Source: a phage
DNA length: 44,954 nucleotides
Strand: one strand, 5' to 3'
Sequence record: OZ503098.1
This document shows, one piece after another, positions 1-44,954 of the stretch. Positions within the stretch are counted from its first letter, which is position 1. Each line of letters opens with the position of its first letter. The position numbers and the translations under genes are program-made. The notes beneath the pieces are model-generated. The model saw only the letters and a list, made by a program, of their open reading frames with translations. It ran no database searches and was not told the DNA's origin.

Positions 1-2
1 AG

Positions 3-1745
3 TTGCAGGCTATCGCAGACCGGACCATCGCGGCTAAAAACGAGGCGGAAGGATTCCGTAACGAGGCGGAAGGATTCAAGAACACCGCCAACTCTGCGAA
101 AGATGCTGCCGTAGCCGCTAAGACCGCCGCGGAGGCAGCACAAGGTAAAGCCGAGACAGCAAAAACGGCAGCAGAGTCGGCGAAGACCGCTGCGGAGACA
201 GCTAAATCGCAGGCCGTAACCGCTAAAGACCAGGCAAAAGGATTCCGCGACGAGGCTGAAGGCTTCGCCAACAGCGCTGACGCGTCAAAGAAAGTGCCGT
301 ATGCTGGCACCATTGTCACCGCGCCAACTGGCGTGGCGGATATGCTTAAGCGGTTGCGCGATTCTGTTAAAGGCGGTTTTTGGCGCGTTGATGATATTTC
401 GCAGTTCCCAGCGGGTGAGATGGCCCCTTTCATATACGGACCCGGCGTATGTGGAGGCGCAGGGGACACCTTCTTTGCCATCAACGTAGACTATCAGACC
501 TCTCGCGTCAAAGTTTACTCGGGAAACCATAATGCGATTAACGGGACGTTGGGCAGCGTTACCGCCCTTGAGCTTGCGAAGCTGGGTGCTAACGGGGACG
601 TGGCGATCGGGGACGGCGGGACAGGCGCATCGACCGACTGGGGAGCGCGCGCCAACCTTCAAGTCATGTGCGAAAGACAGAGTTCACTGACAACTGAGAA
701 CCTTAACGATCGGAAGGGTGATAAGTCTGGATTTTATTATACTAGCATGACTGCCAACGCAACGTCGGAGCGTAATTATCCCATTCGGGAAGCAGGTTGC
801 CTACTTGTTCAGCGCACTGGCGGTAACGGTCCTGAAAGCTGCATTCAGACGTATACAACATTCAGCAGCGGGCGTCGTTTTATGCGATGGCTTAACGTGG
901 GAACTGGCACTTGGTCGCAGTGGTACGAATTATATAACTCTGGGTCGTCGCCGACTTTTGCCGGGGTGGTCACTGGCTCTGCGGTAACAGCTAAGGGCGA
1001 CAATGCCGAAGCTAGTGTCCGTGTTATTGCCGATACAGGCGGCAAATATTGTGCTCGTATTTCCGTAACGAACAACACTGCAAATAGAAGCGCTAATTTG
1101 GATCTCTACGAGGATGGCTCACTAACCACCCCCCATATAACTTCTAATGGTGGTATAGACTCCAAAGGCGGGGTGCTTTTGCGCGACACACCGTACCCGG
1201 CAGTAGCCTTTCGCACAAACCGGTATACCTCACCAAACACACAACTTGGTGCATTTACTAAGTTTGAGGTTTCGGGGCAAGATGGGGAGGTGGCGTATGT
1301 ATCTCTGTCGCGGCATTACGGTACTGGTGCGGTAGACGGGGCAATATATGTTATGTTCCCCAACACAGGCGGCACGTTGGCTTTACAGGGGACTTCAGGT
1401 GTTAATTACAAGAAAAACATTGTTGATGCCGATGCTAGCGAGGCTTTTGATAGAATCATGGGCCTGCGATTAGTCAACTTTGTTTACAAAGATGATGAAC
1501 AGGAGCGCGTTCGCTTTGGTGTTATCGCCGAAGAAGCGGAAGTAATAGCGCCGCAGTACATCAAGCACCATAAGGTACCCTACGAGGATATTATTGACGA
1601 AGACGGCAACAAAATCGGCGAGAAAACACGGGATAGACCGTCCGTCGATGTAAACCCGATCGTCATGGATTTGATGGGGTGCGTTCAATACCTAAATAAG
1701 CAGGTGGAGGAATTGAAGGCGGAGATCGCGGCGCTGAAGAAGTAA
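3..1745 (+). CDS. Tail fibre protein, C-terminal part of a gene that starts at 44407 and crosses the window junction (about 721 aa in total); C-terminal intramolecular-chaperone-like domain plus short coiled coil
   Basis: Frame open from window start to stop at 1743-1745 and continuous with the ATG at 44407 because 44828-44954 duplicates 1-127. Ala/Lys-rich repeats (NEAEGFRNEAEGFKN, AKTAAESAKTAAETAK). C-terminal segment LVNFVYKDDEQERVRFGVIAEEAEVIAPQYI resembles the conserved core of tail-fibre/endosialidase auto-cleaving chaperone domains. Hairpin terminator follows. Confidence 0.7.
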   Translation: MQAIADRTIAAKNEAEGFRNEAEGFKNTANSAKDAAVAAKTAAEAAQGKAETAKTAAESAKTAAETAKSQAVTAKDQAKGFRDEAEGFANSADASKKVPYAGTIVTAPTGVADMLKRLRDSVKGGFWRVDDISQFPAGEMAPFIYGPGVCGGAGDTFFAINVDYQTSRVKVYSGNHNAINGTLGSVTALELAKLGANGDVAIGDGGTGASTDWGARANLQVMCERQSSLTTENLNDRKGDKSGFYYTSMTANATSERNYPIREAGCLLVQRTGGNGPESCIQTYTTFSSGRRFMRWLNVGTGTWSQWYELYNSGSSPTFAGVVTGSAVTAKGDNAEASVRVIADTGGKYCARISVTNNTANRSANLDLYEDGSLTTPHITSNGGIDSKGGVLLRDTPYPAVAFRTNRYTSPNTQLGAFTKFEVSGQDGEVAYVSLSRHYGTGAVDGAIYVMFPNTGGTLALQGTSGVNYKKNIVDADASEAFDRIMGLRLVNFVYKDDEQERVRFGVIAEEAEVIAPQYIKHHKVPYEDIIDEDGNKIGEKTRDRPSVDVNPIVMDLMGCVQYLNKQVEELKAEIAALKK

Positions 1746-1750
1746 ATAGA

Positions 1751-1775
1751 AGGGGCCATACGGCCCCTTTTTAGT
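1751..1775. terminator. Hairpin terminator between convergent genes (tail fibre on + strand, leftward operon end on - strand)
   Basis: AGGGGCC-atac-GGCCCCT stem-loop followed by TTTTT on the plus strand; sits between stop 1745 (+) and stop 1771 (-). Confidence 0.6.
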
Positions 1776-2346
1776 TTGCGTTTTCCCAGTCCATTTTGCG
1801 CCGCACCAGTGGGCTTTCGTAATACTCCTTTCCGTCCACTTCCACTAAGGGCCAGTCGTTCACTATAACGTATGGCTCTGCGATGTCTTCAATAACGCCG
1901 TGCGCGCTATGTTGTCCGAAATCCACCCCCACCAGGATAACACCGGCAACGCGACGAGTTAGATACTCGCGAGCGCAACGCGCCTCTACCAGCCCGCGAC
2001 GGATGCCGCTGGTAGCTTTGACCTCGTAGGTCCAGACGGCATCGATCACATGTTCGCGGAAGTCGGGGCCGGATTTAACCTTGCGCTTGCCAACCATGAT
2101 AATATCGCCGCGGTCGATAGTGTTAGCGCTAAACAGGCCGGTACGCATTAGTAAGCCCTGCGGTATGCAACTACGCCCGCCAGCCTGCCCCTCAAGGTAC
2201 ATACCCGCAAACATCTCGCCCAGCACACCGACAAGACGGCTTTGCTTGCACGCGTCGGACTTTAAACGCCACTGGTCAAACTCGATGCTGGCTATCATTG
2301 CTGCTAGGTGGAATTGTTTACCTGATATTTCATATTCGCCGTACAT
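1771..2346 (-). CDS. Hypothetical protein (191 aa), possible PD-(D/E)xK-like nuclease fold
   Basis: ORF with ATG at 2346 preceded by GAGGGA RBS; segment IDAVWTYEVKA gives a D...E-x-K arrangement, weak motif evidence only. Confidence 0.5.
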   Translation of the reverse strand: MYGEYEISGKQFHLAAMIASIEFDQWRLKSDACKQSRLVGVLGEMFAGMYLEGQAGGRSCIPQGLLMRTGLFSANTIDRGDIIMVGKRKVKSGPDFREHVIDAVWTYEVKATSGIRRGLVEARCAREYLTRRVAGVILVGVDFGQHSAHGVIEDIAEPYVIVNDWPLVEVDGKEYYESPLVRRKMDWENAN

Positions 2347-2388
2347 TGTGAATCCCTCATTGATGCGGGCCGAAGCCCGCTATTAGCA

Positions 2389-2943
2389 TTATTTAAGTGC
2401 GCTTTGTACCAGTGTTTTTTCCATGTTGCGGAAGTCTTCCGGCGTCATGAGGATTTTGGATCCGTCTTCGCCGGTGAGCACGACCAAAGGCTGGACGTCT
2501 TGACCCGCAATGCCGAAATCGCGGGCCTTAACAGTCTCGCCGAACGAGGCTACCGTGTCCTCTGCAACGCGAATGGCGCTGTTATACGCATTAATTTCAC
2601 CGTCGAGACGCACGGACAGGCCTTTTAGGCTGTCGAATTGTGCTGCCGTTGTATCGATCTGAATCTCGTCATGTACGGTCATGTAAGACTCGCCCAGCAG
2701 GGCGGCATACGCCACCAGGTCCACGATATTATCTTCCTGGTGCTTACGGTGCTGGCGAACCAGCTTCAGGCAGATCAGGAAGGTCCAGGCTTCTTGCTCG
2801 GTAAGGTCGCGACCGGTAAGCGCGTTAAACACGGCAGCGATTTGTTTAGCGCTGCGTTCTTCTTTCGCGTTGTCATAGCCATTTTCTTTCCCGCGCTGTT
2901 CCATAGTGGTAGCGGCGTTTTTGCAGTATTCGTATGCTTTCAT
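2389..2943 (-). CDS. Hypothetical protein (184 aa)
   Basis: Internal ATG at 2943 with AAGGAAAA RBS chosen over the longer ORF start at 3069, which would overlap the upstream gene; no recognisable catalytic motif. Confidence 0.5.
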   Translation of the reverse strand: MKAYEYCKNAATTMEQRGKENGYDNAKEERSAKQIAAVFNALTGRDLTEQEAWTFLICLKLVRQHRKHQEDNIVDLVAYAALLGESYMTVHDEIQIDTTAAQFDSLKGLSVRLDGEINAYNSAIRVAEDTVASFGETVKARDFGIAGQDVQPLVVLTGEDGSKILMTPEDFRNMEKTLVQSALK

Positions 2944-3005
2944 TATGTTTTCCTTTTTAGCGGGGGCGGTATTGCCCCCGACGTGATTAAGATACTGCAA
3001 CCAAC

Positions 3006-3476
3006 CTATTGGTTGCAAGTGAATTTTGCAACGTTTATCGCATAAATTTTCGGGACCAGATCGCCGCACGCCCGACGAATTGCCGCGATGTTCTTCGGAC
3101 AGTCTTCAATGATGACCAGTTCCGACACGTCCGCATAGCAGACCATTTTGAACACGGCGCACGCCTTAAACTCTGGTGGCGGGGTGTCGTCCAGCATGTG
3201 GCGCATAAACAACCGGCCTGCCGGGAAGACCTCCAATTGCTTGGCGGTGGTGTCCCAACATTCTAGCTGCCGGTTGGTCAGATACGCGATCTCGAAGCCT
3301 TGCTCTTTGTACATGCGCAACAGCGGCAGCATATCCATGTTCAGGTCTTCGCGTACATGCGCTTTGTGCCACTTTGCCCAAAAGGTTGATTTCGTTTTTA
3401 TCCCCGGCACCAGGTCGGCACGCGCATCGCTTGAACCGTTAATAACGCCATCCAAATCGCAAATAAGTAATTTCAT
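3006..3476 (-). CDS. HAD-superfamily phosphatase/nucleotidase-like protein
   Basis: N-terminus MKLLICDLDGVI contains the HAD motif I (DxDG[TV]); 156 aa. Confidence 0.55.
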   Translation of the reverse strand: MKLLICDLDGVINGSSDARADLVPGIKTKSTFWAKWHKAHVREDLNMDMLPLLRMYKEQGFEIAYLTNRQLECWDTTAKQLEVFPAGRLFMRHMLDDTPPPEFKACAVFKMVCYADVSELVIIEDCPKNIAAIRRACGDLVPKIYAINVAKFTCNQ

Positions 3477-3646
3477 TTTAATTCCGCCATTAAATTTTCA
3501 CGTACAATACGGGCCGAGAATGCGTCGCACACAAGATGGCAACTCGCCGTCATGACAAGCCAGTTAGGTCAAGGCCCAGCAATTGATGAGGTTGGCTTGC
3601 GCGCCTTACTTTATTTCCGGGGAAAACCTGGTAGCGTTTAATTATT

Positions 3647-4156
3647 TCATCCACGACGCGGGGACTTCGATCGACGACTAAGATATTCATTTAATTCACC
3701 TTCGCTCATTATTTCAATTTGTGCGCTGCCGAGGGGCGGCGCTTCGTCAAAGATTATCAATTGCTGGCACTTGTTATTGCTCGGACCGACTTCGCCGGTG
3801 ACGGCGTGAATGAATCGGATACGCCAGTCCAGAAGAATTATCAGGTTTGCGGTCTTCCGGGCCAACCTCGCCCACTTCGTCGACGTATCCTGATTCAGTA
3901 GCATGACGGTCCGGCGTCCGTGCGCTGCGCACTCGACCCACGGCAGCGGATCGGAATACGGCGGGTTGCACCACTTCCACCCTTTCAACTCGGACCAGTC
4001 CACCTCAAGCGCGCTATGTTCTGCCGTGAAGTAACGCGGTAGCAGATGATTGGCATCGCTTGCCGCCATATCGTAACGGAATCGGTATTTCCGACGAAGC
4101 GGTTTAAATAAAGCTGGCGGCGTGCGCCAGCTATCTTTCTGCTCACTCTTCGTCAT
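3647..4156 (-). CDS. DNA N6-adenine methyltransferase (phage Dam family)
   Basis: KDSWRTPPALF near the N-terminus and the catalytic NPPY motif (WCNPPYSDP), as in phage Dam-type methyltransferases. Start placed at the in-frame ATG at 4156 (MTKSEQKDSW), overlapping the upstream gene by 14 nt. Confidence 0.7.
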   Translation of the reverse strand: MTKSEQKDSWRTPPALFKPLRRKYRFRYDMAASDANHLLPRYFTAEHSALEVDWSELKGWKWCNPPYSDPLPWVECAAHGRRTVMLLNQDTSTKWARLARKTANLIILLDWRIRFIHAVTGEVGPSNNKCQQLIIFDEAPPLGSAQIEIMSEGELNEYLSRRSKSPRRG

Positions 4157-4601
4157 TCTGCGGGTCCAGTGCGTACAGGGCCGTTTTCTTGTCTCGGGTA
4201 AGTACGCGCTGGATCCGCGCCATCTCATCCTTGCCAAGAGGTCGGCTATCGGAATAGTAGCTGCCGTTCGCACGCCACGCTATCAGCACCAGGTCTTTCC
4301 TGTCGATCTTAGACTGGCGACCCTTCGGTCGCACGTACTCCTCGGCGCGTTTACAATGCTCGCGCAGACTTTCGGCAGTGATGCGGTTTAGCGCCACGCT
4401 GGTGGTGTATCCTGTGCGCTGCATAATCCCCATCAATTCGAAAAGCAGTTCGAAGCGCTCCTCTAACTCCATGCGGCGCTTTTCTTCCGTTTCATAGCTT
4501 GACAGGTAGGTATCTGCCAGCGCGTTCGCACGTTCGGCCTGTTCTCGGGCTTCGAGGCATTGCGCGGCCCAGTATGCTTTTTCTTCTTGTAAAATTTTCA
4601 T
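4143..4601 (-). CDS. Hypothetical protein (152 aa), helical/coiled-coil rich
   Basis: ORF with ATG 4601 and GGAG RBS; directly downstream of a promoter-like element and a leader hairpin. Confidence 0.5.
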   Translation of the reverse strand: MKILQEEKAYWAAQCLEAREQAERANALADTYLSSYETEEKRRMELEERFELLFELMGIMQRTGYTTSVALNRITAESLREHCKRAEEYVRPKGRQSKIDRKDLVLIAWRANGSYYSDSRPLGKDEMARIQRVLTRDKKTALYALDPQNDEE

Positions 4602-4648
4602 CGTGTTGTCTCCAGGTATTAAAAAGGGCGTCCAAACCGGACACCCTT

Positions 4649-4677
4649 AATATAATGCAACCAATCTAATTATGCAA
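4649..4677 (-). promoter_or_regulatory. Sigma70-like promoter built from two direct ATTGGTTGCAT copies (TTGCAT, 17 bp spacer, TATATT); a GC hairpin (4626-4646) lies in the leader
   Basis: Minus-strand reading: ATTGGTTGCATaattagATTGGTTGCATTATATT; the first copy supplies the -35 and the -10 follows the second copy after a 17-nt spacer. Confidence 0.35.
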
Positions 4678-5005
4678 CCAATTTACGAATAAAATTTGGG
4701 TCGCGTGCAACGTCTACCAGATACAGGTTACTAATGCGGTTGCCGTAGTGCCCTGGTGTGCGCTGGCGGCACACAACGGCGAAGCCGGGAGGGATTGTAT
4801 TGCCAGTCTCGATAATCCACGCTACGCGCGCGCCAGATAGCGTCTTGCCGTTGCACTCGATGCGCGTGCCGCCATCGGCAGTGTTGAGGTTGCCAATCTT
4901 ACATCCGGTGGACTTCAGGCGAATGACGCCGGTCTTGCTGTCGTAGGAGAATAACTGGTTAGTCATTGCAACCGAAAAATCAATGGCCTCGAATGTAGTA
5001 TTCAT
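4670..5005 (-). CDS. HNH-like endonuclease (degenerate) / hypothetical protein
   Basis: 111 aa; FSYDSKTG...NGKTLSGARVAWIIETG...GHYGNRISNLYLV follows the layout of small free-standing phage HNH proteins; catalytic residues are not all canonical. Start overlaps the stop of the upstream gene. Confidence 0.4.
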   Translation of the reverse strand: MNTTFEAIDFSVAMTNQLFSYDSKTGVIRLKSTGCKIGNLNTADGGTRIECNGKTLSGARVAWIIETGNTIPPGFAVVCRQRTPGHYGNRISNLYLVDVARDPNFIRKLVA

Positions 5006-5697
5006 TTTAAATTTTCCTCATTGACTGCTATCGCGAAGCCGCGCGGGGTGAGTGAGCGGATTAATTTTGTACGAGCGGATTTACCACCGAGGCGACTATA
5101 CTGCGTCGAGTACCCTTTTTCAACGAAAACAGGTTTCTTCTCTGGCATACGGAAGCCGTTGCCGGTCCACAAGCAGGTCAGCTTCGGATATGAATCGCGG
5201 GCGTTGATGTATTCCGGGAAGAGCGGGTGTACGTCATCCTCCGGCAGATAGCCCCCATACTCCCACGGGTCAAACGAGTGGTCTGGCTTGCGCCATTGGG
5301 TTGATAGCACGCTGCGCGGATTCTCAATCATATATGGCACTTCGAAGAAGTCCCCCAGGTAAGCGGCGATCTTCGCGGTACGCACCGCCTTAAGCTGAAA
5401 GGCTGGGTCTTTTGCCCGCTTGCGCGGGAACGCTTGCGCACCGCTCACCGCCAGATCAGTACACGGCGGGAATGCGTAGATGATATCCGGCGTACCGAAA
5501 TCACCATTCATCGCGCGGTCTACAAAGTCCAGATCAATAAACTCATTGCGATATCGGATCCCACGACCATAAATCCGGTAGTCCAGGTACGACCCGTGAT
5601 CAGCTTCGGAGTAGTTGAAGCAATAACACTTATGCCCCATCTCGGCAGCACGCTCAATCATCAAGCCGCTGCCGTCAAATAATGACCAGATAATCAT
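5002..5697 (-). CDS. Compact C5-cytosine methyltransferase-like protein (231 aa)
   Basis: Motif I-like LFDGSG (FxGxG), motif IV-like FPPC (Pro-Cys) followed by LAVSGA, motif VI-like ENP; unusually short and without an obvious target-recognition domain. Translationally coupled to the helicase (ATGA overlap at 5694-5697). Confidence 0.5.
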   Translation of the reverse strand: MIIWSLFDGSGLMIERAAEMGHKCYCFNYSEADHGSYLDYRIYGRGIRYRNEFIDLDFVDRAMNGDFGTPDIIYAFPPCTDLAVSGAQAFPRKRAKDPAFQLKAVRTAKIAAYLGDFFEVPYMIENPRSVLSTQWRKPDHSFDPWEYGGYLPEDDVHPLFPEYINARDSYPKLTCLWTGNGFRMPEKKPVFVEKGYSTQYSRLGGKSARTKLIRSLTPRGFAIAVNEENLK

Positions 5698-7118
5698 TTG
5701 CGCGCCTTTTTAGCTTTCATGTATTCCATCAAATCGTCCTGAATATCGCGCTTACTGTCGCGACGCTCGGCGACCAGTTCGTCAAGTGTTCCGCGTGCCT
5801 GGATAATATAGACGAATACAGGACGGGGGTGTCCGGCTTGCATCTGGCGAACCGGCCCGATACGCTCCACGATCTGCGAAAAGTGCTCAAAGTTCCAGGT
5901 GTCTGAGAAGATAGCAAGGTGGTGCCCACCGTCCTGCAGGTTGAGGCCGTGGCCCGCAGATGCCGGGTGCGCAAACATGATGGGGATCTCGCCCCTGTTC
6001 CATGCTTCCATATCCTTATTTCCTTGCTTACCCTTACCCATCGCTACGCCGTGCGGGAATTTCTTCTTGAGACGCGCCAGGTCATGCTTGTACTGGTATG
6101 CGACGAGCAACGGTGCTCCGTTCAACTCCTCCACGATACTTTCCAGCGCGTCCAGTTTGGCGTCGTGGATTTTCACCCATTCGTCGGTGCGCTCGCCGTC
6201 TTCGTCGACTTTATACACGGCCCCGGAAGCAAGCTGAAGGCACTTAATAGTCTTCGACGCAGCGTTCGCCGCCTCCACTGTTCCGCTTTCCAGTTCCGCA
6301 AATAGCTCCGCTTCGAACTGGTCATAAATCTTGCGGGCTTTCTTCGGCAGGTCCACAACAACCGGCGTATATATTGGCTTGTCACATCCGAAATATTCAG
6401 CCGCATCAACGGTTAGCGACACGTCTGACAGGCGTTGTTGTATTTCTTTCTCGGAGTTTTTTAGCGGGGCGTGCTGCATAGTGAAGCTGCCAGGCTTAAC
6501 CGGCTTGCTAATAAACCAGCGGTCTGTGAATGCCTTATAACTACTGCCGAGGCGTTCGCCACCGTCTACAAACCACGTCTGCCCCCATAAGTCCTTCAGC
6601 CCGTTTGGTGCGGGTGTGCCGGTAAGGTTAATCCAGCGTTTGACGTGCTTATGCGCAATAGCCGCCAGCGCGCGGGCGCGCTTACTCCCCTGCTTGCTTC
6701 TATAGCCTTTCAGCTTAGTGGATTCATCGGCAACAACTACCGTAAAGGGCCACTCGTCGCCGCAATACTCGACAAGCCACTCAACCACATCATAGTTAAC
6801 GCAAACCACGTTAGCGTCGCTCTCGAGCGCCGCGATGCGGTCCTTCTCTGGCCCAGTGCCGTCTACTACCAGCAGGGCTGGGAAACGCCATTTCTCCTGC
6901 TCCGGTGGCCATGTACCGGACGCAACGCGAAGCGGGGCCAGCACCAGTACGCGGTCCTCCTGGCTGGACAGGATACCAGTCTGGAACATTTTATTCAGCG
7001 CCCACATAGTCGCGCCGGTTTTACCCGACCCCATTGTCGCCCATATATTGCATCGCTTATGTTTTAGGATGAACGCGGTTATCAACTTCTGATATTCGCG
7101 ACGTCGGAAACGTGCCAT
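5694..7118 (-). CDS. SF2 (SNF2/DEAD-like) DNA helicase
   Basis: Walker A GSGKTG, DEAD-like box VVADESTK, C-terminal helicase domain; start placed at ATG 7118 (MARFRRREYQ) with an upstream RBS-like GGCGGA. Confidence 0.7.
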   Translation of the reverse strand: MARFRRREYQKLITAFILKHKRCNIWATMGSGKTGATMWALNKMFQTGILSSQEDRVLVLAPLRVASGTWPPEQEKWRFPALLVVDGTGPEKDRIAALESDANVVCVNYDVVEWLVEYCGDEWPFTVVVADESTKLKGYRSKQGSKRARALAAIAHKHVKRWINLTGTPAPNGLKDLWGQTWFVDGGERLGSSYKAFTDRWFISKPVKPGSFTMQHAPLKNSEKEIQQRLSDVSLTVDAAEYFGCDKPIYTPVVVDLPKKARKIYDQFEAELFAELESGTVEAANAASKTIKCLQLASGAVYKVDEDGERTDEWVKIHDAKLDALESIVEELNGAPLLVAYQYKHDLARLKKKFPHGVAMGKGKQGNKDMEAWNRGEIPIMFAHPASAGHGLNLQDGGHHLAIFSDTWNFEHFSQIVERIGPVRQMQAGHPRPVFVYIIQARGTLDELVAERRDSKRDIQDDLMEYMKAKKARK

Positions 7119-7122
7119 ATCT

Positions 7123-7341
7123 TTATTCCGCCTTTTTCCAGACTTCGGTTTCACTGTTCCAGTTCCTTTTTGTGGCGTCGTAGTTGGTGGCGTGTCCGAT
7201 GTGGACACCGGTGGCCCGGAAGCGCTTAAACTTCTGCCAGCACACCGTCAACGGCAGCGGGGAATTAATGTCCGCGATAAACCATACGCGATCTCCTGGT
7301 TTACATTCGCCCAGCTTGGTGAGCCGGTAGCGTTCTTTCAT
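7123..7341 (-). CDS. Hypothetical small protein (72 aa)
   Basis: ORF with GGGAG RBS 8 nt upstream of ATG 7341. Confidence 0.35.
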   Translation of the reverse strand: MKERYRLTKLGECKPGDRVWFIADINSPLPLTVCWQKFKRFRATGVHIGHATNYDATKRNWNSETEVWKKAE

Positions 7342-7353
7342 CGTCATGTCTCC

Positions 7354-7377
7354 CAAAAATGGCGGGACAAGCCCGCC
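7354..7377 (-). terminator. Hairpin plus U-run on the minus strand (internal terminator or attenuator)
   Basis: GGCGGG-loop-CCCGCC stem followed by ATTTTT on the minus strand; the stem contains the GCGGGACA word used in the iteron arrays. Confidence 0.4.
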
Positions 7378-7384
7378 GTATTAA

Positions 7385-7558
7385 TTATTTTTGCTCTGCG
7401 CGGTAGCGGCGCTGCCGTTCGCGCTCTTTTTTATTGCGGCACGATTTGCACTCTGCCCGATACCCATCCGGGCTTCGCGCAGTCTTCCCGGTGTATTTAT
7501 GGAACTGTGATAGCGGTTTAACGCAGCCGCAATTACTGCAACGTTTTTCTTCAATCAT
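7385..7558 (-). CDS. Small zinc-ribbon protein (57 aa)
   Basis: CSNCGC...ECKSCRNKK gives two CxxC pairs and a basic C-terminus; GAGGA RBS before ATG 7558. Confidence 0.35.
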   Translation of the reverse strand: MIEEKRCSNCGCVKPLSQFHKYTGKTARSPDGYRAECKSCRNKKERERQRRYRAEQK

Positions 7559-7598
7559 CTCTAAAATCCTCGATATGGCTAACCGGCACACTATACCG

Positions 7599-7877
7599 CT
7601 ATGCGACCAATTCAGCAACCAATAAATCACAGTCGGCGATGTTGTCTATGACGCGAACGTCCGCACCGCGGCGGGCCATCCGCTCATGCTCGCGTACCTG
7701 GTGCGGCTTCGGTTTTCCGCCGGGGCGCTTCACTTCGACGAACACTATTTTGCCGTTGATGATGATAATCAGATCGGGCGCACCCGCGCGCCCCTCCCAG
7801 GCCATTTTGCGGCAGAATCCGCCTACCTCTTTCACCCGTCGCATCAGGTGACTTTGAATCTTGCCTTCTGGTGTCAT
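7599..7877 (-). CDS. VRR-NUC domain nuclease
   Basis: APDLIIIINGKIVFVEVKRPGGKPKPHQ matches the VRR-NUC PD-(D/E)xK core (D...E-V-K); ATG 7877 abuts the upstream stop. Confidence 0.6.
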   Translation of the reverse strand: MTPEGKIQSHLMRRVKEVGGFCRKMAWEGRAGAPDLIIIINGKIVFVEVKRPGGKPKPHQVREHERMARRGADVRVIDNIADCDLLVAELVA

Positions 7878-8476
7878 TGTCGGCTTCTCCTTACGGCAGC
7901 GATGGCGGGTCCGATAAACTTCCGCATTTCGTCCGGGGTAAACCGGTCGCCGCGGGCTATGTTGCACTCTACGCAGCACGGCACACAATTATCTTTAGTA
8001 TGTCCAACCGCATTGTTGAGTCTGTCCACTCCATTGTCGCCGGTGAATCCGCAATACGTACACGGCAGGGAAGTAAGGTGCAGAACGTCCTCGGTTGTTA
8101 GGTCGGTGCTTAACCCCTTCCTTTCGTCTGACTTGCGGTATTGAAAGAGTTTATAGTAGGCGCGGACCTCTGGTGTCCGGCGGTTGTACTCTCGGCGTGA
8201 CTTATTAGCGCACGACCGGCACTCTTTACGGATATGTGACTGGCTGGCCTTGTTTCCTGGGCGGAAGTTCTCCGGCGTAAGCGTCTTGCGCTCCCCACAC
8301 CGGCGACACGTTACGATCTCCCCAGTGTACTCTCGCCATACTTCGCGCGGCGGAGCGCCTCTTTCTTTGTCCCGTCTCTCTTTCTTATATGCCGCCATGC
8401 ATTTGGCGCACCACGACTGGCCCTTGTTGAAAGCGGACTCATCTTTATCCGTATTACAACGCCCACAATGTTTCAT
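7874..8476 (-). CDS. Cys-rich zinc-finger protein with HNH-like C-terminus
   Basis: Several CxxC pairs; C-terminal CTYCGF...VDRLNNAVGHTKDNCVPCCVECNIARG resembles an HNH/zinc-binding nuclease core. Start placed at ATG 8476 (MKHCGRCN) rather than 8584, which would overlap the polymerase gene. Confidence 0.45.
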   Translation of the reverse strand: MKHCGRCNTDKDESAFNKGQSWCAKCMAAYKKERRDKERGAPPREVWREYTGEIVTCRRCGERKTLTPENFRPGNKASQSHIRKECRSCANKSRREYNRRTPEVRAYYKLFQYRKSDERKGLSTDLTTEDVLHLTSLPCTYCGFTGDNGVDRLNNAVGHTKDNCVPCCVECNIARGDRFTPDEMRKFIGPAIAAVRRSRQ

Positions 8477-8543
8477 ATACACCCCCGAAAAAGAAAACGC
8501 CAGACAATAATGCCCGACGTTTCCGCTAAAAGCAACATTTCCG

Positions 8544-10835
8544 CTACTTGCGGTAGCGATACATGCAATCGCCTTCGGCGGCAAGAGGGAAGCCTTTCGC
8601 CCAAACAGGCAGGTCGCACATCAGCGCGCATAGCTCCTCGGTCGTGTAGTCGTCAGTATCCGGAACCTCGGTGATCAGTTCATCGTGTACGGACAGTACG
8701 ATCTCATACCCAGCAGCTTCAACGCCTGGCATGGACCATGCGAGAATATCGCGACACAGCGCCTGCACGATGTTTTCCGTCAGTTTGCCGCCGTAGGTAT
8801 ACTGGAAGCCCCACTGGCGCGTCGTCTGATTCTCGCCCTGGTATTTGATGCGGGTGCTGGTGCGCTTCTTGCCGGTGTCTTCGTCAATCTCGGTCGTGAC
8901 AGACAGCGCAATGCCTGGATAACTCATAATACGCCCCGACGGCAACTCAATTTTCAACCACCACCCTGCGGCGTTCGGGTCGTCGCGCTCCTCGTCGAAG
9001 GTTGGGTCATGCTTCGCCTTCGTGCGAACAATCTTAAGCGCTTTCCTGCCATCCGGGCGAACGTTCGCACCCGCCCAGTATGCTTTGCCAGGATTGCGGA
9101 TCGCGCAGAGCACCGCGTCTTCCAGTTCAGCCCAAAATGCTACCGTCTTAGGGTGAGCCTCGCGCCACATACGTTTGATCGCGTCACACGTCAACCACAC
9201 GTTTTTCGGCAGTATGTAAGTTGGGCGCTCGTCTTTCTTGCCAGGCTTCGGCGGGCGCTTGGCTTCGTTAATGCGGGCATACTCATAACCACGTTTCGCC
9301 GCGGCCCAAATATGATCGGGGAATGTGCCCTTCATGACGTCCGCCATCGCATACAGGTCGAGGCCCAGGTTTTTAGCAAACTGCAGGAACGCTGCAACAC
9401 CGCCACCATAGCCCAACCCCAATTCGCACGCCTTACCAATCTGGCGCAAGTCTTTGCAGTTGGCTTTGATGTATTCCGGGTCGAGGCCAAACATCTTACC
9501 GGCAGTTTCACAATAGATATCGCGACCCGCCCTGAACACCATTAGCGCGGTTTTCTCCCCCGCGATCCAGGCGAGGCCACGCCCTTCCACGTTGGAGAAG
9601 TCAGCTACGACAAACTTCTTACCCTTCGCCGGAATAATGCACCCGCGAACAGTCGAGGCCGTTAGCTTCGATATGTCATACGCCCAGTGCGCTGTCCCGC
9701 GTAACAGGGAGTTGATGCCGTTGGTAAGCATGTGCGACCGCACCCAAAACGCGACGTCGCTCTCGCCTTCACGGCGTTTAATCTTCCCTTCGTGGTCGTC
9801 GCTATACTCGCCGCGTGCCAGGTTTTGCGGCTGGAAGCCTTTGCCGGCCCAGCGTAGCGTGCGTTTTGCCCCGCCATACTGGAGACAACCACGGCGGCGA
9901 CCATCGGCAGACAGCCCATTTACGAGCGGATTGTACTTAGTAGATGCCGTTGATGACGCGCCGAGGCGCATCTCGATAAGCACTTTGCCCTCGTCGGGGA
10001 AGTCCGGGTCTTCCAGCAGTTCGTTAAGCGTGGATTTCTGCGCGTTGTGTATTGTGAACGCAGGCGCGAGGTCGCGCAGCGCTGGCAGGAAGTCATTGCC
10101 GGTCAGCTTACCGCCGAAGCGCTCCCATGCTTCTTCCTTCAATTCTTCCTTATGCGCCTGCACCGCTTTGATCGCGGCGTTAGCCAGGTCAACGTCCACA
10201 TAGAAGCCGCGGTCGTTAATCATCTGGTCAATAAGCAGGATTTCATCTTCCTTCGGCGTGTTGCCCCAGTCTGGTATGCGCCAGTAGACTTCACGCATAG
10301 CAACAATATCCAGCGCGGCGTAGCGCAGGAATTTAGCCCACTCCTCGGGGTGCGTCTCGCGCGTATAGCGACGGATTTTGTAGGTCTTAGGGGTTGGCTT
10401 ACAGAATCGTTTGATTAGCGCCTTGCCAGCCTTATCCTTCGCGTGTTCTGCGTCAACGCCCAACACCTGGCACTGCATATCGAGGCTACCTGGCAGCGCG
10501 TGTCGAAAGGCCATAATCATGGTATCTTCGATCTGGCCTACCGGCAGGTCAATGCCCCACTTCTCGCGAATAACCAGGCGGTCAAACAGGAGGCCGTTAG
10601 CCATCACGATTTTTGCTTTCTTGCGGGATACCCGGCGGAGCGCCTTGCGCAGTTCACGCGGCATTGTGGGGGACTCGGTGCAATCCCATGTCTGCACGCG
10701 GCCCTCGTCGATGGCGTATGTGCAAATCATAATCTCGGTAGTTGGGTGTTCCGCGTAGGCGTATGCGCCCACTTTCTTCAGATCCACCCCGCTAAATGTC
10801 TCGGTATCGAGGAAAAGGCGTTCGAAGTCTTTCAT
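8544..10835 (-). CDS. DNA polymerase I family (family A) with 3'-5' exonuclease domain
   Basis: 763 aa; exo motif FLDTETFSG near the N-terminus, motif B-like RQIGKACELGLGYGGG, motif C VHDE (SVHDELITEV). Confidence 0.85.
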   Translation of the reverse strand: MKDFERLFLDTETFSGVDLKKVGAYAYAEHPTTEIMICTYAIDEGRVQTWDCTESPTMPRELRKALRRVSRKKAKIVMANGLLFDRLVIREKWGIDLPVGQIEDTMIMAFRHALPGSLDMQCQVLGVDAEHAKDKAGKALIKRFCKPTPKTYKIRRYTRETHPEEWAKFLRYAALDIVAMREVYWRIPDWGNTPKEDEILLIDQMINDRGFYVDVDLANAAIKAVQAHKEELKEEAWERFGGKLTGNDFLPALRDLAPAFTIHNAQKSTLNELLEDPDFPDEGKVLIEMRLGASSTASTKYNPLVNGLSADGRRRGCLQYGGAKRTLRWAGKGFQPQNLARGEYSDDHEGKIKRREGESDVAFWVRSHMLTNGINSLLRGTAHWAYDISKLTASTVRGCIIPAKGKKFVVADFSNVEGRGLAWIAGEKTALMVFRAGRDIYCETAGKMFGLDPEYIKANCKDLRQIGKACELGLGYGGGVAAFLQFAKNLGLDLYAMADVMKGTFPDHIWAAAKRGYEYARINEAKRPPKPGKKDERPTYILPKNVWLTCDAIKRMWREAHPKTVAFWAELEDAVLCAIRNPGKAYWAGANVRPDGRKALKIVRTKAKHDPTFDEERDDPNAAGWWLKIELPSGRIMSYPGIALSVTTEIDEDTGKKRTSTRIKYQGENQTTRQWGFQYTYGGKLTENIVQALCRDILAWSMPGVEAAGYEIVLSVHDELITEVPDTDDYTTEELCALMCDLPVWAKGFPLAAEGDCMYRYRK

Positions 10836-11002
10836 TGCTTAATCCTCACTACGGCGTCAGCGCTGCCGATCATGGAGAATATACCGTCGGAAAGGGTTAT
10901 CTCCTCGCCGTTGTTGCGAACCTCGGCAACGGTGAAATATTCCCCCAGTAGCTTGGACCATACCCGCATTCCGACTTTTACTTCGCTGGCTTTAATGCGC
11001 AT
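10832..11002 (-). CDS. Small hypothetical protein (56 aa), coupled to the polymerase gene
   Basis: Not in the ORF track (under 60 aa): ATG 11002 with AGGA RBS, translation MRIKASEVKVGMRVWSKLLGEYFTVAEVRNNGEEITLSDGIFSMIGSADAVVRIKQ; its stop overlaps the polymerase ATG. Confidence 0.35.
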   Translation of the reverse strand: MRIKASEVKVGMRVWSKLLGEYFTVAEVRNNGEEITLSDGIFSMIGSADAVVRIKQ

Positions 11003-11017
11003 TTTTCATTGTCCTAT

Positions 11018-11041
11018 TAAAAAGCCCGCATTAAGCGGGCT
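11018..11041 (-). terminator. Rho-independent terminator on the minus strand after the SSB-like gene
   Basis: Minus-strand AGCCCGC-uuaau-GCGGGCU followed by UUUUU, immediately after stop 11061. Confidence 0.55.
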
Positions 11042-11060
11042 TGAATAGTGGGCTTTGCCC

Positions 11061-11849
11061 TTAACGGCGGCGACGTTTGCGTGGCGCTTCGTCTTCGTCG
11101 TCGTCCTCATCTTCGTCATCGCGTGGCTTACGACGTTTGCGAGGTTTTTCATCTTCCTCATCGTCGTCGTCATCGCGGCGCTTGGACTTTTTGGACTTGC
11201 GCGGCTTGTCATCTTCATCATCGTCATCACGACGTTTTGACTTCTTAGCCTTGCGCGGTGCTTCGTCTTCGTCTTCGTCGTCGTTGTCCAGGTCTTCATC
11301 GGAGCAAGAAGAACCACCACCACCGAAGGATTCGCCGTCATCGCGGAAGCGCAGACCCAGCAAGCCAGCACCGAGTCCCTTGCCGTTGGTATTGTTCCAC
11401 GCCCAGATATCGAGTGACACGTTGCAATAACAACCGGAGTAGATCTCCTGGCCTTCGATCTCGTCGCCGTCGATGGTCAGGCCTTGTTCAGTCTGCTTCT
11501 CGCCGAGTGACGTTTGAATGATCGGCTGTTTGAACGATTTAGCGTTGATGTACAACATGCCTTCGAATTCTTCGGTTACTTCATCGCGCTCGTCGCCGTC
11601 GCGAACTGCGCATTCCTTAGAATCCTGGGCGTAGTGGCGGTCCATCCACTTATCGGCATTCTTCTCAGATTTCAGCTTGTCGGTGAGCACTGCGCGCGCT
11701 GCCGCTTCCACTTTGTCCACCTGCGGATCTTCTTTATCCAGAAGAATCACGGCGCGGTATGCTGGTTTTTGTCCATCCTGTTTAGGGGTATCACGTTCCC
11801 AAATTTTCAGGAAACATACGCGCACATTTTTCAGGTTGACTTTAGCCAT
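11061..11849 (-). CDS. Putative single-stranded DNA-binding protein (DUF2815-like) with a long acidic/basic repeat tail
   Basis: N-terminus MAKVNLKNVRVCFLKIWE resembles the DUF2815 phage SSB-like N-terminus; located next to a DUF2800-like nuclease and PolA. C-terminal about 80 aa are three reiterations of DDDDEDD / KPRKSKKSKRR blocks. ATG 11849 has a GAGGAA RBS. Confidence 0.45.
   Translation of the reverse strand: MAKVNLKNVRVCFLKIWERDTPKQDGQKPAYRAVILLDKEDPQVDKVEAAARAVLTDKLKSEKNADKWMDRHYAQDSKECAVRDGDERDEVTEEFEGMLYINAKSFKQPIIQTSLGEKQTEQGLTIDGDEIEGQEIYSGCYCNVSLDIWAWNNTNGKGLGAGLLGLRFRDDGESFGGGGSSCSDEDLDNDDEDEDEAPRKAKKSKRRDDDDEDDKPRKSKKSKRRDDDDDEEDEKPRKRRKPRDDEDEDDDEDEAPRKRRRR
11080..11290. repeat. 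In-frame tandem repeat (about 60-bp units, three copies) encoding the acidic/basic tail of the SSB-like protein
   Basis: Repeated GTC/GTCGTC/ATC and CTT/TTT/GCG runs at DNA level; the protein shows the RRDDDDEDDKPRKSKKSKRRDDDDDEEDEKPRKRRKPRDDEDEDDD periodicity. Confidence 0.5.
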
Positions 11850-11939
11850 TTTCCAATTCCTCATTTTCACATGTATCGGGGTTATTGGAAGCCACCCCGT
11901 TCGGCTTGGTTGCTAATCTACTTGGTTGCGCCTGAGCGG

Positions 11940-12182
11940 TCAAGCATTTTCGTTAAAAAGATTTCGGGTAACGTAGTTGGTAGCGTTCTCGATCCAGCTT
12001 AGCGGCGGTCGGTCGATGTTCTTTTCCACCCAATCGACGGCAACTTCGCTATAGCCGTCATCCAGCCAGCGGGTCGGATGGCGAATCATCCACGCCACCA
12101 TTAACACGCCTTGCACGCAATGCAGGATAAAGCCCAGCGCGCCGAGCAAAAACATCAATAAGATTGCGAATACTTTATTCAT
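11940..12182 (-). CDS. Small membrane protein (80 aa)
   Basis: Two hydrophobic segments (FAILLMFLLGALGFIL and VLMVAWMI); starts 2 nt after the upstream stop. Confidence 0.45.
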   Translation of the reverse strand: MNKVFAILLMFLLGALGFILHCVQGVLMVAWMIRHPTRWLDDGYSEVAVDWVEKNIDRPPLSWIENATNYVTRNLFNENA

Positions 12183-13605
12183 TGCTTAAGTCCTCATCAG
12201 TGGCTTCAGACCACACAGGGCGCGGGTCGTCTATTGGGGCTAATACCGGTTTAGCCGGTGCGCGCGTGATTTTATCACACAGCTTCGCCCACACTTTCGG
12301 TTTTTCGTCCTTCAATACCTTCTCGGCATCCGTAGGGCTGAGCAATGTTTCTTTGTACATCACATCGCGCTTGATCCGGGCCTTCGTGAAGATTTCAATC
12401 ACTTCGCTCTCGTCCGCCCACTTACGGATCCCTTCCTTACCGGCAACCATCTTGAGGCCCAGCGATTCGCCATCGCCCGCCATGACCGCCTTGAATACCG
12501 CGGACTCGATAGCCTTGATGTGCTGGCGCATTGCGTCCAGGCCTTCATAAGCCTTGCGCAGTTCCGCAGCGCTCATAGCACCGGGGGCCGCTTCTTTCTT
12601 ACCACGCTTCGCACGTCGTGCCGCCTTCCTGGCTTCGCGGGCTATATTGCGGTCATGGTTGGCGCATTCTTCCTCTGTCGCAATACTCACGTCGTCGCCC
12701 AGGTCTTCGTCGGTTGCCGTTGGGTGTGTCATCGTGTCGATTGCGGCCTTAGCGCGGGCACTACACTGATCCGCAAATCGGCACCACTGGCACGCATCAA
12801 CGCTGGGGCGGAAGTCGGCACGGGTAAGCCCCTTCTTGCCTCGGGAATACGACTCCAGTGCGGCGATAGCACGCTTGGATGCGAACTTCGCGAATATCTC
12901 CAGCGCTTCTACCGAAATATCCCACTCCGACGCCCCGCCGCAATACGGCTGGAAGATAACCAGTCGCACGGTCGTAATGTCGTACATAGTTTGCAGCTTG
13001 CGCAGCAGGCCGAGCGCGTACAACATAAGCTGTTTGTTCTCTTTCGCCTCGACCTTATGACGCCCGGTCTTCAGGTCGCCAACAATCAGCATGTACGTCC
13101 CATCGGTCTTTTTCATGACCATGACCATATCGGCAGTACCGAACGTTTTAATCCTGTTGCCGTCGATCTCGTAGCCTGAGTGAAGGACGCGGGTCAGATC
13201 GGCGTGCATCTCAAGCTGAACAAACTCCGCCACTTCGATGAGCGGTCGCCAGTGGTCTATGTACGCGTCGCACTGTTTCACCATGTCGTCGTTGACCAGT
13301 ACGCCGCCTTTCGGTGCTTTCGGGTGTGCCTTTACCGGCCCCTTGCCTTCGTTCTCGACGTAGCACCCTTTATACGTCTTCGCGGTTATCAGCTTCTCAC
13401 CGGCTATAATGCGGTTTAGCACCACCTCCGATACGGTGTGCATACTCGTACCGTTAATCGCGGCTTGCCCGGATTCGTTCGGGATATCTTTTTCTACCAC
13501 CAGGGCGGCTGGGCAACCCATCCATTTTTTAGCACCGGATGGCCCGAGTAATGAGTGTTCCGTATTGCTGCCGGATTGCGTCTTACGTTTTGGTTTAATC
13601 GCCAT
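12175..13605 (-). CDS. DUF2800-like PD-(D/E)xK (Cas4/RecB-like) nuclease
   Basis: N-terminal LLGPSGAKKWMGCPA matches the characteristic DUF2800 opening (SxSGAxRWxxCP); C-terminal Cys cluster (CQWCRFADQC); paired with the DUF2815-like gene. Confidence 0.55.
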   Translation of the reverse strand: MAIKPKRKTQSGSNTEHSLLGPSGAKKWMGCPAALVVEKDIPNESGQAAINGTSMHTVSEVVLNRIIAGEKLITAKTYKGCYVENEGKGPVKAHPKAPKGGVLVNDDMVKQCDAYIDHWRPLIEVAEFVQLEMHADLTRVLHSGYEIDGNRIKTFGTADMVMVMKKTDGTYMLIVGDLKTGRHKVEAKENKQLMLYALGLLRKLQTMYDITTVRLVIFQPYCGGASEWDISVEALEIFAKFASKRAIAALESYSRGKKGLTRADFRPSVDACQWCRFADQCSARAKAAIDTMTHPTATDEDLGDDVSIATEEECANHDRNIAREARKAARRAKRGKKEAAPGAMSAAELRKAYEGLDAMRQHIKAIESAVFKAVMAGDGESLGLKMVAGKEGIRKWADESEVIEIFTKARIKRDVMYKETLLSPTDAEKVLKDEKPKVWAKLCDKITRAPAKPVLAPIDDPRPVWSEATDEDLSNE

Positions 13606-13793
13606 TATTCCACCCGTGTAAATTGAGCAATGTAATAGTCATGTTCAACATTGGCCCGCTTAGCGGCATTGTTCATGGTAGCCGCCAGCCCCAGGGCTTG
13701 CATCCAGCAGCAATTCCAGTTTTGATTCATAACAATTTCCGGTTGCTCGTCGCCGGTAATACGGCAACGAAATAAAACAAAGAATATAGCCAT
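13605..13793 (-). CDS. Hypothetical small protein (62 aa)
   Basis: ORF with GGGAG RBS before ATG 13793; stop overlaps the next ATG (TAATG). Confidence 0.35.
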   Translation of the reverse strand: MAIFFVLFRCRITGDEQPEIVMNQNWNCCWMQALGLAATMNNAAKRANVEHDYYIAQFTRVE

Positions 13794-14045
13794 TTATTTT
13801 GTCTCCCAGCGGTCAATCGTTCTTGCTTCGGATGCAACCGCGAAGCGAACATATTCCAGATTGGAGTCTGCCCAAATATAAAAGTCGGGGTTAGTAAAGG
13901 TGGTGCGCTTAATTTGCGCGGGTGTGTTACGGCGTTTATCTATTACCGCAACGCGGGATTGAAAGCTGCCGATGCGTTCGAATAGCCAATAGTACGGGCG
14001 CTGGTCGCGGGAATCCACCGCCTCGATTAGCGTGAAGCGTGCCAT
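13794..14045 (-). CDS. Hypothetical protein (83 aa)
   Basis: ORF with ATG at 14045; no motif recognised. Confidence 0.45.
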   Translation of the reverse strand: MARFTLIEAVDSRDQRPYYWLFERIGSFQSRVAVIDKRRNTPAQIKRTTFTNPDFYIWADSNLEYVRFAVASEARTIDRWETK

Positions 14046-14057
14046 TGTCTCGTCCTC

Positions 14058-14085
14058 TAAAAATAGGCCCGCAGATTAGCGGGCC
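14058..14085 (-). terminator. Hairpin plus U-run on the minus strand inside the early leftward operon
   Basis: Minus-strand GGCCCGC-uaaucu-GCGGGCC followed by UAUUUUU; lies between stop 14094 and start 14045. Confidence 0.4.
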
Positions 14086-14093
14086 GGATAATA

Positions 14094-14219
14094 TTAATCT
14101 TCACCGCCGAGTTGTTTATAAACCTCGTCCGGGTCGTCGCCTCTTTCTTCGCAGAAGGCGGTGAATGCCGCCCAATTTTCTGCTATGAAATCGAGCATGA
14201 TTCTCATTTCATAGTCCAT
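14094..14219 (-). CDS. Hypothetical small protein (41 aa)
   Basis: Internal ATG 14219 of the 14094..14435 ORF (MDYEMRIMLDFIAENWAAFTAFCEERGDDPDEVYKQLGGED), starting just after the stop of the upstream gene at 14224. Confidence 0.3.
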   Translation of the reverse strand: MDYEMRIMLDFIAENWAAFTAFCEERGDDPDEVYKQLGGED

Positions 14220-14223
14220 GATA

Positions 14224-14769
14224 TTAATCTTCCAGTTCGAAATAAGTTTCGACGATTTCTTTAAGATCTTTGTGGAAGTCTTCGACGTCTTCATCTTCCA
14301 GCTTGGCGATTGATTTGATCTCAAACGATTCCAGCAGGTCGTCAAATTCGTCGTTCGCGTCGTCGTCGTCACCACCCGCGATAATAGCGGCGTACTGTTT
14401 GATTTCGTCGCGCATCTCTGCCAGCGGGTCGGCATCTTTCTTACCTTTGCCTTTCGCCGGTGCTTTTTTACCCTTCGCGGGCTTCACGTCATCGGCATCA
14501 TCGTCGTCGTCGTCATCTTCTACGACTTCTTTTTTGGCCTTGCCTTTAGACTTGGTTTCTTTTGCCGCGCCTTTTTTCGTTTTAGGCGTATCTTCGACTT
14601 CGTCCTGATCGTCGTCGTCTTCGACTTCAGTCTCCGGCTTGGCCTTGCCTTTCTTAGCAGTGCCGTTTGCTTTTGGGTCTACGGCAGCGCCAACGGTTTC
14701 ATAATGCTTAGCGATGGTTTCCAGTGCTACTACGCCGCGAGTAATCAGGTTTACGATTTGTTCAAACAT
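14224..14769 (-). CDS. First leftward early gene: highly charged low-complexity protein (181 aa) with alternating poly-Asp/Glu and Lys-rich blocks
   Basis: ATG 14769 with GGAGATATACC RBS; EVEDDDDQDEVEDTPKTKKGAAKETKSKGKAKKEVVEDDDDDDDADDVKPAKGKKAPAKGKGKK; first gene downstream of the divergent control region. Confidence 0.55.
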   Translation of the reverse strand: MFEQIVNLITRGVVALETIAKHYETVGAAVDPKANGTAKKGKAKPETEVEDDDDQDEVEDTPKTKKGAAKETKSKGKAKKEVVEDDDDDDDADDVKPAKGKKAPAKGKGKKDADPLAEMRDEIKQYAAIIAGGDDDDANDEFDDLLESFEIKSIAKLEDEDVEDFHKDLKEIVETYFELED

Positions 14770-15033
14770 GGTATATCTCCGATTGGTTAAGTTTGGCGTC
14801 CGGGCGGTATGCCCGGTCGACGAGGGAGATATTAGATTGGTTGCAGAAGGGAGTCAACAACTAATTTCAAAAAAAAGCGCCGAGGCAAAATGCAACGGCG
14901 CTAACCAATAAGAGACAATGAGACGGGAATTATTATTACACGCGTGCGCGCCCGTTTCAATATTCCAAAGAAGTTGACACCCTACGGTTTTAGGTGTAGT
15001 TTCGTTGGTCATTAACCAACCGAGGACAGAGCA
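14770..15033. promoter_or_regulatory. Divergent early control region: leftward promoter (about 14932-14960, TTGAAA-17-AATAAT on minus), rightward promoter (about 14974-15002, TTGACA-17-TAGTTT), leader hairpins at 14800-14816 and 14867-14902
   Basis: Only place where the two strand blocks diverge; consensus TTGACA -35 on plus; back-to-back -35 elements 14 bp apart flanking palindromic ACGCGT/GCGCGC words; minus-strand hairpin AGCGCCG...CGGCGCU followed by U8. Confidence 0.5.
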
Positions 15034-15363
15034 ATGAATGTAAACGACGCAATCGAAATGTTAACGAAGACTGTTAGCAGTGAAACAAGCCGGTCATGGG
15101 CGTATACCGATGCCGTGGGTGCGGTGCTATTTGAAATCGAACGTCTGCGACTTACCGAAAAAGAATTGCGCGCGAAGCTGGAATTACTCAACGGTACTGC
15201 AGCAAGCAAGCTGCAAAAGCACAATGAAGAAATGGAAGAATACAAAAAGCAGGTTATCCGTTTGCGCGCCGAGGGCAAATCCTGGGCGATGATTGCCGAG
15301 TTGACCGGAATTAATCAGAGCACTGTGCGCTCCTGGGTGCGCAATAATAAAACTTCCAAATAA
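15034..15363 (+). CDS. Helix-turn-helix DNA-binding regulator (sigma-70 region 4 / LuxR-type HTH at the C-terminus)
   Basis: C-terminal RAEGKSWAMIAELTGINQSTVRSWVRNN is a typical HTH (region-4-like); N-terminal coiled-coil-like segment; GAGGA RBS; first gene of the rightward block. Confidence 0.6.
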   Translation: MNVNDAIEMLTKTVSSETSRSWAYTDAVGAVLFEIERLRLTEKELRAKLELLNGTAASKLQKHNEEMEEYKKQVIRLRAEGKSWAMIAELTGINQSTVRSWVRNNKTSK

Positions 15364-15367
15364 GGCT

Positions 15368-17638
15368 ATGACCATGAGTTTAATTAAATTCGCAGTAACA
15401 AGACCCGCTAAAAAAGGCGAAAAAGCCAGGGCGGAAAACTTCCAGATGACCACCGATGAATTTTTCGAATTTATCAAAGATGCGAAAGAAATCTCCTCGG
15501 TGCATATCAATAAGACGGAAGATAAAGCCGAGTATGCGCGCCGCAAGCGTAAGGCCGATGGCATCGTGGCATATACCAGTGACGGCCTTCGCCGCAAGAC
15601 CAGTGCGGTGGACCGCTCGATCCTGTTCTTCGATATTGACCGTACCGACACCCGCACCCTACGCCGCTGCCGTAAGGCGTTCATTGACGCGGGTCTGGAA
15701 CACGTATTTCACACCACAACCGGCGACCGTCACCCACTGAAAGGAGGCACGCGTTGCGCCCGTTTCCTGGTGTTAACTGACAAGCCTGTACCGGCTGAAG
15801 ACCTGGGCCGCGTCCAGTATGCACTATTACACCAACTGGGTCTGTCAGATGTGGACTTCGACGATTGCACGAAAGACACAAACCGCCTGATGTACCTGCC
15901 TCACCAGCAGTCTGTTATTAAGTGCCACTACGGCAAGCGCGCCCGCGTCCGCCGTCTGCTCCGCCTGGCTGATAAGCTGGGAGTTGAGAAAGAGGAAGTA
16001 CGCCGCGAGCTTACCCAGGGCGACGACGCAGTGGCAGACGGCATTCTGGACTGGTGCTTCCAGGCAGGATTCGAGGAGTTATCTTCCGGGCGGGGCTTTG
16101 AAGTGCCGTGCCCGAACGAACATCTGCACAGCGGCGAAGGGTCGACGGCTATCATGGTCAAGGATGGCGAGATCCGTTTCAAGTGTATGCACACCGGCAA
16201 CGAGTGTTGCTCTGAACTGAATAGACACCAACACCTGGCGCTACGTCTTATCGGCATCCCGGACCACCTGAACGTCGAGCCACACAATATGTCCCGTAAG
16301 CAAATCGCCGCCATCCTTCCGGGGCTGGACGACGAGGAAGTCGAATCCTTATATGAACATATTGTTGATGCGGTTGGCGACGGCGAAGAATACGGCGTGT
16401 GCACCGATGCGGATCTGGATAACGAGCCGGTCGCGCTGTTCAGTAAGCACGACACGATTATCGAGGGGTTGATTAACTTTAAATCGACCTGGTACATGGC
16501 GGGTGAGTCGAATATCGGTAAGTCTTTCTATGTGCTGGGCCAAATGGGCGCGGTTGCCGCCGGTATTCCGTTTGGTGGTGCGAAGGTCGTCCAGTCTCAT
16601 TGCTTCTATTTCGACGCGGAAGGTGGCGAAGCCTCCAACCAGCGTAAAGAAGCATTGCAGATTAAATACGAGCACGACCTGGACAAGCTGCACATTATAG
16701 ACCTGCAGTCACGCGGCTGGGATATCACCAGCAAGTCCGGCTTGCGCGAAGTTATCAGTTTTATCAACCGCACCGCTAACGGCGAGCCGGTTGGCCTGGT
16801 GGCGTTCGACTCACTCAACCAGACTGTTGCGTTGCGGTCCGCCGAGGCTAAACCGTTCGACGAGAACAACGCCAGCGATATGGGCGAAGTGGTCAAAGCG
16901 CTGAAGGCCATCGCGGAAAACACAGGTGGCAGTGCGGGCGTCATTCACCACCCGGCGAAAGGTGCAAACGGCAGCAGAACCCCACGCGGGTCCGGCGCGC
17001 TGCATGGTGCTGTCGATTCCGCTTTCTTCCTGGAACAGCCGGACGACAACCAGCCCGGACAATTGAACCTGTATCACGAAAAGTCACGTAACGGCATCAA
17101 GCAAGCGCCGCGCGGCTTCGTCCTGCTCAAGTGCAAAGTTAAGGTGGATCTCCGCAAGTCAGAAGCGTTCGAGGCGCACCAGTCCACCAGCACCGGGCCA
17201 GACTTCGGGGATGTGGTTGCCGGTTGGGACGTCAAGCCGATCGCCTCCACGCCACGCGACGAGACTCTCTACCTCGTACCGGTTGCCCTGGCACCGTTCG
17301 CTATTGAACAGGCGAAGGCGGCAGGCAAGGCCGCGGTTAAGGAAGAGAACACCGCCGGACCGCGCAACGGAAAAGAGAAAGTGCTTTATGCTGCACTGGA
17401 AAAACTGATGGAAGATAACCCGGACCATACTGGATTCAGTAAATCGGCGATTGTCCGCCAGGCGGGACTCGCGAAAGGTGGCACGTCGACGAAGGCAATC
17501 GACGATATGGTGGAGCGCGGCGTGATAGGTTTTTACACCGATCCGCACACCGGGGCCATCTATGGGTCGTCTAATTTGGTCATCAAATCGGATATCCCAA
17601 TCACGCTTTCAGCGACCGATGAAGACTTAAAAGATTAA
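15368..17638 (+). CDS. Primase-helicase: archaeo-eukaryotic-type primase-like N-terminal domain fused to a RecA-like P-loop NTPase
   Basis: N-terminal LFFDIDRTD (acidic DxD-type motif), central Cys/His cluster (CPNEHLHSGEG...CMHTGNECC), C-terminal Walker A GESNIGKS and Walker B-like LVAFDSL. Confidence 0.7.
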   Translation: MTMSLIKFAVTRPAKKGEKARAENFQMTTDEFFEFIKDAKEISSVHINKTEDKAEYARRKRKADGIVAYTSDGLRRKTSAVDRSILFFDIDRTDTRTLRRCRKAFIDAGLEHVFHTTTGDRHPLKGGTRCARFLVLTDKPVPAEDLGRVQYALLHQLGLSDVDFDDCTKDTNRLMYLPHQQSVIKCHYGKRARVRRLLRLADKLGVEKEEVRRELTQGDDAVADGILDWCFQAGFEELSSGRGFEVPCPNEHLHSGEGSTAIMVKDGEIRFKCMHTGNECCSELNRHQHLALRLIGIPDHLNVEPHNMSRKQIAAILPGLDDEEVESLYEHIVDAVGDGEEYGVCTDADLDNEPVALFSKHDTIIEGLINFKSTWYMAGESNIGKSFYVLGQMGAVAAGIPFGGAKVVQSHCFYFDAEGGEASNQRKEALQIKYEHDLDKLHIIDLQSRGWDITSKSGLREVISFINRTANGEPVGLVAFDSLNQTVALRSAEAKPFDENNASDMGEVVKALKAIAENTGGSAGVIHHPAKGANGSRTPRGSGALHGAVDSAFFLEQPDDNQPGQLNLYHEKSRNGIKQAPRGFVLLKCKVKVDLRKSEAFEAHQSTSTGPDFGDVVAGWDVKPIASTPRDETLYLVPVALAPFAIEQAKAAGKAAVKEENTAGPRNGKEKVLYAALEKLMEDNPDHTGFSKSAIVRQAGLAKGGTSTKAIDDMVERGVIGFYTDPHTGAIYGSSNLVIKSDIPITLSATDEDLKD

Positions 17639-17719
17639 TTTTTGCGCGCATTGGTTGCCAAATTGCGTGCTTTTAGGTGGTCGTATTGGTTGCCGTGTAG
17701 TGTAAATATAGTGAATAGT

Positions 17720-17905
17720 TATGCAATAAAACTGCATAAACTAAGCGGGACAAAAAGCGGGACAGACAGGAGGCGGGACAAAGCGGGACAGCACCCCTGT
17801 CCCGCCCCGGATGACGCGGCCTGGCGAGGAGCGGGACAGCGGGACAGCACCCCAGTCTTTCAGACTAGACGGGGGGTCTGGCACCCCCCTCGTCTGAGAC
17901 TGCAT
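17720..17905. repeat. Iteron/hairpin array 1: at least six direct GCGGGACA copies, inverted TGTCCCGC copies and a G6/C6 hairpin, preceded by TGCATAAA
   Basis: GCGGGACA at 17745, 17757, 17773, 17783, 17831, 17839; inverted copy at 17798; AGTCTTTCAGACT palindrome and GACGGGGGG-tctggca-CCCCCCTCGTC hairpin at 17853-17895. Non-coding (the TTG-start ORF 17642..17998 is rejected). Confidence 0.7.
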
Positions 17906-18061
17906 AAAATCCGGGATTGCATAATACACGGCAACATGATGCAAATTGCGGTCGTCGGTGAACTAGGCAACCAATGCGAGTTGCAGAATGGTGGGTGAAA
18001 AATGCAGTTTGCAGTCACAGCAGATAGCGATCGACTTTTTCATACGCGTGATTAATATTGG

Positions 18062-18090
18062 TTGCACCCGCCCTGGCACCCTGCTATATT
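18062..18090 (+). promoter_or_regulatory. Sigma70-like promoter TTGCAC-17-TATATT embedded in two ATTGGTTGCAC motif copies, upstream of gene 18119
   Basis: -35 TTGCAC 18062-18067, 17-bp spacer, -10 TATATT 18085-18090; motif copies at 18057-18067 and 18088-18098. Confidence 0.45.
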
Positions 18091-18118
18091 GGTTGCACAC
18101 CAACATGAGGACTGAACA

Positions 18119-18412
18119 ATGAAAGCTTTAATCTGGAACTACACAATGGCGGTGGCAAAGCTGTACGAAGCGCGCCACCACAACGGCAACATACCAGAAG
18201 CCCAGCATGAGGCCGTCATGGCCTGGCATGCGATCATGAACGCGAGTTCGGACCAGGGGGCCCCCGAACCTCTGCGCATGGCTATCCAGGCCTACGCGCT
18301 TGCATTCGCCCGTGAGCGCCTGGCGTATCGCTTCGGTGTCGGCGAGACGGCAGTGACAAACGTCGCCCGGATTAAAGCCCAGCGCGAGCTATTCGCCCAG
18401 CTTGCGAAATAA
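18119..18412 (+). CDS. Hypothetical protein (97 aa)
   Basis: ATG with GAGGA RBS, directly downstream of the promoter above. Confidence 0.5.
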   Translation: MKALIWNYTMAVAKLYEARHHNGNIPEAQHEAVMAWHAIMNASSDQGAPEPLRMAIQAYALAFARERLAYRFGVGETAVTNVARIKAQRELFAQLAK

Positions 18413-18421
18413 GGGGCCAAA

Positions 18422-18691
18422 ATGGACCGCAGACGCGCTAAACGGCTTTCGTGGCATATTCCACTGCATTGCATACGAATATGGGCTAAGAATGCGAATG
18501 AGGGCGATTCTGTGTTCTGGTGCTATCGCGACGATGTGAAGCCACTAACGCAGACTCGCTACTTGCACCAGTTCGCCAGGGAGCATGGGTTAGCCATAAA
18601 AACGTCCTTGCAACCAATTGGCATTCGTATTACATTACGCCGGAAGCCCACCGTTGAGCGGGTAGGTAAACACTGGAGACTGAGCAAATGA
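18422..18691 (+). CDS. Hypothetical protein (89 aa)
   Basis: ATG with AAGGGG RBS. Confidence 0.5.
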   Translation: MDRRRAKRLSWHIPLHCIRIWAKNANEGDSVFWCYRDDVKPLTQTRYLHQFAREHGLAIKTSLQPIGIRITLRRKPTVERVGKHWRLSK

Positions 18692-18840
18692 CACCAATGC
18701 AAAAAACAATAATGGCAGGATTCTCGCAGAAGTTTATCTTTGTGGATTCCTGCGTAGCGGATTACGAGTACAACGGCGTTGCCACGGTGTGCGATGGCGA
18801 CACGAAGACTATTGAAGAGATCGAGGAGACAGAGCAATGA
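18688..18840 (+). CDS. Small hypothetical protein (50 aa), coupled at both ends
   Basis: ATGA overlaps at 18688-18691 and 18837-18840; GGAG RBS; translation MTPMQKTIMAGFSQKFIFVDSCVADYEYNGVATVCDGDTKTIEEIEETEQ. Confidence 0.35.
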   Translation: MTPMQKTIMAGFSQKFIFVDSCVADYEYNGVATVCDGDTKTIEEIEETEQ

Positions 18841-19382
18841 AATTACTATTCCGCCGTAAGCACGATGGCAAAATCCTGAAGCCGATCCAGACCCTGGATT
18901 CCTACGTCCGCCTACAAAACGCGGCGGGCAGTCGGGTCTGGTGGGCGAAGAAAGACGGGCTGTATGAAAACTTTGACGTACTGACCCACGATATTGAGCG
19001 CGGCGATGTGCTGCGTGATACCCGCGACGGTAGTATGTGGATCGTTGAATATGTCGGTCTTCATGGCCTGCGTATGCAATCCCGCAAGGATGGCGTAGCC
19101 GGTATGACTTACTTCGGGTTGGTCAACTACGAGCGAGTGGGCCGCAAATACTGCCTTCGTGACCACCAGCAGAATGGGCGCGCGAACGCCATAGCGGAGT
19201 TCCGCAAGTCACAGCCCGCCTATGCGACCTACGACGCGAGCAAAGCGCATGAGATTATTAATCGCTTTGATGCCGTGACGAATGCGCAACGCCATGCGCA
19301 GGAATACGGCGTTGGATTCATCCTGGTGGAACAGGACGGCAGCATGAACGCCATCGACCCGCGCTCGGTGATTCTGAAATGA
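18837..19382 (+). CDS. Hypothetical protein (181 aa)
   Basis: ORF translationally coupled to the upstream small gene. Confidence 0.5.
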   Translation: MKLLFRRKHDGKILKPIQTLDSYVRLQNAAGSRVWWAKKDGLYENFDVLTHDIERGDVLRDTRDGSMWIVEYVGLHGLRMQSRKDGVAGMTYFGLVNYERVGRKYCLRDHQQNGRANAIAEFRKSQPAYATYDASKAHEIINRFDAVTNAQRHAQEYGVGFILVEQDGSMNAIDPRSVILK

Positions 19383-19519
19383 GTGCGACGATCCGTGATA
19401 TGCTTCAGCACAACCGCTTTGAGATAGGCGGTCGGGTATTTCGCAATTACTTCGTGGCGCGTGCCTGGGCGCGCCATATTGGCAAGCCGGAAGGGGAAAT
19501 TCGATGCTACACGATTTGA
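19379..19519 (+). CDS. Small hypothetical protein (46 aa)
   Basis: ATGA overlap with the upstream stop; MSATIRDMLQHNRFEIGGRVFRNYFVARAWARHIGKPEGEIRCYTI. Confidence 0.3.
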   Translation: MSATIRDMLQHNRFEIGGRVFRNYFVARAWARHIGKPEGEIRCYTI

Positions 19520-19791
19520 TATATTGGTTTGGGTTGGGGTGTGCGACACTCTTTGCTATGGTGCTGGCGCTGTTGGTGTGGGTCTTCCTGATTTGGCCCG
19601 CTGTGGAAGCTGCCAGCATTACCCGCATGACGTTCCAGATATACAAGCGCCGTGGAATCACGGAGCACCCGACCAGGTTGCGCATGTGGTGGCTGTGGTA
19701 TCGCGATATGATAGGCGGGCGAACATTCGAAGCCGTCCGATCATCCGGGTGGGAGTGGAAAGGCGTCGGCAAGTGGTCCATTTTCGATTAA
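19504..19791 (+). CDS. Membrane protein (95 aa, two predicted TM segments)
   Basis: Hydrophobic stretch WFGLGCATLFAMVLALLVWVFLIW; overlaps the upstream small ORF. Confidence 0.45.
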   Translation: MLHDLIYWFGLGCATLFAMVLALLVWVFLIWPAVEAASITRMTFQIYKRRGITEHPTRLRMWWLWYRDMIGGRTFEAVRSSGWEWKGVGKWSIFD

Positions 19792-19808
19792 TTATGCAAG
19801 CGTGATAT

Positions 19809-19843
19809 AGTCCCAGTGAGCTAAAACTTACTGGGACTTTTTT
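19809..19843 (+). terminator. Nine-bp hairpin plus T6 immediately upstream of the holin start
   Basis: AGTCCCAGT-gagctaaaactt-ACTGGGACT followed by TTTTTT and then ATG 19844 with no intervening SD. Confidence 0.4.
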
Positions 19844-20134
19844 ATGGATAAGCTAAACGAGTGGTTATTCGCCCTTGCGTGTCTTGCTGGTGGCTTCGTC
19901 GGCGCACGCATTCATGGCGAGGCAACGAAAGGGCCGTTGAATTTCGTTTTATATGTCGTAGTTGGCTTCCTGTGTGCCATATTTGGTGCGCCAGCTATTG
20001 CGGAGTGGTCTGGTTTGTCTGGCGAGCGCACTGTCGCCGGATTGGGCTTCGTAACTGCGATCTTCTGGATGCCAATCGCTGACCGGATCCGGGAGACTAT
20101 TGCGTCGTTCCGACTTCCGGGGGGTGCAAAATGA
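19844..20134 (+). CDS. Putative holin (96 aa, multiple TM segments)
   Basis: Small hydrophobic protein with about three TM segments immediately upstream of the endolysin. Confidence 0.45.
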   Translation: MDKLNEWLFALACLAGGFVGARIHGEATKGPLNFVLYVVVGFLCAIFGAPAIAEWSGLSGERTVAGLGFVTAIFWMPIADRIRETIASFRLPGGAK

Positions 20135-20376
20135 TTATCTCCGTCCTGTTGTTTGTTATCATAGGGGCTTCGTCCCTGTTTAACGTGTATGCGCCGTCCG
20201 TCCGGGATGGCATTTTCGGTCGGGTGCTGTATCTGTTAACGGCAATGGTCTGTATTATCGGATTGTTGCAAACAGGAGACGTATCGGATACCACCTGGAC
20301 CGCGTTAATCTGGCTGTTTGCATTGCGCACCCTGCGTAATGCTGTTTTGAATGGGGTAAAACATGCGATTCAGTGA
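20131..20376 (+). CDS. Putative holin/antiholin partner (81 aa, multiple TM segments)
   Basis: Second small membrane protein; ATGA overlap with the upstream gene; GGGGGG RBS; overlaps the endolysin start. Confidence 0.4.
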   Translation: MIISVLLFVIIGASSLFNVYAPSVRDGIFGRVLYLLTAMVCIIGLLQTGDVSDTTWTALIWLFALRTLRNAVLNGVKHAIQ

Positions 20377-20854
20377 TAACGGTCTACGATTTACGGCAGC
20401 ATGGGAGGCTTTCAGCCCGGTGCCGTATTTCGCGACCAAGAAAGAGCAGGCCCGCGGCCTGTACACCTGGGGCTATGGGCACACCGGCACTAATCCGCCA
20501 CGAAGCATTACCCGTGCGGAAGCGCTGGAACTGCTCAAGCGCGATGTGGCGTATGCCGAGGACTGGGTGAACAAATACGCACATCCGAGCATTAACCAGG
20601 CGCAATTCGACGCGCTGGTGGACCTGGTAATCAACGCCGGTCCAGGTCCGATCGTACCGGATGACGTCGCGAATGATTTCGATGATGCGGTCCGCCTGGG
20701 CGACTGGGCGAAGGTCCGTGCTACTCTGCCGCAGTTCCGCAAGCAAGGTGGCGAAGTGCTTAAGGGTCTGGTGCGCCGTGCAATCGGCAGACAGGCGTTG
20801 TTTGATGGTAAGCAGTGGGACGTTGCCGAGAAAATCGGGCGTAACGCAGCATAA
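20363..20854 (+). CDS. Endolysin, T4 E / lambda R-type lysozyme (GH24)
   Basis: N-terminal FTAAWEAFSPVPY...GLYTWGYGHTG (catalytic Glu followed by the TxGYGH-type motif); 163 aa; follows the two holin-like genes. Confidence 0.75.
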   Translation: MRFSDNGLRFTAAWEAFSPVPYFATKKEQARGLYTWGYGHTGTNPPRSITRAEALELLKRDVAYAEDWVNKYAHPSINQAQFDALVDLVINAGPGPIVPDDVANDFDDAVRLGDWAKVRATLPQFRKQGGEVLKGLVRRAIGRQALFDGKQWDVAEKIGRNAA

Positions 20855-20870
20855 TACGAGGTAACACAGT

Positions 20871-21038
20871 ATGTTAAAAAGCATTCTTGATCATAACGCC
20901 GACGCGCTCGCCGCGCTGGCTAAAACCGAAGATCCGGGCGCACGCGCTATCATCGCGGACACTATCAGCCACGCGGGGGTCTTCGATGCGAAGCTGCCAA
21001 GCCCGCCACCGCCGGAAGAACCAGACCCCACAGCGTAA
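20871..21038 (+). CDS. Small hypothetical protein (55 aa), Ala-rich with a Pro-rich C-terminus
   Basis: GAGG RBS; MLKSILDHNADALAALAKTEDPGARAIIADTISHAGVFDAKLPSPPPPEEPDPTA; last gene before the terminator. Confidence 0.3.
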   Translation: MLKSILDHNADALAALAKTEDPGARAIIADTISHAGVFDAKLPSPPPPEEPDPTA

Positions 21039-21045
21039 ACAATCA

Positions 21046-21071
21046 AGCCCGGATAATACCGGGCTTTTTAT
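21046..21071 (+). terminator. Rho-independent terminator after the lysis cassette
   Basis: AGCCCGG-ataat-ACCGGGCT followed by TTTTT. Confidence 0.6.
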
Positions 21072-21074
21072 TGC

Positions 21075-21104
21075 TTGACTCGCAACCAACATAGGGGCCA
21101 TACT
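21075..21104 (+). promoter_or_regulatory. Promoter-like element TTGACT-18-CATACT overlapped by two (T)GCAACCAA(T) motif copies
   Basis: Motif copies sit in the spacer and at the start site, i.e. operator-like placement; precedes a strong GGAGGAG RBS. Confidence 0.35.
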
Positions 21105-21133
21105 GCAACCAATCAACTGGAGGAGTAATCAAG

Positions 21134-21214
21134 ATGGCACGTAAAGATATTTGGGTATTAGCGATCTGGACCACCGCGGCTTTTATCGGCATGGTTATTT
21201 GCGAATTGATATAG
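21134..21214 (+). CDS. Possible 26-aa hydrophobic micro-protein
   Basis: Strong RBS GGAGGAG 7 nt upstream of ATG; MARKDIWVLAIWTTAAFIGMVICELI; followed by a 9-bp stem hairpin (21228-21253). Confidence 0.25.
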   Translation: MARKDIWVLAIWTTAAFIGMVICELI

Positions 21215-21275
21215 CCCGCCGCCATACGGACCGTGGTATATTGTCCACGGTCCACTAATCAGGAATTAATTAAAT

Positions 21276-22418
21276 ATGCACCCGCAAACTAAAATTACCG
21301 ATGAGCAATTGATCGCAGAAATTCAGGCAGGGACTACAGTTAAAGAGATTGCGAAGAAATACGGGATTGCCCTACGCAATGTCTATATGCGGAAAGCCCG
21401 CCTGTCGAAAAAAGGCATTGGACACGGCAACGATGCTGTAATCCGCAAGCGCGTTGCCGACGGGTTTGGGGTTAAGCGCGTATCGGCCCTGGTGCGCGGC
21501 AATGGCGAAGAGGTCATGTCGTGGGTTATCACTGAGCAGGACAAAGAGCGCCAACTCGAAGCCATGCGCGCTGTTGTCGAGGGTATGAACAGCGAAATCA
21601 CACCGGCAGCGCCAGTAAAAGCCCCGCCAGTTCCGATCCAGGCGCTCGACTTGCTCAACCTGTACACCGTATCCGACTTCCACCTGGGCATGTTGGCATG
21701 GGGCGAGGAGACTGGCGAAGACTGGGATATGGCGATCGCCGAAGACCTGTTCTACCGCTGGTTTGTCGAAGCCTTCGCCCGCGCACCGGACGCAGGCACT
21801 GCCGTAATTAATATCCTCGGGGATATGGCCCACTTTGATAGCCTCGACGCTGTCACTCCGGCAAGTGGTCACATACTGGACGCTGACACCCGCTACCAGA
21901 AACTGGTCCGATACATGATTCGCATGGTGCGCAACGTAGTCGAACTGGCGCTGCAAAAACACCACAAAGTAAAACTGCTAATCGTCCAGGGAAATCATGA
22001 CGAGTCGGGTATGATTTGGCTGGCGGAGATGTTCAATACTCTGTACGAGAACGAGCCGCGCGTCGATGTGGATACGTCCCCGGACGTCTACAAAATGGTG
22101 CAGCACGGCAAGACCACGCTATTTTTCCACCACGGGCATAAAGCGCGATTCGATGCTATCGAGCAGGTTATGATTTCTAAATTCAGACAGGCTTTCGGAT
22201 CCAGTGAGTACAGCTACGCGCACGTAGGCCACTTGCACCACCAGAAGATTGTAGAATCCCGCAACATGATTGTTGAACAGCACCGGACGCTCGCAGCGAA
22301 AGACGCCTACGCCAGTCGTGGCGGTTGGATGTCCGGTCGCAGCGCAAACGTCATCACCTACAGCGCCAACTACGGCGAAGTAGCGCGCTTAACCATTAGC
22401 CCCGAAATGTTGAAGTAA
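21276..22418 (+). CDS. Calcineurin-like metallophosphoesterase with an N-terminal HTH-like segment
   Basis: Metallophosphoesterase motifs DFHLG, GDMAHFD (GDxxH), GNHDE, HHGH; N-terminal TVKEIAKKYGIALRNVYMRKARLSKKG looks like an HTH. Confidence 0.65.
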   Translation: MHPQTKITDEQLIAEIQAGTTVKEIAKKYGIALRNVYMRKARLSKKGIGHGNDAVIRKRVADGFGVKRVSALVRGNGEEVMSWVITEQDKERQLEAMRAVVEGMNSEITPAAPVKAPPVPIQALDLLNLYTVSDFHLGMLAWGEETGEDWDMAIAEDLFYRWFVEAFARAPDAGTAVINILGDMAHFDSLDAVTPASGHILDADTRYQKLVRYMIRMVRNVVELALQKHHKVKLLIVQGNHDESGMIWLAEMFNTLYENEPRVDVDTSPDVYKMVQHGKTTLFFHHGHKARFDAIEQVMISKFRQAFGSSEYSYAHVGHLHHQKIVESRNMIVEQHRTLAAKDAYASRGGWMSGRSANVITYSANYGEVARLTISPEMLK

Positions 22419-22449
22419 CGGCAACCAGTAATCCTCCCAGCCTGCCGAT

Positions 22450-22478
22450 TTGGTGGGCTTTTTTGTGCCTGTTATAAT
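22450..22478 (+). promoter_or_regulatory. Extended -10 promoter (TGtTATAAT) upstream of the packaging genes
   Basis: TGTTATAAT at 22470-22478 (perfect TATAAT with upstream TG); weak -35 TTGGTG at 17-bp spacing. Confidence 0.4.
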
Positions 22479-22548
22479 CCCACTTAGATGGCAGGGCCGT
22501 CTCCTATGTTGCCGATGGCCGGCGCATATGAACAAAAGGGCTTATATC

Positions 22549-23100
22549 ATGGCAGAAATCAAAGTTAAGGGCCGACGCGCCAAACTGGACGGACGAGTAG
22601 CAGTAACCCCGCGCCGTAAACCAGGCGAGCAAACCGAGCATACCAATCTCGGACCTGAGATCGAGTACGGCAAGCGCCGTAAAGGCGGCAAATGTGGACG
22701 CCCTACTGACTACCGATCTGTTTACTGCGACCAGCTTCGTCGCTATTTTGCCGACGCCGACGCCTGGCAGGTCAATTACTCCGATAAAGGCGCTGCGCAG
22801 GTAATCCCTCGCAACAAAATGCCAACCTTCGGCAGATTTGCCGCGGAAATCGGTGTGGGCGTAGCTTGCCTGTATCGCTGGGCGCGCGCACATGAGGAGT
22901 TTGCCGAGGCGATGGCGGACGCAATGGAGTTGCAGAAAACTTTCCTGATGGAAGCTGGCGGCGTGACTATCGCGGCAGGCTTCGCGACCTTCCTGCTCAA
23001 AGCCAATCACGGCGTACGCGACGATATCCCACTGGATGACGACGAAGATGATAACGGCGACGTCGTTGTCGAACCTACCGGCAAAGGCCAGGGTGAGTAA
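22549..23100 (+). CDS. Terminase small subunit
   Basis: Immediately upstream of and overlapping the large terminase gene; HTH-like FGRFAAEIGVGVACLYRWARAHEEF; basic N-terminus, acidic C-terminus; start chosen at ATG 22549 (MAEIKVKG). Confidence 0.55.
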   Translation: MAEIKVKGRRAKLDGRVAVTPRRKPGEQTEHTNLGPEIEYGKRRKGGKCGRPTDYRSVYCDQLRRYFADADAWQVNYSDKGAAQVIPRNKMPTFGRFAAEIGVGVACLYRWARAHEEFAEAMADAMELQKTFLMEAGGVTIAAGFATFLLKANHGVRDDIPLDDDEDDNGDVVVEPTGKGQGE

Positions 23101-24485
23101 TGCGTAACTATGCGGCAGAACACCGCGCACTGGAACGCGCGATCGCGAAGCGCAACCGACCACCGCGCCCGACACGCGTTGCGCAGGCGGTGCGGCTTTA
23201 CCAGCCTGATTGCCTACCGCACCAGGTCGAACTACTGCGGGACACGAAGACTAAAATCCTCGGCCTGTGTTCCGGCTTCGGCGGCGGCAAGTCATGGGTC
23301 GCAGCCCGTAAGGTAATCCAGCTTTTAACCCTGAACCCGGGTCATGATGGCATCGTTACAGAACCGACTATTCCCCTCCTGGTTAAAATCATGTATCCAG
23401 AATTGGAGAAGGCTTTCGACGAGGCTGGCTTCCGGTGGAAGTTCAACAAGCAGGACAAGATCTATAGCGTTCTGGTGAAAGGCAAATGGACCCGCGTGAT
23501 CTGTGAATCAATGGAGAACTATACCCGTCTGATCGGGGTCAACGCCGCGTGGATTGTTGCCGACGAGTTCGATACCACGAAACAAGACGTCGCAATGGCG
23601 GCTTATCACAAATTGCTCGGTCGTCTGCGTGCGGGCGTGGTCCGTCAGTTTGTCATCGTATCCACGCCGGAAGGCTTCCGGGCAATGTATCAAATTTTCG
23701 AGGTGGAGAAGGATAGCCAGAAACGTTTGATCCGGGCGAAGACCACCGACAACCACCATTTACCGGCAGACTTTATCGACACGCTGCGCAGTCAGTACCC
23801 GGCGAACCTTATTGACGCGTACCTGAACGGCCTGTTTGTTAACCTTACGTCGGGCGCGGTGTACAAGATGTTCAACCGCGAGGAGAACGCCAGCACCGAA
23901 GAAGTGCAGCCGGACGACACGCTGATTATCGGCATGGACTTTAACGTCACGAAGATGGCGGCGGTTGTGTACGTCAGACGGCAGCGAATCACAGAGAACA
24001 AGGAGTTCCGCGACGAGATTCACGCGGTGGATGAATTTGTGGACCTGTTTGACACTCCGGCGATGATCGAGGCGATCGAGGAGCGCTACCCGGAACATTG
24101 CGCCGCCGGTAAAGTCGTAGTTTACCCGGATAGCAGTGGCAAGTCGCGTAAGACGGTCAACGCGTCGTCGTCCGATATCGCGCAACTGGAAGATGCGGGC
24201 TTCGAGGTGGAATATGACAGTGTTAACCCGCCTGTGAAAGACCGATTGATCGCGATGAATACGATGATGTGCAACTCGAAGGGTGTGCGCCAGTATTTTG
24301 TCAACCTGGATAAATGCCCTACACTAGCGAAATGTCTGGAACAGCAGGTGTACGACCTGAAGAAAGGCGAGCCGGATAAAACTGCCGGTGTGGACCACAT
24401 GAATGACGCAGCGGGCTACCCTATTGCGCACTTGTTCCCTGTGATTCGTCCGATCGCCGTTGTTCCTACCGTAGATTTCTACTAA
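23100..24485 (+). CDS. Terminase large subunit
   Basis: Walker A-like GFGGGKS, Walker B-like AAWIVADEFD, C-terminal nuclease-like region; 461 aa; TAATG overlap with the small subunit gene. Confidence 0.8.
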   Translation: MRNYAAEHRALERAIAKRNRPPRPTRVAQAVRLYQPDCLPHQVELLRDTKTKILGLCSGFGGGKSWVAARKVIQLLTLNPGHDGIVTEPTIPLLVKIMYPELEKAFDEAGFRWKFNKQDKIYSVLVKGKWTRVICESMENYTRLIGVNAAWIVADEFDTTKQDVAMAAYHKLLGRLRAGVVRQFVIVSTPEGFRAMYQIFEVEKDSQKRLIRAKTTDNHHLPADFIDTLRSQYPANLIDAYLNGLFVNLTSGAVYKMFNREENASTEEVQPDDTLIIGMDFNVTKMAAVVYVRRQRITENKEFRDEIHAVDEFVDLFDTPAMIEAIEERYPEHCAAGKVVVYPDSSGKSRKTVNASSSDIAQLEDAGFEVEYDSVNPPVKDRLIAMNTMMCNSKGVRQYFVNLDKCPTLAKCLEQQVYDLKKGEPDKTAGVDHMNDAAGYPIAHLFPVIRPIAVVPTVDFY

Positions 24486-24496
24486 GGAAACCGACC

Positions 24497-26017
24497 ATGA
24501 CCGTTAACGTTGACAACCAGCACCCGCTCTATGCGCGCATCGCGCCAGAGTGGAAAATGATCCGTGACTGCGTAGCGGGGGAGCGCGCCGTGAAGGCGTG
24601 CGGCCCCTTGTACCTGCCACACCCCGCAAGCGGCGACACCACCGACCCGAAATCACGGGCACGGTATAAGGCGTATAAGCAACGTGCTGTCTTCCTGAAC
24701 GCCACCGCCCGCACACTGAATGCGCTGTTAGGTGTCGCCTTCGCCAAACCGGTGAGTATGGACCTTTCCGGGGCAATGGCTGACCTGATTGATGACGTAG
24801 ACGGCAGCGGGATGCCGCTGGCGCAACTCCTGCGCGGCGCTATGTCGGAAGTGCTGCAATCGGGCCGCGCAGGCTTTATGGTGGACTACGACCGCCAGGC
24901 GCATTTTGACGAACTGGGTAACGTAGTGCCGCAGACAGCCGCGGAGATGGCGGCACACCGCCCGCTTATCCGCCTGTATACGGCTGAACAGATCATTAAC
25001 TGGCGGCAGACCCACGGGGTTGACACGCTAATCGTGCTGAAGGAAACGGACGAAATCAGCACCGAAGACCCGGACGACTTCGCAAACCACGAAGTAACGA
25101 TCTGGACCGAGCTTCGCATGATTGCAGGTAAGGCCCACGCCCGCCGCTGGTTTTACAACGCGGACACGTCCGAGGTGCAGATGGACTTGCCGCGAGGCTT
25201 CACCCGCACCGACCTTGTACCATTGGTGGATGCCTCCGGTAATGCGCTAACTCAACTGCCTTTTTGTTGGTGTGGTGCGGTTGATAACAATGCAACACCA
25301 GATGCCGCACCGCTGGCGGATATCGCGTCCATCAACATTAAGCACTACAACGCCGAAGCAGACGTCGCCGAGATTGCGCACATTGTGGGCCAACCTACAC
25401 TCATTGCGACCGGTCTGACCCAATCATGGGCCGATAAAAACCTGAAGGGCGGCATCGCACTAGGCGCGACTAAGGGTGTTATCCTGGGGCAGAATATGGA
25501 CGCTAAACTGCTTCAGGCTGAGGAGAGAAACCTGTCAGTTGCGCTGTGTGAGCGACGCGAATTGCAAATGGCTAAACTGGGCGCTGCCCTGGTTGAGAAG
25601 GGGACCGCACCTAAGACGGCAACGGAGGCGGCTTATGATGCGCAGACTGATAACAGTATCTTGTCGCTGATTGCCGGTAATGTTGAGAAGGCTTTCAACC
25701 GTGCGCTGCAAATCGTCCAGCTTTTCACGGGGGACGCCGCAACCCAGCAAGTCACGTTGAATAAGTTTTACACCGAGATCACGGTGGACGCACAGCTTAT
25801 GACCGCGATGATGGCAGGTGTGCAGACTGGTACTGTCCGTCTGGCGGACTTTATCAAGTGGATGATGGCCCAGGGCGTTATCGATGACTCGCAAACCGTT
25901 GAGCAGGTGGAAGACGAATTGCGAAATCAGAATCCATTGCCTCAAATGTCCCCGGATGCGGTAGAATCTACCGAAGAAGACCCGGACAAGGTATCGGACA
26001 ATGGCGAAGACAATTAA
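24497..26017 (+). CDS. Portal protein
   Basis: 506-aa ORF immediately after the large terminase with an acidic C-terminal tail; assignment by position and size. Confidence 0.65.
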   Translation: MTVNVDNQHPLYARIAPEWKMIRDCVAGERAVKACGPLYLPHPASGDTTDPKSRARYKAYKQRAVFLNATARTLNALLGVAFAKPVSMDLSGAMADLIDDVDGSGMPLAQLLRGAMSEVLQSGRAGFMVDYDRQAHFDELGNVVPQTAAEMAAHRPLIRLYTAEQIINWRQTHGVDTLIVLKETDEISTEDPDDFANHEVTIWTELRMIAGKAHARRWFYNADTSEVQMDLPRGFTRTDLVPLVDASGNALTQLPFCWCGAVDNNATPDAAPLADIASINIKHYNAEADVAEIAHIVGQPTLIATGLTQSWADKNLKGGIALGATKGVILGQNMDAKLLQAEERNLSVALCERRELQMAKLGAALVEKGTAPKTATEAAYDAQTDNSILSLIAGNVEKAFNRALQIVQLFTGDAATQQVTLNKFYTEITVDAQLMTAMMAGVQTGTVRLADFIKWMMAQGVIDDSQTVEQVEDELRNQNPLPQMSPDAVESTEEDPDKVSDNGEDN

Positions 26018-27104
26018 TCAATATATGGCGGATCGAATGATTCGCCGACACATCTTCACCCAGCGCCTGAGTAATGACCAGGCGCGGAGGGTGCTGGCTA
26101 TGTGGGAGAAGTTCCGGCCTACATTACTAGGAAAGCTGACTGAGTTACTTGATGGCAAATCGTCAATGCATAACAAGGCACTTTCCACTCTGTTAACGCA
26201 ACTCGACAAGACCGTCAAAACGGAACTGCGCACCGAGTTTAAGGCGCTGGCTGAAAGCCTTCAGGAGTTCGCCGACACCGAGGCTGATTATCTCGCCGAC
26301 ACATTAACGGCAGCGATCCAGCCCGCGGTCGCCGTACCGGCTGTTGAGGTGGTGGGTGTTGTGACCGGCGCGCAGATCGCGGCGACTGCAATGAAAAACC
26401 CGTTCCAGGGTAACACCATGATGCAGTGGCCCGATTCACTTTCCGAGTGGACCAGGACGCAGATCGGCAATCAGGTGCGCGCCGGATTCATCCAGGGCAA
26501 GCCGACGATGGAAATTATCGCGGATGTGAGGCGCGCGCTAGGCGGTCGAAGTGCGCAAGCAATCTCAAGCGTTGTTAAGTCCGCAGTCAACCACTATGCG
26601 GCGACCGCCCGCGAATTAATGGTGAAAGCTAATGACGATATTCTCGAAGGTCGCCAATGGTTATCTACATTGGACACGCATACTTCTCCCATGTGCCAGC
26701 TACGCGATCGCCTGTTTTATCCGGTTGATGTTACTCCCGATACGAAAGGGAAGCGAGGCGGAAAAGTGGTGGCGGGATCACAATATGGCGCCGGTCCGGG
26801 CAAGCTACATTATTGCTGCCGCTCGACGGAGACGTGGAAAGTCAAAGGTATGGAAGATTGGCCCAGTGGTAAGCGTCCGGCACTGAAGGCCGACGCAGGC
26901 AGATTGCTGAGTGAGCATGTCGACGCGCAGACTGATTTCTTCTCATGGGTGCAGCGCCAGCCGCGCCATATCCTGGAGGAATTATATGGAGTGCAACGCG
27001 CCGACCAGATTATGCGCGGCGTGAAAGTGCCGAAGATGTTCACCGATTCTGGCGAACTGATGTCTATTGCACAGCTTAAAAACCGGGGGTTATGGCGTGA
27101 TTAA
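26001..27104 (+). CDS. Head morphogenesis protein (Mu F-like / SPP1 gp7-like minor head protein)
   Basis: Follows the portal gene; LSTLDTHTSPMCQLRDRLFY matches the conserved D-x-R-T...C core of this family. Confidence 0.6.
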   Translation: MAKTINQYMADRMIRRHIFTQRLSNDQARRVLAMWEKFRPTLLGKLTELLDGKSSMHNKALSTLLTQLDKTVKTELRTEFKALAESLQEFADTEADYLADTLTAAIQPAVAVPAVEVVGVVTGAQIAATAMKNPFQGNTMMQWPDSLSEWTRTQIGNQVRAGFIQGKPTMEIIADVRRALGGRSAQAISSVVKSAVNHYAATARELMVKANDDILEGRQWLSTLDTHTSPMCQLRDRLFYPVDVTPDTKGKRGGKVVAGSQYGAGPGKLHYCCRSTETWKVKGMEDWPSGKRPALKADAGRLLSEHVDAQTDFFSWVQRQPRHILEELYGVQRADQIMRGVKVPKMFTDSGELMSIAQLKNRGLWRD

Positions 27105-27426
27105 ATACGCAGCGATTGGGCTGGTTATCGGTCTGGCGGTAGGATTCTGGCTAGGTGACTCCTATCGCGCTGGCGTAGTGGCGGAGGCGGCGCAAGAAGC
27201 CCAAGCCCAAGCCCAACGGCAGCAAACTAAAGTTGTTGAGCGCTCCGTGCAGGCCGAACAAGCCCGCGACGTAGAATACCGGACTATCACGAAAGAGGTT
27301 GTTAAATATGTTACGCGCCCTAACCGCCCTGATTGTAGTTTTGATGCTGAGCGCGTGCGGATCAAGCAACGTGCCGTTGATGCCGCTAACGGAGTCGGCA
27401 CTGCGACCGCCGTGCAAGTTCGATAG
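27097..27426 (+). CDS. Putative i-spanin (Rz-like): N-terminal TM segment plus Gln/Ala-rich coiled coil
   Basis: GTG start at 27097 with GGGGG RBS (the track's TTG start at 27067 is also possible); AAIGLVIGLAVGFWLG TM segment followed by AQEAQAQAQRQQTKVVERSVQAEQ; overlaps an embedded lipoprotein ORF. Confidence 0.45.
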   Translation: MIKYAAIGLVIGLAVGFWLGDSYRAGVVAEAAQEAQAQAQRQQTKVVERSVQAEQARDVEYRTITKEVVKYVTRPNRPDCSFDAERVRIKQRAVDAANGVGTATAVQVR

Positions 27427-27580
27427 CCCGTCCGCAGACCCCGACGAGGATTTGATGATTGACGTGAAAAATATGGAATGCGGGGCGAAGCTAAGGGCGC
27501 AGGTGCTGGAGTTGCAGCAAATAATTAAGGGCCGTAATGGCCCCCTTTTCGTTAGCGCGGAATACCGCAAATCTCGTTGA
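27308..27580 (+). CDS. Putative o-spanin (Rz1-like outer-membrane lipoprotein), overlapping the i-spanin gene in the +1 frame
   Basis: ATG 27308 with AAAGAGG RBS; signal peptide with lipobox MLRALTALIVVLMLSACGSS; Pro-rich mature part; 90 aa. Confidence 0.5.
   Translation: MLRALTALIVVLMLSACGSSNVPLMPLTESALRPPCKFDSPSADPDEDLMIDVKNMECGAKLRAQVLELQQIIKGRNGPLFVSAEYRKSR
27529..27551. terminator. Bidirectional hairpin at the convergence of the o-spanin gene and the minus-strand moron
   Basis: GGGCC-gtaat-GGCCC followed by CCTTTTCGTT on plus and by UUAAUUAUUU on minus. Confidence 0.4.
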
Positions 27581-28316
27581 GAGTTTTCACATCCAGCGCC
27601 ACCGCCGTGGATTTTGGCTTGTCCGGGTAAGGGATGAATTGCTCAACTTCAGGCCATGCCTTAATCAGCTTCTTGTCAGTATTGTGCAGGTCCAGCACAC
27701 CGGTAACGGTCAACTTGAACGCGTCATACTTAGCCCGCAACTCACGGCGGGCCTTGTCGTTACGGTCCAGGCGCTTACAGAAATCATGATCCGCCGGGAA
27801 ATCCGCACGGCAGTGTGGCTTATAGATCGGCAGCGCTTTCCCGTCCTCGTCCACTTCGCACACTGACGCGAGCATAACTTCTTCAAACCCCGGTACGATA
27901 TCGCCTAAATCGGGGGATAGCTTATTCATGTATTTATATTCCCAGCATCCGCGATGTACGCGGTATTGGCGACCGTCACCGCTCAAGGATAAGGTGCGAA
28001 CATTTCCGCCTGCGTTGATTTCGAAAGTGGCGTCGTAAACGCTGCCGATACCTTTCGGGCGGTCGGCGTTATAACGATATGTCGCCTTGTTGGTGTATAC
28101 ACAGACGCCGTACATCTGCGACGGGTCATCGCCGATTGCTTCAATGTGCGCGAGTAGCTCGGCGAACGTGCGAATGCCTTCCGGCATACAGTCCAGCGTA
28201 ATGGCATAAGCCAGGTCGCGCGAGTCCATCATGATTTGTTTGGCTTCGGTTGCGATTTCGTGGTCGCGCAGGATGTTAGCCAGAATCTGATTTTTAATGT
28301 CTTTAGTAAGTCTCAT
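27552..28316 (-). CDS. Opposite-strand moron: hypothetical protein (254 aa) of unknown function
   Basis: Only minus-strand gene inside the 15-43 kb plus-strand block; ATG 28316 with GAGGA RBS; own promoter-like element upstream and hairpin downstream; Cys/His-containing (HRGCWEYKY, KPHCRADFPADHDFCKR) but no motif I can name. Confidence 0.55.
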   Translation of the reverse strand: MRLTKDIKNQILANILRDHEIATEAKQIMMDSRDLAYAITLDCMPEGIRTFAELLAHIEAIGDDPSQMYGVCVYTNKATYRYNADRPKGIGSVYDATFEINAGGNVRTLSLSGDGRQYRVHRGCWEYKYMNKLSPDLGDIVPGFEEVMLASVCEVDEDGKALPIYKPHCRADFPADHDFCKRLDRNDKARRELRAKYDAFKLTVTGVLDLHNTDKKLIKAWPEVEQFIPYPDKPKSTAVALDVKTLNEICGIPR

Positions 28317-28345
28317 TTTTGTGTCCTCGTTGTTGGTGTGCAACC

Positions 28346-28375
28346 AATATATTGCAACCAATACCCGGATTGCAA
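28346..28375 (-). promoter_or_regulatory. Promoter for the moron: TTGCAA-18-TATATT on the minus strand, overlapping two ATTGGTTGCA copies
   Basis: Minus-strand reading: TTGCAAtccgggtATTGGTTGCAaTATATTGGTTGCAC; same architecture as the 18062-18090 promoter. Confidence 0.4.
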
Positions 28376-28382
28376 GCGAATT

Positions 28383-28410
28383 TTGCGATTATTTTTATCA
28401 CTGATAATAT
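28383..28410 (+). promoter_or_regulatory. Promoter-like element TTGCGA-16-TGaTAATAT upstream of the scaffold gene
   Basis: Extended -10-like TGATAATAT at 28402-28410; divergent from the moron promoter. Confidence 0.3.
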
Positions 28411-28464
28411 TAAGGCGTGAAGTCGAGCGGGTGGCCTGCTCTGCCACAATCCCAGGGGGATAGC

Positions 28465-29166
28465 ATGAAACTTACTAAAGCAGAATATGACGCGTTGCCG
28501 GAAGGTATGAAGGCGCTTTTTGTTGCCGATGGTGACGGGTATAAATCAACGTTCATGACCGCCGAAGAAGTACAGGCGGAGATTAAGGGTCTGAAAGACA
28601 ATAACGCGAAGCTGGTTAGCGAGAAGAAAGCAGAAGCCGAACGTCGCGCCGAAGCCGAGCGCCTTGCGAAAGAGAAAGAGGAAGCCGCCGCGCGCAAAAA
28701 TGGCGACCTCGAAGCGATCGACAAGTCCTGGAAAGATAAGTTTGCGAAACACGAAGCAGACACATCGGGAAAAATCGAAGCCTACCGCAAGCAGATCCAC
28801 GACCTAACCATCGGCAGCGCTGCCAAAGATTTGGCCTCGAAGCTGTTCGGTAAGAATGCGGGCATCATGCAACGCCACGTTATGGACCGCCTGACGCTGG
28901 AAGACGGCGAAGACGGCAGCTTGAAGGTGCGTGTCTTGCAGGATGGCAAACCATCCGCGCTGACTATGGAAGAGCTTGAAAAAGAGTTCCGTAATAACGC
29001 CGATTTTGCATCCGTCCTGGCAGGCACGCCAGCCGGTGGTGCGCCGAGCAAACCGACGCAGGTCGTCGAAGATGTGAAGTCTAAAATCACTATGGGCCAC
29101 AGCTTTGGCATCACCGACCTGACGAAACAGGCGGGTGAAATCATCGCTAAAATGGGCGACGAGTAA
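28465..29166 (+). CDS. Putative scaffolding protein
   Basis: ATG 28465 with AGGGGGA RBS; Lys/Glu/Ala-rich predicted coiled coil (AEAERRAEAERLAKEKEEAAARK); immediately upstream of the major capsid gene. Confidence 0.5.
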   Translation: MKLTKAEYDALPEGMKALFVADGDGYKSTFMTAEEVQAEIKGLKDNNAKLVSEKKAEAERRAEAERLAKEKEEAAARKNGDLEAIDKSWKDKFAKHEADTSGKIEAYRKQIHDLTIGSAAKDLASKLFGKNAGIMQRHVMDRLTLEDGEDGSLKVRVLQDGKPSALTMEELEKEFRNNADFASVLAGTPAGGAPSKPTQVVEDVKSKITMGHSFGITDLTKQAGEIIAKMGDE

Positions 29167-29171
29167 GCAAA

Positions 29172-29196
29172 TTGCCCGCGAAAGCGGGCAATTTTG
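29172..29196 (+). terminator. Hairpin plus T-run after the scaffold gene
   Basis: TTGCCCGC-gaaa-GCGGGCAA followed by TTTT. Confidence 0.5.
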
Positions 29197-29263
29197 CGAG
29201 CGCGTAAATCTAAGGTAACATTAACGGTACTGGGCGAATGCTCACAACTCAAAGGATTCCGAT

Positions 29264-30364
29264 ATGTCTTTAACAGTGTTCCAGCGTAAACTCGTCACCG
29301 CGGTTACGCAAATGATCCCCGATAACCTGAACGTGTTCAACGCTGCCGCTAACGGTGCTGTTGTTCTCGGCACGGGTGAAGTGCTGAAGGATGTTGTAGA
29401 AAAAATGTCCGTAGGCTTGATCGCCAACCTCGTTACCGACCGTAACGCCTATGCCCCTGTCGGTACTCCGGCGACCGCAAAAGTGCTGGCGCGTATGCTG
29501 ACCAACTCCGTCAACCTGTCCGCGAAAGTGGGTCCGGTAGCAATCACTAAGGCTATGATGGCTAAAATCGAAACCAACGTTAACAGCGTTGCGGCTGAGA
29601 TTGCGGCACAGGCTACTCAAGCGATTATGCTGCATTACCTGAAGGCTGGCATCGGCGCAAGTAAAGCGGCGATCGAGAGCAACGCAGCGGCAAAATACAC
29701 CCAACCGGCGCGCGTTGACGGCGTTGGCGGTCGTACCTTCCCGACCCTGGCAGACTTCCCGCTGGCGGCTTCTAAGTTCGGCGATCAGGCGTCTTTGATT
29801 AAGTCCTGGTTTATGGACGGCGTCACCTGGGCAAACTTCATTGCGTACCAGGCACTCCCTTCCGCTGAACAGGTATTCGCAATTGGCGATCTCCAGGTAA
29901 TGGGTGATGGCCTGGGCCGTCGCTTCATTATCTCCGATGCCGCTGCCGATGCTATGGGCACGGGTAACATGCTGGGTCTGGTCCCTGGCGCGGTTGCAGT
30001 TACCACCAACGGTCTTGATATGCTGGCGCAGGAGAAAGGCGGTAACGAGAACATCGAACGTTGGTGGCAGGGCGAGTTCGACTTCAACGTGGCGGTTAAA
30101 GGCTATCGTCTGAAGGCGTCCGCACGTACTACGGTCGAAGGTGTTCGCTCGTTCAAACTGTCCGACATCACCACTTCCGCTAACTGGGAACTGGATCAGG
30201 GCCAGGTAGACAACGCACCGGCAACCGTTCAGGATGTTGGCGCTGTTGGTGACGGCGATACTAAAGGCCGTCGTAAGACCCCGGCCGCACAGGAAGTGCC
30301 GACCCGTCACATCAAGGAAACGGCAGGCGTACTGGTTACGCTTACCCCGACCAAAGCGTCCTGA
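29264..30364 (+). CDS. Major capsid protein
   Basis: 366-aa ORF after the scaffold gene, AAAGGA RBS, followed by a strong terminator; assignment by position, size and composition. Confidence 0.6.
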   Translation: MSLTVFQRKLVTAVTQMIPDNLNVFNAAANGAVVLGTGEVLKDVVEKMSVGLIANLVTDRNAYAPVGTPATAKVLARMLTNSVNLSAKVGPVAITKAMMAKIETNVNSVAAEIAAQATQAIMLHYLKAGIGASKAAIESNAAAKYTQPARVDGVGGRTFPTLADFPLAASKFGDQASLIKSWFMDGVTWANFIAYQALPSAEQVFAIGDLQVMGDGLGRRFIISDAAADAMGTGNMLGLVPGAVAVTTNGLDMLAQEKGGNENIERWWQGEFDFNVAVKGYRLKASARTTVEGVRSFKLSDITTSANWELDQGQVDNAPATVQDVGAVGDGDTKGRRKTPAAQEVPTRHIKETAGVLVTLTPTKAS

Positions 30365-30382
30365 TCTACGCACATCCCAAAT

Positions 30383-30408
30383 GGGCGGGCATAAGCCCGC
30401 CTTTTTTA
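30383..30408 (+). terminator. Rho-independent terminator after the major capsid gene
   Basis: GGGCGGGC-ataa-GCCCGCC followed by TTTTTT. Confidence 0.6.
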
Positions 30409-30422
30409 TAGGAGTGAATCTA

Positions 30423-30923
30423 ATGTATGGCGACCCGCAAACCTTTGTTGTTTATGCCGCGGCGCGAGGCGTTGAAATTACGCAGAGCGACGCAACTCGA
30501 CACCTTACCATTGTTAATGACTTCCTTAACGGCATCGACTGGATCGGCGAACAAGCGGACCCGACCGGAATTGACGCATGGCCCCGCGTCAACTACCCGT
30601 CAGACGGTAAGCCGGTGCAAAACACGCTTACTGAAGATTTGACAGTAGTTCCTGCGGGGCAGATTGTAGACTTCGCATCAATCCCTGTTGCCGTTGAGCA
30701 AGCAGTTTACCGGCTGGCAATGTTGGTGGCGGACGATGTTGATATTTCTCCGGTCAGCGATGGAAAGGAGACTATCCGTGAAACGGTAGGCCCGATCACG
30801 ATGGAGTATGACGCCGCGACGATTGGTAGCGGTGTGTCTTTCCCGTGGTGGGATGGCTTGCTGGGCTATTGGGTGGATGTAGACGGCAACGCAGCGGGTA
30901 ATTTTGACGTATTCAGGGGGTAA
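30423..30923 (+). CDS. Putative head-tail connector / head completion protein (166 aa)
   Basis: Internal ATG 30423 with AGGAG RBS (the long ORF start at 30234 would overlap the capsid gene); first gene after the capsid terminator. Confidence 0.45.
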   Translation: MYGDPQTFVVYAAARGVEITQSDATRHLTIVNDFLNGIDWIGEQADPTGIDAWPRVNYPSDGKPVQNTLTEDLTVVPAGQIVDFASIPVAVEQAVYRLAMLVADDVDISPVSDGKETIRETVGPITMEYDAATIGSGVSFPWWDGLLGYWVDVDGNAAGNFDVFRG

Positions 30924-30924
30924 T

Positions 30925-31023
30925 ATGAATCCAGCATTACTGGCGGCTATTATCGCCGCAAATACTAAACGCCAACCAGAACCGGAATCACCGGTACAGG
31001 AGGATGAAAATGGCGGGCTTTAA
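30925..31023 (+). CDS. Possible 32-aa micro-ORF
   Basis: TAATATG coupling to the upstream stop; MNPALLAAIIAANTKRQPEPESPVQEDENGGL; overlaps the next start; weak support. Confidence 0.25.
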   Translation: MNPALLAAIIAANTKRQPEPESPVQEDENGGL

Positions 31024-31363
31024 TTACACGGGATTAAAGCGGAAAGTCAATCCGCTGATTAAAAAGTTCGGCATGACCGTTACGGTTACGCGTCCTGGGT
31101 CGGTTGACCGCGTAGACGGCGACGAAGTGGTAATCCCGCCAACGTCGTTTGACGTCATCGGTCTTCGCGAGGAGTACGAGCCTAGCGAGATCGACGGTAC
31201 GCGTATCGTTGCCGGTGATGTGAAGTTTTTGTGCCAGGCCGTCAAGCCGGTGAAGGTAGGGGATTTGGTTAGCCTGAACAATACAGACTACCGGGTTATC
31301 AATCCCAACCCCCTGCAACCGGCGGGCGCAACCATGCTGTTTCAATTACAGCTAAGGGGCTGA
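31010..31363 (+). CDS. Putative head-tail joining protein (117 aa)
   Basis: AGGAGG RBS 6 nt upstream of ATG 31010 (the track's ATG at 31004 abuts the RBS); position in the neck module. Confidence 0.45.
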   Translation: MAGFNYTGLKRKVNPLIKKFGMTVTVTRPGSVDRVDGDEVVIPPTSFDVIGLREEYEPSEIDGTRIVAGDVKFLCQAVKPVKVGDLVSLNNTDYRVINPNPLQPAGATMLFQLQLRG

Positions 31364-31364
31364 C

Positions 31365-31958
31365 GTGGCTGAGGTCTACTCATTCGCCGCCACTATTGCT
31401 ACGTGGGTGGATAAGACGAAGGAGAACAACGATAAGGCGGTGCAGGCGTATGGGATGCAAATACTCGGACGCCTTATTGAGATCTCCCCAGTGGGCGACC
31501 CTCGCCGGTGGAAAATTAACAGGGCTTACGCGCTGGCCCGCCAGCACGCGAACAAGGTGAACGCCGCACAGCGCCGCAAGAATGGCGGCAAACTGAAGCG
31601 CGGGCAGAAGAAGCACGCCAGTGTGCTCGTTTCATTCAAGACTAAAAACGGCAACGTCACGTTCCGCCAGCGTGGCTGGGCCGCGAAGAATTACACCGGC
31701 GGGCGCTTCCGTGGTAACTGGCAGGTGACGTTCGACCGCCCGGCTGTTGGCGCTATTGACCGCGTGGATAAGGCAGGAACGGCAACATTAGCCGCGGGGC
31801 GTGAAGTGCTGGCGCACTACGATTCGAGTGAATACGGGTCAATCTGGTTTACTAACAACGTGCCATACGCGCAGCGACTTGAGTATGGCTGGAGTAAACA
31901 AGCGCCAGCGGGGATTGTTCGCGTCGTAGCGGCAGAAATTAATTCGAAGGTGAAATAA
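31365..31958 (+). CDS. Putative neck/tail-completion protein (197 aa), GTG start
   Basis: GTG 31365 with AAGGGG RBS, directly after the upstream stop; basic region RRKNGGKLKRGQKKHASV. Confidence 0.45.
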   Translation: MAEVYSFAATIATWVDKTKENNDKAVQAYGMQILGRLIEISPVGDPRRWKINRAYALARQHANKVNAAQRRKNGGKLKRGQKKHASVLVSFKTKNGNVTFRQRGWAAKNYTGGRFRGNWQVTFDRPAVGAIDRVDKAGTATLAAGREVLAHYDSSEYGSIWFTNNVPYAQRLEYGWSKQAPAGIVRVVAAEINSKVK

Positions 31959-32380
31959 TGAGCAATACCGCAATCCGCAAAGCGCTTAACAGCGTGGTAG
32001 AAGAGTTATCGTCGAGCCTGAGCACAAGCCCGCGTCCGATCCAGGTTAACTGGGAGAACGTGCAAGGGGACCACGCAAACGGTAGTGGTGTCTACCTGGA
32101 GCCGTACCTGCTACCGGCCCCGACTCAGTTTGCGGGCTTACAGCAGAAGGGCCGGATCTATGCTGGCGTATATCAAGTTGCCGTGGTGTTCCCGGCTGGC
32201 ACTGGCACACAGTACGCGAGCGAACTGGCGGACGCCATCGCTACGTCGGATAAGTGGCTGGCGGTAAAGATTTCCGGCGCTGCATTCCAGCTTCAGGACG
32301 CGCCATACACCAGTTCAGTGGTTGAGGACGTTGATCGCGCCCGCATTGTGGTTACAGTCCCCTACACCTGTTGCGCCTGA
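31958..32380 (+). CDS. Putative tail terminator/completion protein (140 aa)
   Basis: TAATG coupling to the upstream gene; position immediately before the major tail protein. Confidence 0.45.
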   Translation: MSNTAIRKALNSVVEELSSSLSTSPRPIQVNWENVQGDHANGSGVYLEPYLLPAPTQFAGLQQKGRIYAGVYQVAVVFPAGTGTQYASELADAIATSDKWLAVKISGAAFQLQDAPYTSSVVEDVDRARIVVTVPYTCCA

Positions 32381-32441
32381 TTTGGCGCAATTCTGCGCGT
32401 GCTGTATCATTAAACCGTATATCTAAACAGGAGCGTTCATT

Positions 32442-33158
32442 ATGGGTTATCAACTTCCTAACGGGTCTAGCGTCCAGATTGGGTCCGTACTGGGTAAAGG
32501 CGTCGCGGTCACGGCAGCAACCAACGCCGTCGCGTCAATCTCTGACAAAACGAAAGGTTGCGTTATCACCTGCGCGGCTTCTCATGGCCTGGTAGTTGGC
32601 GACGTGGTGATGTTCACCAAATCTCCGTGGGTCCGTGCACTTAACCGCGCGTTCATCGTGGGTAAAGTGGAGCCTAACAGCGTTACGCTGGCGGGCTTCG
32701 ACTCCTCCGATGTTACCAAATACCCTTCCGGTGCTTTCAGCACTGGCACTCCGGGCGAAGTGGTTAAGGTGTCGGGCTTTATTGACTTCCCGTACATCAC
32801 TAACGTTGCCGTGTCTGGCGGCGACCAGCAGACGACTACCTTCCAGCCGCTGCAGTTGAACACCGCGATCAGCATTAACACCACGAAAAATCCGTGGGTG
32901 CAGACTTTTACCTTCACCCATGACGTGGAAGACCCGATCCGCCCTGTCCTGGAAGACCTGGACGACACACAGAAAACCACTGTAATCCAGTTCACTAACC
33001 CCGCGGCAGCAGGCGGCAAAGGTGAGGTGCGCATTTACCCAGCTAAGGTATCTTTCCAGAAGATTCCATCCGCTGAAGTAAATAACGTGGAGACGGTGCA
33101 AGTGACTTTGACCATGCAGGCGGATATGGTCATCTACCTCAAAAGTTTGGGCGCTTAA
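32442..33158 (+). CDS. Major tail (tube) protein
   Basis: 238-aa Gly/Val/Thr-rich protein upstream of the G/GT chaperone genes, followed by a strong terminator. Confidence 0.6.
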   Translation: MGYQLPNGSSVQIGSVLGKGVAVTAATNAVASISDKTKGCVITCAASHGLVVGDVVMFTKSPWVRALNRAFIVGKVEPNSVTLAGFDSSDVTKYPSGAFSTGTPGEVVKVSGFIDFPYITNVAVSGGDQQTTTFQPLQLNTAISINTTKNPWVQTFTFTHDVEDPIRPVLEDLDDTQKTTVIQFTNPAAAGGKGEVRIYPAKVSFQKIPSAEVNNVETVQVTLTMQADMVIYLKSLGA

Positions 33159-33175
33159 ATAGCAGGTGATAATAT

Positions 33176-33198
33176 GGGGCCAGACGGCCCCTTTTTTA
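33176..33198 (+). terminator. Rho-independent terminator after the major tail protein gene
   Basis: GGGGCC-agac-GGCCCC followed by TTTTTT. Confidence 0.6.
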
Positions 33199-33213
33199 TT
33201 GGAGAATACCACA

Positions 33214-33576
33214 ATGGCTAAAGCACCACTCTTTACACTTGACCCTAAGCCTACCTTTAAGCTGCCGATTGAGATCCCGCGCCCTGGTGAGAACGAACCG
33301 GGCAAAATGACGTTTACCGTACGCCACCGCCCGATCGACGAATTTTCGCAGACCATGCAGGATACTGAGCGCAAGTTGTCGGAGTATGACGACAATGACC
33401 CTGACGGCTTTAACGTTATGGTCGAGGCCATAATGCACGTCGCTGAAGGCTGGAATCTGCCGGACGAATTTAACGCGGAGAACGTCCGCCGCCTGGTGGT
33501 CAACTACCCGCGCGCGTTCGGCGTGTTCCACACGTCGTACTATCTCGAACTGATGGGGCTGCGTGAAAAAAACTAA
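33214..33576 (+). CDS. Tail assembly chaperone (lambda gpG-like), zero-frame product
   Basis: ATG 33214 with GGAGAA RBS; 120 aa acidic protein between the major tail and tape measure genes; ends at a slippery heptamer. Confidence 0.6.
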   Translation: MAKAPLFTLDPKPTFKLPIEIPRPGENEPGKMTFTVRHRPIDEFSQTMQDTERKLSEYDDNDPDGFNVMVEAIMHVAEGWNLPDEFNAENVRRLVVNYPRAFGVFHTSYYLELMGLREKN

Positions 33577-33890
33577 TTGAGGCGGCGCGACGCTTTTATG
33601 GCCCGCCGCCACCCTCCGAAGATTTAGCCGCAAGTTTATGGGGTGCGGCCCCCGAAGATGTTTGCCCGCCGGTTGCACTATGGCCCGACAATGCGAAGGT
33701 AGTCGCAGTCTTCACGGATTGCGCCACGCAATGGCGTACCGGATTCGGTGGCGCATACGGCATCGACTACGGCGTACTGGAATGGTTATTTAATATGCAC
33801 GGCATCGAAAACGCGCAACGTGCGTTTAAAGATATCAAGCTAATGGAACGCGTTGCGCTGGATGAAATGGCGCGGCAGAACCCCGCATAA
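33214..33890 (+). CDS. Tail assembly chaperone frameshift fusion product (gpGT-like) made by -1 frameshifting at 33567-33573
   Basis: The -1 frame is open from the slippery site A_AAA_AAC (33567-33573) to TAA 33888-33890, 107 codons translated by hand with no stop; canonical arrangement upstream of tape measure genes. Confidence 0.5.
33567..33573 (+). other. Slippery heptanucleotide A_AAA_AAC for programmed -1 ribosomal frameshifting
   Basis: Codons GAA AAA AAC TAA in the zero frame; a -1 shift gives AAA AAA CTA ATT GAG and onward. Confidence 0.5.
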
Positions 33891-34215
33891 CGGAGCGGGA
33901 CAGGCGGGACGTCCCGTTTTGTCCCGCACCTCTAAAACTGCATATTTACTCACCACAATTGCATAAATCAAAAGCGGGACAGGGGTGCTGTCCCGATCTG
34001 TCCCGCCCCCAAAATGTGAATGTCTATTCAGTTTTATTGCATAAAGTAAGCGGGACAAAAAGCGGGACAGAATGAGGCGGGACAAAGCGGGACAGCACCC
34101 CTATCCCCGCCAGTGCTGCCGCGGGTTTTAGCCGATCGGGACAGGCGGGACAAAGCCCAGTCTTTCAGACTAGACGGGGGTCAATGGCCCCCCTCGTCTG
34201 AGACTGAATAAGGTT
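33891..34215. repeat. Iteron/hairpin array 2 (expanded copy of array 1) inserted between the chaperone and tape measure genes
   Basis: GCGGGACA/TGTCCCGC copies at 33895, 33904, 33926, 33975, 33991, 34002, 34051, 34063, 34079, 34089 and 34153 (approximate); block 34048-34107 nearly identical to 17742-17802; hairpin block 34157-34215 nearly identical to 17850-17905; TGCATAA words at 33939, 33960, 34038, 34251. Confidence 0.7.
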
Positions 34216-34274
34216 TGTTTTAAATTCGCTGATACAATGACCGACGGCAACTGCATAAAAAGGGGGACTGCATA

Positions 34275-36917
34275 ATGGCAGATCAGGCAGCGGGCATCAC
34301 GCTCAAGGCGGACGTCGCGCAAATTAAAACGGCTAATACTGTGCTGGACACATTTGCGCAGAAATCCGAGAACACAGAACAGAAAGTCAAAAAATTAAAC
34401 GACACCCTCGGCAAGTCGAAAAAGGTCACGGGTGACGCCGCTGGCGGAATGGAAAAGTTAGCGACTGAATCTCAGCGTGCCGCCGACGGCATGACGAAAC
34501 AGGAGCGACTCGCCAGCCGATTAGGCATGTCGACCAAAAACCTGGGATTCGCATCGCGGAACGCCGCATTCCAGTTACAGGATATCGCGGTTACGCTTGA
34601 GATGGGTATGCCGGTGCACCGCGTCATGCTTCAGCAGCTACCACAGCTAACCGGCGCATTTGGCGGACTGGGTAACACGCTGCGTTATGTTGCAGGCTTC
34701 CTCGGCCCAGTAGGGATCGGACTTGCTGCCGTAACGGCGACGTTAGGCGTGGGCGTGGCAATTACGTCACGGGCAGAGAACCAGGTAGCCGCGCTTAATA
34801 AGACGCTGGCGCTGTCCGGTAATATCTCCGGCCTCACAGCTAACCAGATCCTGGTGCTGTCCGAGAACGCCGAGCGCATGGGCGGGTCTTTTCGCAAGAC
34901 GCGTGACACAATCCAGGCACTGGCGGCGGCTGGTGTGAAAGCGGGTGGTGACTTCGGCGCATTGGCTAAGGTAGTTAATGACTTTGCGAAGGTGTCCAGC
35001 CAGCCGATCGAGGATGTGGTGGCGGCGGTGGCTAAGCTGTCAACCGACCCCGTTGGCGGACTGCGTGCGCTGGCGGATAAGTATCACGTCGTAAACGAAG
35101 CGCAGATCCAGCAGGTACAGTCGCTCGTTGATGCGGGTCGTGAGACAGACGCAGTTGCGTTGGCTAACAAAACAGCCGCTGCGTCGTTCACCAGCATGAC
35201 CAATGAAATCAAGTCCAACATGGGTACGCTTGAGCGGTCGATGAACGTCGTCACATCGGCAGCTAAATCTATGTGGGATGCCATCCTGGATGTGGGCCGC
35301 GCGCAGTCCTCGAATGAGTCAGAGATGAAAGCGCGTGAGTCATTGCAGCGCATGACCACGGCTTATTATGCCGAGATGAAAGCGGTAAACGCTGCCGGTG
35401 GGGTAATGACTGAAGCGCAGAAAGCACGTATTAACATGCTTTACAGCGAACTGGTCGCCCAGGAAAAAGTGGTGGCATCGCTCACCCTGCGTAACCGTGC
35501 TGAGCGAGACAACGCCCGCGCCGCAGACGAATCCGCAAAGGCGAACGAGGAGGCCAACCGCACTGCCCGTGACCGCGCCGCGTTCGAGAAGGAATACGCC
35601 ACCAACGCTAAGAAACGCGCCGACGAGATCGCCCGTCTCAATTTGCTGAATAAGCGCGGCGTTATCGACGAGAAAGAGCTTGCCGAGGCGGTGAAGCAGG
35701 TAAACGAGCGGTACAAAGACCCCGCCCCGAAGAAGGCCGCGGCTGTTCGCGTGGACGCCGGTATGAAAATGCTGGAAGTTGCACGGAGCGAACTGGCCCA
35801 GCTTCGAGAATCCGGCAAGCAGATCGAAGCCAACGCGTCTACGCAGACCCGCACGCAACGCGCTCAAGCGGCCTTAAACAAGCTGATCGCCGACAATGAG
35901 CAGTTAATCGCTGCGAGCAAAGAAAGAGCGCTAACGGCAGCAGAAAAGCAGCAGATGGTCGAATTCGGACGCGTGAAGGAAGTGCGCGAGCAGATCGTCG
36001 AAGAAGCCAAATTGCTGGACGCGAAAGAGAAGCAGGTTAAGGCGCACGCGCAGATCGATGCCTTCGTTAAGAACCAGAACGCCGAACTAAAAGCCACCGC
36101 CGCGGGGTATGCGCTTTCCACTCGCGAAGCGGCAAACCTGCGCGAAGAATTGCAGCTAATTGACCGCCTGAAGCGGGTTGGCGCTAACGATACCGATATT
36201 GACAAGGCGGTGTCTAAGCTGCGAGAAGTGCAGGAAGCACAGACCGGCGCTAACGCCTCGTTATGGGATGGATTCAGTCGCGGGCTTAAAGATAGCGTGG
36301 ATGAAATGGGTAACGGATATACGCAGATGGCGTCGCTCACGAAATTCACATTCAGCGCTATGCAAGACACGATGAACGAGTTTTTCGAGACTGGCAAGCT
36401 GAACGCAAAGGATATGGTTAAATCCATCCTGAGCGAACTAATCAAGCTGGCTACCTCGCAGGCGTTCAAGTCCATCGTTAGCGCTTTCGGTGGCGACGGC
36501 GGCAAAAACGGATTGTTCGGCGCTATATTCTCTGGCCTCACTAAGAATGCGGACGGCGGAGCGTACGCAGGAGGCAATCTCGCGGCCTATTCGGGGAAAG
36601 TCGTAAGCCAGCCTACCTTTTTCAGTTATGGCGTCCAGGCGTTCGCTAAGGGCGCGGGGTTGATGGGGGAGGCGGGACCCGAGGCCATCATGCCACTGAA
36701 GCGCGGGCCAGACGGAAAACTGGGCGTTGCCGCGTCTGGCGCAGGCGGTGGTATGGTCGTGACGACTAACGTTTACACGGGGACCGGTAAAACGGATACC
36801 AGTGTCAGCGGGCCGGATCCCCGTACCGCGCAGGCGTTCGGCAAGCAAATCACCGAGGCGGTGAAGGCCGAGATCGTGAAGGCGACGAAACCGGGTGGTG
36901 TACTTTACAAACGATGA
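34275..36917 (+). CDS. Tail tape measure protein
   Basis: 880-aa ORF with AGGGGGA RBS; long helical, Ala/Gln/Lys/Glu-rich middle and Gly-rich C-terminus; position after G/GT. Confidence 0.8.
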   Translation: MADQAAGITLKADVAQIKTANTVLDTFAQKSENTEQKVKKLNDTLGKSKKVTGDAAGGMEKLATESQRAADGMTKQERLASRLGMSTKNLGFASRNAAFQLQDIAVTLEMGMPVHRVMLQQLPQLTGAFGGLGNTLRYVAGFLGPVGIGLAAVTATLGVGVAITSRAENQVAALNKTLALSGNISGLTANQILVLSENAERMGGSFRKTRDTIQALAAAGVKAGGDFGALAKVVNDFAKVSSQPIEDVVAAVAKLSTDPVGGLRALADKYHVVNEAQIQQVQSLVDAGRETDAVALANKTAAASFTSMTNEIKSNMGTLERSMNVVTSAAKSMWDAILDVGRAQSSNESEMKARESLQRMTTAYYAEMKAVNAAGGVMTEAQKARINMLYSELVAQEKVVASLTLRNRAERDNARAADESAKANEEANRTARDRAAFEKEYATNAKKRADEIARLNLLNKRGVIDEKELAEAVKQVNERYKDPAPKKAAAVRVDAGMKMLEVARSELAQLRESGKQIEANASTQTRTQRAQAALNKLIADNEQLIAASKERALTAAEKQQMVEFGRVKEVREQIVEEAKLLDAKEKQVKAHAQIDAFVKNQNAELKATAAGYALSTREAANLREELQLIDRLKRVGANDTDIDKAVSKLREVQEAQTGANASLWDGFSRGLKDSVDEMGNGYTQMASLTKFTFSAMQDTMNEFFETGKLNAKDMVKSILSELIKLATSQAFKSIVSAFGGDGGKNGLFGAIFSGLTKNADGGAYAGGNLAAYSGKVVSQPTFFSYGVQAFAKGAGLMGEAGPEAIMPLKRGPDGKLGVAASGAGGGMVVTTNVYTGTGKTDTSVSGPDPRTAQAFGKQITEAVKAEIVKATKPGGVLYKR

Positions 36918-36924
36918 TAAAATG

Positions 36925-36953
36925 GCCCTCACATCCATCGTGGGGGCTTTTTT
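36925..36953 (+). terminator. Hairpin plus T6 after the tape measure gene, abutting the next start codon
   Basis: GCCCTCAC-atccatc-GTGGGGGC (one G-U pair) followed by TTTTTT, then ATG 36954. Confidence 0.4.
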
Positions 36954-37553
36954 ATGTCACAAGGTACAATCACACTAACGAAAGGAAGTAAGACCGTTAC
37001 AGGCGCGGGGACGGCGTTCCTTAGCGAGATCGGGAAGGTACTCGTATTCGCCCGCATCGACGGCAACGACTACACCGGCAAAATTGCGGCGTTCAACTCG
37101 AACACGGTCATTACACTGAAAGATAACTGGGCCGGTCCGACGAAATCCGGTGCGGCATATGAGCTAATCGAAGCGCACGACCCGAGGTCAAACGAATGGC
37201 CCTATTACTGGCACATGCAATTGCAGGGCGGTGGCGACGTGCAGTTAGCTTTCCGGTCGGAGGAATTGCAATTCGGTAACGGTTACGGGCAGAACATCGC
37301 GGACGGCCCGAACGCCGAAACGAAACAATTCCCCGTGCAATTCGTCGGGCTAACTACTGATAAGTGGTGCGACCCCAAACTGGTTTACAACTTCCTTCGC
37401 GGGCACTTCGTCAAGCCGTTTGTCGTCGCCGCCCCGGATGGCGAAACAGGTTTATTCGTGGTCGAGCGTTCGAGCTTGTCATACACAGACAACGGGCACC
37501 ACACGGCAACTGTATCCGCCACCCTTAAGACTGCTATTGGATTCGTAAGATGA
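36954..37553 (+). CDS. Minor tail protein (distal tail, gpM position)
   Basis: 199-aa ORF directly after the tape measure gene, coupled to the following L-like gene. Confidence 0.45.
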   Translation: MSQGTITLTKGSKTVTGAGTAFLSEIGKVLVFARIDGNDYTGKIAAFNSNTVITLKDNWAGPTKSGAAYELIEAHDPRSNEWPYYWHMQLQGGGDVQLAFRSEELQFGNGYGQNIADGPNAETKQFPVQFVGLTTDKWCDPKLVYNFLRGHFVKPFVVAAPDGETGLFVVERSSLSYTDNGHHTATVSATLKTAIGFVR

Positions 37554-38338
37554 ATAAACTTTATCGTGAAGCGACGCGCTTTGACCCATCGGGCCGCGTT
37601 CGCCTGATTCACATTGACGCGCAGGACGTGGAACCAGGGGATGGCGCGATCGGAGCGGGCCACCACTATTTTCACTACTGCTTCATTCCGCACACTGCGG
37701 ATGATATTGCTGCCGCGGGTGGTGACGAGGATAAGCTGAAGCCAAAATCCATCTTCTTCGGTGGGCAGGAGTTCGAATTTTGGCCCTTTGATTTGTCCGG
37801 CCTCAACTTCTCCACGACAACGGCAGCGGAACCGCAGCTAACCATCGTTGATATTGGCGGCATAATCACCCGGCTGTCGCTGAATCACGACCAGCTACTT
37901 GGCGCGAAGGTTGAGATCATTGATACGTTCGCGAAGTTCCTGGACAACGGGACAGATCCAGACCCGACGCAAAAGCGAGTCCAGGAGTATTACATCGACT
38001 CACAGGTCGGGCGCAATCCAGGCAAGCAAATCACCTTCGCACTATCCTCCCCCGCGGATATGGAAGGGCAGGTAGTCCCCCGTCGCCAAATCATGAATAT
38101 GTGCGAGTGGGCGCTCAACGGGAAGTACGCCAGCGGGGACGGGTGCACCTGGAACCTTGCGAAGCCTGGTATCAAGTATTACGACGAGCGAGGTAATGAA
38201 GTCATCGCGATGAACATGGACCGATGCGGCGGCTGTTTGTCCGACTGTTATCTTCGATTTGGGCAAGGGCTTGCGGACCCTAAAGCGGCGGTGCTGGACT
38301 TCGGCGGCTTTCCGGGGTCCAGATTAATTAAGGGGTAG
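37550..38338 (+). CDS. Minor tail protein L-like
   Basis: C-terminal Cys cluster CGGCLSDC as in lambda gpL-type proteins; order M-L-K-I-J conserved. Confidence 0.55.
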   Translation: MNKLYREATRFDPSGRVRLIHIDAQDVEPGDGAIGAGHHYFHYCFIPHTADDIAAAGGDEDKLKPKSIFFGGQEFEFWPFDLSGLNFSTTTAAEPQLTIVDIGGIITRLSLNHDQLLGAKVEIIDTFAKFLDNGTDPDPTQKRVQEYYIDSQVGRNPGKQITFALSSPADMEGQVVPRRQIMNMCEWALNGKYASGDGCTWNLAKPGIKYYDERGNEVIAMNMDRCGGCLSDCYLRFGQGLADPKAAVLDFGGFPGSRLIKG

Positions 38339-38340
38339 TC

Positions 38341-39081
38341 ATGTTAACGAAGAAGGTTAAAAGCGGTATCGCCGCACACGTTGCGGCATGTCTACCGGAA
38401 GAAGCCTGCGGCCTGGTTGTCATGGTGGGCCGCAAACAAGTTTTTGTCCCGTGCCCTAACGTCTTCGAAGACCCGACCGGGGCGCGTTCGCGTAAAGACG
38501 CATTTACTATTAGTGATATGGCCTGGATGGATGCCGAGGATATGGGCGACGTCGTGCGCGTAGTCCACTCACACCCGGGTCAGCGCGAGTTAACCCCCTC
38601 ACTGGGCGACGTTAACGGATGCAACGGCAGCGGCGTCGTCTGGACCATCACTAACGAATATGGCGACTTTATCGAGATAGACCCGGAAGACCCGCCGCTG
38701 GTAGGCCGCCGATTTGTTCTCGGAATTACGGATTGTTATGGCCTCATCATGGACTGGCACAAAAAGCAGGGAGTAAATTTGCCAGACTTCCGCGTGCCGT
38801 ATAACTGGTGGGAGACAGGCGAAAATCTGTATATGGATAATTGGTACGGTGCTGGCTTCAGGGAATGCGAGGAGAATACGCCGGGGGCGATGGTTATCAT
38901 GCAGATCAGCGCGCCAGTACCTAACCATGCCGGGATATTCCTTCCGGGCAACCAACTACTCCACCATATCTACGGCAACCTGTCTAGCGTGATACCCTTC
39001 CGGTCGGGATTTTTCCGGGACAATGTGGTTAAATGGGTACGTCATAAAGACCTACCGGGGAATATCACAGAATGGCAATGA
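38341..39081 (+). CDS. Tail assembly protein K-like (JAB/MPN metalloprotease plus NlpC/P60-like region)
   Basis: JAMM motif VVHSHPGQRELTPSLGD (HxH...S-x-x-D); 246 aa; position after the L-like gene. Confidence 0.7.
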   Translation: MLTKKVKSGIAAHVAACLPEEACGLVVMVGRKQVFVPCPNVFEDPTGARSRKDAFTISDMAWMDAEDMGDVVRVVHSHPGQRELTPSLGDVNGCNGSGVVWTITNEYGDFIEIDPEDPPLVGRRFVLGITDCYGLIMDWHKKQGVNLPDFRVPYNWWETGENLYMDNWYGAGFRECEENTPGAMVIMQISAPVPNHAGIFLPGNQLLHHIYGNLSSVIPFRSGFFRDNVVKWVRHKDLPGNITEWQ

Positions 39082-39689
39082 CAACGTTTAAATTGTACGG
39101 CGTCTTAGGGCGTCGATTCGGTAAAGTGCATAAACTGGACTGCTTCACTCCGGGTGAGGGTATTACCGGCCTGTGCGTGAAGTTACCCGGCTTACAGGAC
39201 TTTCTAATGTCGGCCCACCTGGACAACATGATGTTCAAAGTGCGCAAGGGCAACCACACAATGACCGGCTACGACGAATTGGGCGAGTTCCACGGTAACC
39301 GCGTCGTCACCATCGCGCCGGTTATGACTGGCGCAAAAAGAGGATTGGGACAATTGCTGGCGGGTGTCGCGATTGTGGTGGCGTCGTTCTACGCGCCAGC
39401 GCTTGCTACTGCCGCTTTTGGGGCTTCGGCGGCAACCGCTGCCGCTATCGGGACGGCGACGTTTTCGTTCGGAATGTCTCTTGCGATGGGCGGTGCTATG
39501 CAATTATTATCACCGCAACCGAAAGGATTGCAGACAAGGCAGGACGTGGATAACAAGGCGTCGTATGCGTTCGGCGGCCCAGTAAACACTACCGCGCAAG
39601 GCACGGCTCTTGGTGTATTATGGGGCGAGCGTGAGATCGGCGGCGCTATTATTTCAGCCGGAATCGTAACCGAGGATTTGAACGAATGA
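39072..39689 (+). CDS. Tail assembly protein I-like
   Basis: Overlaps the K-like gene; soluble N-terminal domain followed by a Gly/Ala-rich hydrophobic stretch (AGVAIVVASFYAPALATAAFGASAATAAAIG); position before the J-like gene. Confidence 0.5.
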   Translation: MAMTTFKLYGVLGRRFGKVHKLDCFTPGEGITGLCVKLPGLQDFLMSAHLDNMMFKVRKGNHTMTGYDELGEFHGNRVVTIAPVMTGAKRGLGQLLAGVAIVVASFYAPALATAAFGASAATAAAIGTATFSFGMSLAMGGAMQLLSPQPKGLQTRQDVDNKASYAFGGPVNTTAQGTALGVLWGEREIGGAIISAGIVTEDLNE

Positions 39690-42600
39690 CGATTGTATAC
39701 GACGTCACGGGACATAAAGGCGGCGGTGGCAAACAGCACACCCCACAGGAGACGCCCGATAGCCTGCATTCGCTGGCTAAAATCCGCATCTTGCTTGCGC
39801 TGGGCGAAGGGGAGTTCGAAGGTATTCCCGACCCTAACGAATTACGGCAGCGCGTATATCTGGACGGAACACCGATCCAGAACGCAGACCTGTCCGAAAA
39901 CTTCCCCGGAGCGCGTGTGGAGTTCCGCCCCGGCACACAGCACCAGGATGTGATCCACGGATTTTCAGCGGTGGAAAGTGAGCAATCTGTCGGCGTAAAA
40001 CTGGAAAACGGTACGCCGTGGGTACGCCAGATTAACGATACCAGTCTGGACGCCGTTCGCATTCGCATCGGCATTCCGGCCCTGTACACTAACGAAGATA
40101 ATGGCGACCTGGTTGGCGGACGCATTGACTATAAGATCGTTGTGTATACGGATAACGCCGACCCGCGTGAGTTCAGATTCGCCGCCGTTGGTAAAACAAT
40201 GTCGCTATATGAGCGCGACCACCGCATCGAATTACCGCCGAACGTGAATACCGGCTGGCGAGTGGAGGTGCACCGCATAACGGCGGACTCCACATCGGCG
40301 AAAGTGGTTAATGATATCCGGGTGCAATCCATTACTGAGATTATCGACGCCCGCCTGCGATACCCGCTAACCGCGCTGTTGTTCGTGGAGTTCGACGCCA
40401 AAGCGTTCCAGAACATCCCGCGCGTGTCCATCAAGTGCAAAGGACGTAAAGTGCTGGTGCCGAACAACTATGACCCGATTAGGCATACCTATTCTGGAAA
40501 CTGGGATGGGACGTTTAAACGCGCATGGACGGATAACCCTGCGTGGCACTGGTATGATATTTGTATTACTGAGCGCTTCGGCCTCGGTCGTAGGATCAAG
40601 CCGCAGATGCTAAACCGCTATGCGCTTTACCAGATCGCGCAGCGCTGCGATCAACTGGTCAGTGACGGCAACGGTGGGCAGGAAATCAGATTTAAGAATG
40701 ATATGTACATCCAGTCGCAGACCGATGCCTGGACAGTGCTTAAGGATTTAGCCGCTATCTTTGCCGGAATGACCTGGTGGGGTAATCAGATGTTGAATAT
40801 CGTCAGTGACCAACCGGTCGCGGCAGTGTCACACACTATCACCAACGCCTCGGTTATTGATGGTCGATTCGACTACGCATCTGGCAGCCAGAAAACTCGG
40901 TATTCAACTTTCGCGGTAGCATACGGCAACCCGAAAAACCACTATGATGACGCTATCGCAACGGGCCAGCGCGTCGAACTGGTGCGACGCCATAAGATTA
41001 ACCGTCTTGATATTACGGCGATCGGTTGTACGCGTGAATCTGAGGCGCAACGCCGCGGGCACTGGGCGCTAATATCCAACCAGCTTGACCAGCAAGTTAG
41101 CTTTAAAGTTGGCATGGAAGGGTTATTCTTTATTCCAGGTAGCGTAGTAGCGATCGCGGACACAAACATTTCTGGGGGTTTTGAGACGCGCGGCGGTCGA
41201 CTGTTGTCAGACCCCGGAACGCGTACCGTGCTGCACACGGACTGCGAAATCACGTTCCGCCCGGGCGATAAGTTCCTTGTGCGTACCGATAGCGGAAATG
41301 TGGAGACTCGCGAGATCGCCAGCGTCAACGGCAACAAGGTCACGCTAAAAACCGCACTGGATGCCGACCCGATTCCAGACCAGCCGTTTTGCGTTGACGG
41401 CAACGATATCCAGTTGCAAAAATTCCGCATCACCGACCTGGAATATGACGACTCTACCAGCACTTTCTCGGTGCGCGGGATTGAATATAACGATAGCAAA
41501 TATGATGCCGTTGATAATGGCGCGCGCCTAGACCCGGGCATCTTTACGCAAGTGCCGGACGGTGTAATGAAGGGGCCGGAATCCGTGACTATAACTCCGT
41601 CGCAGATTTCATCGCAAGGCCAGCTAATAACCAACGTGGATATTGTTTTCCCGCCGGTGAAAGATGCCGTGGTGTATGAAATCCAGTGGAGGCGTACTAG
41701 CCTGCAGAATATGGAAATCCAGTGGGGTAACGACTGGGTGAATATCCCGCGCACGGCGTCGAATGGTGCGCACATCCCTAACGTGTTCTCCGGCAACTAC
41801 CAAGCGCGCGTCCGCGCAATCGGTATGGGTGAGATTTCATCTCCGTGGGTGTCTTCCGAAATCACGCCGGTGGAAGGTCGCCTCGGCGGGCTTAACGCAC
41901 CAATCATCACCAACGCGATTTCAGGTTTGCATCAAATTCTATGGAAGTGGAATCACAACAACGCTGCGACTGATATCTCATACACCGAGCTTGAAGTGCG
42001 CAAGACTGGCGAAACGGAATGGAAATTCTTAACAAACGTCCCATACCCTGGGGCAGAGTATGCGCAAACGTCGCTGGAGTTCGGCATATACCAGCAGTTG
42101 CGCGCCCGTGTAGCGGATAAAATAGGCAACCTGTCGGACTGGTCGGCCCCGTTCGAAGGCCAGGTGAGTGACAAAGTTGACGAGTACATGAAGGGGCTTG
42201 ATGACGAGTTCTTGACTTCCGAGGATGGTAAACACTTCCAGGAAGCTATTAACACGATCCCGCAGGGTATTTACGAGGCAATGCTCACCGACGCGCAGCA
42301 GTTGTTTAACGCCCGTGCCGAGTACAAAGGGATTTACGCAGAAATCAAGGTGGCTTATAACGTGGCGGCGGACGCCAGCAAGGCCGTAGCGCAACTGGAG
42401 ACGTTGATCGGCACGCGACTTGACGATGCAGAAGCGGCGATCCACACGTTGCAGACAGCGCAAAGCACGCACGAGCAAGCCTTCGCCCAGTATCAGCAAA
42501 CTGTTGCCGCTAAATTTGGGGATCAGGAAGCCGCCATCCAGCAGGTACAAACGGCAACGAGCACCAATGCTCAGGCGCTGGCGGATTATAAAGTCCACGT

Positions 42601-43138
42601 AGCGGCGCAGTTTGGTCAACAGTCTGCGGCTATCGAGCAGAAGATGACGTCTTCGTTTAACCATGCCGGTGGCAACGCCACATACAGCCTTAAGGCGGGC
42701 GTGACGTATAACGGGACTTACTATGATGCCGGTATGCAGCTTTCCGTCGTGGCGGAAGGCGGCGCGGTTAAATCCCGCATCGCCTTCAAGGCGGACCAGT
42801 TCTACATCATGCACCCGTCGAATGGGTCGCTTTCGTCCGCGTTTATCGTGGATGGCGGGCAGGTGTACATTGACACGGCCCGAATCAAGAACGCGTCGAT
42901 CAACTTCGCGCAGATCACGGACACGCTCCAATCGTACAACTGGATCCCAGAGAGCAGGGGCTGGCGTATCGCGAAAGATGGTTGGGCCGAGTTCCTCAGC
43001 GCTACGGTCCGCGGCAGGCTGTACGCTGATAGTGGTGATTTTGCTTTTAACGGAATAAACAACACCGTTCAAATTAACGGAAATGGGGTGACGGTTAACC
43101 TGCCCGGAGGCGGGAGGGTTGTATTAGGTACATTCTGA
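39686..43138 (+). CDS. Central tail fibre / host specificity protein J-like (tail tip attachment protein)
   Basis: 1150-aa ORF at the end of the tail tip module, translationally coupled to the I-like gene; size and position match lambda gpJ-type proteins. Confidence 0.8.
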   Translation: MTIVYDVTGHKGGGGKQHTPQETPDSLHSLAKIRILLALGEGEFEGIPDPNELRQRVYLDGTPIQNADLSENFPGARVEFRPGTQHQDVIHGFSAVESEQSVGVKLENGTPWVRQINDTSLDAVRIRIGIPALYTNEDNGDLVGGRIDYKIVVYTDNADPREFRFAAVGKTMSLYERDHRIELPPNVNTGWRVEVHRITADSTSAKVVNDIRVQSITEIIDARLRYPLTALLFVEFDAKAFQNIPRVSIKCKGRKVLVPNNYDPIRHTYSGNWDGTFKRAWTDNPAWHWYDICITERFGLGRRIKPQMLNRYALYQIAQRCDQLVSDGNGGQEIRFKNDMYIQSQTDAWTVLKDLAAIFAGMTWWGNQMLNIVSDQPVAAVSHTITNASVIDGRFDYASGSQKTRYSTFAVAYGNPKNHYDDAIATGQRVELVRRHKINRLDITAIGCTRESEAQRRGHWALISNQLDQQVSFKVGMEGLFFIPGSVVAIADTNISGGFETRGGRLLSDPGTRTVLHTDCEITFRPGDKFLVRTDSGNVETREIASVNGNKVTLKTALDADPIPDQPFCVDGNDIQLQKFRITDLEYDDSTSTFSVRGIEYNDSKYDAVDNGARLDPGIFTQVPDGVMKGPESVTITPSQISSQGQLITNVDIVFPPVKDAVVYEIQWRRTSLQNMEIQWGNDWVNIPRTASNGAHIPNVFSGNYQARVRAIGMGEISSPWVSSEITPVEGRLGGLNAPIITNAISGLHQILWKWNHNNAATDISYTELEVRKTGETEWKFLTNVPYPGAEYAQTSLEFGIYQQLRARVADKIGNLSDWSAPFEGQVSDKVDEYMKGLDDEFLTSEDGKHFQEAINTIPQGIYEAMLTDAQQLFNARAEYKGIYAEIKVAYNVAADASKAVAQLETLIGTRLDDAEAAIHTLQTAQSTHEQAFAQYQQTVAAKFGDQEAAIQQVQTATSTNAQALADYKVHVAAQFGQQSAAIEQKMTSSFNHAGGNATYSLKAGVTYNGTYYDAGMQLSVVAEGGAVKSRIAFKADQFYIMHPSNGSLSSAFIVDGGQVYIDTARIKNASINFAQITDTLQSYNWIPESRGWRIAKDGWAEFLSATVRGRLYADSGDFAFNGINNTVQINGNGVTVNLPGGGRVVLGTF

Positions 43139-43140
43139 AA

Positions 43141-43165
43141 TTAAAGCCCCGCAAGGGGCTTTAAT
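43141..43165. terminator. Bidirectional hairpin between the J-like gene (+) and the convergent minus-strand cassette
   Basis: AAAGCCCC-gcaa-GGGGCTTT palindrome between stop 43138 (+) and stop 43161 (-). Confidence 0.45.
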
Positions 43166-44096
43166 ACATGTTGGGGAGGTACGGCAGCGGAGTTGGTATT
43201 GTAACGTCGGGTCTGTTGCCGATTTCGTACCTTACAATTCGTGAGCCAGTTCCAGACCTTACATATCCGCCGCTCATAACCACGCCTTTGTTTCTTAGTT
43301 CCTTGTAGGCGGGTATAGCCCTTGTATTGAACCCACACCGTAGAATTGGGAAGTAGGAGTCACCAATATACTGATTGCTACCTGACAGACTTATAAACCC
43401 AGACACAATAAGGGGTCTGGTAACTGTTGAAAGTGTACAGGCGCCGTTGCGGTTAAATATGTTTAACCCTGGCCCCGGCACGGGCGCAACCATCTGGAAA
43501 ATAACCAAATCCATAGTAACACTTCCGGGTGTGTGCCCTGTATCATTTGTGTTTATGTTTGTGCATATCAACCGATTAACGCCGTCGTACTCAACTGAAA
43601 CACCAGAATTATCCCACCTGCCGAAAGGTATGCCGTATATTGGAAGGGTGTAACTATCATGGAATGAAATAGTTTGAGCAAATTTGCAGATAAGCAACCT
43701 GTCAGTTGTGGTTATCGAGGTGAAATCCGTGCTGTCGGCAACGTAAAGCCCCTGTCCTGTCGATGCTCTAAGAACCTCAACTACAGTACCCGAAAACTGC
43801 GTTACGCGGTCTGGATAACCGTTCTCATAGCCAATAGATATTGTTCCACTGGATGCTGTTGAAGAAAAGCCCTTTATATAATAAACCTCAACACCACGAT
43901 CTAGTTCGAATGAGTATGCGCCATTGTTCGGCAGAAGAAACCTCGAAGCCCCTTCATTACCTTGAATAGGGAATGACTTGCTAAACCCGCCACTTGAAAC
44001 ATTGAAGTTCCCCGCAAAATTCAAGGCACGCATACCCGCGGTGATTATCATCGGGTTGCGTCCGTCCTTAAGATCAATGTAGATACCTTGCGCCAT
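43161..44096 (-). CDS. Hypothetical protein (311 aa), second gene of a reverse-strand two-gene cassette
   Basis: ATG 44096 overlaps the stop of the upstream lipoprotein gene (TAATG); Gly/Ser/Thr-rich, beta-rich composition; no signal peptide recognised. Confidence 0.5.
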   Translation of the reverse strand: MAQGIYIDLKDGRNPMIITAGMRALNFAGNFNVSSGGFSKSFPIQGNEGASRFLLPNNGAYSFELDRGVEVYYIKGFSSTASSGTISIGYENGYPDRVTQFSGTVVEVLRASTGQGLYVADSTDFTSITTTDRLLICKFAQTISFHDSYTLPIYGIPFGRWDNSGVSVEYDGVNRLICTNINTNDTGHTPGSVTMDLVIFQMVAPVPGPGLNIFNRNGACTLSTVTRPLIVSGFISLSGSNQYIGDSYFPILRCGFNTRAIPAYKELRNKGVVMSGGYVRSGTGSRIVRYEIGNRPDVTIPTPLPYLPNMY

Positions 44097-44326
44097 TAGT
44101 TCCACTCCCGAGAGCCATAATCACGAACTGAGCCACCATGCCCTTTAATTCCGTCATAACGAATATCAACTTCACCCGCCGGAACAACTACACCGCCTTT
44201 CCATTTAGCCACACATACGCCGCTTGCTTGCGTCGCGCACCAACCATCCGTACGCGGGCCAGAAGAGCAACCAACAGCCATGACTACTAACGCGGCAATG
44301 ATTGCGGATTTGATTAAAGTTTTCAT
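44096..44326 (-). CDS. Small lipoprotein (76 aa): candidate receptor-masking / superinfection-exclusion factor
   Basis: ATG 44326 with AGGAG RBS; signal peptide with lipobox [23 protein letters not shown]; several Cys in the mature part; lies between tail tip and tail fibre genes on the opposite strand. Confidence 0.55.
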
Positions 44327-44356
44327 GGTATCATCTCCTGTATTGGGTTGAGTTTT

Positions 44357-44385
44357 AGTATTACACCGCTCAATCAAGAATGCAA
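44357..44385 (-). promoter_or_regulatory. Promoter for the lipoprotein cassette: TTGCAT-17-TGtAATACT on minus, with -35 inside an ATTGGTTGCA motif
   Basis: Plus-strand TGCAACCAAT at 44381-44390; minus-strand reading ATTGGTTGCATtcttgattgagcggTGtAATACT. Confidence 0.4.
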
Positions 44386-44406
44386 CCAATTTAAGAGGAT
44401 TTAGCT

Positions 44407-44954
44407 ATGGCAGCGGGTACGCTCTCTGTAACGAACAATAGCAAGGCAGTAGTAGGGGTCGGCACAACGTTTACCGCACTTAAAGCTGGCGACTTTCTGT
44501 CGCTGGTAGTGGGGCAAGTACCCTACACTGTTGCGATCGCGTCCGTCGAAAGCGACACCGCGCTTACGCTGGTGCTGCCGTTCGACGGCCCCACGGCAAC
44601 CGGCCTTGCCTGGGACGGCATCAAACGCGACACCATGTCACTGGCAACGATGGGCGTAACCGTCCAGGCACAGAAAGCATTGCGCTTGATGATTGCTGAC
44701 GAAAACAACTGGCGTGCAATCTTCGGTAACGAGGAACAGATCTCGGTCACGCTGCCGAGTGGGCAAGTTGTGCAGGGTATGTCATGGGGATACCTGTCCA
44801 GCCTGCTTAAAGACGTGGGCCCGGTGGAGTTGCAGGCTATCGCAGACCGGACCATCGCGGCTAAAAACGAGGCGGAAGGATTCCGTAACGAGGCGGAAGG
44901 ATTCAAGAACACCGCCAACTCTGCGAAAGATGCTGCCGTAGCCGCTAAGACCGC
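44407..44954 (+). CDS. Tail fibre protein, N-terminal part (continues as 3..1745 across the junction)
   Basis: ATG 44407 with AAGAGGA RBS; frame open to the window end and in phase with the 3..1745 ORF through the duplicated 127 bp. Confidence 0.65.
   Translation, partial: MAAGTLSVTNNSKAVVGVGTTFTALKAGDFLSLVVGQVPYTVAIASVESDTALTLVLPFDGPTATGLAWDGIKRDTMSLATMGVTVQAQKALRLMIADENNWRAIFGNEEQISVTLPSGQVVQGMSWGYLSSLLKDVGPVELQAIADRTIAAKNEAEGFRNEAEGFKNTANSAKDAAVAAKT
44828..44954. repeat. Exact 127-bp duplicate of window positions 1-127 (circular closure overlap or terminal redundancy)
   Basis: Base-for-base identity of 44828-44954 with 1-127. Confidence 0.9.

Follow-up and report, generated by a model that had tools for sequence, protein, structure and literature searches.

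Introduction

The DNA analyzed here is a stretch of 44,954 bp that we refer to throughout as the window. It represents the entire genome, in circularly permuted form, of an HK578-like virulent siphovirus of E. coli belonging to the Dhillonviruses, and over 20 kb its identity to phiEco273, welsh, SO-1 and some 150 further records is 90–93%. Between positions 2996 and 3017 it carries the 9-mer TGCAACCAA (2996–3004), a CCTA spacer and the exact reverse complement of the 9-mer, TTGGTTGCA (3009–3017), and the question raised by this locus is what such a palindrome does at the very end of a gene for a HAD-like phosphatase. A preliminary description of the sequence had pointed to a perfect palindromic pair over the stop codon of this gene, which is correct in both respects, with the TAG inside the CCTA loop and the two arms exact; it had further taken the pair to be a regulatory site, and its tight inverted geometry to be that of a site for a dimeric repressor or activator.

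The window contains just three perfect inverted repeats whose arms reach 9 nt or more around a short loop, the palindrome among them, and in IMG/VR all exact matches to the palindrome lay in Dhillonvirus contigs, except for one unrelated AT-rich terminator in a contig of 211 kb. That the palindrome is the only tight inverted pair of the motif holds for the full 9-mer but not for its partial form, as three TTGGT-N5-ACCAA elements are also present (15005–15019, 18089–18103 and 28333–28347), each of them between a -10 element and a ribosome binding site (RBS). In the literature searched, we found neither a description of the transcription program of Dhillonviruses nor transcript or binding data for any of them, and searches for the motif, for Dhillonvirus promoters and start sites, and for promoters of HK578 and SSL-2009a returned nothing relevant.

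Results and Discussion

Genomic Context of the Palindrome

Gene calls in the window were transferred from phiEco273 and Oekolampad, and are listed in Table 1 together with the predicted regulatory elements; the 9-mer, in either orientation, is called M below. The HAD-like ORF has an N-terminal DLDGV motif and matches PHROG 415 ('polynucleotide kinase', E = 1e-35), with a weak match to Pfam Acid_phosphat_B (E = 1e-4) that lies under the curated cutoff. Its product ends in ...C-N-Q*, the last three codons (C-N-Q) being encoded by the M copy at 3009–3017.

Table 1. Positions in the window of the genes, predicted promoters and sequence elements discussed in the text
Feature	Coordinates	Strand	Remarks
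Leftward DNA-metabolism genes	14769 down to 1771
Rightward genes	15034 (helix-turn-helix protein), 15368–17638 (helicase-primase), then small genes, lysis genes and structural genes to 43138
Two leftward genes	43161–44326		After the structural genes
Fibre gene	44407 across the window end to 1745
HAD-like phosphatase gene	3006–3476	minus	3' end overlaps predicted promoter P_D
TAG stop of HAD-like gene	3006–3008	minus	Inside the 4-nt palindrome loop
Upstream element GTTGCAAAATTCACTTGCAAC	3012–3032	minus	Second, overlapping inverted repeat; in HAD coding end
Predicted -35 of P_D, TTGCAA	3013–3018	minus	4/6 to consensus; from alignment of 17 relatives
Upstream M copy, TGCAACCAA on minus strand	3009–3017	minus	5' part plus base 3018 is the -35 hexamer
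Downstream M copy, TTGGTTGCA on minus strand	2996–3004	minus	3' end of the 18-nt spacer, 1 nt from the -10; placed alike at P_C and P_G
Predicted -10 of P_D, TATCTT	2989–2994	minus	TATAGT or TATATT in nearly all relatives
GC stem-loop GGGGGC-aauacc-GCCCCC	2962–2979	minus	Starts ~3 nt after predicted start (~2982); no U-tract
RBS AAGGAA (2955–2950) and ATG (2943–2941) of DUF6378 gene	2941–2955	minus
DUF6378 gene, 184 aa	2389–2943	minus	Downstream of P_D; ATG at 2943; gene 1771–2346 next
Candidate M-binding protein, 109 aa, coiled-coil and helix-turn-helix	15034–15363	plus	First gene of rightward early operon
P_A, early leftward promoter, TTGACT-17-TAATAT	14829–14857	minus	M in spacer; annotated promoter in HK578
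P_B, TTGACC-17-TAGATT	11906–11943	minus	One M in spacer, one at ~-5 to +3
P_C, TTGGTTGCAt-aattaga-TTGGTTGCA-t-TATATT	4649–4681	minus	Two reverse copies: copy 1 gives -35 TTGCAT, copy 2 abuts -10
P_E, -35 TTGCTG from M, -10 TATAGT	7590–7623	minus	Variant copy ATTGGTCGCA in spacer; overlaps 3' end of VRR-NUC gene
P_F, -35 TTGCAC from M, -10 TATATT with TG	18058–18103	plus	Second copy at -9 to +1
P_G (Nmad5 gene), TTGCAA-18-TATATT	28333–28375	minus	One M abuts -10, one over start; closest P_D paralogue
P_H, TTGCAA(CCAAT)-17-TACATT	18608–18636	plus	M supplies -35, as at P_D
21075 promoter, TTGACT-18-CATACT	21075–21113	plus	M just after -35 and M at -7 to +3; small ORF and metallophosphatase gene
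P_lipo, -35 TTGCAT from M, 17-nt spacer, TGt-AATACT extended -10	44357–44389	minus	Lipoprotein and DUF6453 genes
Extended -10 elements	19803 (holin), 21234, 22470 (terminase), 34230 (tape measure), 36915, 44326 (fibre)

A Predicted Promoter within the Palindrome

Read on the minus strand, the locus runs GCAAAATTCAC TTGCAA CCAATAGGTTGGTTGCAG TATCTT AATCACGTC GGGGGCAATACCGCCCCC GCTAAAAAGGAAAACATA ATG, and on sequence grounds we consider it probable that the palindrome region is an internal sigma-70-type promoter, here designated P_D. Its hexamers (TTGCAA-18-TATCTT) match the consensus at 8 of 12 positions and are separated by the 18-nt spacer CCAATAGGTTGGTTGCAG, within the 16–18 nt of sigma-70 promoters. 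Of the two palindrome arms, one consists of the -35 and four further bases; the other occupies the promoter-proximal half of the spacer and stops 1 nt short of the -10. At 8/12, the window's own P_D lies below the threshold of our consensus scan and was not flagged; its HK578 homologue, TTGCAA-18-TATAGT (9/12), was. The TATCTT form of the -10 is common to the window and, among the relatives, phiEco273 only. That the preliminary description had overlooked the -35 and spacer of a sigma-70-type promoter in the palindrome itself, with a -10 immediately adjoining, is noted here for completeness.

The 17 aligned relatives retain the hexamers together with the two M copies, and the 7–9 nt that follow the -10 drift, so that P_D shows conserved hexamers beside a drifting flank, with an RBS-bearing gene downstream. 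LM40P1 has no HAD gene, yet it keeps the two-copy promoter in front of the DUF6378 gene. Further, the element upstream of P_D, GTTGCAAAATTCACTTGCAAC, is homologous to GCAAAATTCGCTTGCAA, which lies upstream of the -35 of the Nmad5 promoter (~28370–28390), and this promoter, which reads GCAAAATTCGC TTGCAA TCCGGGTA TTGGTTGCA A TATATT (28375–28346), aligns with P_D column for column as GCAAAATTCRC-TTGCAA-N8-TTGGTTGCA-N-TATNTT. A scan of the window and of HK578 against Rfam 15 gave no match, and a sigma-54 (-24/-12) reading of TTGGTTGCA was discarded by inspection, the GG not being 11–12 nt upstream of the GC.

Distribution of M over the Genome

The 9-mer occurs exactly 12 times in the window against 0.43 expected, a count reached in 0 of 100 shuffles, and its 8-mer core GCAACCAA occurs exactly 22 times against 2.0 expected, which no shuffle attains. 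Sixteen of the 22 core sites lie within -40 to +5 of conserved promoter-like elements; the others comprise three near the putative origin (17651, 17686 and 17967), with no recognizable promoter, and three intragenic sites, about as many as expected by chance. In some 10 conserved promoters an M copy of either orientation provides the -35, takes up the spacer beside the -10 or lies over the start site, and the placement of M relative to the -10 and -35 varies from one promoter to the next. The 9-mer ends 1–2 nt before the -10 at P_A, P_B, P_C, P_D and P_G, and a -10-like hexamer follows it within 0–3 nt in 7 of 44 site orientations, compared with a background of 4.9%. We note that P_C has a hairpin and T-run downstream, and that the second M copy of P_F is part of a TTGGT-N5-ACCAA element.

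Across the relatives, M columns are 97.3% identical versus 86.7% for other intergenic columns, the cells of this comparison not being phylogenetically independent; two more distant relatives, L020 and L021, still have GCAACCAAT at the corresponding promoters. Given this difference in conservation (97% for M against 87% for neighboring intergenic columns), M is very probably a unit recognized by a protein. The earlier suggestion that the palindrome is a regulatory site is supported at the level of the sequence. Two other roles for M were considered and set aside. M does not serve as the -35 of every site, as a -10 lies 16–18 nt downstream only for P_D, P_H and a few reverse-orientation copies, and it is not an origin iteron, as the putative origin has its own GCGGGACA iterons in the region 17711–17890, which are as conserved as M.

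The promoters with M serve non-structural genes only, namely those for replication and recombination proteins, methylases, Nmad5, the metallophosphatase and the lipoprotein (with DUF6453). In contrast, what precedes the rightward late genes are extended -10 elements (TGnTAnnnT, matched at 5/6 or better) that lack both M and a -35; such elements, without M, are found at the holin, terminase, tape-measure, tail and fibre genes, and several of them overlap a hairpin and T-run right before the ATG (with hairpins overlapped at 19803, 21234 and 36915).

A Candidate M-Binding Protein

We put at about even the chance that M is an operator for a phage DNA-binding protein, to judge from its distribution and conservation. 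For the protein itself, the product of the first gene of the rightward early operon is our tentative candidate, an assignment made from its predicted domains and conservation and held with clearly less confidence. It matches Pfam HTH_23, HTH_28 and Sigma70_r4_2, and its AlphaFold model (mean pLDDT 86.6) has a 59-residue helix (residues 21–79) followed by a helix-turn-helix. Residues 47–106 are invariant in all 15 aligned homologues and the N-terminus is variable. In the two distant relatives the protein is 59–65% identical overall, with an invariant recognition helix, and M is retained; a check for co-variation between the recognition helix and M in distant relatives found both invariant. Pfam scans of 26 phage proteins identified no other DNA-binding domain, and sequence and fold searches with the candidate returned, its own orthologue excepted, generic helix-turn-helix domains only (resolvase, LuxR/GerE and DeoR, all with E >0.07). 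An alternative target for this protein would be the GCGGGACA iterons, located beside the helicase-primase gene, which itself adjoins the gene of the candidate.

Past the -10 of the candidate's own gene, on the downstream side, there is likewise an M or M-like element (TTGGT-N5-ACCAA in the window, and an exact GCAACCAAT in L021), which suggests, by analogy with lambda Cro, that the gene may be autoregulated. The resemblance to Cro extends to a small helix-turn-helix protein being encoded by the first gene of a rightward early operon, and to multiple operator copies (predicted in our case) over the -35, spacer and -10 of divergent early promoters. The operators of Cro (OR/OL) are 17-bp pseudo-palindromes at two loci, with a fixed geometry, whereas the 9-mer has no dyad symmetry and is found at ~10 promoters in variable orientation and spacing, with an operator role that is a prediction. 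Sequence and fold searches revealed no relationship of the candidate to Cro.

Repression or Activation at the M Promoters

Our best explanation of the locus, which the sequence makes moderately probable, is that the palindrome is the core of P_D together with two independent M units, M being the operator of a phage protein that is probably a Cro-like repressor. P_D would restart leftward transcription for the last two leftward genes (2389–2943 and 1771–2346), with one M copy giving the -35 and the other filling the spacer to within 1 nt of the -10. A phage protein, by binding M, would cover the core of ~10 promoters of early and middle non-structural genes and would most likely turn these promoters down, as Cro does in lambda, with the late genes being expressed from extended -10 promoters without M. 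Each M copy would act as an independent unit, and the inverted layout would be incidental.

The sign of regulation that we infer takes into account that the features of M fit a repressor operator better than an activator site, because M lies in the polymerase footprint, is accepted in either orientation and covers the start site at four promoters. Repression is also favored because the M promoters have reasonable hexamers that should work unaided, and because they serve non-structural genes only and the late TGnTAnnnT elements lack M. A single steric mechanism is an assumption here, the position of M differing between promoters.

The opposite reading, in which M is a positive specificity element and an early phage protein bound to it activates middle promoters, like T4 MotA or lambda CII, is unlikely, although a number of our observations would suit it. 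M is the mark of a single gene class, missing from the late extended -10 promoters as well as from PL2, the -35 of many M promoters is no more than a TTGCAN derived from M, and the candidate protein has a helix-turn-helix like that of sigma-70 region 4; CII, moreover, is an activator that binds inside the core promoter. Against this stand the copies that cover -9 to +3 in four promoters, the occurrence of both orientations at the same position, and the good TTGAC(T/C) -35 hexamers with 17–18-nt spacers of P_A, P_B and the 21075 promoter, which should fire unaided. The middle promoters of T4, which depend on MotA and AsiA, are nevertheless a useful comparison, as here too one temporal class has a phage-specific element in place of, or in addition to, the -35, and another class would rely on -10-only or extended -10 recognition, independent of sigma region 4. 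The MotA box, however, has a fixed position (about -30) and one orientation, and M has neither; Pfam scans of the phage proteins detected no homologue of MotA or AsiA.

Geometry of the M Pair among Relatives

If instead a rigid dimeric repressor or activator bound both arms of 2996–3017, as the preliminary description had supposed, the palindromic geometry itself would be under selection. The dyad is a perfect one, of 9+9 bp with a 4-nt spacer, its arms overlap core promoter elements (the -35 and the spacer beside the -10) as those of a dyad operator would, and the long helix in the model of the candidate protein would suit dimerization. The inverted form is also that of the majority, being present in roughly 130–140 of ~156 phage records; these genomes are, however, very close relatives, and at identities of at least 90% this majority may stem from shared ancestry.

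The remaining records do not show inverted half-sites at a fixed, conserved spacing. In 13 of them (slur06, slur05, TH11, McMelon and others) P_D has the direct repeat TTGCAACCAAtaaTGCAACCAAcTATATT, and in the three LM40P1 records, those without the HAD gene, it has the opposite direct repeat TTGGTTGCAatccgtatTTGGTTGCAcTATATT. In L017 and L019 the 4-nt loop is flipped, by which the TAG is lost and the HAD ORF becomes longer by ~17 codons; thus, the TAG in the palindrome loop is not essential. What is constant at P_D is the TTGCAA -35, one 9-mer that touches it and one that ends 1 nt before the -10, in either orientation. The paralogous P_G has a single copy in the position of the pair, and the paired copies at other promoters are spaced by 9, 12, 13, 14, 16, 17, 23, 31 or 35 bp, in both relative orientations.

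The direct and reverse-direct variants, combined with the constant layout of the elements, are therefore evidence against a rigid dimer site, and against a function of the palindrome as a hairpin. Of the claims made in the preliminary description, that of a dimer-site geometry as the functional feature is not supported, in view of the direct repeats at this same promoter and the 9–35 bp spacings elsewhere, and we regard binding by a rigid dimer as distinctly improbable. To judge from the sequences, the palindrome appears to be a by-product of two repeat units placed in a promoter, and its mirror-image layout appears incidental. A coiled-coil dimer with tethered helix-turn-helix heads would account for paired sites of variable spacing and orientation.

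Hairpins at and below the Palindrome

The palindrome had also been described as lying upstream of gene 2389–2943 and next to a hairpin in the leader of that gene (GGGGGC-ggtatt-GCCCCC on the plus strand), and both statements hold, with the hairpin being conserved. It folds in 15 of 15 sequence variants, with free energies of -8.5 to -18.5 kcal/mol, and its arms change coordinately to give 4, 5 or 7 pairs (e.g., GGGAGGC/GCCUCCC); it is followed by GCUAAAAAGG. As it begins ~3 nt past the predicted start, this hairpin would lie at the 5' end of a new P_D transcript. A stabilizing 5' stem-loop and a read-through attenuator are both possible functions.

We have also considered that the palindrome and the GC hairpin together form a terminator, an attenuator, a 3'-end stabilizer of the HAD transcript or a cruciform recombination site. 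In RNA that reads through from the HAD gene the palindrome hairpin precedes the GC hairpin and both fold (MFE -29.4 kcal/mol, z = -4.0), the flipped loop of L017 and L019 is a signature of hairpin-mediated inversion, gene insertions lie beside the GC hairpin in McMelon, and similar stem-loops of T4-like phages, discussed below, are terminators (PMC2839356). The palindrome itself does not resemble an intrinsic terminator, having 4 GC pairs in a stem of 9 and being flagged by the scan on the untranscribed plus strand only; we rejected it as such because the transcribed strand has no U-tract, the minus-strand tail after the arm being GUAUCUUAAU in the window and CUAUAGUAAA in relatives, and because the direct-repeat variants, in which the two M copies stay where they are, are unable to form the palindrome hairpin. 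We thus consider this explanation very improbable. These arguments concern the palindrome only, and the GC hairpin may well attenuate read-through.

Finally, it is scarcely credible that M is recognized by a host factor, or is a recombination linker homogenized among promoter cassettes, with no dedicated phage protein, given that the 9-mer varies less than the promoter DNA around it and is preserved even in distant relatives, neither of which a patch of homology needs, and that the half-site ATTGGT, which resembles that of the E. coli GntR-family regulators PdhR and LldR (ATTGGT-N3-ACCAAT box) and which together with the cassette-type indels at M promoters would speak for it, occurs only with N5 and everted N4 spacings, there being no TTGGT-N3-ACCAA site and hence no box of the PdhR/LldR type.

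Relation to Promoter Cassettes of T4-Like Phages

Returning to our preferred reading of P_D as a promoter with two M units, the closest described architecture is that of the promoter-early stem-loops (PeSLs) of the T4-like phages RB49 and phi1, in which a sigma-70-like promoter is combined with a polyG/polyC stem-loop (Arbiol et al. 2010, PMC2839356; Comeau et al. 2014, PMC4122927). In PeSLs the stem-loop lies between, over or just after the hexamers, the cassette may extend over the stop codon of the preceding gene and ends in an RBS and ATG, and small genes are gained and lost at these sites (PMC2839356; PMC4122927). Experimentally, the stem-loop is a terminator, and mini-circles arise from cassette recombination, in a T4-like host genome (PMC2839356).

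The window shares with these systems a repeated intergenic promoter with a stem-loop, the overlap with an upstream stop, the RBS and ATG at the end, and indels of small genes. The sigma-70-like promoter with an adjacent stem-loop of G/C runs is repeated, as P_A, P_B, P_C and P_D each have a GC hairpin 2–16 nt after the -10. Small genes are gained or lost between close relatives: in McMelon, the HAD and DUF6378 genes are separated by an additional gene of 111 aa with duplicated hairpin sequence on its flanks, and some relatives have extra genes immediately after P_C and P_F. The differences are that our genome is that of a small siphovirus (Dhillonvirus) rather than a T4-like myovirus, that the P_D hairpin has no U-tract, with a terminator role that is only putative here, and that a specific 9-mer, distinct from the hexamers, lies in either orientation inside the core promoter. 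This orientation-free 9-mer is the part without a described counterpart in PeSLs.

Implications for Dhillonviruses

A wider picture, which we regard as doubtful when taken as a whole, is that of a two-class program in which one early coiled-coil/helix-turn-helix protein with flexibly tethered heads would read M in any orientation and at any spacing, and would shut down a class of ~10 promoters, each with one or two M copies within the polymerase footprint. This shut-off would possibly be titrated by genome replication, the late extended -10 promoters would escape it, and the cassettes would double as recombination linkers; these further parts are equally speculative. If our reading is right, the view that promoter/stem-loop cassettes serve as units of gene shuffling extends from T4-like phages to a small siphovirus.

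Dhillonviruses (HK578, SECphi4, SECphi18 and several of the BASEL phages among them) are common in work on phage defense and therapy. If true, the two-class program would provide a ready promoter map for these phages, divided into two classes, plus a regulator-operator pair that can be tested, and the M units would offer compact, orientation-tolerant operators usable for the engineering of Dhillonviruses.

Gene Insertion and Loop Inversion at Predicted Promoter/Hairpin Cassettes

Small extra genes found in relatives of this phage have their insertion points exactly at promoter/hairpin cassettes. The McMelon example, encoding 111 amino acids and placed between the HAD and DUF6378 genes, has duplicated copies of AACCACATC-GGGAGGC...GCCTCCC on its flanks, and others follow the predicted promoters P_C (minus strand) and P_F (plus strand). 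The palindrome, an inverted pair of the promoter-associated 9-mer that forms the predicted promoter core at the end of the HAD gene, has its 4-nt loop flipped in L017 and L019, with CCTA read in the gene orientation. As a result, the HAD stop codon is lost and the open reading frame becomes ~17 codons longer, running through both promoter and hairpin. This flipped loop is the footprint of a palindrome-mediated inversion.

Coordinates of the features (in the window unless a record is named; approximate where marked ~)
Feature	Record	Position	Strand
Extra gene	L023 (McMelon)	446-781	
Extra genes after P_C	L004, L010, L012, L017		
Extra genes after P_F	L003, L004		
Region with inverted palindrome loop	L017	9284-9383	
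Region with inverted palindrome loop	L019	10450-10549	
Extended -10 elements, TGnTAnnnT		19803, 21234, 22470, 34230, 36915, 44326	plus
Second predicted early leftward promoter, TTGAAA-17-AATAAT plus TG		14960..14932	minus
Region of promoter and terminator		14862-14960	minus
~170-nt insert	L003 (HK578)	~35190-35365	
~170-nt insert	L001, L004, L005		
Nmad5 gene		27552-28316	minus
TTGGT-N5-ACCAA elements		15005-15019, 18089-18103, 28333-28347	
Iteron array		17711-17890	
Second iteron copy		~33750-34000	
Palindrome of second copy		33975-33995	

Other Predicted Regulatory Elements

The second predicted early leftward promoter is followed ~70 nt downstream by a strong terminator (GCGCCG...CGGCGC and T8), and its early transcript would therefore be short, which implies either a small RNA or a message carrying the 36-aa ORF annotated in Oekolampad. 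In most relatives, a conserved ~170-nt insert, which gave no Rfam match, separates the first leftward gene from the predicted early leftward promoter P_A. The window lacks this insert and has a CCGGGC...GCCCGG hairpin in its place.

Upstream of the late genes (holin, metallophosphatase, terminase, tape measure, minor tail and fibre) lie extended -10 elements with neither a -35 nor the 9-mer. Several of them overlap or adjoin a hairpin and T-run immediately before the ATG, together making up putative composite terminator-promoter units. Within the structural module, the Nmad5 (nucleotide-modification-associated) gene (Pfam E=1e-58) lies on the opposite strand, and has its own predicted promoter of the 9-mer type. 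Its leader, like those of the helix-turn-helix gene and gene 18119, contains a TTGGT-N5-ACCAA inverted element, in all three cases located after the -10 and before a GAGGAC ribosome-binding site. These elements may represent another operator geometry or else fold into a short hairpin in the 5' UTR.

Putative Replication Origin

At least seven GCGGGACA(G/A) iterons, with the palindrome CGGGACAGCACCCCTGTCCCG among them, are arrayed in a 480-bp noncoding gap downstream of the helicase-primase gene, and this array is likely the replication origin. The same iteron element recurs in a second copy, with the tail chaperone gene on one side and the tape-measure gene on the other. The layout of the two sites resembles that of ori and crr in satellite phage P4.

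Follow-up and report, generated by a model that had tools for sequence, protein, structure and literature searches.

Two putative solitary DNA methyltransferases, one of them an unusually compact C5-methyltransferase-like protein, encoded in a Dhillonvirus genome

We propose, with a probability of roughly 0.8 for the explanation as a whole, that the Dhillonvirus genome analyzed here encodes two solitary (orphan) DNA methyltransferases, a C5-cytosine enzyme of 231 amino acids and a Dam-type enzyme of 169 amino acids, that their genes lie at the downstream end of the Dhillonvirus replication and nucleotide-metabolism gene block, and that neither the HAD protein nor the HNH-like protein encoded nearby is needed for methylation. 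This proposal draws on sequence comparison and on analogy with a homologous phage enzyme that has been studied in the laboratory. The two genes as such are already known, being 97-99% identical to annotated genes in many Dhillonvirus genomes.

Results

Gene content and layout of the region

The window, that is, the whole stretch of 44,954 nucleotides that was analyzed (sequence record OZ503098.1), is the genome of a Dhillonvirus, an HK578-like E. coli siphovirus. Over 6.9 kb, its DNA is approximately 90% identical to that of 138 Dhillonvirus records, whose gene order it shares, and its genes have already been annotated in dozens of GenBank records at this level of identity. Four genes had originally been predicted between positions 3,006 and 5,697, and all four open reading frames were found there on the minus strand (Table 1). 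A fifth gene, absent from that prediction, encodes a protein of 152 amino acids and is situated between the HNH-like gene and the Dam gene.

Table 1. Predicted genes of the region and their best profile matches
Feature	Coordinates	Strand	Remarks
DUF6378 protein	2389-2943, ATG at 2943	minus	184 aa; PF19905 E = 9.5e-10
HAD-like protein	3006-3476	minus	156 aa ORF
Dam-type methyltransferase	ORF 3647-4273; likely start ATG at 4156	minus	169 aa, as in the JLBYU60 annotation
152-aa protein, function unassigned	4143-4601	minus	PHROG 10530 E = 1.6e-88
HNH-like protein	4670-5005	minus	111 aa; PHROG 99 E = 2.2e-16
C5-methyltransferase-like protein	5002-5697	minus	231 aa; PHROG 757 E = 1.3e-82
SNF2-family helicase	5694-7208	minus	PF00176 E = 7e-11; PHROG 62 E = 7e-157

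ATGA start/stop overlaps link the genes for the helicase, the C5-methyltransferase, and the HNH-like protein, with the helicase gene being the upstream gene of the unit. A hairpin followed by a T run at about positions 4620 to 4650, just upstream of the gene for the 152-amino-acid protein and absent from the list of an automatic terminator scan, divides this unit from a second one that comprises the genes for the 152-amino-acid protein, Dam, and the HAD protein. The original prediction had interpreted the region as a DNA-modification island. However, homologous Dam, Dcm-like, and HAD genes are located at 33.0, 40.1, and 46.0 kb in phage KarlJaspers, and because of this dispersal we rejected a coordinated island; the hairpin and T run also split the window genes into two units.

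HAD, HNH-like, and other neighboring proteins

The HAD protein matched PHROG 415 (E = 1e-35) and retains HAD motifs I to IV (D7-x-D9, T67/R69, K104, and D125, invariant in homologs), and its score of 22.2 bits against Pfam Acid_phosphat_B (PF03767) was below the cut-off of 27. Its AlphaFold model (pLDDT 84.5) gave Pnkp1 (4xrp), 4xru, and the phosphatase domain of T4 Pnkp (5uj0, TM 0.69/0.75) as best Foldseek matches. The HAD fold and the catalytic motifs are shared with T4 Pnkp and bacterial Pnkp1 at very low sequence similarity (17-21%), but the protein of the window lacks the kinase domain, and a ligase or Hen1 partner was not found. To judge from the model, this protein is most likely either a polynucleotide 3'-phosphatase engaged in nucleic acid end healing or a nucleotidase. 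The earlier suggestion that it acts on modified-nucleotide intermediates found no support, the best fold matches being 3'-phosphatase domains of polynucleotide kinase-phosphatases.

For the HNH-like protein, the match to PHROG 99 extended over part of the profile, and Pfam HNH_3 (E = 0.085, 12.9 bits) stayed below its cut-off of 24.8. Its HNH-like motif, GHYGNRISNL (GH86-Y-G-N89-R-I-S-N93-L), is degenerate and shortened. The protein is confined to Dhillonvirus and Eiauvirus (162 records), and its gene occurs in about 150 of the 162 matching phage records at 92-99% identity, a distribution that is fixed rather than sporadic and marks it as a core gene of the genus. The homolog in Edwardsiella phage eiAU-183 showed a weak NUMOD-like match and adjoins a C5-methyltransferase. 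We class this protein as a conserved protein with a putative nuclease fold.

The PHROG label "DNA ligase" attached to the 152-amino-acid protein finds no support in any domain match; neither Pfam nor NCBIfam yielded a match for this protein. The DUF6378 protein has no relative with a solved structure, and the literature provided nothing usable on the function of DUF6378. In SECphi18, the DUF6378 protein is labeled "Nucleotide modification associated protein".

A compact C5-methyltransferase-like protein

The FxGxG, Pro-Cys, and ENP motifs to which the original prediction had drawn attention are present in this order in the 231-amino-acid protein and do not vary among 30 relatives with 58-84% identity. 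Motif I (LFDGSG, residues 6 to 11; F7, G9, S10, and G11 invariant in these relatives) aligns with motif I of M.HaeIII, and in motif IV (FPPC79T; P77, P78, and C79 invariant) C79 aligns with the PC of HaeIII and Dcm. Motif VI consists of E125-N126-P127, all three residues being invariant in the same set, and hhalign sets it on ENV of E. coli Dcm with weak statistics. C79, E125, and P127 are still invariant in 71 relatives of only 31-55% identity. Given this invariance, the residues of motifs I, IV, and VI are not a product of chance.

Downstream of motif VI, a conserved insert occupies residues 137 to 167, followed by a motif VIII-like strand (D168-x-Y170-P-K172-x-T174-C-L-W177), in which the Q/R/R pattern of motif VIII (QxRxR) does not occur. 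A separate target-recognition domain, which had not been obvious at first reading either, is absent: about 30 residues lie between the motif VIII-like strand and RSLTPRG, and what is left of the recognition region is a short variable loop at approximately residues 186 to 203; the loop measures 18 residues in close homologs and 9-30 in more distant ones. The stretch R214-SLTPRG resembles motif IX. The C terminus lies 11 residues beyond this stretch, as in most sampled relatives (93% end at most 25 residues after an RSLTPRG-type motif; median, 11), and motif X (GNxV) was not detectable at the sequence level. The last helix of the protein spans residues 219 to 229.

The PHROG 757 profile covers residues 1 to 229. 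The profile searches proposed as a check on the original prediction place the protein in a C5-methyltransferase-like family and not among proteins of the thymidylate synthase type; neither by fold nor by profile did it match thymidylate synthase or dCMP hydroxymethylase. This compact Dcm-like family has members in 1512 phage records and comprises 1942 clusters (50% identity, E <= 0.001), and nearly all of the 150 clusters listed have lengths of 210-260 amino acids. A word search returned 2884 relatives of the 231-amino-acid protein, and the median length was 233 amino acids among 185 sampled relatives carrying both PPC and ENP/ENV motifs.

Pfam and NCBIfam, PF00145 included, gave no match for the 231-amino-acid protein even at E <= 1. 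PF00145 was matched by 20 of the 30 relatives (best E = 1.3e-6), of which three exceeded the 22-bit cut-off, over motifs I to IV only. A phmmer search against the sequences of solved structures gave nothing useful, and two family profiles (30 and 71 sequences) retrieved from solved structures only a marginal match to M.HaeIII over motifs I to IV (E of about 0.9-1). Alignment of the family profiles with the 330-amino-acid methyltransferase of eiAU-183 by hhalign was weak and partial, and E. coli K-12 Dcm (472 amino acids) showed no significant similarity beyond motifs IV to VI (hhalign E = 0.16-0.3).

At the structural level, the protein has the catalytic fold of C5-methyltransferases. The catalytic domains of DNMT3A and DNMT3B were the best matches, at 13-16% identity, and DNMT3B, CmoX, 3g7u, and M.HhaI all scored above DNMT2. 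DNMT3 proteins are eukaryotic, keep motif X, and form dimers or tetramers with regulatory domains, whereas no motif X was detectable in the phage protein. The canonical enzymes M.HhaI, M.HaeIII, and E. coli Dcm are approximately 100-240 residues longer, and the window protein differs from canonical C5-methyltransferases in lacking a separate target-recognition domain, QxRxR, and a detectable motif X. On these comparisons, we consider the protein to be a real, if unusually compact, C5-methyltransferase-like enzyme.

Its Dhillonvirus orthologs (SECphi18 gp55, JLBYU60 gp35, and those of GeorgBuechner and Oekolampad) show 97-99% protein identity, and their genes are likewise flanked by those for the SNF2 helicase and the HNH-like protein, with no difference of substance. 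The copies of GeorgBuechner and Oekolampad are annotated "Dcm-like C5 cytosine methyltransferase", in which "Dcm-like" is an annotation name and not evidence for CCWGG as the target.

Relation to the Dcm protein of phage K42

The original prediction was made unaware of this family annotation and of a member tested in the laboratory. KarlJaspers (Bas06) gp55, encoded by a gene of 711 bp, is 54% identical to the 231-amino-acid protein over the full length (E = 2e-87; 236 versus 231 amino acids), and phage K42, with 95.4% genome identity to KarlJaspers, carries a dcm gene of 711 bp (10.1101/2023.08.16.553469). K42 dcm was lost or disrupted in four of four escaper phages of retron Ec86 (preprint 10.1101/2023.08.16.553469). 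Expressed alone in E. coli, K42 Dcm raised 5mC on Ec86 msDNA as determined by LC-MS and triggered Ec86 defense, and a C82A/E128A/K175A/K176A mutant caused no rise in 5mC (10.1101/2023.08.16.553469). The CCWGG target of K42 Dcm was inferred from msDNA mutants and not mapped (10.1101/2023.08.16.553469).

The four mutated positions align with C79, E125, K172, and L173 of the 231-amino-acid protein; thus, Cys and Glu, the catalytic residues, are kept together with the first mutated Lys, whereas K176 is replaced by Leu173. The two mutated lysines of K42 Dcm lie where the window protein has its motif VIII-like strand. The two proteins also differ in the family of the phage that carries them, Dhillonvirus versus Drexlerviridae, and in the variable loop of 18 residues, which is of a YSxQ type in the window protein and of an NPGW type in K42/KarlJaspers. 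Because of this difference in the loop, CCWGG cannot be assumed for the window enzyme, and the specificity of the latter may differ from that of K42 Dcm. In the literature, we found neither a solved structure nor a mapped methylome or recognition sequence for the compact Dcm-like family.

Of 12 phages tested in one panel, the Dhillonviruses SECphi18 and SECphi4 among them, Ec86 protected against a single one, so that no block was seen for at least one Dhillonvirus whose gene shows 97-98% identity. The SECphi4 copy of the C5-methyltransferase carries R219C at an invariant position, and this exchange may account for the case of SECphi4.

The Dam-type methyltransferase

The presence of two methyltransferase types, as originally proposed, was borne out, the compact PHROG 757 protein of the C5 type being accompanied by a PF05869 Dam protein. 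PF05869 matched the latter over positions 4 to 146 (E = 2e-35; 122.4 bits versus a cut-off of 28.1), and PHROG 111 matched with E = 8e-56. The protein contains an NPPY motif (WCNPPYS), is 30% identical to the Dam-like protein of KarlJaspers, and, at 85.9 versus 97.05 bits, did not reach the equivalog cut-off of TIGR01712. By these matches, it is a clear member of PF05869 and a predicted phage Dam-type N6-adenine methyltransferase. The Dam protein of phage T1 targets GATC, and by analogy GATC is assumed to be the target of the window enzyme.

Discussion

Of the three possibilities originally raised for the 231-amino-acid protein, a minimal enzyme, dependence on a partner, or another pyrimidine C5 chemistry, the first is favored over the second by the activity of K42 Dcm when expressed alone. 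A catalytic subunit in need of a partner, whether the translationally coupled HNH-like protein or, by analogy with the DNMT3 dimer, another copy of itself, would be in line with the lack of a separate target-recognition domain, with DNMT3A and DNMT3B, the best structural matches, recognizing DNA as oligomers, with the HNH-like gene overlapping the methyltransferase stop codon and being fixed across the genus, and with the C5-methyltransferase beside the HNH-like homolog of eiAU-183. However, K42 Dcm alone methylated msDNA and triggered Ec86 (10.1101/2023.08.16.553469), and we regard a need for a partner as improbable, although the enzyme may still dimerize with itself. The HNH-like protein in particular was rejected as a general methyltransferase partner because the gene that follows dcm in KarlJaspers bears no relation to it; moreover, the HNH-like protein is found in 162 records versus 1512 for the methyltransferase family.

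There is little to recommend the view that the enzyme moves a group other than methyl, e.g., carboxymethyl from Cx-SAM (E. coli CmoA), and thereby starts a hypermodification pathway together with the HAD, DUF6378, and 152-amino-acid proteins. The product of K42 Dcm was 5mC by LC-MS (10.1101/2023.08.16.553469). Hallmarks of CmoX are an SPPC motif, Arg350 binding the carboxyl group, and usually an adjoining phage cmoA or ligase gene, but the 231-amino-acid protein has FPPC, its sequence contains no detectable counterpart of the Arg350 region, and neither CmoA nor a ligase was found among the scanned neighbors; it does not have the features of a CmoX-type cytosine C5-carboxymethyltransferase. The resemblance of the HAD protein to polynucleotide 3'-phosphatases also speaks against hypermodification. 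An absence of DNA methylation by this protein in the phage, as would follow if it were a DNMT2-like tRNA/RNA m5C enzyme or a catalytically dead binding protein, is very unlikely, considering that both catalytic residues (Cys and Glu) and the SAM-binding motif are invariant in distant relatives, that the K42 homolog methylates DNA (10.1101/2023.08.16.553469), and that DNMT3B, CmoX, 3g7u, and M.HhaI outscore DNMT2.

As a minimal DNA cytosine methyltransferase, the 231-amino-acid enzyme would depend on SAM and, like the Dam-type enzyme, act on DNA after its synthesis. Cys79 would attack C6 of a flipped-out cytosine and Glu125 would protonate N3, after which the methyl group would be placed on C5. 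Sequence recognition would lie with the variable loop and the insert at residues 137 to 167, replacing the separate target-recognition domain in a mode that recalls the DNMT3 catalytic domains. It is tempting to speculate that the compact family reads DNA in a manner undescribed for prokaryotic C5-methyltransferases, either as a DNMT3-like dimer or by means of a specificity-swapping loop, although we consider this rather doubtful. If true, the Dhillonvirus enzyme would recognize a sequence other than CCWGG, and this would decide which restriction systems and retrons it meets.

Among C5-methyltransferase-like proteins for which activity has been reported, those of the compact family are some of the shortest. 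The family abounds in phages infecting E. coli, Klebsiella, and Salmonella and accounts for a large share of the cytosine methyltransferases found in enterobacterial phages. It is a possible restriction shield and, at the same time, the triggering signal for retron Ec86/Eco1. Its structure and recognition sequence would help to predict phage host range with respect to restriction and retron defenses, and the family could yield a very small programmable cytosine methyltransferase.

An anti-restriction purpose of the two methyltransferase genes is plausible: 5mC and 6mA marks on the phage DNA would block restriction enzymes at the sites covered, at the cost that retron Ec86/Eco1 senses this kind of methyltransferase. 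In the BASEL study, Dhillonvirus was comparatively sensitive to the restriction panel, and in Drexlerviridae restriction resistance did not track in any simple way with the presence of methyltransferase genes. The window contains 155 GATC and 142 CCWGG sites, both near expectation, and is depleted of GAATTC and GGTACC; the GATC and CCWGG counts agree weakly with a protective methylation of these sites.

A compact family of phage cytosine methyltransferases

The methyltransferase nature of the 231-aa protein was borne out in profile searches by PHROG 757 ("DNA methyltransferase"), matched full-length at E = 1.3e-82, and not by Pfam or NCBIfam, in which this protein has no match. Of 30 close relatives, 20 matched PF00145 at E ≤ 1 and three passed its gathering score, always over motifs I to IV. 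A word-based search returned 2884 relatives. By tblastn, the gene is present in 1512 phage records, to which Escherichia phages contribute 576, Klebsiella phages 521, Salmonella phages 107, and others the remainder; Drexlerviridae, rV5-like myoviruses, and Klebsiella siphoviruses are all represented. The family profile matched 1942 clusters among 1.84 billion cluster representatives; of the 150 listed, almost all measure 210 to 260 aa. A short protein is normal for this family and not a truncated form. Residues F7, G9, S10, and G11 (motif I), P77, P78, C79, and T80 (motif IV), and E125, N126, and P127 (motif VI) are invariant in 30 relatives of 58 to 84% identity, and C79, E125, and P127 are still invariant across 71 relatives of 31 to 55% identity.

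This family already has an experimentally studied member. Mutants escaping retron Ec86 were isolated from phage K42, which shares 95.4% genome identity with BASEL phage KarlJaspers, and in all four a 711-bp dcm gene was missing or disrupted (10.1101/2023.08.16.553469). Expressed by itself, K42 dcm was toxic only in Ec86-carrying cells; LC-MS detected increased C5-cytosine methylation of msDNA when Dcm was wild type, the C82A/E128A/K175A/K176A variant giving no such increase, and altering CCTGG of the msDNA stem abolished Ec86 defense (10.1101/2023.08.16.553469). The CCWGG specificity of K42 Dcm was deduced from msDNA mutants rather than mapped (10.1101/2023.08.16.553469). Later articles cite this preprint in its published form. 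KarlJaspers gp55, likewise encoded by a 711-bp gene and annotated as "Dcm-like C5 cytosine methyltransferase," is 54% identical to the 231-aa protein over the full length (E = 2e-87), and K42 residues C82, E128, K175, and K176 align with C79, E125, K172, and L173 of the window protein. Considering this identity and the effect of K42 dcm expressed alone, the idea of a minimal enzyme gains support, and for the K42 enzyme a partner need not be invoked.

Architecture and sequence recognition

Members of the compact family carry D-x-Y-P-K-x-T-C-L-W in place of the canonical motif VIII (QxRxR), and only about 30 residues separate this motif VIII-like strand from a motif IX-like RSLTPRG. The C-terminus follows RSLTPRG within 25 residues in 93% of sampled relatives (median, 11), and thus there is no motif X at the sequence level. 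The short stretch preceding RSLTPRG holds a loop, 18 residues long in close relatives and 9 to 30 in distant ones, that varies more than any other part of the protein. This loop is of a "YSxQ" type in the window enzyme and 97 of 185 sampled relatives but of an "NPGW" type in K42/KarlJaspers and 18 of the 185. We infer that the variable loop, perhaps together with the conserved insert at residues 137 to 167, serves as the recognition element; in that case, CCWGG is not simply transferable to the Dhillonvirus enzyme. The recognition sequence and the way in which so small an enzyme reads DNA are questions of the whole compact family, not specific to this window.

Ec86 protected against only one phage of a 12-phage panel that included the Dhillonviruses SECphi18 and SECphi4, and hence one or both of these two escaped the block. 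Their gene copies encode proteins 98% (SECphi18) and 97% (SECphi4) identical to the 231-aa protein. However, the SECphi4 copy has R219C at an invariant position, which weakens this argument; judged from sequence, the methyltransferase of this laboratory phage may have reduced function. The same copy also has D55G, both substitutions affecting invariant or nearly invariant positions.

Genomic context

A DNA search with the 6.9-kb stretch around these genes matched 164 phage records, 138 of which cover at least 80% of the stretch at 80 to 95% DNA identity; nearly all belong to Dhillonvirus phages that infect Escherichia or Shigella (e.g., Envy, SO-1, SECphi18, and JLBYU60). Annotated relatives keep the order DNA polymerase, endonucleases, SNF2 helicase, cytosine methyltransferase, HNH endonuclease, hypothetical protein, Dam, HAD-like protein, DUF6378 protein, and hypothetical protein, followed by tail fiber genes on the opposite strand. 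The 44,954-base window thus amounts to essentially one entire Dhillonvirus genome. The four-gene region is the downstream end of the replication/nucleotide-metabolism block, and annotations of its genes already exist for many genomes.

Features of the gene block and of two comparison loci
Feature	Position	Strand	Length (aa)	Remark
PHROG 10558 protein	1771-2346	-	191	no Pfam match
DUF6378 protein	2389-2943	-	184	adjoins HAD gene; domain only at residues 16-85
HAD protein	3006-3476	-		
HAD-Dam interval	3477-3646 and 3550-3690	-		only a 46-aa ORF open, overlapping the Dam end
Dam-type protein	3647-4156	-	169	ORF from 4273; likely start ATG at 4156; length as annotated in JLBYU60
Fifth gene	4143-4601	-	152	between HNH-like gene and Dam
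Hairpin and T run	about 4620-4650	-		AAGGGTGTCCGGTTTGGACGCCCTTTTT
HNH-like protein	4670-5005	-		
C5-methyltransferase	5002-5697	-	231	
VRR-NUC nuclease	7599-7988	-		upstream of helicase
Endonuclease VII/HNH-type protein	7874-8584	-	236	upstream of helicase
eiAU-183 HNH-like homolog	L008:3860-4315			
SECphi4 methyltransferase copy	L009:509-1204			

All four ORFs of the original prediction were confirmed on the minus strand with the coordinates given there; its interpretation held in part, for the minimal enzyme but neither for a DNA-modification island nor for a HAD phosphatase acting on modified nucleotides. ATGA overlaps connect the helicase stop with the C5-methyltransferase start and the C5-methyltransferase stop with the HNH-like start. 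The hairpin and T run between the HNH-like and 152-aa genes, absent from the automatic terminator scan output, may separate two transcription units within the block.

As to the island, the KarlJaspers homologs are dispersed (Dam at 33.0 kb, Dcm-like at 40.1 kb, and HAD at 46.0 kb), and therefore adjacency in Dhillonvirus reflects the layout of an early/middle gene block and not a conserved module. The KarlJaspers Dam-like protein is 30% identical to the Dam-type protein of the window. The latter, which scored 122 bits (cut-off, 28) and has an NPPY motif, is by sequence criteria a clear PF05869 member; the NCBIfam equivalog cut-off was not reached. Between the HAD and Dam genes, SECphi18 has a 75-aa ORF mislabeled "acid phosphatase"; this small gene may be disrupted in the window or not real.

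An anti-restriction purpose of both enzymes is plausible, given what is generally known about orphan methyltransferases in phages. Over the whole window, GATC (155 sites), CCWGG (142 sites), and GATATC occur near expectation, the first two not being depleted, and GAATTC (2 sites versus 8-9 expected) and GGTACC (1 versus 6.6-12.8) are strongly depleted, which suggests that the sites of some restriction enzymes are avoided. In the BASEL study, however, Dhillonvirus was comparatively sensitive to the restriction panel, and methyltransferase genes of Drexlerviridae had no simple link to restriction resistance.

Neighboring proteins

All four HAD motifs are kept in the HAD protein. Its model (pLDDT 84.5) best matched the phosphatase domains of bacterial Pnkp1 and T4 polynucleotide kinase-phosphatase, with a TM score of up to 0.75 to the isolated T4 domain, and a match to PHROG 415 "polynucleotide kinase" agrees with this fold. 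The model thus points to a role in 3'-phosphate end healing or as a nucleotidase; nothing ties the protein to modified nucleotides. The adjacent DUF6378 protein is labeled "Nucleotide modification associated protein" in SECphi18; neither a solved-structure relative nor useful literature was found for it. The family of the 152-aa protein, PHROG 10530, is labeled "DNA ligase," which looks like an annotation artefact, because neither a ligase domain nor any other was matched and the protein is not large enough to be a ligase.

The HNH-like protein has only a weak HNH_3 match, and its motif is shortened. Unlike a mobile homing endonuclease, its gene is fixed and core in Dhillonvirus, with 92 to 99% identity in about 150 of 162 matching records. 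In Edwardsiella phage eiAU-183, the homolog is flanked by an SNF2 helicase on one side and, on the other, by a PF00145 methyltransferase of full length (330 aa), after which comes a PF05869 Dam; the functional set is common to both phages, but the cytosine methyltransferase differs. This neighborhood and the fixed distribution suggest a role tied to the helicase/methyltransferase gene block, not homing. The 191-aa protein, whose conserved counterparts in SECphi18 and JLBYU60 are annotated as hypothetical, contains IDAVWTYEVK, resembling a PD-(D/E)xK nuclease motif. Counting this possible nuclease and the HNH-like gene, up to four nuclease-fold genes are found in 7 kb.

Follow-up and report, generated by a model that had tools for sequence, protein, structure and literature searches.

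The replication and recombination module of a Dhillonvirus siphophage, with a short tail peptide common to its nuclease, DNA-binding protein and primase-helicase

We analyzed a phage sequence of 44,954 nucleotides (OZ503098.1; the whole stretch is called the window below), in which the initial annotation had placed a replication and recombination module at positions 8544-13605. All of the genes named there exist, and profile searches assigned every ORF to the family proposed for it and not to unrelated ones, although the interval covers only half of the module. It holds only five genes, all on the minus strand, for a family A DNA polymerase (PolA), a 56-aa ORF, a ssDNA-binding protein (SSB), an 80-aa ORF and a DUF2800 nuclease; the genes for a VRR-NUC nuclease, a SNF2/SF2 helicase and a primase-helicase lie outside it, the last being transcribed divergently from the nuclease-SSB-Pol genes. 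The ORFs of the module are real genes, being long, coherent in strand and strongly matched to families. The phage belongs to the genus Dhillonvirus, 137 records of which were found by megablast at 91-95% identity with identical gene order and annotations. The module is an ordinary, previously annotated replication and recombination block of a common E. coli phage, and its novelty is limited to one feature, a short matching tail peptide common to the nuclease, the DNA-binding protein and the primase-helicase.

The leftward operon (all genes on the minus strand) opens with the gene for a highly charged low-complexity protein of 181 aa (14224-14769; phrog_3127, E 8e-50), the orthologs of which vary in length from 143 to 231 aa. 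An 83-aa ORF (13794-14045; phrog_4965, E 1e-36) is the ortholog of HK578 gp43, and its position fits HK578_043; a frameshift in gp43 lets HK578 escape the OLD defence (bioRxiv 10.64898/2026.07.10.737580). The DUF2800 PD-(D/E)XK nuclease (476 aa) is encoded at 12175-13605. Its Pfam score for DUF2800 was 223.7 bits against a cut-off of 21, and that of the SSB for DUF2815 (PF10991) was 109.3 bits against a cut-off of 26, which excludes chance; PDDEXK_1 was also matched by the nuclease, with 32.8 bits. The enzyme is Cas4/AddB/AdnA-like with four conserved cysteines: its best Foldseek matches were Cas4-family ACE1, AddAB, AdnA, RecE and MGME1, and the residues D159, D177, K179, Q192, Y196, C31, C272, C275 and C281 were invariant out to Staph phage 3A and the Chi-like phages. 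We infer an Fe-S cluster in this nuclease, and likewise its polarity. The nuclease gene is followed by an accessory ORF of 80 aa that contains a hydrophobic, membrane-like segment (11940-12182; phrog_11211, E 5e-53).

The DUF2815 protein, an Enc34-type (T7 gp2.5-like) ssDNA-binding and annealing protein (11061-11849; phrog_112, E 3e-57), starts at M8 (11849; AGGA 9 nt upstream) or at M3 (11864). Judging from its sequence, it is homologous to the solved DUF2815/Enc34 ORF6 structures (PDB 4KLK, 4JG2 and 5ODJ, E about 1e-11), and behind its OB domain it has an 87-aa tail in which acidic and basic blocks alternate, with RKRRRR at the end. A conserved 56-aa ORF (10832-11002; phrog_10102, E 2.8e-42), also found in SO-1, JLBYU60, HK578 and Bas14, separates the SSB from PolA (763 aa, 8544-10835; Pfam DNA_pol_A 57.6 bits against 34.3; phrog_17, E 3e-131). 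PolA has an N-terminal 3'-5' proofreading domain and no 5'-3' exonuclease domain, and matches Taq/Klenow at motifs A and B. The residues D10 and E12 (Exo I) and Y172 and D176 (Exo III) of its proofreading domain were invariant in seven phage lineages, as were D412 and E417 (motif A), R464, K468 and L472 (motif B), and H717, D718 and E719 (motif C) of its polymerase domain.

The HNH-like genes said to be interleaved near the polymerase are present, both of them on the minus strand and outside 8544-13605. The larger, an endonuclease VII/HNH-like free-standing gene (200 aa, 7874-8476; phrog_1035 'endonuclease VII', E 1.7e-39; phrog_2255 HNH, E 8e-9), occupies a variable slot directly downstream of PolA, in which HK578 carries a different, 110-aa gene; its product had no Pfam match and resembled the HNH enzyme PacI non-significantly (E 3.4). 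The smaller (111 aa, 4670-5005; phrog_99 'HNH endonuclease', E 2.2e-16; Pfam HNH_3 E 0.085, under the cut-off) has counterparts, SO-1 gp31 and JLBYU60 gp34, that are annotated as putative HNH endonucleases. The other minus-strand genes of this region are those for the VRR-NUC nuclease (92 aa, 7599-7877), a 57-aa 'Lar-like' zinc-ribbon ORF (CxxC...CxxC; 7385-7558; phrog_5558, E 1.6e-18) and the SNF2-family SF2 helicase (5694-7118). The VRR-NUC protein (Pfam VRR_NUC 25.9 bits, cut-off 23.8) contains the motif GAPD...EVK, matches the PDB entry 4QBN 'Nuclease' over its full length (E 2.8e-22; 4QBO, E 5.9e-14) and is a probable Holliday-junction/branch resolvase. The zinc-ribbon ORF is related to the N-terminal zinc-ribbon repeats of the 7874-8476 protein (BLASTP, 42% identity over 45 aa, E 9e-5). 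The start of the helicase was placed at M31 of the ORF (474 aa) from the 1425-nt orthologs in SO-1, JLBYU60 and HK578; it scored 42.1 bits for SNF2-rel_dom against 24.9 and 17.5 bits, under the cut-off, for Helicase_C (phrog_62 'DNA helicase', E 7e-157).

A divergent intergenic control region (14770-15033 on the gene map) separates the leftward nuclease-SSB-Pol operon from the rightward one. It contains leftward sigma-70-like sites at 14960-14932 and 14857-14829, a count not above that in shuffles, and the HK578 annotation has three promoters in the corresponding region. On the plus strand, the gene for a 109-aa helix-turn-helix (HTH) protein (sigma-70 region 4-like; 15034-15363; Pfam HTH_23 30.7 bits, Sigma70_r4_2 27.9 bits; phrog_9366), the ortholog of HK578 gp45, is co-transcribed with the primase-helicase gene (756 aa, 15368-17638). 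The latter protein is a fusion of an AEP primase domain (residues about 1-200), a C-H-C-C zinc module (248-281) and a RepA/DnaB-like RecA-fold helicase (about 350-600). The label 'AEP-type' found no profile support and was confirmed by the fold and the conserved catalytic residues (DxD/D); the helicase part is RepA/T7 gp4-like, with a profile match to T7 gp4. Mutations in this gene or its promoter allow HK578 to escape the OLD defence (bioRxiv 10.64898/2026.07.10.737580). Directly 3' of the gene lie non-coding repeats (17639-18118), comprising 7 copies of GCGGGACA and inverted repeats, which fit the 'region B' repeat_region of SO-1 and are a candidate origin or regulatory array.

The modules of other Dhillonvirus members (HK578, Sodalis phage SO-1, BASEL Bas14 'TheodorHerzl' and JLBYU60) have the same content and order gene for gene, with DNA identity of 91-95%. 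PolA is uninterrupted here, whereas in SO-1 it is split within motif B, at the position of codon ~470, by a group I intron that carries an HNH ORF. HK578 has neither the HNH-like gene of 200 aa nor the 80-aa ORF (it had no match for 11950-12174), and the repeat number of the SSB tail differs between this phage and its relatives. The N-terminal region of the primase is 95-99% identical to most members; in HK578 this region (75% identity) and the HTH protein are divergent.

Beyond the genus, the pairing of DUF2800 and DUF2815 recurs as the initial annotation had proposed: 1394 phage records contain a DUF2800 relative, and the same gene order was seen in more than 10 unrelated phage groups, the conserved module being found in Kaguna-, Cornell-, Chi- and Salvovirus, Staph 3A, phiFL4A, and Vibrio and Rhodobacter phages. 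ER24 (Chivirus), Bacata (Salvovirus), Vibrio 1.017.O and RcMaeve keep the core order DUF2800 - DUF2815 - PolA - VRR-NUC - SNF2 with a primase transcribed divergently, and Staph 3A, phiFL4A and Javan638 have a rearranged version. This duf2800-gp2.5-polA module has already been described (PMC8093625), in a group formed by the Chi-like/Enc34/'Nazgul-like' phages and Firmicutes siphophages (PMC5686142, PMC8093625). Phages of that group have other primase types (VirE/D5-like, or Prim-Pol plus SF3), three insertions of the Dhillon/Guernsey lineage are missing from their PolA, and their protein identity to the present module is only 25-35%. The description of the pair as functionally unresolved is partly outdated, given that DUF2815 is a T7 gp2.5-type SSB by crystal structure and gel shift, with ssDNA binding by Enc34 ORF6 (PMC5686142), that the module has been described, and that the Dhillonvirus DUF2800 protein itself is reported to trigger retron type IX in a nuclease-dependent manner (bioRxiv 10.64898/2026.07.14.737667).

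The tail peptide was found at the C-terminus of the nuclease (PVWSEATDEDLSNE, 12178-12219, minus strand) and of the primase-helicase (ITLSATDEDLKD, 17600-17635, plus strand). It is matched by the motif SDEDLDND in the translation of the SSB (11280-11303, minus strand), which lies just after the OB domain and whose D184, L187 and D190 hardly vary across the aligned SSBs; the shared form here is TDEDL. The tail of the nuclease co-varies with that of the SSB of the same phage (z = 5.0, reached by 0 of 50000 permutations; 0 of 100000 in 13 annotated phages). By analogy with the tails of T7 gp2.5 and gp4, the shared tail probably docks the three proteins to one common site. It is possible, if considerably less probable, that the motif has no docking role and reflects how acidic disordered tails are in general, or occasional within-genome gene conversion between tails. 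All of the tails are rich in D/E and cross-phage scores are high too; composition alone yields a small signal (shuffled tails, z = 2.0, 1516 of 50000), the phage's own SSB came top at no more than 4 of the 33 de-duplicated loci, and the primase tail is mismatched in several phages (RcMaeve, Vibrio, kuwaak). However, little of the signal survived the order-destroying controls (reversed tails, z = 0.6; internal 14-mer, z = 1.1), exact strings are common to the tails inside one phage (ATDSDLDD in SP-031, VTEEDLE in Golestan, ASDFA in kuwaak and AWD.ED in Chi-like phages), and in crystals of Enc34 ORF6 the corresponding stretch docks into a groove of the neighbouring SSB molecule (PMC5686142).

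The arrangement of the nuclease and SSB genes is like that of lambda Exo/Beta and RecE/RecT, in which an exonuclease gene adjoins the gene for a single-strand annealing protein and the nuclease binds its annealase partner. RecE and lambda Exo were also among the structural neighbours of the DUF2800 nuclease, although the putative annealase here is of the OB-fold gp2.5 type and not Rad52-like, and the nuclease differs by its Cas4-like signature of four cysteines and its large additional C-terminal domain. An unlikely alternative is that this nuclease is mainly replicative, a core replisome part which, like the T7 gp6 5'-3' exonuclease, removes primer RNA and degrades host DNA for nucleotides. 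The window has no other candidate for primer removal (PolA lacks a 5'-3' exonuclease domain, and the searches yielded neither RNase H nor FEN), and the nuclease gene lies in the same operon just upstream of those for the SSB and polymerase. In addition, no retron escapers were isolated in Queuovirinae phages, where the authors suggest that the trigger may be essential (bioRxiv 10.64898/2026.07.14.737667). On the other hand, the nuclease is 97.5% identical to its ortholog Bas14_0045 (B14T), which sets off retron IX only with D177/K179 intact, and premature truncations of which gave viable retron escapers (bioRxiv 10.64898/2026.07.14.737667); the nuclease is therefore dispensable for replication in a Dhillonvirus on the laboratory host. 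Its fold fits end-resection nucleases (AddAB, AdnA, RecE, Cas4) and not flap nucleases, and a gp2.5-type annealase partner is a hallmark of two-component recombinases (PMC8093625).

That the block is instead the replication or maintenance region of a plasmid-like or integrative element, with an RSF1010-like RepB'/RepA primase and helicase, is highly improbable, since the window is collinear over its whole length with complete genomes of virulent Dhillonvirus phages, lysis and structural genes included, the integrase-containing relatives found are separate, distant Firmicutes prophages, and no integrase or partition genes were present among the ORFs scanned. The primase domain has no detectable sequence similarity to RepB' of RSF1010, primase and helicase are fused here in one polypeptide with the zinc module between them, and there is no RepC-like initiator.

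The catalytic residues, the family and fold assignments, the synteny and the tail co-variation computed here fit well with the block being the early-gene module for replication and recombination in a virulent siphophage of the genus Dhillonvirus, in two divergent operons around 14770-15033, and we consider this reading likely as a whole. The initial interpretation is supported, with caveats on coordinates, autonomy and the functional status of the DUF2800/DUF2815 pair. Its 'self-contained' and 'near-autonomous' were overstated: we found neither a clamp or clamp loader nor a topoisomerase, credible ligase or flap nuclease, and the module must therefore borrow host factors, like T7. On the same minimal plan, T7 (gp5, gp4, gp2.5, gp6, gp3) combines a family A polymerase that proofreads, primase and RecA-fold hexameric helicase in a single polypeptide, an SSB/annealase of the gp2.5 fold (PMC5686142), an exonuclease and a junction resolvase, and in both sets several components have acidic C-terminal tails. 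The primase here is AEP-type, whereas that of T7 is zinc-finger plus TOPRIM; the exonuclease is Cas4/RecB-type PD-(D/E)XK, not FEN-like; a VRR-NUC resolvase takes the place of endonuclease I; there is an additional SNF2 helicase; the end of the SSB tail is basic; and no thioredoxin-binding insert was identified.

We infer the division of labour as follows. In the rightward operon, with its HTH protein, the primase-helicase would unwind the fork, presumably as a hexamer, and prime the lagging strand, and together with the polymerase and SSB of the leftward operon it would make up a minimal replisome, still dependent on host factors. The VRR-NUC resolvase and the SNF2 translocase, further downstream in the leftward operon with putatively selfish HNH-type genes inserted between them, may debranch the products and remodel forks or junctions, respectively. 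In functional terms the polymerase would parallel gp5 of T7, the primase-helicase gp4, the SSB gp2.5, the exonuclease gp6 and the resolvase gp3. The DUF2800 nuclease would resect DNA ends and the SSB anneal the exposed strands, a two-component recombination system that may lead to recombination-dependent replication and concatemer formation.

The region 5600-17700 was compared with the phage collection by megablast, and 164 phage records matched, 137 of them at 90-95% identity; in 125 the match extends over 80% of the query or more. Almost all of the matching records are Dhillonvirus phages of Escherichia or Shigella (HK578, Sodalis phage SO-1, JLBYU60, PNS1 and Bas14 'TheodorHerzl'), and the window is collinear with the Dhillonvirus genomes of about 44-45 kb, lysis and structural genes included. 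The window is a typical Dhillonvirus, and the module considered here makes up the early region in a genus of phages that has been sampled well. Across the whole window, the scans for Rfam families and for tRNAs detected nothing. 'Campylobacter phage A144' showed 92.9% DNA identity across 99% of the 12.1 kb query, and it and 'Acinetobacter phage NJ01' (MG065648.1, OQ221563.1) were 98.6-99.1% identical to the window in the N-terminal protein region of the primase; the host labels of these two look doubtful.

The ORF listing and the strand-coherent gene map, with start codons refined against the annotated orthologs, gave a leftward block that starts at about 15012 and extends to 1771, and a second, rightward block that starts at 15034. 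The initial annotation placed a self-contained replication and recombination module at 8544-13605. The genes are real, but that span takes in half of the components it named and holds five leftward genes: the family A DNA polymerase (PolA, 8544-10835), a 56-aa ORF (10832-11002), the DUF2815 ssDNA-binding protein (SSB, 11061-11849, or with a start at 11864), an 80-aa ORF (11940-12182) and the DUF2800 nuclease (12175-13605), all on the minus strand. Outside it lie the genes of VRR-NUC (7599-7877, minus strand), the SNF2 helicase (5694-7118, minus strand) and the primase-helicase (15368-17638, plus strand), and the HNH-like genes (7874-8476 and 4670-5005, both minus strand). The finding is therefore correct in substance and ordinary, with an interval that is too narrow.

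Several small or peripheral genes accompany this set. The 80-aa ORF, which has a long hydrophobic segment, lies between the nuclease and SSB genes with an 8-nt overlap with the nuclease stop, and is found in SO-1, JLBYU60 and Bas14 and missing from HK578. The first gene of the leftward operon (14224-14769, minus strand) encodes a 181-aa protein consisting largely of poly-Asp/Glu and Lys-rich blocks, with orthologs of 143 to 231 aa (HK578, SO-1, JLBYU60), and a conserved 41-aa ORF (phrog_15754) is located just downstream, at about 14094-14219. Outside the module are an ORF similar to HAD phosphatases and polynucleotide kinases (phrog_415; 3006-3476, minus strand) and a 380-aa metallophosphoesterase, 'DNA repair exonuclease' (phrog_704; 21276-22418, plus strand).

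The assignments of PolA, DUF2800, DUF2815, VRR-NUC and the SF2 helicase to their families were borne out by profiles above the curated cut-offs, with the exception of the second helicase lobe described below. PolA matched Pfam PF00476 (DNA_pol_A) at 57.6 bits against a cut-off of 34.3, where only profile positions 138-225 align, and phrog_17 over its full length (E = 3e-131). Taq and Klenow polymerases align to it at motifs A and B, and the Taq motifs A and C also align. In an alignment of the window protein with those from HK578, Kagunavirus, Cornellvirus, Chivirus, Salvovirus and Staphylococcus phage 3A, the residues of motif A (D412/E417), motif B (R464/K468/L472/G475) and motif C (H717-D718-E719) were invariant in all seven phage lineages. 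In the same alignment the proofreading residues D10/E12 and Y172/D176 were invariant and F84-[D/E]85-R86 was conserved; a Pfam exonuclease domain was not detected in PolA at E <= 0.01. The protein starts at Exo I and therefore lacks a 5'-3' exonuclease domain.

Compared with the enzymes of Chi-like, Salvovirus and Staphylococcus phages, the PolA proteins of Dhillonvirus, Kagunavirus and Cornellvirus have three lineage-specific insertions (residues ~345-390, ~495-555 and ~600-630), two of which fall between motifs B and C, and because of these insertions the Pfam model aligns only across motifs A-B. A match of residues 465-561 to phrog_93 ('endonuclease') raised the possibility of an intein or inserted endonuclease, which we rejected since the ORF is collinear with equally long intron-less orthologs. 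The match probably reflects relatives such as SO-1, in which an intron-encoded HNH ORF is present at this place. In SO-1 (L001, 7829-8722), a group I intron of about 0.9 kb with an HNH ORF lies inside PolA, and the alignment places its site between K468 and L472 in motif B (RQIGKAC|ELGLGYG). The window PolA is intron-less at this site (~9426-9428, codon ~470), and the Rfam intron search was empty.

The nuclease matched Pfam DUF2800 (PF10926) at 223.7 bits (cut-off 21) and PDDEXK_1 at 32.8 bits (cut-off 22); DUF2800 has been placed in the RecB-like PD-(D/E)XK class (PMC3424549). The PDB sequence search with this protein found nothing, and only the fold comparison was informative. The AlphaFold model has a pLDDT of 69, with the nuclease core above 80, and its top Foldseek neighbours were the Cas4-family ACE1, AddAB, AdnA, RecE, MGME1, Exo5 and Cas4. 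The residues D159, D177-x-K179 and Q192xxxY196 were invariant in 34 close and six distant homologs, and the cysteines C31 and C272-x2-C275-x5-C281 were invariant out to Staphylococcus phage 3A and the Chi-like phages; the catalytic residues and the four cysteines are kept even in homologs of 26-29% identity (Chi-like, Salvovirus and Staphylococcus phages). One N-terminal cysteine followed by C-x2-C-x5-C is the pattern that marks an iron-sulfur cluster in Cas4, AddB and nucleases related to them. In the nuclease of the window the cluster is a candidate, and the cysteine segments have pLDDT below 50 in the model.

The nuclease is 97.5% identical to Bas14_0045, its ortholog in the BASEL phage Bas14, and the numbering of D177 and K179 is the same in both. 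Bas14_0045 is reported to be sufficient to trigger the type IX retron, the D177A/K179A substitutions to abolish the triggering, and phages that escape the retron to carry missense or truncating mutations in this gene (2026 preprint, bioRxiv 10.64898/2026.07.14.737667). The Bas14 truncation mutants are viable, which speaks for an accessory role of the nuclease in recombination or repair and against a place in the core of the replisome.

The SSB matched Pfam PF10991 (formerly DUF2815, now 'Enc34_ssDNA-bd') at 109.3 bits against a cut-off of 26, with homology to the solved structures 4KLK, 4JG2 and 5ODJ (E about 1e-11). In T7 gp2.5, the C-terminal tail is acidic to the last residue and has a terminal hydrophobic or aromatic residue; this is a functional feature outside the Pfam definition. 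The window SSB does not have such a wholly acidic tail: its tail (11064-11324, minus strand) begins with the acidic SDEDLDNDDEDEDE, then switches between basic (PRKSKKSKRR) and acidic (DDDDEDD) blocks, with APRKRRRR as its last residues. The Kagunavirus protein ends in RRRR, and the Chi-like and Firmicutes homologs have acidic/hydrophobic ends (...DEV, ...DFL). The tail is unusual for a gp2.5-type SSB, and the number of blocks varies among Dhillonviruses (proteins of 245-264 aa).

VRR-NUC matched Pfam PF08774 at 25.9 bits (cut-off 23.8) and PDB 4QBN (E = 2.8e-22), and its PD...ExK motif was found in the sequence as GAPD...VEVK. The SNF2 helicase matched SNF2-rel_dom (PF00176) at 42.1 bits (cut-off 24.9) and phrog_62 (E = 7e-157), although the score of its Helicase_C lobe (PF00271), 17.5 bits, was under the cut-off of 23.5. 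As for the HNH-like genes reported near the polymerase, the 200-aa gene at 7874-8476 is indeed directly beside PolA, but its assignment comes from PHROGs alone (endonuclease VII, 1.7e-39; HNH, 8e-9), with zero Pfam matches and a non-significant PacI-like similarity. Its motif reads VDRLNN...H...N...C..CN, with Arg at the expected first His. HK578 holds a different gene at this position beside PolA, as one would expect if the gene is free-standing and of the homing type. A 57-aa zinc-ribbon ORF ('Lar-like'; 7385-7558, minus strand) was similar to the second zinc-ribbon repeat of the 200-aa protein (over 45 aa, 42% identity with E = 9e-5), and this similarity suggests that both belong to one family of selfish genes, the ORF being a fragment left by duplication or decay.

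The helicase half of the 756-aa primase-helicase matched AAA_25 at 69.8 bits (cut-off 27), and the profile of its homologs matched RSF1010 RepA (2e-8) as well as the helicase of T7 gp4 (6e-3); by sequence, this is clearly a RepA/DnaB-like (SF4) helicase domain of the RecA fold. The N-terminal domain, residues 1-344/345, matched nothing in Pfam (even at E <= 1), NCBIfam or the PDB sequences, the homolog profile aligned to PDB entries through the helicase half only, and an indexed protein search with residues 1-345 returned zero relatives. An exhaustive search found that only 26 representatives among 1.84 billion proteins match this domain. Its distant relatives carry PriCT_2, D5_N, DUF5906, VapE and BT4734-like_N, and PriCT_2, D5_N, DUF5906 and VapE are typical partners of AEP primases. 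The domain has the AEP catalytic fold, D89 and D91 of motif I (DxD) and D165 of motif III are invariant in 17-21 homologs, and the His of motif II is present as H122 in most homologs. The fold settles the AEP-type assignment made in the initial annotation, even though the domain is recognised by no curated profile.

The gene set is not, however, the near-autonomous replisome that had been proposed: a clamp, a clamp loader, a topoisomerase, a flap nuclease and a credible ligase were not found, and the module is not autonomous. A 152-aa ORF (4143-4601, minus strand) labelled 'DNA ligase' by PHROGs and in SO-1 was rejected, with zero Pfam hits and a length far too short for this function; it is missing from HK578. 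The best-supported reading is a T7-like minimal replisome, in which the polymerase, the primase-helicase and the SSB would act together. The putative exonuclease/annealase pair would then serve recombination-dependent replication and concatemer formation, and a VRR-NUC resolvase and a SNF2 translocase would accompany the replisome.

The synteny comparison found the gene order in several phage groups, as the initial annotation had expected of a recurring DUF2800/DUF2815 pair. The recurrent layout, in which the primase gene is divergent from an operon of small ORFs, DUF2800, DUF2815, PolA, VRR-NUC and SNF2, was seen in Kagunavirus, Cornellvirus, Chivirus, Salvovirus, one Vibrio phage and one Rhodobacter phage; rearranged layouts were seen in Staphylococcus, Enterococcus, Streptococcus, Bacteroides and gut 'Heliusvirales' phages, and a DUF2800 relative is encoded in 1394 phage records. 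A 'duf2800-gp2.5-polA module' has been described in phages that infect Firmicutes and in those of Gram-negative bacteria (PMC8093625), and the replication module of Enc34 was listed as primase, polymerase, VRR-NUC and helicase in the study that solved the structure of its DUF2815 protein, showed binding to ssDNA and identified it as a T7 gp2.5-type SSB (PMC5686142). The module is already known, being annotated in >100 nearly identical genomes, with its core gene order published and two proteins characterised structurally or genetically. The description of the pair as functionally unresolved is only partly true today: the structure and ssDNA binding of the SSB and the triggering of the retron by the nuclease have already been published.

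The control regions were also examined. The mutations by which HK578 is reported to escape P2 OLD map to gp43, the gp45 promoter or the gp46 helicase-primase (2026 preprint, bioRxiv 10.64898/2026.07.10.737580), and the window counterparts of these loci are 13794-14045, the region 14770-15033 and 15368-17638. A promoter and terminator scan of 13600-18200 gave counts not above those in shuffled sequences. The 8-mer GCGGGACA is present in 20 copies in the window against 2.0 expected, with seven copies clustered in the non-coding stretch at 17745-17846, which immediately follows the primase-helicase gene, and nine in another such stretch at 33895-34152, upstream of a gene that starts at 34275. The two regions have in common TGCATAA(A/T) boxes and also a GC-rich hairpin (AGACGGGGGG...CCCCCCTCGTCT). 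The segment 34016-34211 shows 83-87% identity to the sequence that follows the primase-helicase gene in SO-1 and HK578, and these stretches are annotated in SO-1 as repeat regions A and B. The arrays may serve as origins, or else as promoter/operator arrays on which the sigma-region-4-like HTH protein would act.

A feature of the module for which no description was found in the literature examined is a short acidic-hydrophobic peptide shared by the nuclease, the SSB and the primase-helicase, C-terminal in the nuclease and helicases and following the OB domain in the SSB. In the window, the nuclease ends in ...EATDEDLSNE and the primase-helicase in ...SATDEDLKD, and the SSB tail starts with ...CSDEDLDND. 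The motif differs between phages (TDEDL in the window, VTEEDLE in Kagunavirus, AWDxED in Chi-like phages, SDF/DDF in many others) and changes in concert within each of them. VTEEDLE ends both the nuclease and the primase-helicase of Kagunavirus Golestan; Cornellvirus SP-031 has ATDSDLDD in the nuclease and ATDSDLDDDD in the SSB; Staphylococcus phage 3A has AEDDFDKL and AEDDFDEL, respectively; and ASDFA is found in both proteins of Achromobacter phage kuwaak. In the Chi-like phages the SNF2 helicase also bears the tail, as in Chivirus ER24 (nuclease GAWDDEDDDEV, SSB DAWDEDEDWEDEV, primase DPFDDEDEV, SNF2 helicase GVWDDEE).

We tested this covariation by permuting the phage labels, in samples that are modest and with phage relatedness only crudely controlled. 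When nuclease tails were compared with the SSB tails of their own phages, the similarity summed over 13 annotated phages was above that in all 100,000 permutations; in a nine-lineage subset, 113 of 100,000 permutations reached the observed similarity, and for the primase and nuclease tails 13 of 100,000 did so. The test was repeated with IMG/VR, where 77 of 80 loci had both genes and 33 were left once related nucleases had been removed; these 33 loci gave z = 5.0, which was reached by none of 50,000 permutations. When the nuclease tail was replaced by controls, most of the signal was gone (reversed tail, z = 0.6; internal 14-mer, z = 1.1; shuffled tail, z = 2.0); composition thus accounts for a little of the signal and the order of the residues for most of it.

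In crystals of Enc34 ORF6, the traceable part of the SSB tail sits in the concave beta-sheet groove of a neighbouring molecule, burying 842 square angstroms, and similar tail contacts were noted in other DUF2815 structures and in T7 gp2.5 (PMC5686142). It is quite possible, if somewhat short of probable, that the nuclease and the primase-helicase are recruited to SSB-coated DNA, or to a common hub (the polymerase, for instance), through tails that mimic that of the SSB and dock to the same site. Such an arrangement would resemble that of T7, in which the tails of gp2.5 and gp4 dock to a common site or hub.

The DUF2800 gene and the primase-helicase operon of Dhillonviruses are of current interest because they are reported to trigger retron IX and P2 OLD or to be loci of escape from them, and the co-varying tails, the four DUF2800 cysteines and the repeat arrays by the primase-helicase gene would make the protein interaction network that underlies these reports directly testable. 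If the reading of the tails is true, tail docking would be a general assembly code for a very widespread phage replication-recombination module, and would offer a handle on how defence systems sense the nuclease and the replication proteins.

Follow-up and report, generated by a model that had tools for sequence, protein, structure and literature searches.

The SSB encoded in the 44,954-nucleotide stretch analyzed here (the window; sequence record OZ503098.1, whose source phage is a Dhillonvirus of E. coli) ends in a tail in which four acidic and four basic blocks alternate, the last basic block forming the C-terminus. While the gene family, fold and general role of this SSB are known already, the mixed-charge, basic-tipped tail is an undescribed variant within a well-known protein family, and a literature search for alternating acidic/basic SSB tails found no description of one.

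Identity of the SSB and organization of its tail

The mechanical ORF (11061..11870, minus strand; 269 aa) opens at a GTG at 11870. Close homologues all begin at MAKVNLKN, matching an ATG at 11849 that has GAGGAA ahead of it, and this ATG is the likely true start, giving a 262-aa product (Table 1). The SSB-like identity proposed in the preliminary description is borne out by profile, sequence and structure searches, which agree with one another. PF10991 (Enc34_ssDNA-bd, DUF2815) matches residues 10-202 of the 269-aa ORF (109.3 bits against a cut-off of 26, E=2e-31), PHROG 112 matches with E=3e-57, and a sequence search of the PDB returned Enc34 ORF6 and two DUF2815 structures. The AF2 model has pLDDT >90 over residues 1-170, and its N-terminal domain matches SSB-like folds in Foldseek (4klk, 9e-13; 5odl, 4e-12, TM normalised to target 0.77; 1je5, ~1e-6; also 5odj), with the OB-fold variant and capping helices of the solved DUF2815 structures. 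No Pfam match to the bacterial SSB family (PF00436) was obtained, and E. coli SSB structures were matched by the model at E>1 only. In the alignment of homologues Y137, G139 and C140 are near-invariant. On sequence and model evidence the gene product is a predicted replication and recombination SSB of the T7 gp2.5/Enc34 ORF6 type.

The gene lies within a DUF2800 nuclease - SSB - PolA cassette on one strand; this replication cassette is conserved in the Dhillonvirus/Guernseyvirinae clade, and distant SSB homologues occupy the same one. The hairpin and T-run that follow the SSB stop form a probable intrinsic terminator or attenuator as judged from the letters; a terminator is annotated at this position in some GenBank relatives, and the terminator scan did not call it.

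Table 1. Features of the SSB locus, with window coordinates
Feature	Position	Strand	Basis or remark
DUF2800 PD-(D/E)XK nuclease	12175-13605	-	same strand as SSB
Promoter-like site TTGACC-17-TAGATT upstream of SSB	11915..11943	-	sequence scan; compare Retron-Eco8 escapers mutated ahead of the orthologous SSB
SSB gene	11061..11849	-	262 aa; stop codon 11061-11063
OB-fold ssDNA-binding domain, Enc34/T7 gp2.5 type, residues 1-175	11325..11849	-	PF10991, AF2, Foldseek
Gly/Ser hinge FGGGGSSCS, residues 175-183	11301..11327	-	sequence; pLDDT drops here
Acidic block 1, DEDLDNDDEDEDE	11262..11300	-	in every allele; family-wide DD[L/F]xD motif; houses upstream copy of 18-nt direct repeat (11267-11284)
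AP + basic block 1, RKAKKSKRR	11229..11261	-	sequence
Acidic block 2, DDDDEDD	11208..11228	-	sequence
Basic block 2, KPRKSKKSKRR	11175..11207	-	sequence
Acidic block 3, DDDDDEEDE	11148..11174	-	sequence
Basic block 3, KPRKRRKPR	11121..11147	-	sequence
Acidic block 4, DDEDEDDDEDE	11088..11120	-	sequence; houses downstream copy of 18-nt direct repeat (11087-11104)
Basic C-terminal tip APRKRRRR, conserved	11064..11087	-	all Dhillonvirus alleles
Hairpin AAGCCCGC-TTAAT-GCGGGCTT then T-run, just past SSB stop	11019..11042	-	read from sequence
PolA	8544-10835	-	same strand as SSB

The last 80 residues read SDEDLDNDDEDEDE-AP-RKAKKSKRR-DDDDEDD-KPRKSKKSKRR-DDDDDEEDE-KPRKRRKPR-DDEDEDDDEDE-AP-RKRRRR. Charged residues make up 66 of the 80 (82%) and the net charge is -10; the alternation of acidic and basic blocks is strict and every unit is near charge-neutral. 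The segregation of charge, expressed as kappa, is 0.58 compared to 0.11 +/- 0.045 in shuffles of the same residues, none of 2000 shuffles reaching the observed value. Residues 180-262 have pLDDT of about 50-60 and no secondary structure in the AF2 model, which predicts that the tail is intrinsically disordered. The plan is that of a proximal acidic block, followed by variable internal modules of 17-20 aa (each a basic then an acidic block; three in this window, 0-3 in sister isolates) and by an invariant tip, (A/K)PRKRRRR. A threefold acidic/basic repeat had been described in these 80 residues, in an interval (11061-11290) that covers the tail correctly; the repeat itself stands, while the count has to be raised from three to four units. 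The most unusual feature of the tail, absent from that description, is its basic rather than acidic tip.

Repeat units, their number among isolates, and selection

At the DNA level the tail is encoded by direct repeats with a period of 54-60 bp, as the earlier figure of about 60 bp had indicated, that are degenerate (72-78% identical). TRF reports a period of 54 with 2.4 copies, 72% matches and a score of 135 at 11153-11279, and a repeat search returned a 45-nt family spaced 60 nt (78% identity) together with a 54-nt pair (72% identity). The units lie head to tail and differ in number among close relatives, as in a variable-number coding tandem repeat. The preliminary description had warned that the repeats risk assembly collapse, and the DNA is indeed repetitive and of low complexity; however, a mis-assembled or collapsed unit number is hardly credible. 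Collapse is unlikely because the longest exact non-overlapping repeat in the tail DNA is only 18 nt, and beyond the divergence of the units about 150 genomes, each sequenced independently, show the same architecture. The four-unit tail itself is present in many independent assemblies. The cluster of four-unit proteins (P0001) has 537 member sequences, and in a sample taken at even spacing from the GenBank Dhillonviruses about 80% keep four units.

Copy number does vary between isolates, as had been suspected. Dhillonvirus alleles with 4, 3, 2 and 1 units are found on OB domains that are 95-99.5% identical, and all of them retain acidic block 1 and the tip PRKRRRR; SECphi4 has three units and SECphi18, like the window, four. 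The one-unit allele of phage welsh corresponds to the window sequence without the 180 bp that separate the two exact copies of the 18-nt direct repeat (3/69 mismatches). Models with a single deletion relative to the window were also tried for the 2- and 3-unit alleles and fit poorly because several small indels are superimposed, so that a clean junction is seen for the welsh allele only; small indels of 3-9 bp are common. Modules are lost when short direct repeats within the GAY/GAR-rich coding blocks recombine or slip, and are presumably gained by the same route. One-unit isolates (welsh, and all Jerseyvirus and Kagunavirus SSBs examined) are viable; these phages can thus do without the internal modules, which may bring only a small benefit.

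The presence of 1 to 4 units among near-identical viable isolates, the frequent 3-9 bp indels and the demonstrated deletion at the 18-nt repeat would all be expected if the tail were a dispensable spacer, inflated by slippage in GAY/GAR and AAR/CGN runs and limited only to a tolerable length. We consider such neutral low-complexity expansion unlikely, since tail dN/dS (0.05-0.13) is near that of the folded OB domain (0.03-0.07) at similar dS, the alternation of near-neutral units is strict, about four in five of the sampled Dhillonviruses keep all four units, and the architecture recurs in separate lineages. With these dN/dS values the tail and its charge pattern are under purifying selection.

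Synonymous sites have diverged as much in the tail (dS 0.07-0.52) as they have in the OB domain, which leaves no extra constraint at the nucleotide level. This bears on whether the 54-60 bp repeats act as DNA, either as iterons or an origin within coding sequence, for which the origin and iterons embedded in lambda gene O offer a precedent, or through an overlapping gene. Direct repeats do lie inside a replication gene, and an alternative frame stays free of stops along the entire tail (a 121-aa ORF), with the database proteins P0005 and P0008 in that frame. A DNA-level element is nonetheless very improbable, given the equal dS, the low identity of the units, the existence of a viable one-unit isolate, and a cumulative GC skew whose turning point, at about 15 kb, lies away from the tail. 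The 121-aa ORF and the poly-Ser ORFs on the plus strand, considered as overlapping genes, were set aside as by-products of codon composition. A programmed frameshift, considered on account of P0005 and P0008, was likewise set aside in favor of the simpler reading of a 1-nt sequencing or assembly error, which is suggested by record 22664B1, where the charged tail is still intact after the shift of frame.

Tails and tips across the wider family

Relatives of the window's OB domain occur in 684 GenBank phage records, and a related-locus search of viral contigs comprised at least 13 loci. A search with the OB domain only gave about 1900 homologues; in the unbiased sample obtained from it (~150 representatives), the median tail is 25 aa and purely acidic (149 representatives) and two or more basic blocks are present in only 12 of 150, in keeping with the earlier view that the window's tail is atypical. 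Short and long tails of the sampled homologues alike have a net charge of around -6 to -15 (slope against length, -0.09 per residue). The charge of the OB core outside the Dhillon/Guernsey-like clade is -1.6 with basic-block tails against +1.8 otherwise (p=8e-7, in a comparison that ignores kinship), and within that clade it is -6.4 for proteins with basic-block tails.

Units of 17-20 aa with acidic and basic parts are found in 1 to 9 copies in several separate OB lineages, in the same replication cassette, within a distant repeat-tail set gathered by a word-based search that favors tails like the window's. In one of these lineages a 51-57 bp unit has recently been amplified, giving about six copies (about 90% matches). 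A low-resolution NJ tree suggests several independent origins of repeat tails. Following their repeats, the distant lineages end in an ordinary acidic/hydrophobic tip (DDDDI, DEIPF, DDDEF), and repeats and basic tip are thus separable features. Conversely, Jerseyvirus and Kagunavirus SSBs, whose OB domains are 37-40% identical to the window's, have a one-unit tail with the basic tip (T/A)PRRERRR(N)R.

The tip provides the main evidence for docking of reversed polarity, in which PRKRRRR, possibly with the basic blocks, would recruit a partner by binding an acidic patch on it, the candidates being the phage DNA polymerase, the primase-helicase, the DUF2800 nuclease and a 56-aa neighbor protein (10832-11002), standing in for the acidic/hydrophobic tip of gp2.5 and bacterial SSBs while the internal units serve as an extensible tether. 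The tip is the best-conserved part of the tail, invariant in Dhillonvirus alleles of 1-4 units and kept in Jerseyvirus and Kagunavirus; a basic end is present in 71 of 103 basic-block tails and in none of 126 simple tails among sampled homologues; and the clade has a conserved replication cassette in common. Against it stand the ordinary tips of the distant repeat-tail lineages, and we regard such docking as rather unlikely to be the explanation of the tail, though it is compatible with the electrostatic role set out below and does not exclude it.

Possible roles of the tail and their significance

The nearest structurally characterized proteins are the Enc34 ORF6/DUF2815 SSBs (5odj/5odl, 4klk, 4jg2), which belong to the same Pfam family and share the OB-fold variant and the replication-gene neighborhood, at an OB identity to the window SSB of only about 21-26%. 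In both, a Gly-rich hinge directly after the fold leads into a proximal acidic segment that includes a hydrophobic residue (DDL in the window SSB, DDF/DEF in most members). Beyond this segment they differ: the tails of Enc34 ORF6 and of most representatives are acidic throughout and have a hydrophobic/acidic tip, whereas the tail of the window SSB is 80 residues long, contains four basic blocks and is basic at its terminus. T7 gp2.5 (1je5) is a structural homologue, and relatives of the window SSB are annotated as 'Gp2.5-like ssDNA binding and annealing protein'. Gp2.5 itself has an acidic tail with a terminal Phe, which binds basic patches on the polymerase and the helicase (refs 14, 20, 21 in PMC5686142); the window SSB, with PRKRRRR as its terminus, cannot dock in the same way. 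High charge segregation is also seen, in a different cellular setting, in unrelated eukaryotic nucleolar and chromatin proteins, whose disordered charge-block regions alternate acidic tracts with lysine blocks, and in HMGB1 a basic linker is combined with an acidic tail; the likeness is a physical analogy only.

An acidic C-terminus has been described as characteristic of all prokaryotic and phage SSBs (PMC5686142; textbooks likewise); the window SSB does not end in the usual acidic/hydrophobic tip, though a proximal acidic block is present. In four crystal structures the tails of Enc34 ORF6 sit in the β-sheet groove of a neighboring molecule, and removal of the tail allows dsDNA binding (PMC5686142). 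In T4 gp32 the acidic C-domain gates the DNA cleft and the N-terminal region confers cooperativity (PMC8549804), which is served by a basic K/R/S-rich segment (Casas-Finet 1992, in PMC8549804). The K/R/S composition of that segment resembles the window's basic blocks (RKSKKSKRR) by analogy only, without homology; set beside the LAST motif, RKAKKSKRR and KPRKSKKSKRR are K/R/S-rich and basic blocks 3 and 4 have no Ser. The gp32 segments are single-copy and lie at opposite ends of the protein, whereas in the window SSB acidic and basic blocks take turns along a single tail and their number varies. The linker of E. coli SSB, which drives non-nearest-neighbor cooperativity and phase separation (bioRxiv 10.1101/2022.01.17.476650), is likewise disordered, length-variable and of low complexity and likewise follows the OB domain, but it is Gly/Gln/Pro-rich and almost uncharged, ends in DDDIPF, and belongs to a tetramer of another OB family (PF00436).

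In view of its predicted disorder, charge segregation, modular polymorphism, selection, recurrence and charge balance, and by analogy with these systems, the tail may be an electrostatic, multivalent module for autoregulation and cooperativity, the likeliest of the readings considered, to which we give about an even chance. The viability of one-unit isolates speaks against it, as do the Retron-Eco8 escape mutations described below. The proximal acidic block would mimic ssDNA and fill the DNA-binding groove in cis or in a neighboring molecule, enforcing ssDNA specificity and gating binding, and in this it probably acts like the acidic tails of gp2.5, Enc34 ORF6 and T4 gp32. The basic blocks and tip could touch DNA, or else find their opposite charge in acidic blocks and in the OB core, unusually acidic in this protein, of neighboring SSBs, so that the tail would set SSB-SSB cooperativity or clustering on ssDNA and unit number would tune valency and reach. 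Such roles would resemble those played in T4 gp32 by the basic segment at the N-terminus and the acidic one at the C-terminus, or in E. coli SSB by the disordered linker. Natural alleles with 1, 2, 3 and 4 units, whose OB domains hardly differ, make function directly testable.

Orthologues of this protein are also sensed in phage defense. Retron-Eco8 is triggered by the SSB of SECphi4 (Dhillonvirus) and by T7 SSB, the SECphi4/6/18 orthologues being its genetically defined SSB trigger, and the OB domain of the SECphi4 orthologue is 98% identical to the window's. SECphi escapers of Retron-Eco8 listed in the part of the escaper table considered here carry T56P, D25_P29dup or changes upstream, in the intergenic region that precedes the orthologous SSB; in that part of the table the changes affect the OB domain or promoter and none lies in the tail. 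As the orthologue is the sensed trigger, the constrained parts of the SSB matter to work on phage defense.

SSB tails are a recruitment hub for replication, recombination and repair proteins, and a widespread, conserved exception with a basic tip and copy-variable mixed-charge modules implies either another docking logic in the replisome of these phages or a means of self-association built into the SSB. In practice the consequences are modest. Dhillonvirus, Jerseyvirus and Kagunavirus include many therapeutic-candidate phages. Tentatively, and with less than even confidence, we suggest that the SSBs of a large clade of enterobacterial siphophages, Dhillonvirus plus Guernseyvirinae, replaced the supposedly universal acidic/hydrophobic tip by a polybasic one and that mixed-charge modules were amplified repeatedly (1-4 here, up to 9 elsewhere). 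If true, these SSBs would assemble with one another and couple to the replisome in a distinct way, of reversed polarity or self-complementary and possibly condensate-like, with repeat number as an evolvable tuning knob.

The SSB gene and its charge-block tail

The repeat region occupies the 3' portion of an ORF on the minus strand. All close homologues start at an ATG within this frame (MAKVNLKN...), and the SSB is therefore read as a protein of 262 residues. Residues 10-202 match the Pfam family PF10991 (Enc34_ssDNA-bd, formerly DUF2815) with 109 bits (cut-off 26), PHROGs places the protein in phrog_112 ('Gp2.5-like ssDNA binding and annealing protein'), and a PDB sequence search matched two DUF2815 structures and Enc34 ORF6 (E ~1e-11). 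In the AlphaFold2 model, built with 72 homologues as input, residues 1-170 have pLDDT values >90 and residues 180-262 are without secondary structure (pLDDT ~50-60). Foldseek against the PDB returned, in order, 4klk, 5odl (Enc34 SSB with ssDNA), 5odj, 4jg2 and then T7 gp2.5 (1je5), so that the SSB-like N-terminal domain proposed in the preliminary description is upheld by both sequence and predicted fold. The family, fold and general function of this SSB are already known, and an orthologue has already been used in experiments.

Features of the SSB region (positions on the window)
Feature	Position	Strand	Remarks
SSB, mechanical ORF	11061..11870	-	GTG start
SSB, ATG start	11849	-	preceded by GAGGAA
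DUF2800 PD-(D/E)XK nuclease	12175-13605	-	same strand as SSB
Family-A DNA polymerase	8544-10835	-	same strand as SSB
56-aa ORF between SSB and PolA genes	10832-11002	-	PHROG 10102, function unknown
Hairpin AAGCCCGC-TTAAT-GCGGGCTT, then T-run	11019-11042	-	directly 3' of SSB stop codon
Promoter-like site TTGACC-17-TAGATT	11915-11943	-	overlaps end of upstream 80-aa ORF
18-nt direct repeat ACGACGACGAAGACGAAG	11267-11284 and 11087-11104		
Alternative ORF, poly-Ser, 117 aa	11048-11430	+	spans tail region
Alternative ORF, MTKMK-rich, 121 aa	11006-11371	-	spans tail in alternative frame

The last 80 residues read SDEDLDNDDEDEDE / AP-RKAKKSKRR / DDDDEDD / KPRKSKKSKRR / DDDDDEEDE / KPRKRRKPR / DDEDEDDDEDE / AP-RKRRRR. 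The acidic/basic alternation first described is thus present, but with four acidic and four basic blocks in place of a threefold repeat. Charged residues make up 66 of the 80 (38 D/E, 28 K/R; net -10), and their segregation (kappa 0.58) was reached by none of 2000 same-residue shuffles (0.11 +/- 0.045). The direct repeats seen in the DNA are real but degenerate: TRF reports a period of 54 with 2.4 copies and 72% matches, and a repeat search of the tail DNA found 78% identity at 60-nt and 72% at 54-nt spacing. With such degenerate units and a longest exact repeat of only 18 nt, the suggested risk of assembly collapse falls away. The two alternative ORFs across the tail were rejected as genes, being open only through its GAY/GAR/AAR/CGN codon make-up.

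The DUF2800 nuclease, SSB and family-A polymerase form the usual replication cassette for the family. The 763-aa polymerase is a divergent family-A member: its match to Pfam DNA_pol_A is short and weak (residues 393-482, 57.6 bits), although relatives are annotated as DNA polymerase I. The hairpin downstream of the SSB is, judged from its sequence, a probable terminator or attenuator between the SSB and the 56-aa ORF and polA; a terminator is annotated at this site in some GenBank relatives, and a consensus terminator scan did not call it. The 56-aa ORF gave no match in Pfam. In Table S2 of bioRxiv 10.1101/2022.08.27.505566, rows adjoining DNA-polymerase escape mutants list defence-escaper phages in which its SECphi18 and SECphi6 orthologue has a +C frameshift (E21fs).

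Copy-number alleles among relatives

The window belongs to a Dhillonvirus, an HK578/SSL-2009a-like E. coli siphophage. The SSB region matches 155 GenBank phage records, SECphi4 and SECphi18 included, mostly at 90-95% nucleotide identity. Records under unrelated host names (MG065648.1, 'Campylobacter phage A144', one Acinetobacter-named and one Salmonella-named) are also ~90% identical to the Dhillonvirus region and are likely mislabelled or contaminated.

Unit number varies between one and four among Dhillonvirus alleles with OB domains 95-99.5% identical in protein sequence. Four units are found in the window and the related loci L001-L004, L010 and L011 (260-262 aa), three in SECphi4, Envy, L007 and L008 (241, 236, 241 and 240 aa), two in L009 and the database proteins P0003 and P0004 (224, 218 and 224 aa), and one in phage welsh (202 aa, tail SDEDLDNDDEDEAPRKRRRR); in about four fifths of an evenly spaced sample of 60 of the 151 matching GenBank records the span fits four units. 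All Dhillonvirus alleles compared retain acidic block 1 as well as the (A/K)PRKRRRR terminus. The welsh allele corresponds to the window sequence minus 180 bp between the two exact 18-nt direct repeats, after which just 3 differences in 69 nt remain. Since this deletion is bounded by the repeats, the predicted repeat-mediated variation between isolates is borne out.

Length differences of 3-9 bp are common among relatives, and block 1 of the window has an extra Asp-Glu relative to its closest relative, L001. In the locus L016 (GenBank MZ234008.1, vB_EcoS-22664B1, 1507-2316) the annotated SSB has an out-of-frame tail (..DDDLGDAMTKMKHRARLRS..); because another frame still encodes the complete usual charged tail (DDEDEAPRKAKKSKRR...APRKRRRR), the likely cause is a 1-nt error within the repeat, made in sequencing or assembly. 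The database protein P0008 has a similar frame shift.

Distribution and age of the tail

A whole-protein, word-indexed search, which is biased towards similar tails, gave ~100 clusters, in which the number of acidic/basic units ranges from one to nine. The unbiased scan used the OB domain alone against 1.84 billion representatives (1924 matches); in 149 of the best 150 the tail has a median of 25 aa, is purely acidic and ends in hydrophobic or acidic residues (DDDIPF-, DDLI- or DDF-like), and just 12 of the best 150 have at least two basic blocks. The characterised member Enc34 ORF6 likewise has a plain acidic tail (D/E at 16 of the last 29 residues; PMC5686142), in contrast to the four basic blocks and basic tip of the window's SSB. 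As most of the best OB-only matches and Enc34 ORF6 have plain acidic tails, the mixed-charge repeat tail is a minority variant, in agreement with its initial description as atypical for a phage SSB. The literature searched gave no description of such a tail. One matching protein, P0104 ('Hevea brasiliensis hypothetical protein GH714_044142', precomputed Pfam domain DUF2800), probably stems from phage or bacterial DNA contaminating a plant genome assembly.

By tblastn, the OB domain matched 684 GenBank phage records, most of them from Dhillonvirus or from the Guernseyvirinae, a group to which Salmonella Jerseyvirus and E. coli Kagunavirus belong. The SSBs of Jerseyvirus T102 (...VDDLEDDEDETPRRERRRNR) and Kagunavirus K1ind2 (...VDDLEDDEEDEAPRRERRRR) share the one-unit architecture of welsh, which makes [acidic DDL block]-[xP-basic tip] the apparent base state of this clade. 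The Dhillonvirus tail would then be an internal amplification of [basic-acidic] modules, the basic tip seemingly older than the repeats. Serratia phage Otaku has three units; in Salmonella phage PSDA-2 there are two basic blocks, and the end is acidic, YEDDEE. Outside the clade, several OB lineages interspersed among plain-tail lineages (NJ tree, low resolution) have tails of 3-9 units. The tips of these tails are of the ordinary acidic/hydrophobic kind, and their genes again lie in a DUF2800-SSB-polymerase cassette, with a Prim-Pol/DUF3987 primase-helicase. On the metagenome scaffold L025, which encodes P0076, a unit of 51-57 bp encoding DADDEDEAPKRGRSRSR is present in ~six near-identical copies (4534-4891, ~90% matches), a recent tandem expansion of a like module in another phage lineage. 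Shared across lineages are a unit length of 17-20 aa and, often, a (D/E)-x-P-(R/K) junction.

Selection, charge balance and possible role

Among equal-length four-unit alleles, Nei-Gojobori dN/dS is 0.05-0.13 for the tail (dS 0.07-0.52) and 0.03-0.07 for the OB domain (dS 0.17-0.31), with small counts and non-independent pairs. The tail's amino-acid pattern is under purifying selection with no extra nucleotide-level constraint on its DNA, which argues against a neutral spacer and disfavours a DNA-level element, be it iterons or an overlapping gene. Neutral expansion keeps some weight, as one-unit phages are viable, but runs counter to this selection. Plain tails have a net charge of -8.3 +/- 3.4; in basic-block tails net charge changes by just -0.09 per residue (0.40 acidic and 0.31 basic residues per position), and net tail charge is roughly conserved. 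OB domains with basic-block tails are more acidic, with a mean of -1.6 versus +1.8 for plain-tail domains outside the Dhillon/Guernsey-like clade (Mann-Whitney p=8e-7, phylogeny-uncorrected); inside it the mean is -6.4.

Enc34 ORF6 without its tail binds dsDNA as well as ssDNA (PMC5686142), and in four crystal structures (Enc34 ORF6, two DUF2815 proteins and gp2.5) the tail sits in a neighbour's concave β-sheet, suggesting tail-mediated oligomerisation. In T4 gp32 the acidic C-domain gates the cationic cleft, and cooperativity comes from the N-terminal region via electrostatic contacts. The first acidic block probably acts as the acidic tails documented for PF10991/gp2.5-type SSBs, while the basic blocks and tip may supply complementary charge within one tail, pairing with acidic blocks and neighbours' acidic OB surface, or with nucleic acid. 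The tail would thereby be a multivalent electrostatic module setting cooperativity or clustering, its valency and reach tuned by unit number, in a role comparable to that of the E. coli SSB disordered linker. The main alternative, which is compatible with such a module, is that the basic tip, tethered by the repeats, may be a docking motif of reversed polarity that binds a phage replisome protein.

The SECphi4/SECphi18 orthologue (QJI52528.1 in SECphi4) is the genetically identified trigger of Retron-Eco8 (bioRxiv 10.1101/2022.08.27.505566, PMC13402713), in which work its 'flexible C-terminal residues' were left undisplayed. The escape mutations examined from that work (T56P, D25_P29dup and upstream mutations) all lie outside the tail. 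Those upstream, given there as intergenic point mutations and a 16-bp deletion, suggest that SSB dosage matters.

The repeat tail first noticed is genuine, and most of its original interpretation holds: an OB-fold SSB bears a disordered charge-block tail with modular gain and loss of units and a conserved first acidic block and basic tip. Two aspects of the tail are new: its terminus is basic and conserved, against the generalisation that SSB tails are always acidic, and its mixed-charge modules vary in copy number and are under selection. The natural 1-to-4-unit allelic series makes the question of the tail's role easy to test.

Follow-up and report, generated by a model that had tools for sequence, protein, structure and literature searches.

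The leftward gene at positions 14224-14769 of record OZ503098.1 belongs to the replication module and to the strict core genome of Dhillonvirus and Guernseyvirinae, with about 640 sequenced phages carrying it. Its acidic product of 181 residues is composed of a conserved N-terminal helix, a disordered linker of alternating charge and a conserved acidic C-terminal domain, and it shares its charge pattern with the tail of the SSB encoded in the same module. We tentatively propose that this protein acts within the phage replication-recombination machinery as a flexible electrostatic adaptor or hub. The whole stretch of 44,954 nt that was analysed, hereafter the window, belongs to a Dhillonvirus (HK578-like coliphage). 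The features relevant to our analysis are the following.

14829-14857, minus strand: sigma-70-like promoter P2 (TTGACT-17-TAATAT) of the acidic gene, predicted by consensus scan
14777-14780, minus strand: Shine-Dalgarno sequence GGAG, 7 nt 5' of the ATG, read from the sequence and kept in the alignment
14224-14769, minus strand: coding sequence, including the stop codon, of an acidic protein of 181 aa in the phrog_3127 family, ATG start, from the ORF list and the sequence
14698-14769, minus strand: N-terminal amphipathic helix, residues 1-24 (MFEQIVNLITRGVVALETIAKHYE), predicted (AF2 helix 2-24)
14428-14697, minus strand: disordered polyampholyte linker, residues 25-114, Lys/Ala/Pro/Gly blocks alternating with D/E runs (+-+-+)
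14227-14427, minus strand: acidic three-helix C-terminal domain, residues 115-181, net charge -19, predicted by AF2
14094-14219, minus strand: accessory ORF of 41 aa (phrog_15754), located 3' of the acidic gene and ahead of the terminator
14066-14085, minus strand: intrinsic-terminator-like hairpin (7 G-C pairs) with T-run, found by scan, ending the short unit
11061-11870, minus strand: Enc34-type (T7 gp2.5-like) SSB (PF10991, E = 2.3e-31)
about 11064-11342, minus strand: C-terminal tail of the SSB, 93 aa, four acidic and four basic blocks in alternation, ending in PRKRRRR

The reading frame of the acidic gene is certain, since dN/dS is low at both of its ends, insertions and deletions in the linker remain in frame and the orthologue of phage EE09 was found by mass spectrometry (see below). 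The ORF is present, with its ATG start, as the first-pass annotation of this DNA had described it. Its product contains 31 Asp, 28 Lys, 23 Glu, 21 Ala and 11 Gly, amounting to 54 acidic and 30 basic residues (46% charged), a net charge of -24 and a pI of 4.4. The same annotation had remarked on an unusual alternation of D/E runs with K/A/G-rich blocks and had suggested an analysis of disorder and charge pattern, which bears the observation out. The Das-Pappu delta of the protein is 0.156, compared to 0.066 ± 0.013 for 2000 shuffled sequences (z = 6.7), none of which reached a value as high (0/2000), and AF2 assigns a pLDDT of <50 to linker residues 27-107. Among the 104 window ORFs of at least 100 aa, only the acidic gene and the SSB gene combine an extreme charge content with such a segregation. 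The phrog_3127 profile matches the protein with an E-value of 8e-50, residues 1-181 corresponding to profile positions 1-178 of 178. Pfam matches to DUF6669 (E = 0.029) and BUD22 were below threshold and absent from the relatives.

Judging from the AF2 model, the protein falls into three parts. The N-terminal helix is the most conserved segment, with R11, A15 and E17 being invariant family-wide by column statistics; in an AF2 run with a deeper alignment, it was not confidently docked on the C-terminal domain (pLDDT of about 50). The linker of the window protein shows an FCR of 0.53 and an NCPR of -0.04 (z of 6.7), i.e. a net charge of about 0. The C-terminal domain is predicted to consist of helices 115-132, 136-148 and 159-177 with a pLDDT of >90, or of about 80-86 with the deeper alignment. 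The last 70 residues (112-181) comprise 27 D/E and 6 K/R, many of the acidic positions being kept acidic, and the conserved positions of the domain include R120, I123, G133, D134, D144, L145, L146, D159, D161, V162, F165 and Y176.

Conservation is confined to the N-terminal helix (residues 1-24) and the C-terminal domain (residues 115-181). Both ends are under purifying selection, with a dN/dS of 0.08 over the first 30 codons and of 0.04 over the C-terminal domain (pS 0.18-0.30). The linker spans 24 to 97 aa across the family, and 11 distinct lengths were found among 20 genes, every one of them in frame. In relatives, the linker-coding DNA contains two tandem copies of a module of 81-90 nt, and the variation proceeds by duplication and loss; between 0 and 3 copies occur, and the number differs even between close relatives. 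A natural variant of 115 aa (P0093) has a linker region devoid of any acidic block. The sequence of the linker is not conserved; its blocky, near-neutral character is found family-wide (median NCPR 0.00, FCR 0.45, z > 2 in 27/34). All 34 distant members share the tripartite architecture, and the C-terminal domain is duplicated in three members.

We collected 105 orthologues of the acidic protein and employed 34 diverse family members for the tests against Pfam and PHROG. All 34 matched phrog_3127, the family to which the window protein belongs and from which it shows no difference; the orthologue in phage welsh is labelled VOG1545. Counts of records are 155 plus 487 (phages) for the family, 650 for the SSB and about 650 (enterobacterial) for the helicase-primase, and the genus breakdowns of the three are identical. 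In all fetched viral loci bearing phrog_3127 (44/44), the acidic gene resides between the helicase-primase and a block of exonuclease, SSB and PolA. This position is fixed even where the neighbours are only 26-66% identical and the orientation of the helicase-primase differs. Between genera, the C-terminal domain and the helix are about 30-55% identical, a rate of divergence close to that of phage replication proteins. The first-pass annotation had held that homology to a housekeeping phage protein would speak against its reading. Strict core status within the replication module comes close to this; the family as such carries no assigned function, and all database records read 'hypothetical' save for the legacy name '13.88 kDa late protein' in Salmonella phage MB78. 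In the literature, we found no functional data on the family; phages of this group were absent from the CRISPRi-ART screens, and the transcriptome paper on Kagunavirus K1B4 does not name the gene.

The protein is made during infection. In published mass spectrometry data on infected cells, only four phage proteins were detected, among them the EE09 orthologue (EE09_56, CDS56) and the orthologue of the SSB (EE09_61, CDS61). CDS56 was not among the proteins found in EE09 virion lysates, and the supplementary file on EE09 lists no peptides for it. Thus, the acidic protein is real, translated and detectable in infected cells, and it is this detection in EE09 on which we call it abundant.

The -35 hexamer of P2 and its flanks are conserved in 10 Dhillonvirus loci, the -10 hexamer differing at few positions, and judging from the sequence P2 probably serves as the promoter of the acidic gene. 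The first-pass annotation had noted a strong RBS, and GGAG at 14780-14777 agrees with this. With P2 and the RBS directly 5' of the ATG, the gene is promoter-proximal in this phage, which sustains one half of the proposal that it heads a leftward operon. The other half needs to be narrowed. The transcription unit seems to be short, consisting of the acidic gene and the 41-aa ORF followed by the hairpin and T-run. Furthermore, the upstream helicase-primase lies on the same strand as the acidic gene in the Jerseyvirus/Kagunavirus-type loci (L037-L046), and being the first gene of a leftward operon is therefore no trait of the family. The same hairpin is independently annotated as a terminator in the record of phage PTXU06, and analogous hairpins lie 3' of the acidic gene in two distant loci (L033 and L018). 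The phrog_15754 ORF was present in the window and, among the 44 fetched phrog_3127 loci, only in L006 and L015; a small ORF is also annotated at its position in the records of welsh, Sponge and PTXU06, and EE09 is without it. Rfam gave no match for a putative small RNA upstream of the acidic gene.

The SSB of the same module displays an alternating-charge tail in 116/116 in-clade sequences, often with a basic tip. This tail repeats the pattern 'acidic run + (E/D)xP(K/R)(K/R)' that is seen in the acidic protein. We had not expected an alternating-charge pattern in the SSB tail. The numbers of blocks in linker and SSB tail did not co-vary in a quantitative test (rho about 0). Searches of viral contigs and a large protein search for Enc34-type SSBs outside the clade returned in-clade sequences only, which leaves Enc34 as the sole outgroup.

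Two conserved ends, a floppy linker of variable length and the location within the replication cluster make tethering likelier than a block of restriction. As an adaptor, the acidic protein would be a non-enzymatic, largely disordered accessory of the replication-recombination module. Its acidic C-terminal domain might dock onto the basic nucleic-acid-binding surface or the basic tail of a replication protein, and the prime candidate for this partner is the gp2.5-like SSB of its own module, with Arg/Lys blocks in the tail and an often basic tip. The N-terminal helix would bind a second partner or self-associate, while the charged, multivalent linker, free to vary in length, would extend the protein's reach and add weak multivalent contacts. 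In T7-type replisomes, contacts between acidic tails and basic patches of gp2.5 and gp4 hold the machinery together (PMC5686142).

Alternatively, the C-terminal domain could be a DNA-like electrostatic decoy that attracts some phage or host DNA-binding protein. That it sequesters a host DNA-binding enzyme or nucleoid protein (e.g., RecBCD or HU/H-NS), thereby protecting the linear replicating genome or remodelling the nucleoid, appears rather unlikely to us. The 27 D/E against 6 K/R in residues 112-181, the abundance in infected cells and the gene's own strong promoter and RBS would suit such a decoy, as would its location just upstream of a PD-(D/E)XK exonuclease and an annealing-type SSB. 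The products of lambda gam and T7 gene 5.9 sequester RecBCD, and these genes lie ahead of bet/exo and of the gene 6 exonuclease, respectively. Because an inhibitor of RecBCD would benefit every member of the clade, conservation as a core gene is compatible with a decoy. However, neither sequence nor fold resembles Gam, Ocr, ArdA, Ugi or other mimics: a fold search with the folded, very acidic C-terminal domain returned no match to any mimic, PDB sequences gave no match to the protein, and none of the solved structures and folds, mimics included, was alike. Moreover, the compact, rigid build of known mimics contrasts with the half-disordered acidic protein, whose most conserved element is a hydrophobic amphipathic helix that a pure decoy would not need. 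Finally, the family diverges about as fast as replication proteins, although the candidate host targets are highly conserved in Enterobacterales.

The adaptor can also be extended to a more ambitious model, which we regard as rather improbable. Here, the acidic protein and the mixed-charge, basic-tipped SSB tail would together form a multivalent electrostatic assembly, a hub or condensate akin to PopZ or viral phosphoproteins. Its role would be to gather helicase-primase, polymerase, exonuclease and SSB at phage replication forks and to organise them there. The N-terminal helix would be its client-binding or self-association site, and the number of linker modules might tune its material properties.

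We give little credence to a modulator of transcription whose target is the host RNA polymerase or a sigma factor and which switches phage transcription or couples it to replication. T4 AsiA and gp33 as well as sigma region 1.1 are small acidic helical proteins, and the protein studied here is likewise small, acidic, helical and abundant. The phage apparently depends on host RNA polymerase, given its sigma-70-like promoters, and the MB78 member was historically named a late protein of 13.88 kDa. Against this stands the lack of similarity to any known RNA polymerase-binding phage protein. In addition, a fixed place in the replication module, not near regulatory genes, would be left unexplained, and the adjacent HTH protein is the more obvious regulator.

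The first-pass annotation had proposed a first-expressed DNA mimic directed against type I restriction, and our results do not support this proposal. An Ocr/ArdA-like protein, made first in order to block type I enzymes, would agree with a promoter-proximal gene and a very acidic, highly expressed product, but we now hold it to be very improbable. No Pfam match to Ocr or ArdA was obtained with the query and the 34 members at E ≤ 0.1, and the 34 members matched neither Gam nor any other Pfam family. The D/E runs lie in disordered residues (27-107), vary in copy number and are dispensable, being absent in P0093, and hence offer no rigid DNA-like surface. The promoter-proximal position is not found in Jerseyvirus-type genomes. 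Whereas anti-defence genes tend to be variable and accessory, the acidic gene behaves as a strict core gene of fixed position and not as an 'arms-race' gene. Type I recognition sites are depleted in the genome: 0 EcoKI sites compare to 7.5 ± 2.6 expected, 0 EcoAI sites to 3.9 ± 1.9 and 2 EcoBI sites to 4.2. We infer that this avoidance is a passive escape, which counts against a potent inhibitor. BASEL (PMC8594841) characterises Dhillonviruses as relatively susceptible to both type I and type II RM.

Least probable of all, and barely credible, is that the DNA itself is functional and the repeat modules are replication-origin iterons placed, like those of lambda gene O, where the linker-coding sequence tolerates them: the gene does adjoin a divergent promoter region and the gene of the helicase-primase, and relatives carry the tandem 81-90-nt duplication, annotated as a repeat_region in one record, but TRF found only a 3-nt run and no such repeat in the window, the direct repeats are 60-77% alike and reflect runs of GAC/GAA codons, the modules number 0 to 3 with one relative lacking any, and neither short iteron-like motifs nor an adjoining AT-rich segment were observed. 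The charge pattern persists in distant members whose DNA and protein sequences are unrelated, which indicates selection at the protein level.

Three further identities were rejected. Ksap1, the trigger of KpAvs2, is a different gene of 74 aa between methyltransferase and phosphatase genes. Anti-Tmn, an anti-defence protein known from Dhillonvirus, is likewise different, namely the product of an accessory gene (ORF35 of phiSMS22, absent from phiSMA8) with a helices-plus-beta-sheet fold; the acidic gene is present in SM_A8 and corresponds to CDS0050 in SM_S22. It is the adjacent HTH gene (109 aa) that bears the annotation 'DNA recombination nuclease inhibitor gamma'.

Hundreds of phages of E. 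coli and Salmonella that are employed in biocontrol and therapy studies fall into Dhillonvirus and Guernseyvirinae, and the acidic gene is the one strictly conserved, highly expressed gene of their replication module that is without known function. Defining a helix, a polyampholyte linker and an acidic domain, along with the matching pattern in the SSB, renders this 'hypothetical protein' experimentally approachable. It also corrects a plausible but misleading reading, as 'acidic plus early' does not equal anti-restriction. If the protein is a replisome hub, small phages would organise their replication through disordered electrostatic scaffolds; if it forms a hub or condensate, about 640 phages, small siphoviruses, would possess a dedicated, separately encoded disordered replication scaffold. 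A decoy would represent a new class of DNA mimic.

Among known systems, lambda Gam, T7 gp5.9 and T7 Ocr are small, acidic and abundantly expressed early like the acidic protein, and Gam and gp5.9 are also encoded just upstream of the phage recombination exonuclease. These three proteins are compact and rigid and lack sequence or structure similarity to the half-disordered acidic protein.

PopZ of Caulobacter is an acidic protein of about 180 aa, in which a short interaction helix at the N terminus is followed by ~80 aa of disordered, charged linker and by three C-terminal helices. Judging from AF2 and the 34 relatives, the acidic protein matches this layout of N-terminal helix, disordered linker and C-terminal helical block. 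The likeness is a lead and no test. Pfam PopZ (DUF2497) had no match in the 34 members at E ≤ 0.1, and the PopZ linker is Pro/Glu-rich and acidic, whereas that of the acidic protein alternates.

The positional equivalent in Casjensviridae is ORF3 of Enc34 (Chi-like family), the first gene of an operon divergent from the primase and regulator genes and followed, as in the window module, by exonuclease, Enc34-type SSB and PolA. Its layout comprises a helix, a Lys/Thr/Gly-rich linker, a helical C-terminal part and an acidic tail. The N-terminal helices are similar ('GIFEQLL...LLE.L.AN'; hhalign over 30 columns, P ≈ 3e-4, probability 40%), homology being unproven at this level. The C-terminal domain of ORF3 does not align with that of the acidic protein, and its 22 acidic and 14 basic residues are non-blocky, without alternating acidic blocks. 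The UniRef name 'RecT protein' for this family found no support in Pfam. The Enc34 SSB carries a purely acidic, classical tail, unlike the in-clade SSBs.

Finally, the module of the acidic gene is T7-like in that it includes a gp2.5-like SSB and a family A polymerase. Like the linker, the acidic tails of T7 gp2.5, T7 gp4 and bacterial SSBs are disordered, highly charged elements, and theirs mediate protein contacts in the replisome. In contrast to these tails, the element in the window is a separate polypeptide of 181 aa with a folded acidic domain and an N-terminal helix, and its linker is a neutral, blocky polyampholyte rather than a purely acidic tail. The clade's own SSB, in turn, departs from the classical acidic tip.

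The acidic gene is present as the first-pass annotation had described it. It opens with an ATG and encodes a protein that contains 31 Asp, 28 Lys, 23 Glu, 21 Ala and 11 Gly residues (46% charged, net charge -24, pI 4.4). A GGAG ribosome-binding site is present as well. The alternation of charged blocks, there called unusual, is borne out by charge-pattern analysis: the Das-Pappu delta of 0.156 compares with 0.066 ± 0.013 in 2000 shuffles (z = 6.7), none of which scored as high. The window has 104 ORFs of 100 aa or more; just two of them, the acidic gene and the SSB gene, combine an extreme charge content with extreme segregation. The relevant features are as follows:

14224..14769, minus strand: acidic-protein gene, 181 aa
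7 nt 5' of its ATG, minus strand: Shine-Dalgarno sequence GGAG
14857-14829, minus strand: candidate sigma-70-like promoter P2 from a scan, TTGACT-17-TAATAT
14094-14219, minus strand: accessory 41-aa acidic ORF (phrog_15754), between the acidic gene and the terminator
14085-14066, minus strand: terminator-like strong hairpin with T-run, closing the acidic gene and the 41-aa ORF
15034-15363, plus strand: 109-aa HTH protein; Pfam recognizes a C-terminal HTH only (HTH_23 / Sigma70_r4_2)
11061-11870, minus strand: SSB gene, Enc34-type (PF10991)
11064-11342, minus strand: 93-aa SSB tail of alternating acidic and basic modules

The protein matches phrog_3127 (function unassigned) over its full length (E 8e-50), its orthologue in phage welsh is labeled VOG1545, and a Pfam search returned no family above threshold. 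The window shows ~90-95% nucleotide identity to more than 140 Dhillonvirus genomes (HK578/SSL-2009a-like coliphages), and the gene is present in 155 of the Dhillonvirus records, always as 'hypothetical protein'. Two Dhillonvirus proteins have published roles, and the acidic protein is neither: Ksap1 (74 aa) comes from another place in the genome, and anti-Tmn is the accessory ORF35 of phiSMS22. The label 'nuclease inhibitor gamma' was also rejected, as in some records it sits on the adjoining HTH gene. Two records, MG065648.1 and OQ221563.1 ('Campylobacter phage A144', 'Acinetobacter phage NJ01'), are ~92-97% identical in this region to Dhillonvirus coliphages; mistaken host names or contaminated samples may explain this.

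We collected 105 relatives from a large protein database, apparently Dhillonvirus orthologues. Residues 1-30 and ~112-181 are almost unchanged among them, while the middle is assembled from 0-3 modules with the pattern KKEVVEDDD(x)EDEKPAKxKKAPAKGKA. Protein length ranges from 115 to 181 aa, and the middle of the shortest natural variant (P0093) is devoid of any acidic block. The linker region of relatives contains a tandem duplication of 81-90 nt that is true at the DNA level; TRF detected no such repeat in the window, where the module copies have diverged. Eleven different linker lengths occur among 20 genes, every one in frame, and the two ends show dN/dS values of 0.08 (first 30 codons) and 0.04 (C-terminal domain), with pS between 0.18 and 0.30. 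AlphaFold2 predicts a helix at residues 2-24, no confident structure for residues 27-107 (pLDDT < 50), into which the D/E runs fall, and a C-domain of helices 115-132, 136-148 and 159-177 (pLDDT > 90). With a deeper alignment and a short-linker variant, the C-domain was still confident (pLDDT ~80-86) and the N-helix still helical, its placement being unsure (pLDDT ~50; pTM 0.52). This suggests that the N-helix is a free interaction helix rather than the fourth helix of the C-domain bundle.

Searching 1.84 billion representative proteins exhaustively with a profile yielded ~40 more family representatives, which share the three-part layout bar a few fragmentary or divergent ones. The N-helix is of the type MLDKFLALLERFVVAHELIAAN, with R11, A15 and E17 invariant in 44 aligned family sequences; the variable linker combines K/R/P/A with D/E and in some members carries AT-hook-like RGR motifs; the C-domain follows the type LRxEIxxMAxxIxxGDSDxCADxFDDLLExYxVRxVxKLxDEDVxxFHxxLKxIVxKYYxIED. 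In three members (P0110, P0111, P0116; e.g. Salmonella phage St162), two tandem C-domains stand behind a single N-helix. In 34 diverse members, the linker is a polyampholyte with almost balanced charge (medians: net charge per residue 0.00, charged fraction 0.45), and 27 of them show block segregation of z > 2, despite a sequence that is itself not conserved. Alternating charge is thus a selected family property and not just a recent repeat expansion. The C-domain is acidic in every one of the 34 (median net charge -13).

A distant member matched 487 further records in an annotated phage collection, namely Jerseyvirus, Kagunavirus, Cornellvirus and phages of Serratia, Edwardsiella and Pantoea. 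The family profile retrieved 44 viral loci, and in every one of them the acidic gene sits between the helicase-primase and a downstream replication block ordered [83-aa ORF]–DUF2800 PD-(D/E)XK exonuclease–Enc34-type SSB (PF10991)–family A polymerase, even where the module proteins are only 26-66% identical. The record counts (155 + 487 for the acidic family, 650 for the SSB, about 650, enterobacterial, for the helicase-primase) and their genus breakdowns coincide. Thus, the acidic gene is a strict core gene of the replication-recombination module. The helicase-primase is divergent in loci L017-L036, as in the window, and co-directional in the Jerseyvirus/Kagunavirus-type loci L037-L046. The first-pass claim that the gene is promoter-proximal therefore holds in the window, where P2 precedes it, but not everywhere.

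Ten Dhillonvirus loci share the -35 hexamer of P2 and its flanks, with a few variable positions in the -10 hexamer. The terminator is independently annotated in phage PTXU06, and, of three distant lineages compared, two have a similar hairpin behind the acidic gene; the terminator would allow far more of the acidic protein to be made than of the enzymes encoded downstream. Of the 44 phrog_3127 loci, L006 and L015 alone share the 41-aa ORF with the window, and it represents a small accessory insertion into this conserved transcription unit; the welsh, Sponge and PTXU06 records annotate a small ORF at its position, and phage vB_EcoS-EE09 lacks it. Published mass spectrometry of EE09-infected cells at 25 min detected only four phage proteins, among them CDS56, which is the acidic protein with a spurious 60-aa N-terminal extension, and CDS61, which is orthologous to the SSB of the window. 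The acidic protein is therefore translated and abundant. CDS56 was not among the proteins detected in EE09 lysates.

The divergent intergenic region holds further elements. A conserved leftward promoter, P1 (TTGAAA-17-TG-TAATAAT, about 14960-14932, minus strand), is followed after ~60 nt, just 5' of P2, by a conserved intrinsic terminator (GCGCCG-N13-CGGCGC-T8, 14901-14869, minus strand); the divergent locus L031 also keeps a hairpin and T-run, with a different stem sequence. Together (14869-14960) they are a candidate ~55-60-nt small RNA, for which an Rfam search gave no match, or insulating terminator. Back-to-back with P1 lies a likely rightward promoter (TTGACA-17-TAGTTT, about 14971-14999, plus strand), read from the sequence and not reported by the consensus scan; its -35 element is invariant in ten loci, and it would serve the HTH and helicase-primase genes. 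Four copies of the motif AACCAAT/ATTGGTT are present (14776-14789, 14824-14842, 14902-14915, 15012-15033); they overlap both RBS regions and the P2 spacer, and the motif is a candidate operator of the adjoining HTH protein. Records label the latter inconsistently (transposase, resolvase, 'DNA recombination nuclease inhibitor gamma'); regulation of transcription or binding of an origin is its more likely role. Loci L003, L006, L008, L009 (HK578) and L014 carry a ~150-nt insertion between P2 and the RBS that the window lacks (near 14800), and which is the source of the spurious extension in EE09_56, P0001, P0005, P0024, P0080 and P0082.

The SSB tail of the window, DEDLDNDDEDEDEAPRKAKKSKRRDDDDEDDKPRKSKKSKRRDDDDDEEDEKPRKRRKPRDDEDEDDDEDEAPRKRRRR, comprises four acidic and four basic blocks and ends in PRKRRRR in place of the classical acidic tip. 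It shares with the acidic-protein linker the pattern 'acidic run + (E/D)xP(K/R)(K/R)'. An alternating tail is present in 116/116 in-clade SSBs with a classifiable tail and a basic tip in 72 of these, with 1 to 4 modules both within Dhillonvirus and across the clade. Purely acidic SSB tails have, by contrast, been described for Enc34, T7 and other prokaryotes (PMC5686142), which we confirmed for Enc34. In a set of 36 loci, block counts of linker and SSB tail showed no correlation (rho about 0). The link is thus no more than qualitative, and a shared mutational process tolerated in disordered regions is a possible cause.

We tentatively favor the acidic protein as a flexible electrostatic adaptor or hub of the replication-recombination machinery, because of its strict core status and fixed place inside the module, its two independently conserved interaction elements on a freely variable polyampholyte tether, an abundance similar to that of the SSB, and a charge pattern shared with the SSB tail. 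The acidic C-domain would dock on a positively charged surface or tail, the likeliest targets being the SSB, at its basic blocks or tip, and the DNA-binding face of some replisome protein, while the N-helix might bind a second partner or self-associate. That the protein is instead a DNA mimic serving as decoy for a host enzyme, for instance RecBCD, is rather unlikely, albeit a serious alternative. By analogy, the location 5' of an exonuclease and an annealing SSB recalls lambda gam and T7 gene 5.9, which occupy comparable positions. The folded acidic C-domain could be a decoy for a DNA-binding protein other than a restriction enzyme. A modulator of RNAP or transcription appears improbable.

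The first-pass annotation had raised the possibility of a DNA mimic against restriction or a host nucleoid modulator. An Ocr-like anti-restriction role is very improbable, since the 34 family members match no Ocr, ArdA, Gam or other known family, a PDB sequence search gave no match, and the conspicuous acidic runs are predicted to be disordered and are dispensable, being missing in P0093. Moreover, Dhillonviruses are described as comparatively sensitive to type I and II restriction (BASEL, PMC8594841). The 45-kb genome contains no EcoKI site, AAC(N6)GTGC (7.5 ± 2.6 expected, Poisson P about 5e-4), no EcoAI site, GAG(N7)GTCA (3.9 ± 1.9 expected), and two EcoBI sites (4.2 expected). Type I sites are thus depleted; avoiding them is a passive means of escape, which would speak against a potent inhibitor. 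That the DNA itself acts, through origin iterons, is likewise very improbable.

Databases already list the gene for about 640 genomes, annotated as a hypothetical protein. In the literature searched, we found no description of its domain architecture, strict core status in the replication module, copy-number-variable polyampholyte linker or parallel with a non-canonical SSB tail. The protein is a well-defined, testable case in a large, practically important phage group.

The replication module of Enc34 has the same layout, and its ORF3 (L129 3681-4055; protein family A6), with Chi-like relatives, is the positional equivalent of the acidic gene. The N-helix of ORF3 is similar, and its motif recurs in the Chi-like relatives; in ORF3, a Lys/Thr-rich linker and a helical, acidic C-terminus follow, and alternating acidic blocks are absent. 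Profile-profile comparison aligned the N-helix only (30 columns, P ≈ 3e-4, probability 40%), which makes homology plausible but unproven. The name 'RecT protein', given to the ORF3 family by several UniRef entries, finds no supporting Pfam match. Returning to the adaptor or hub, PopZ has a similar layout, an analogy of architecture only, as family members tested for PopZ sequence membership fell outside it; paramyxovirus phosphoproteins show a looser likeness of the same kind. The acidic protein is best grouped with the charged, disordered proteins that tether replication machineries or serve as their hubs.
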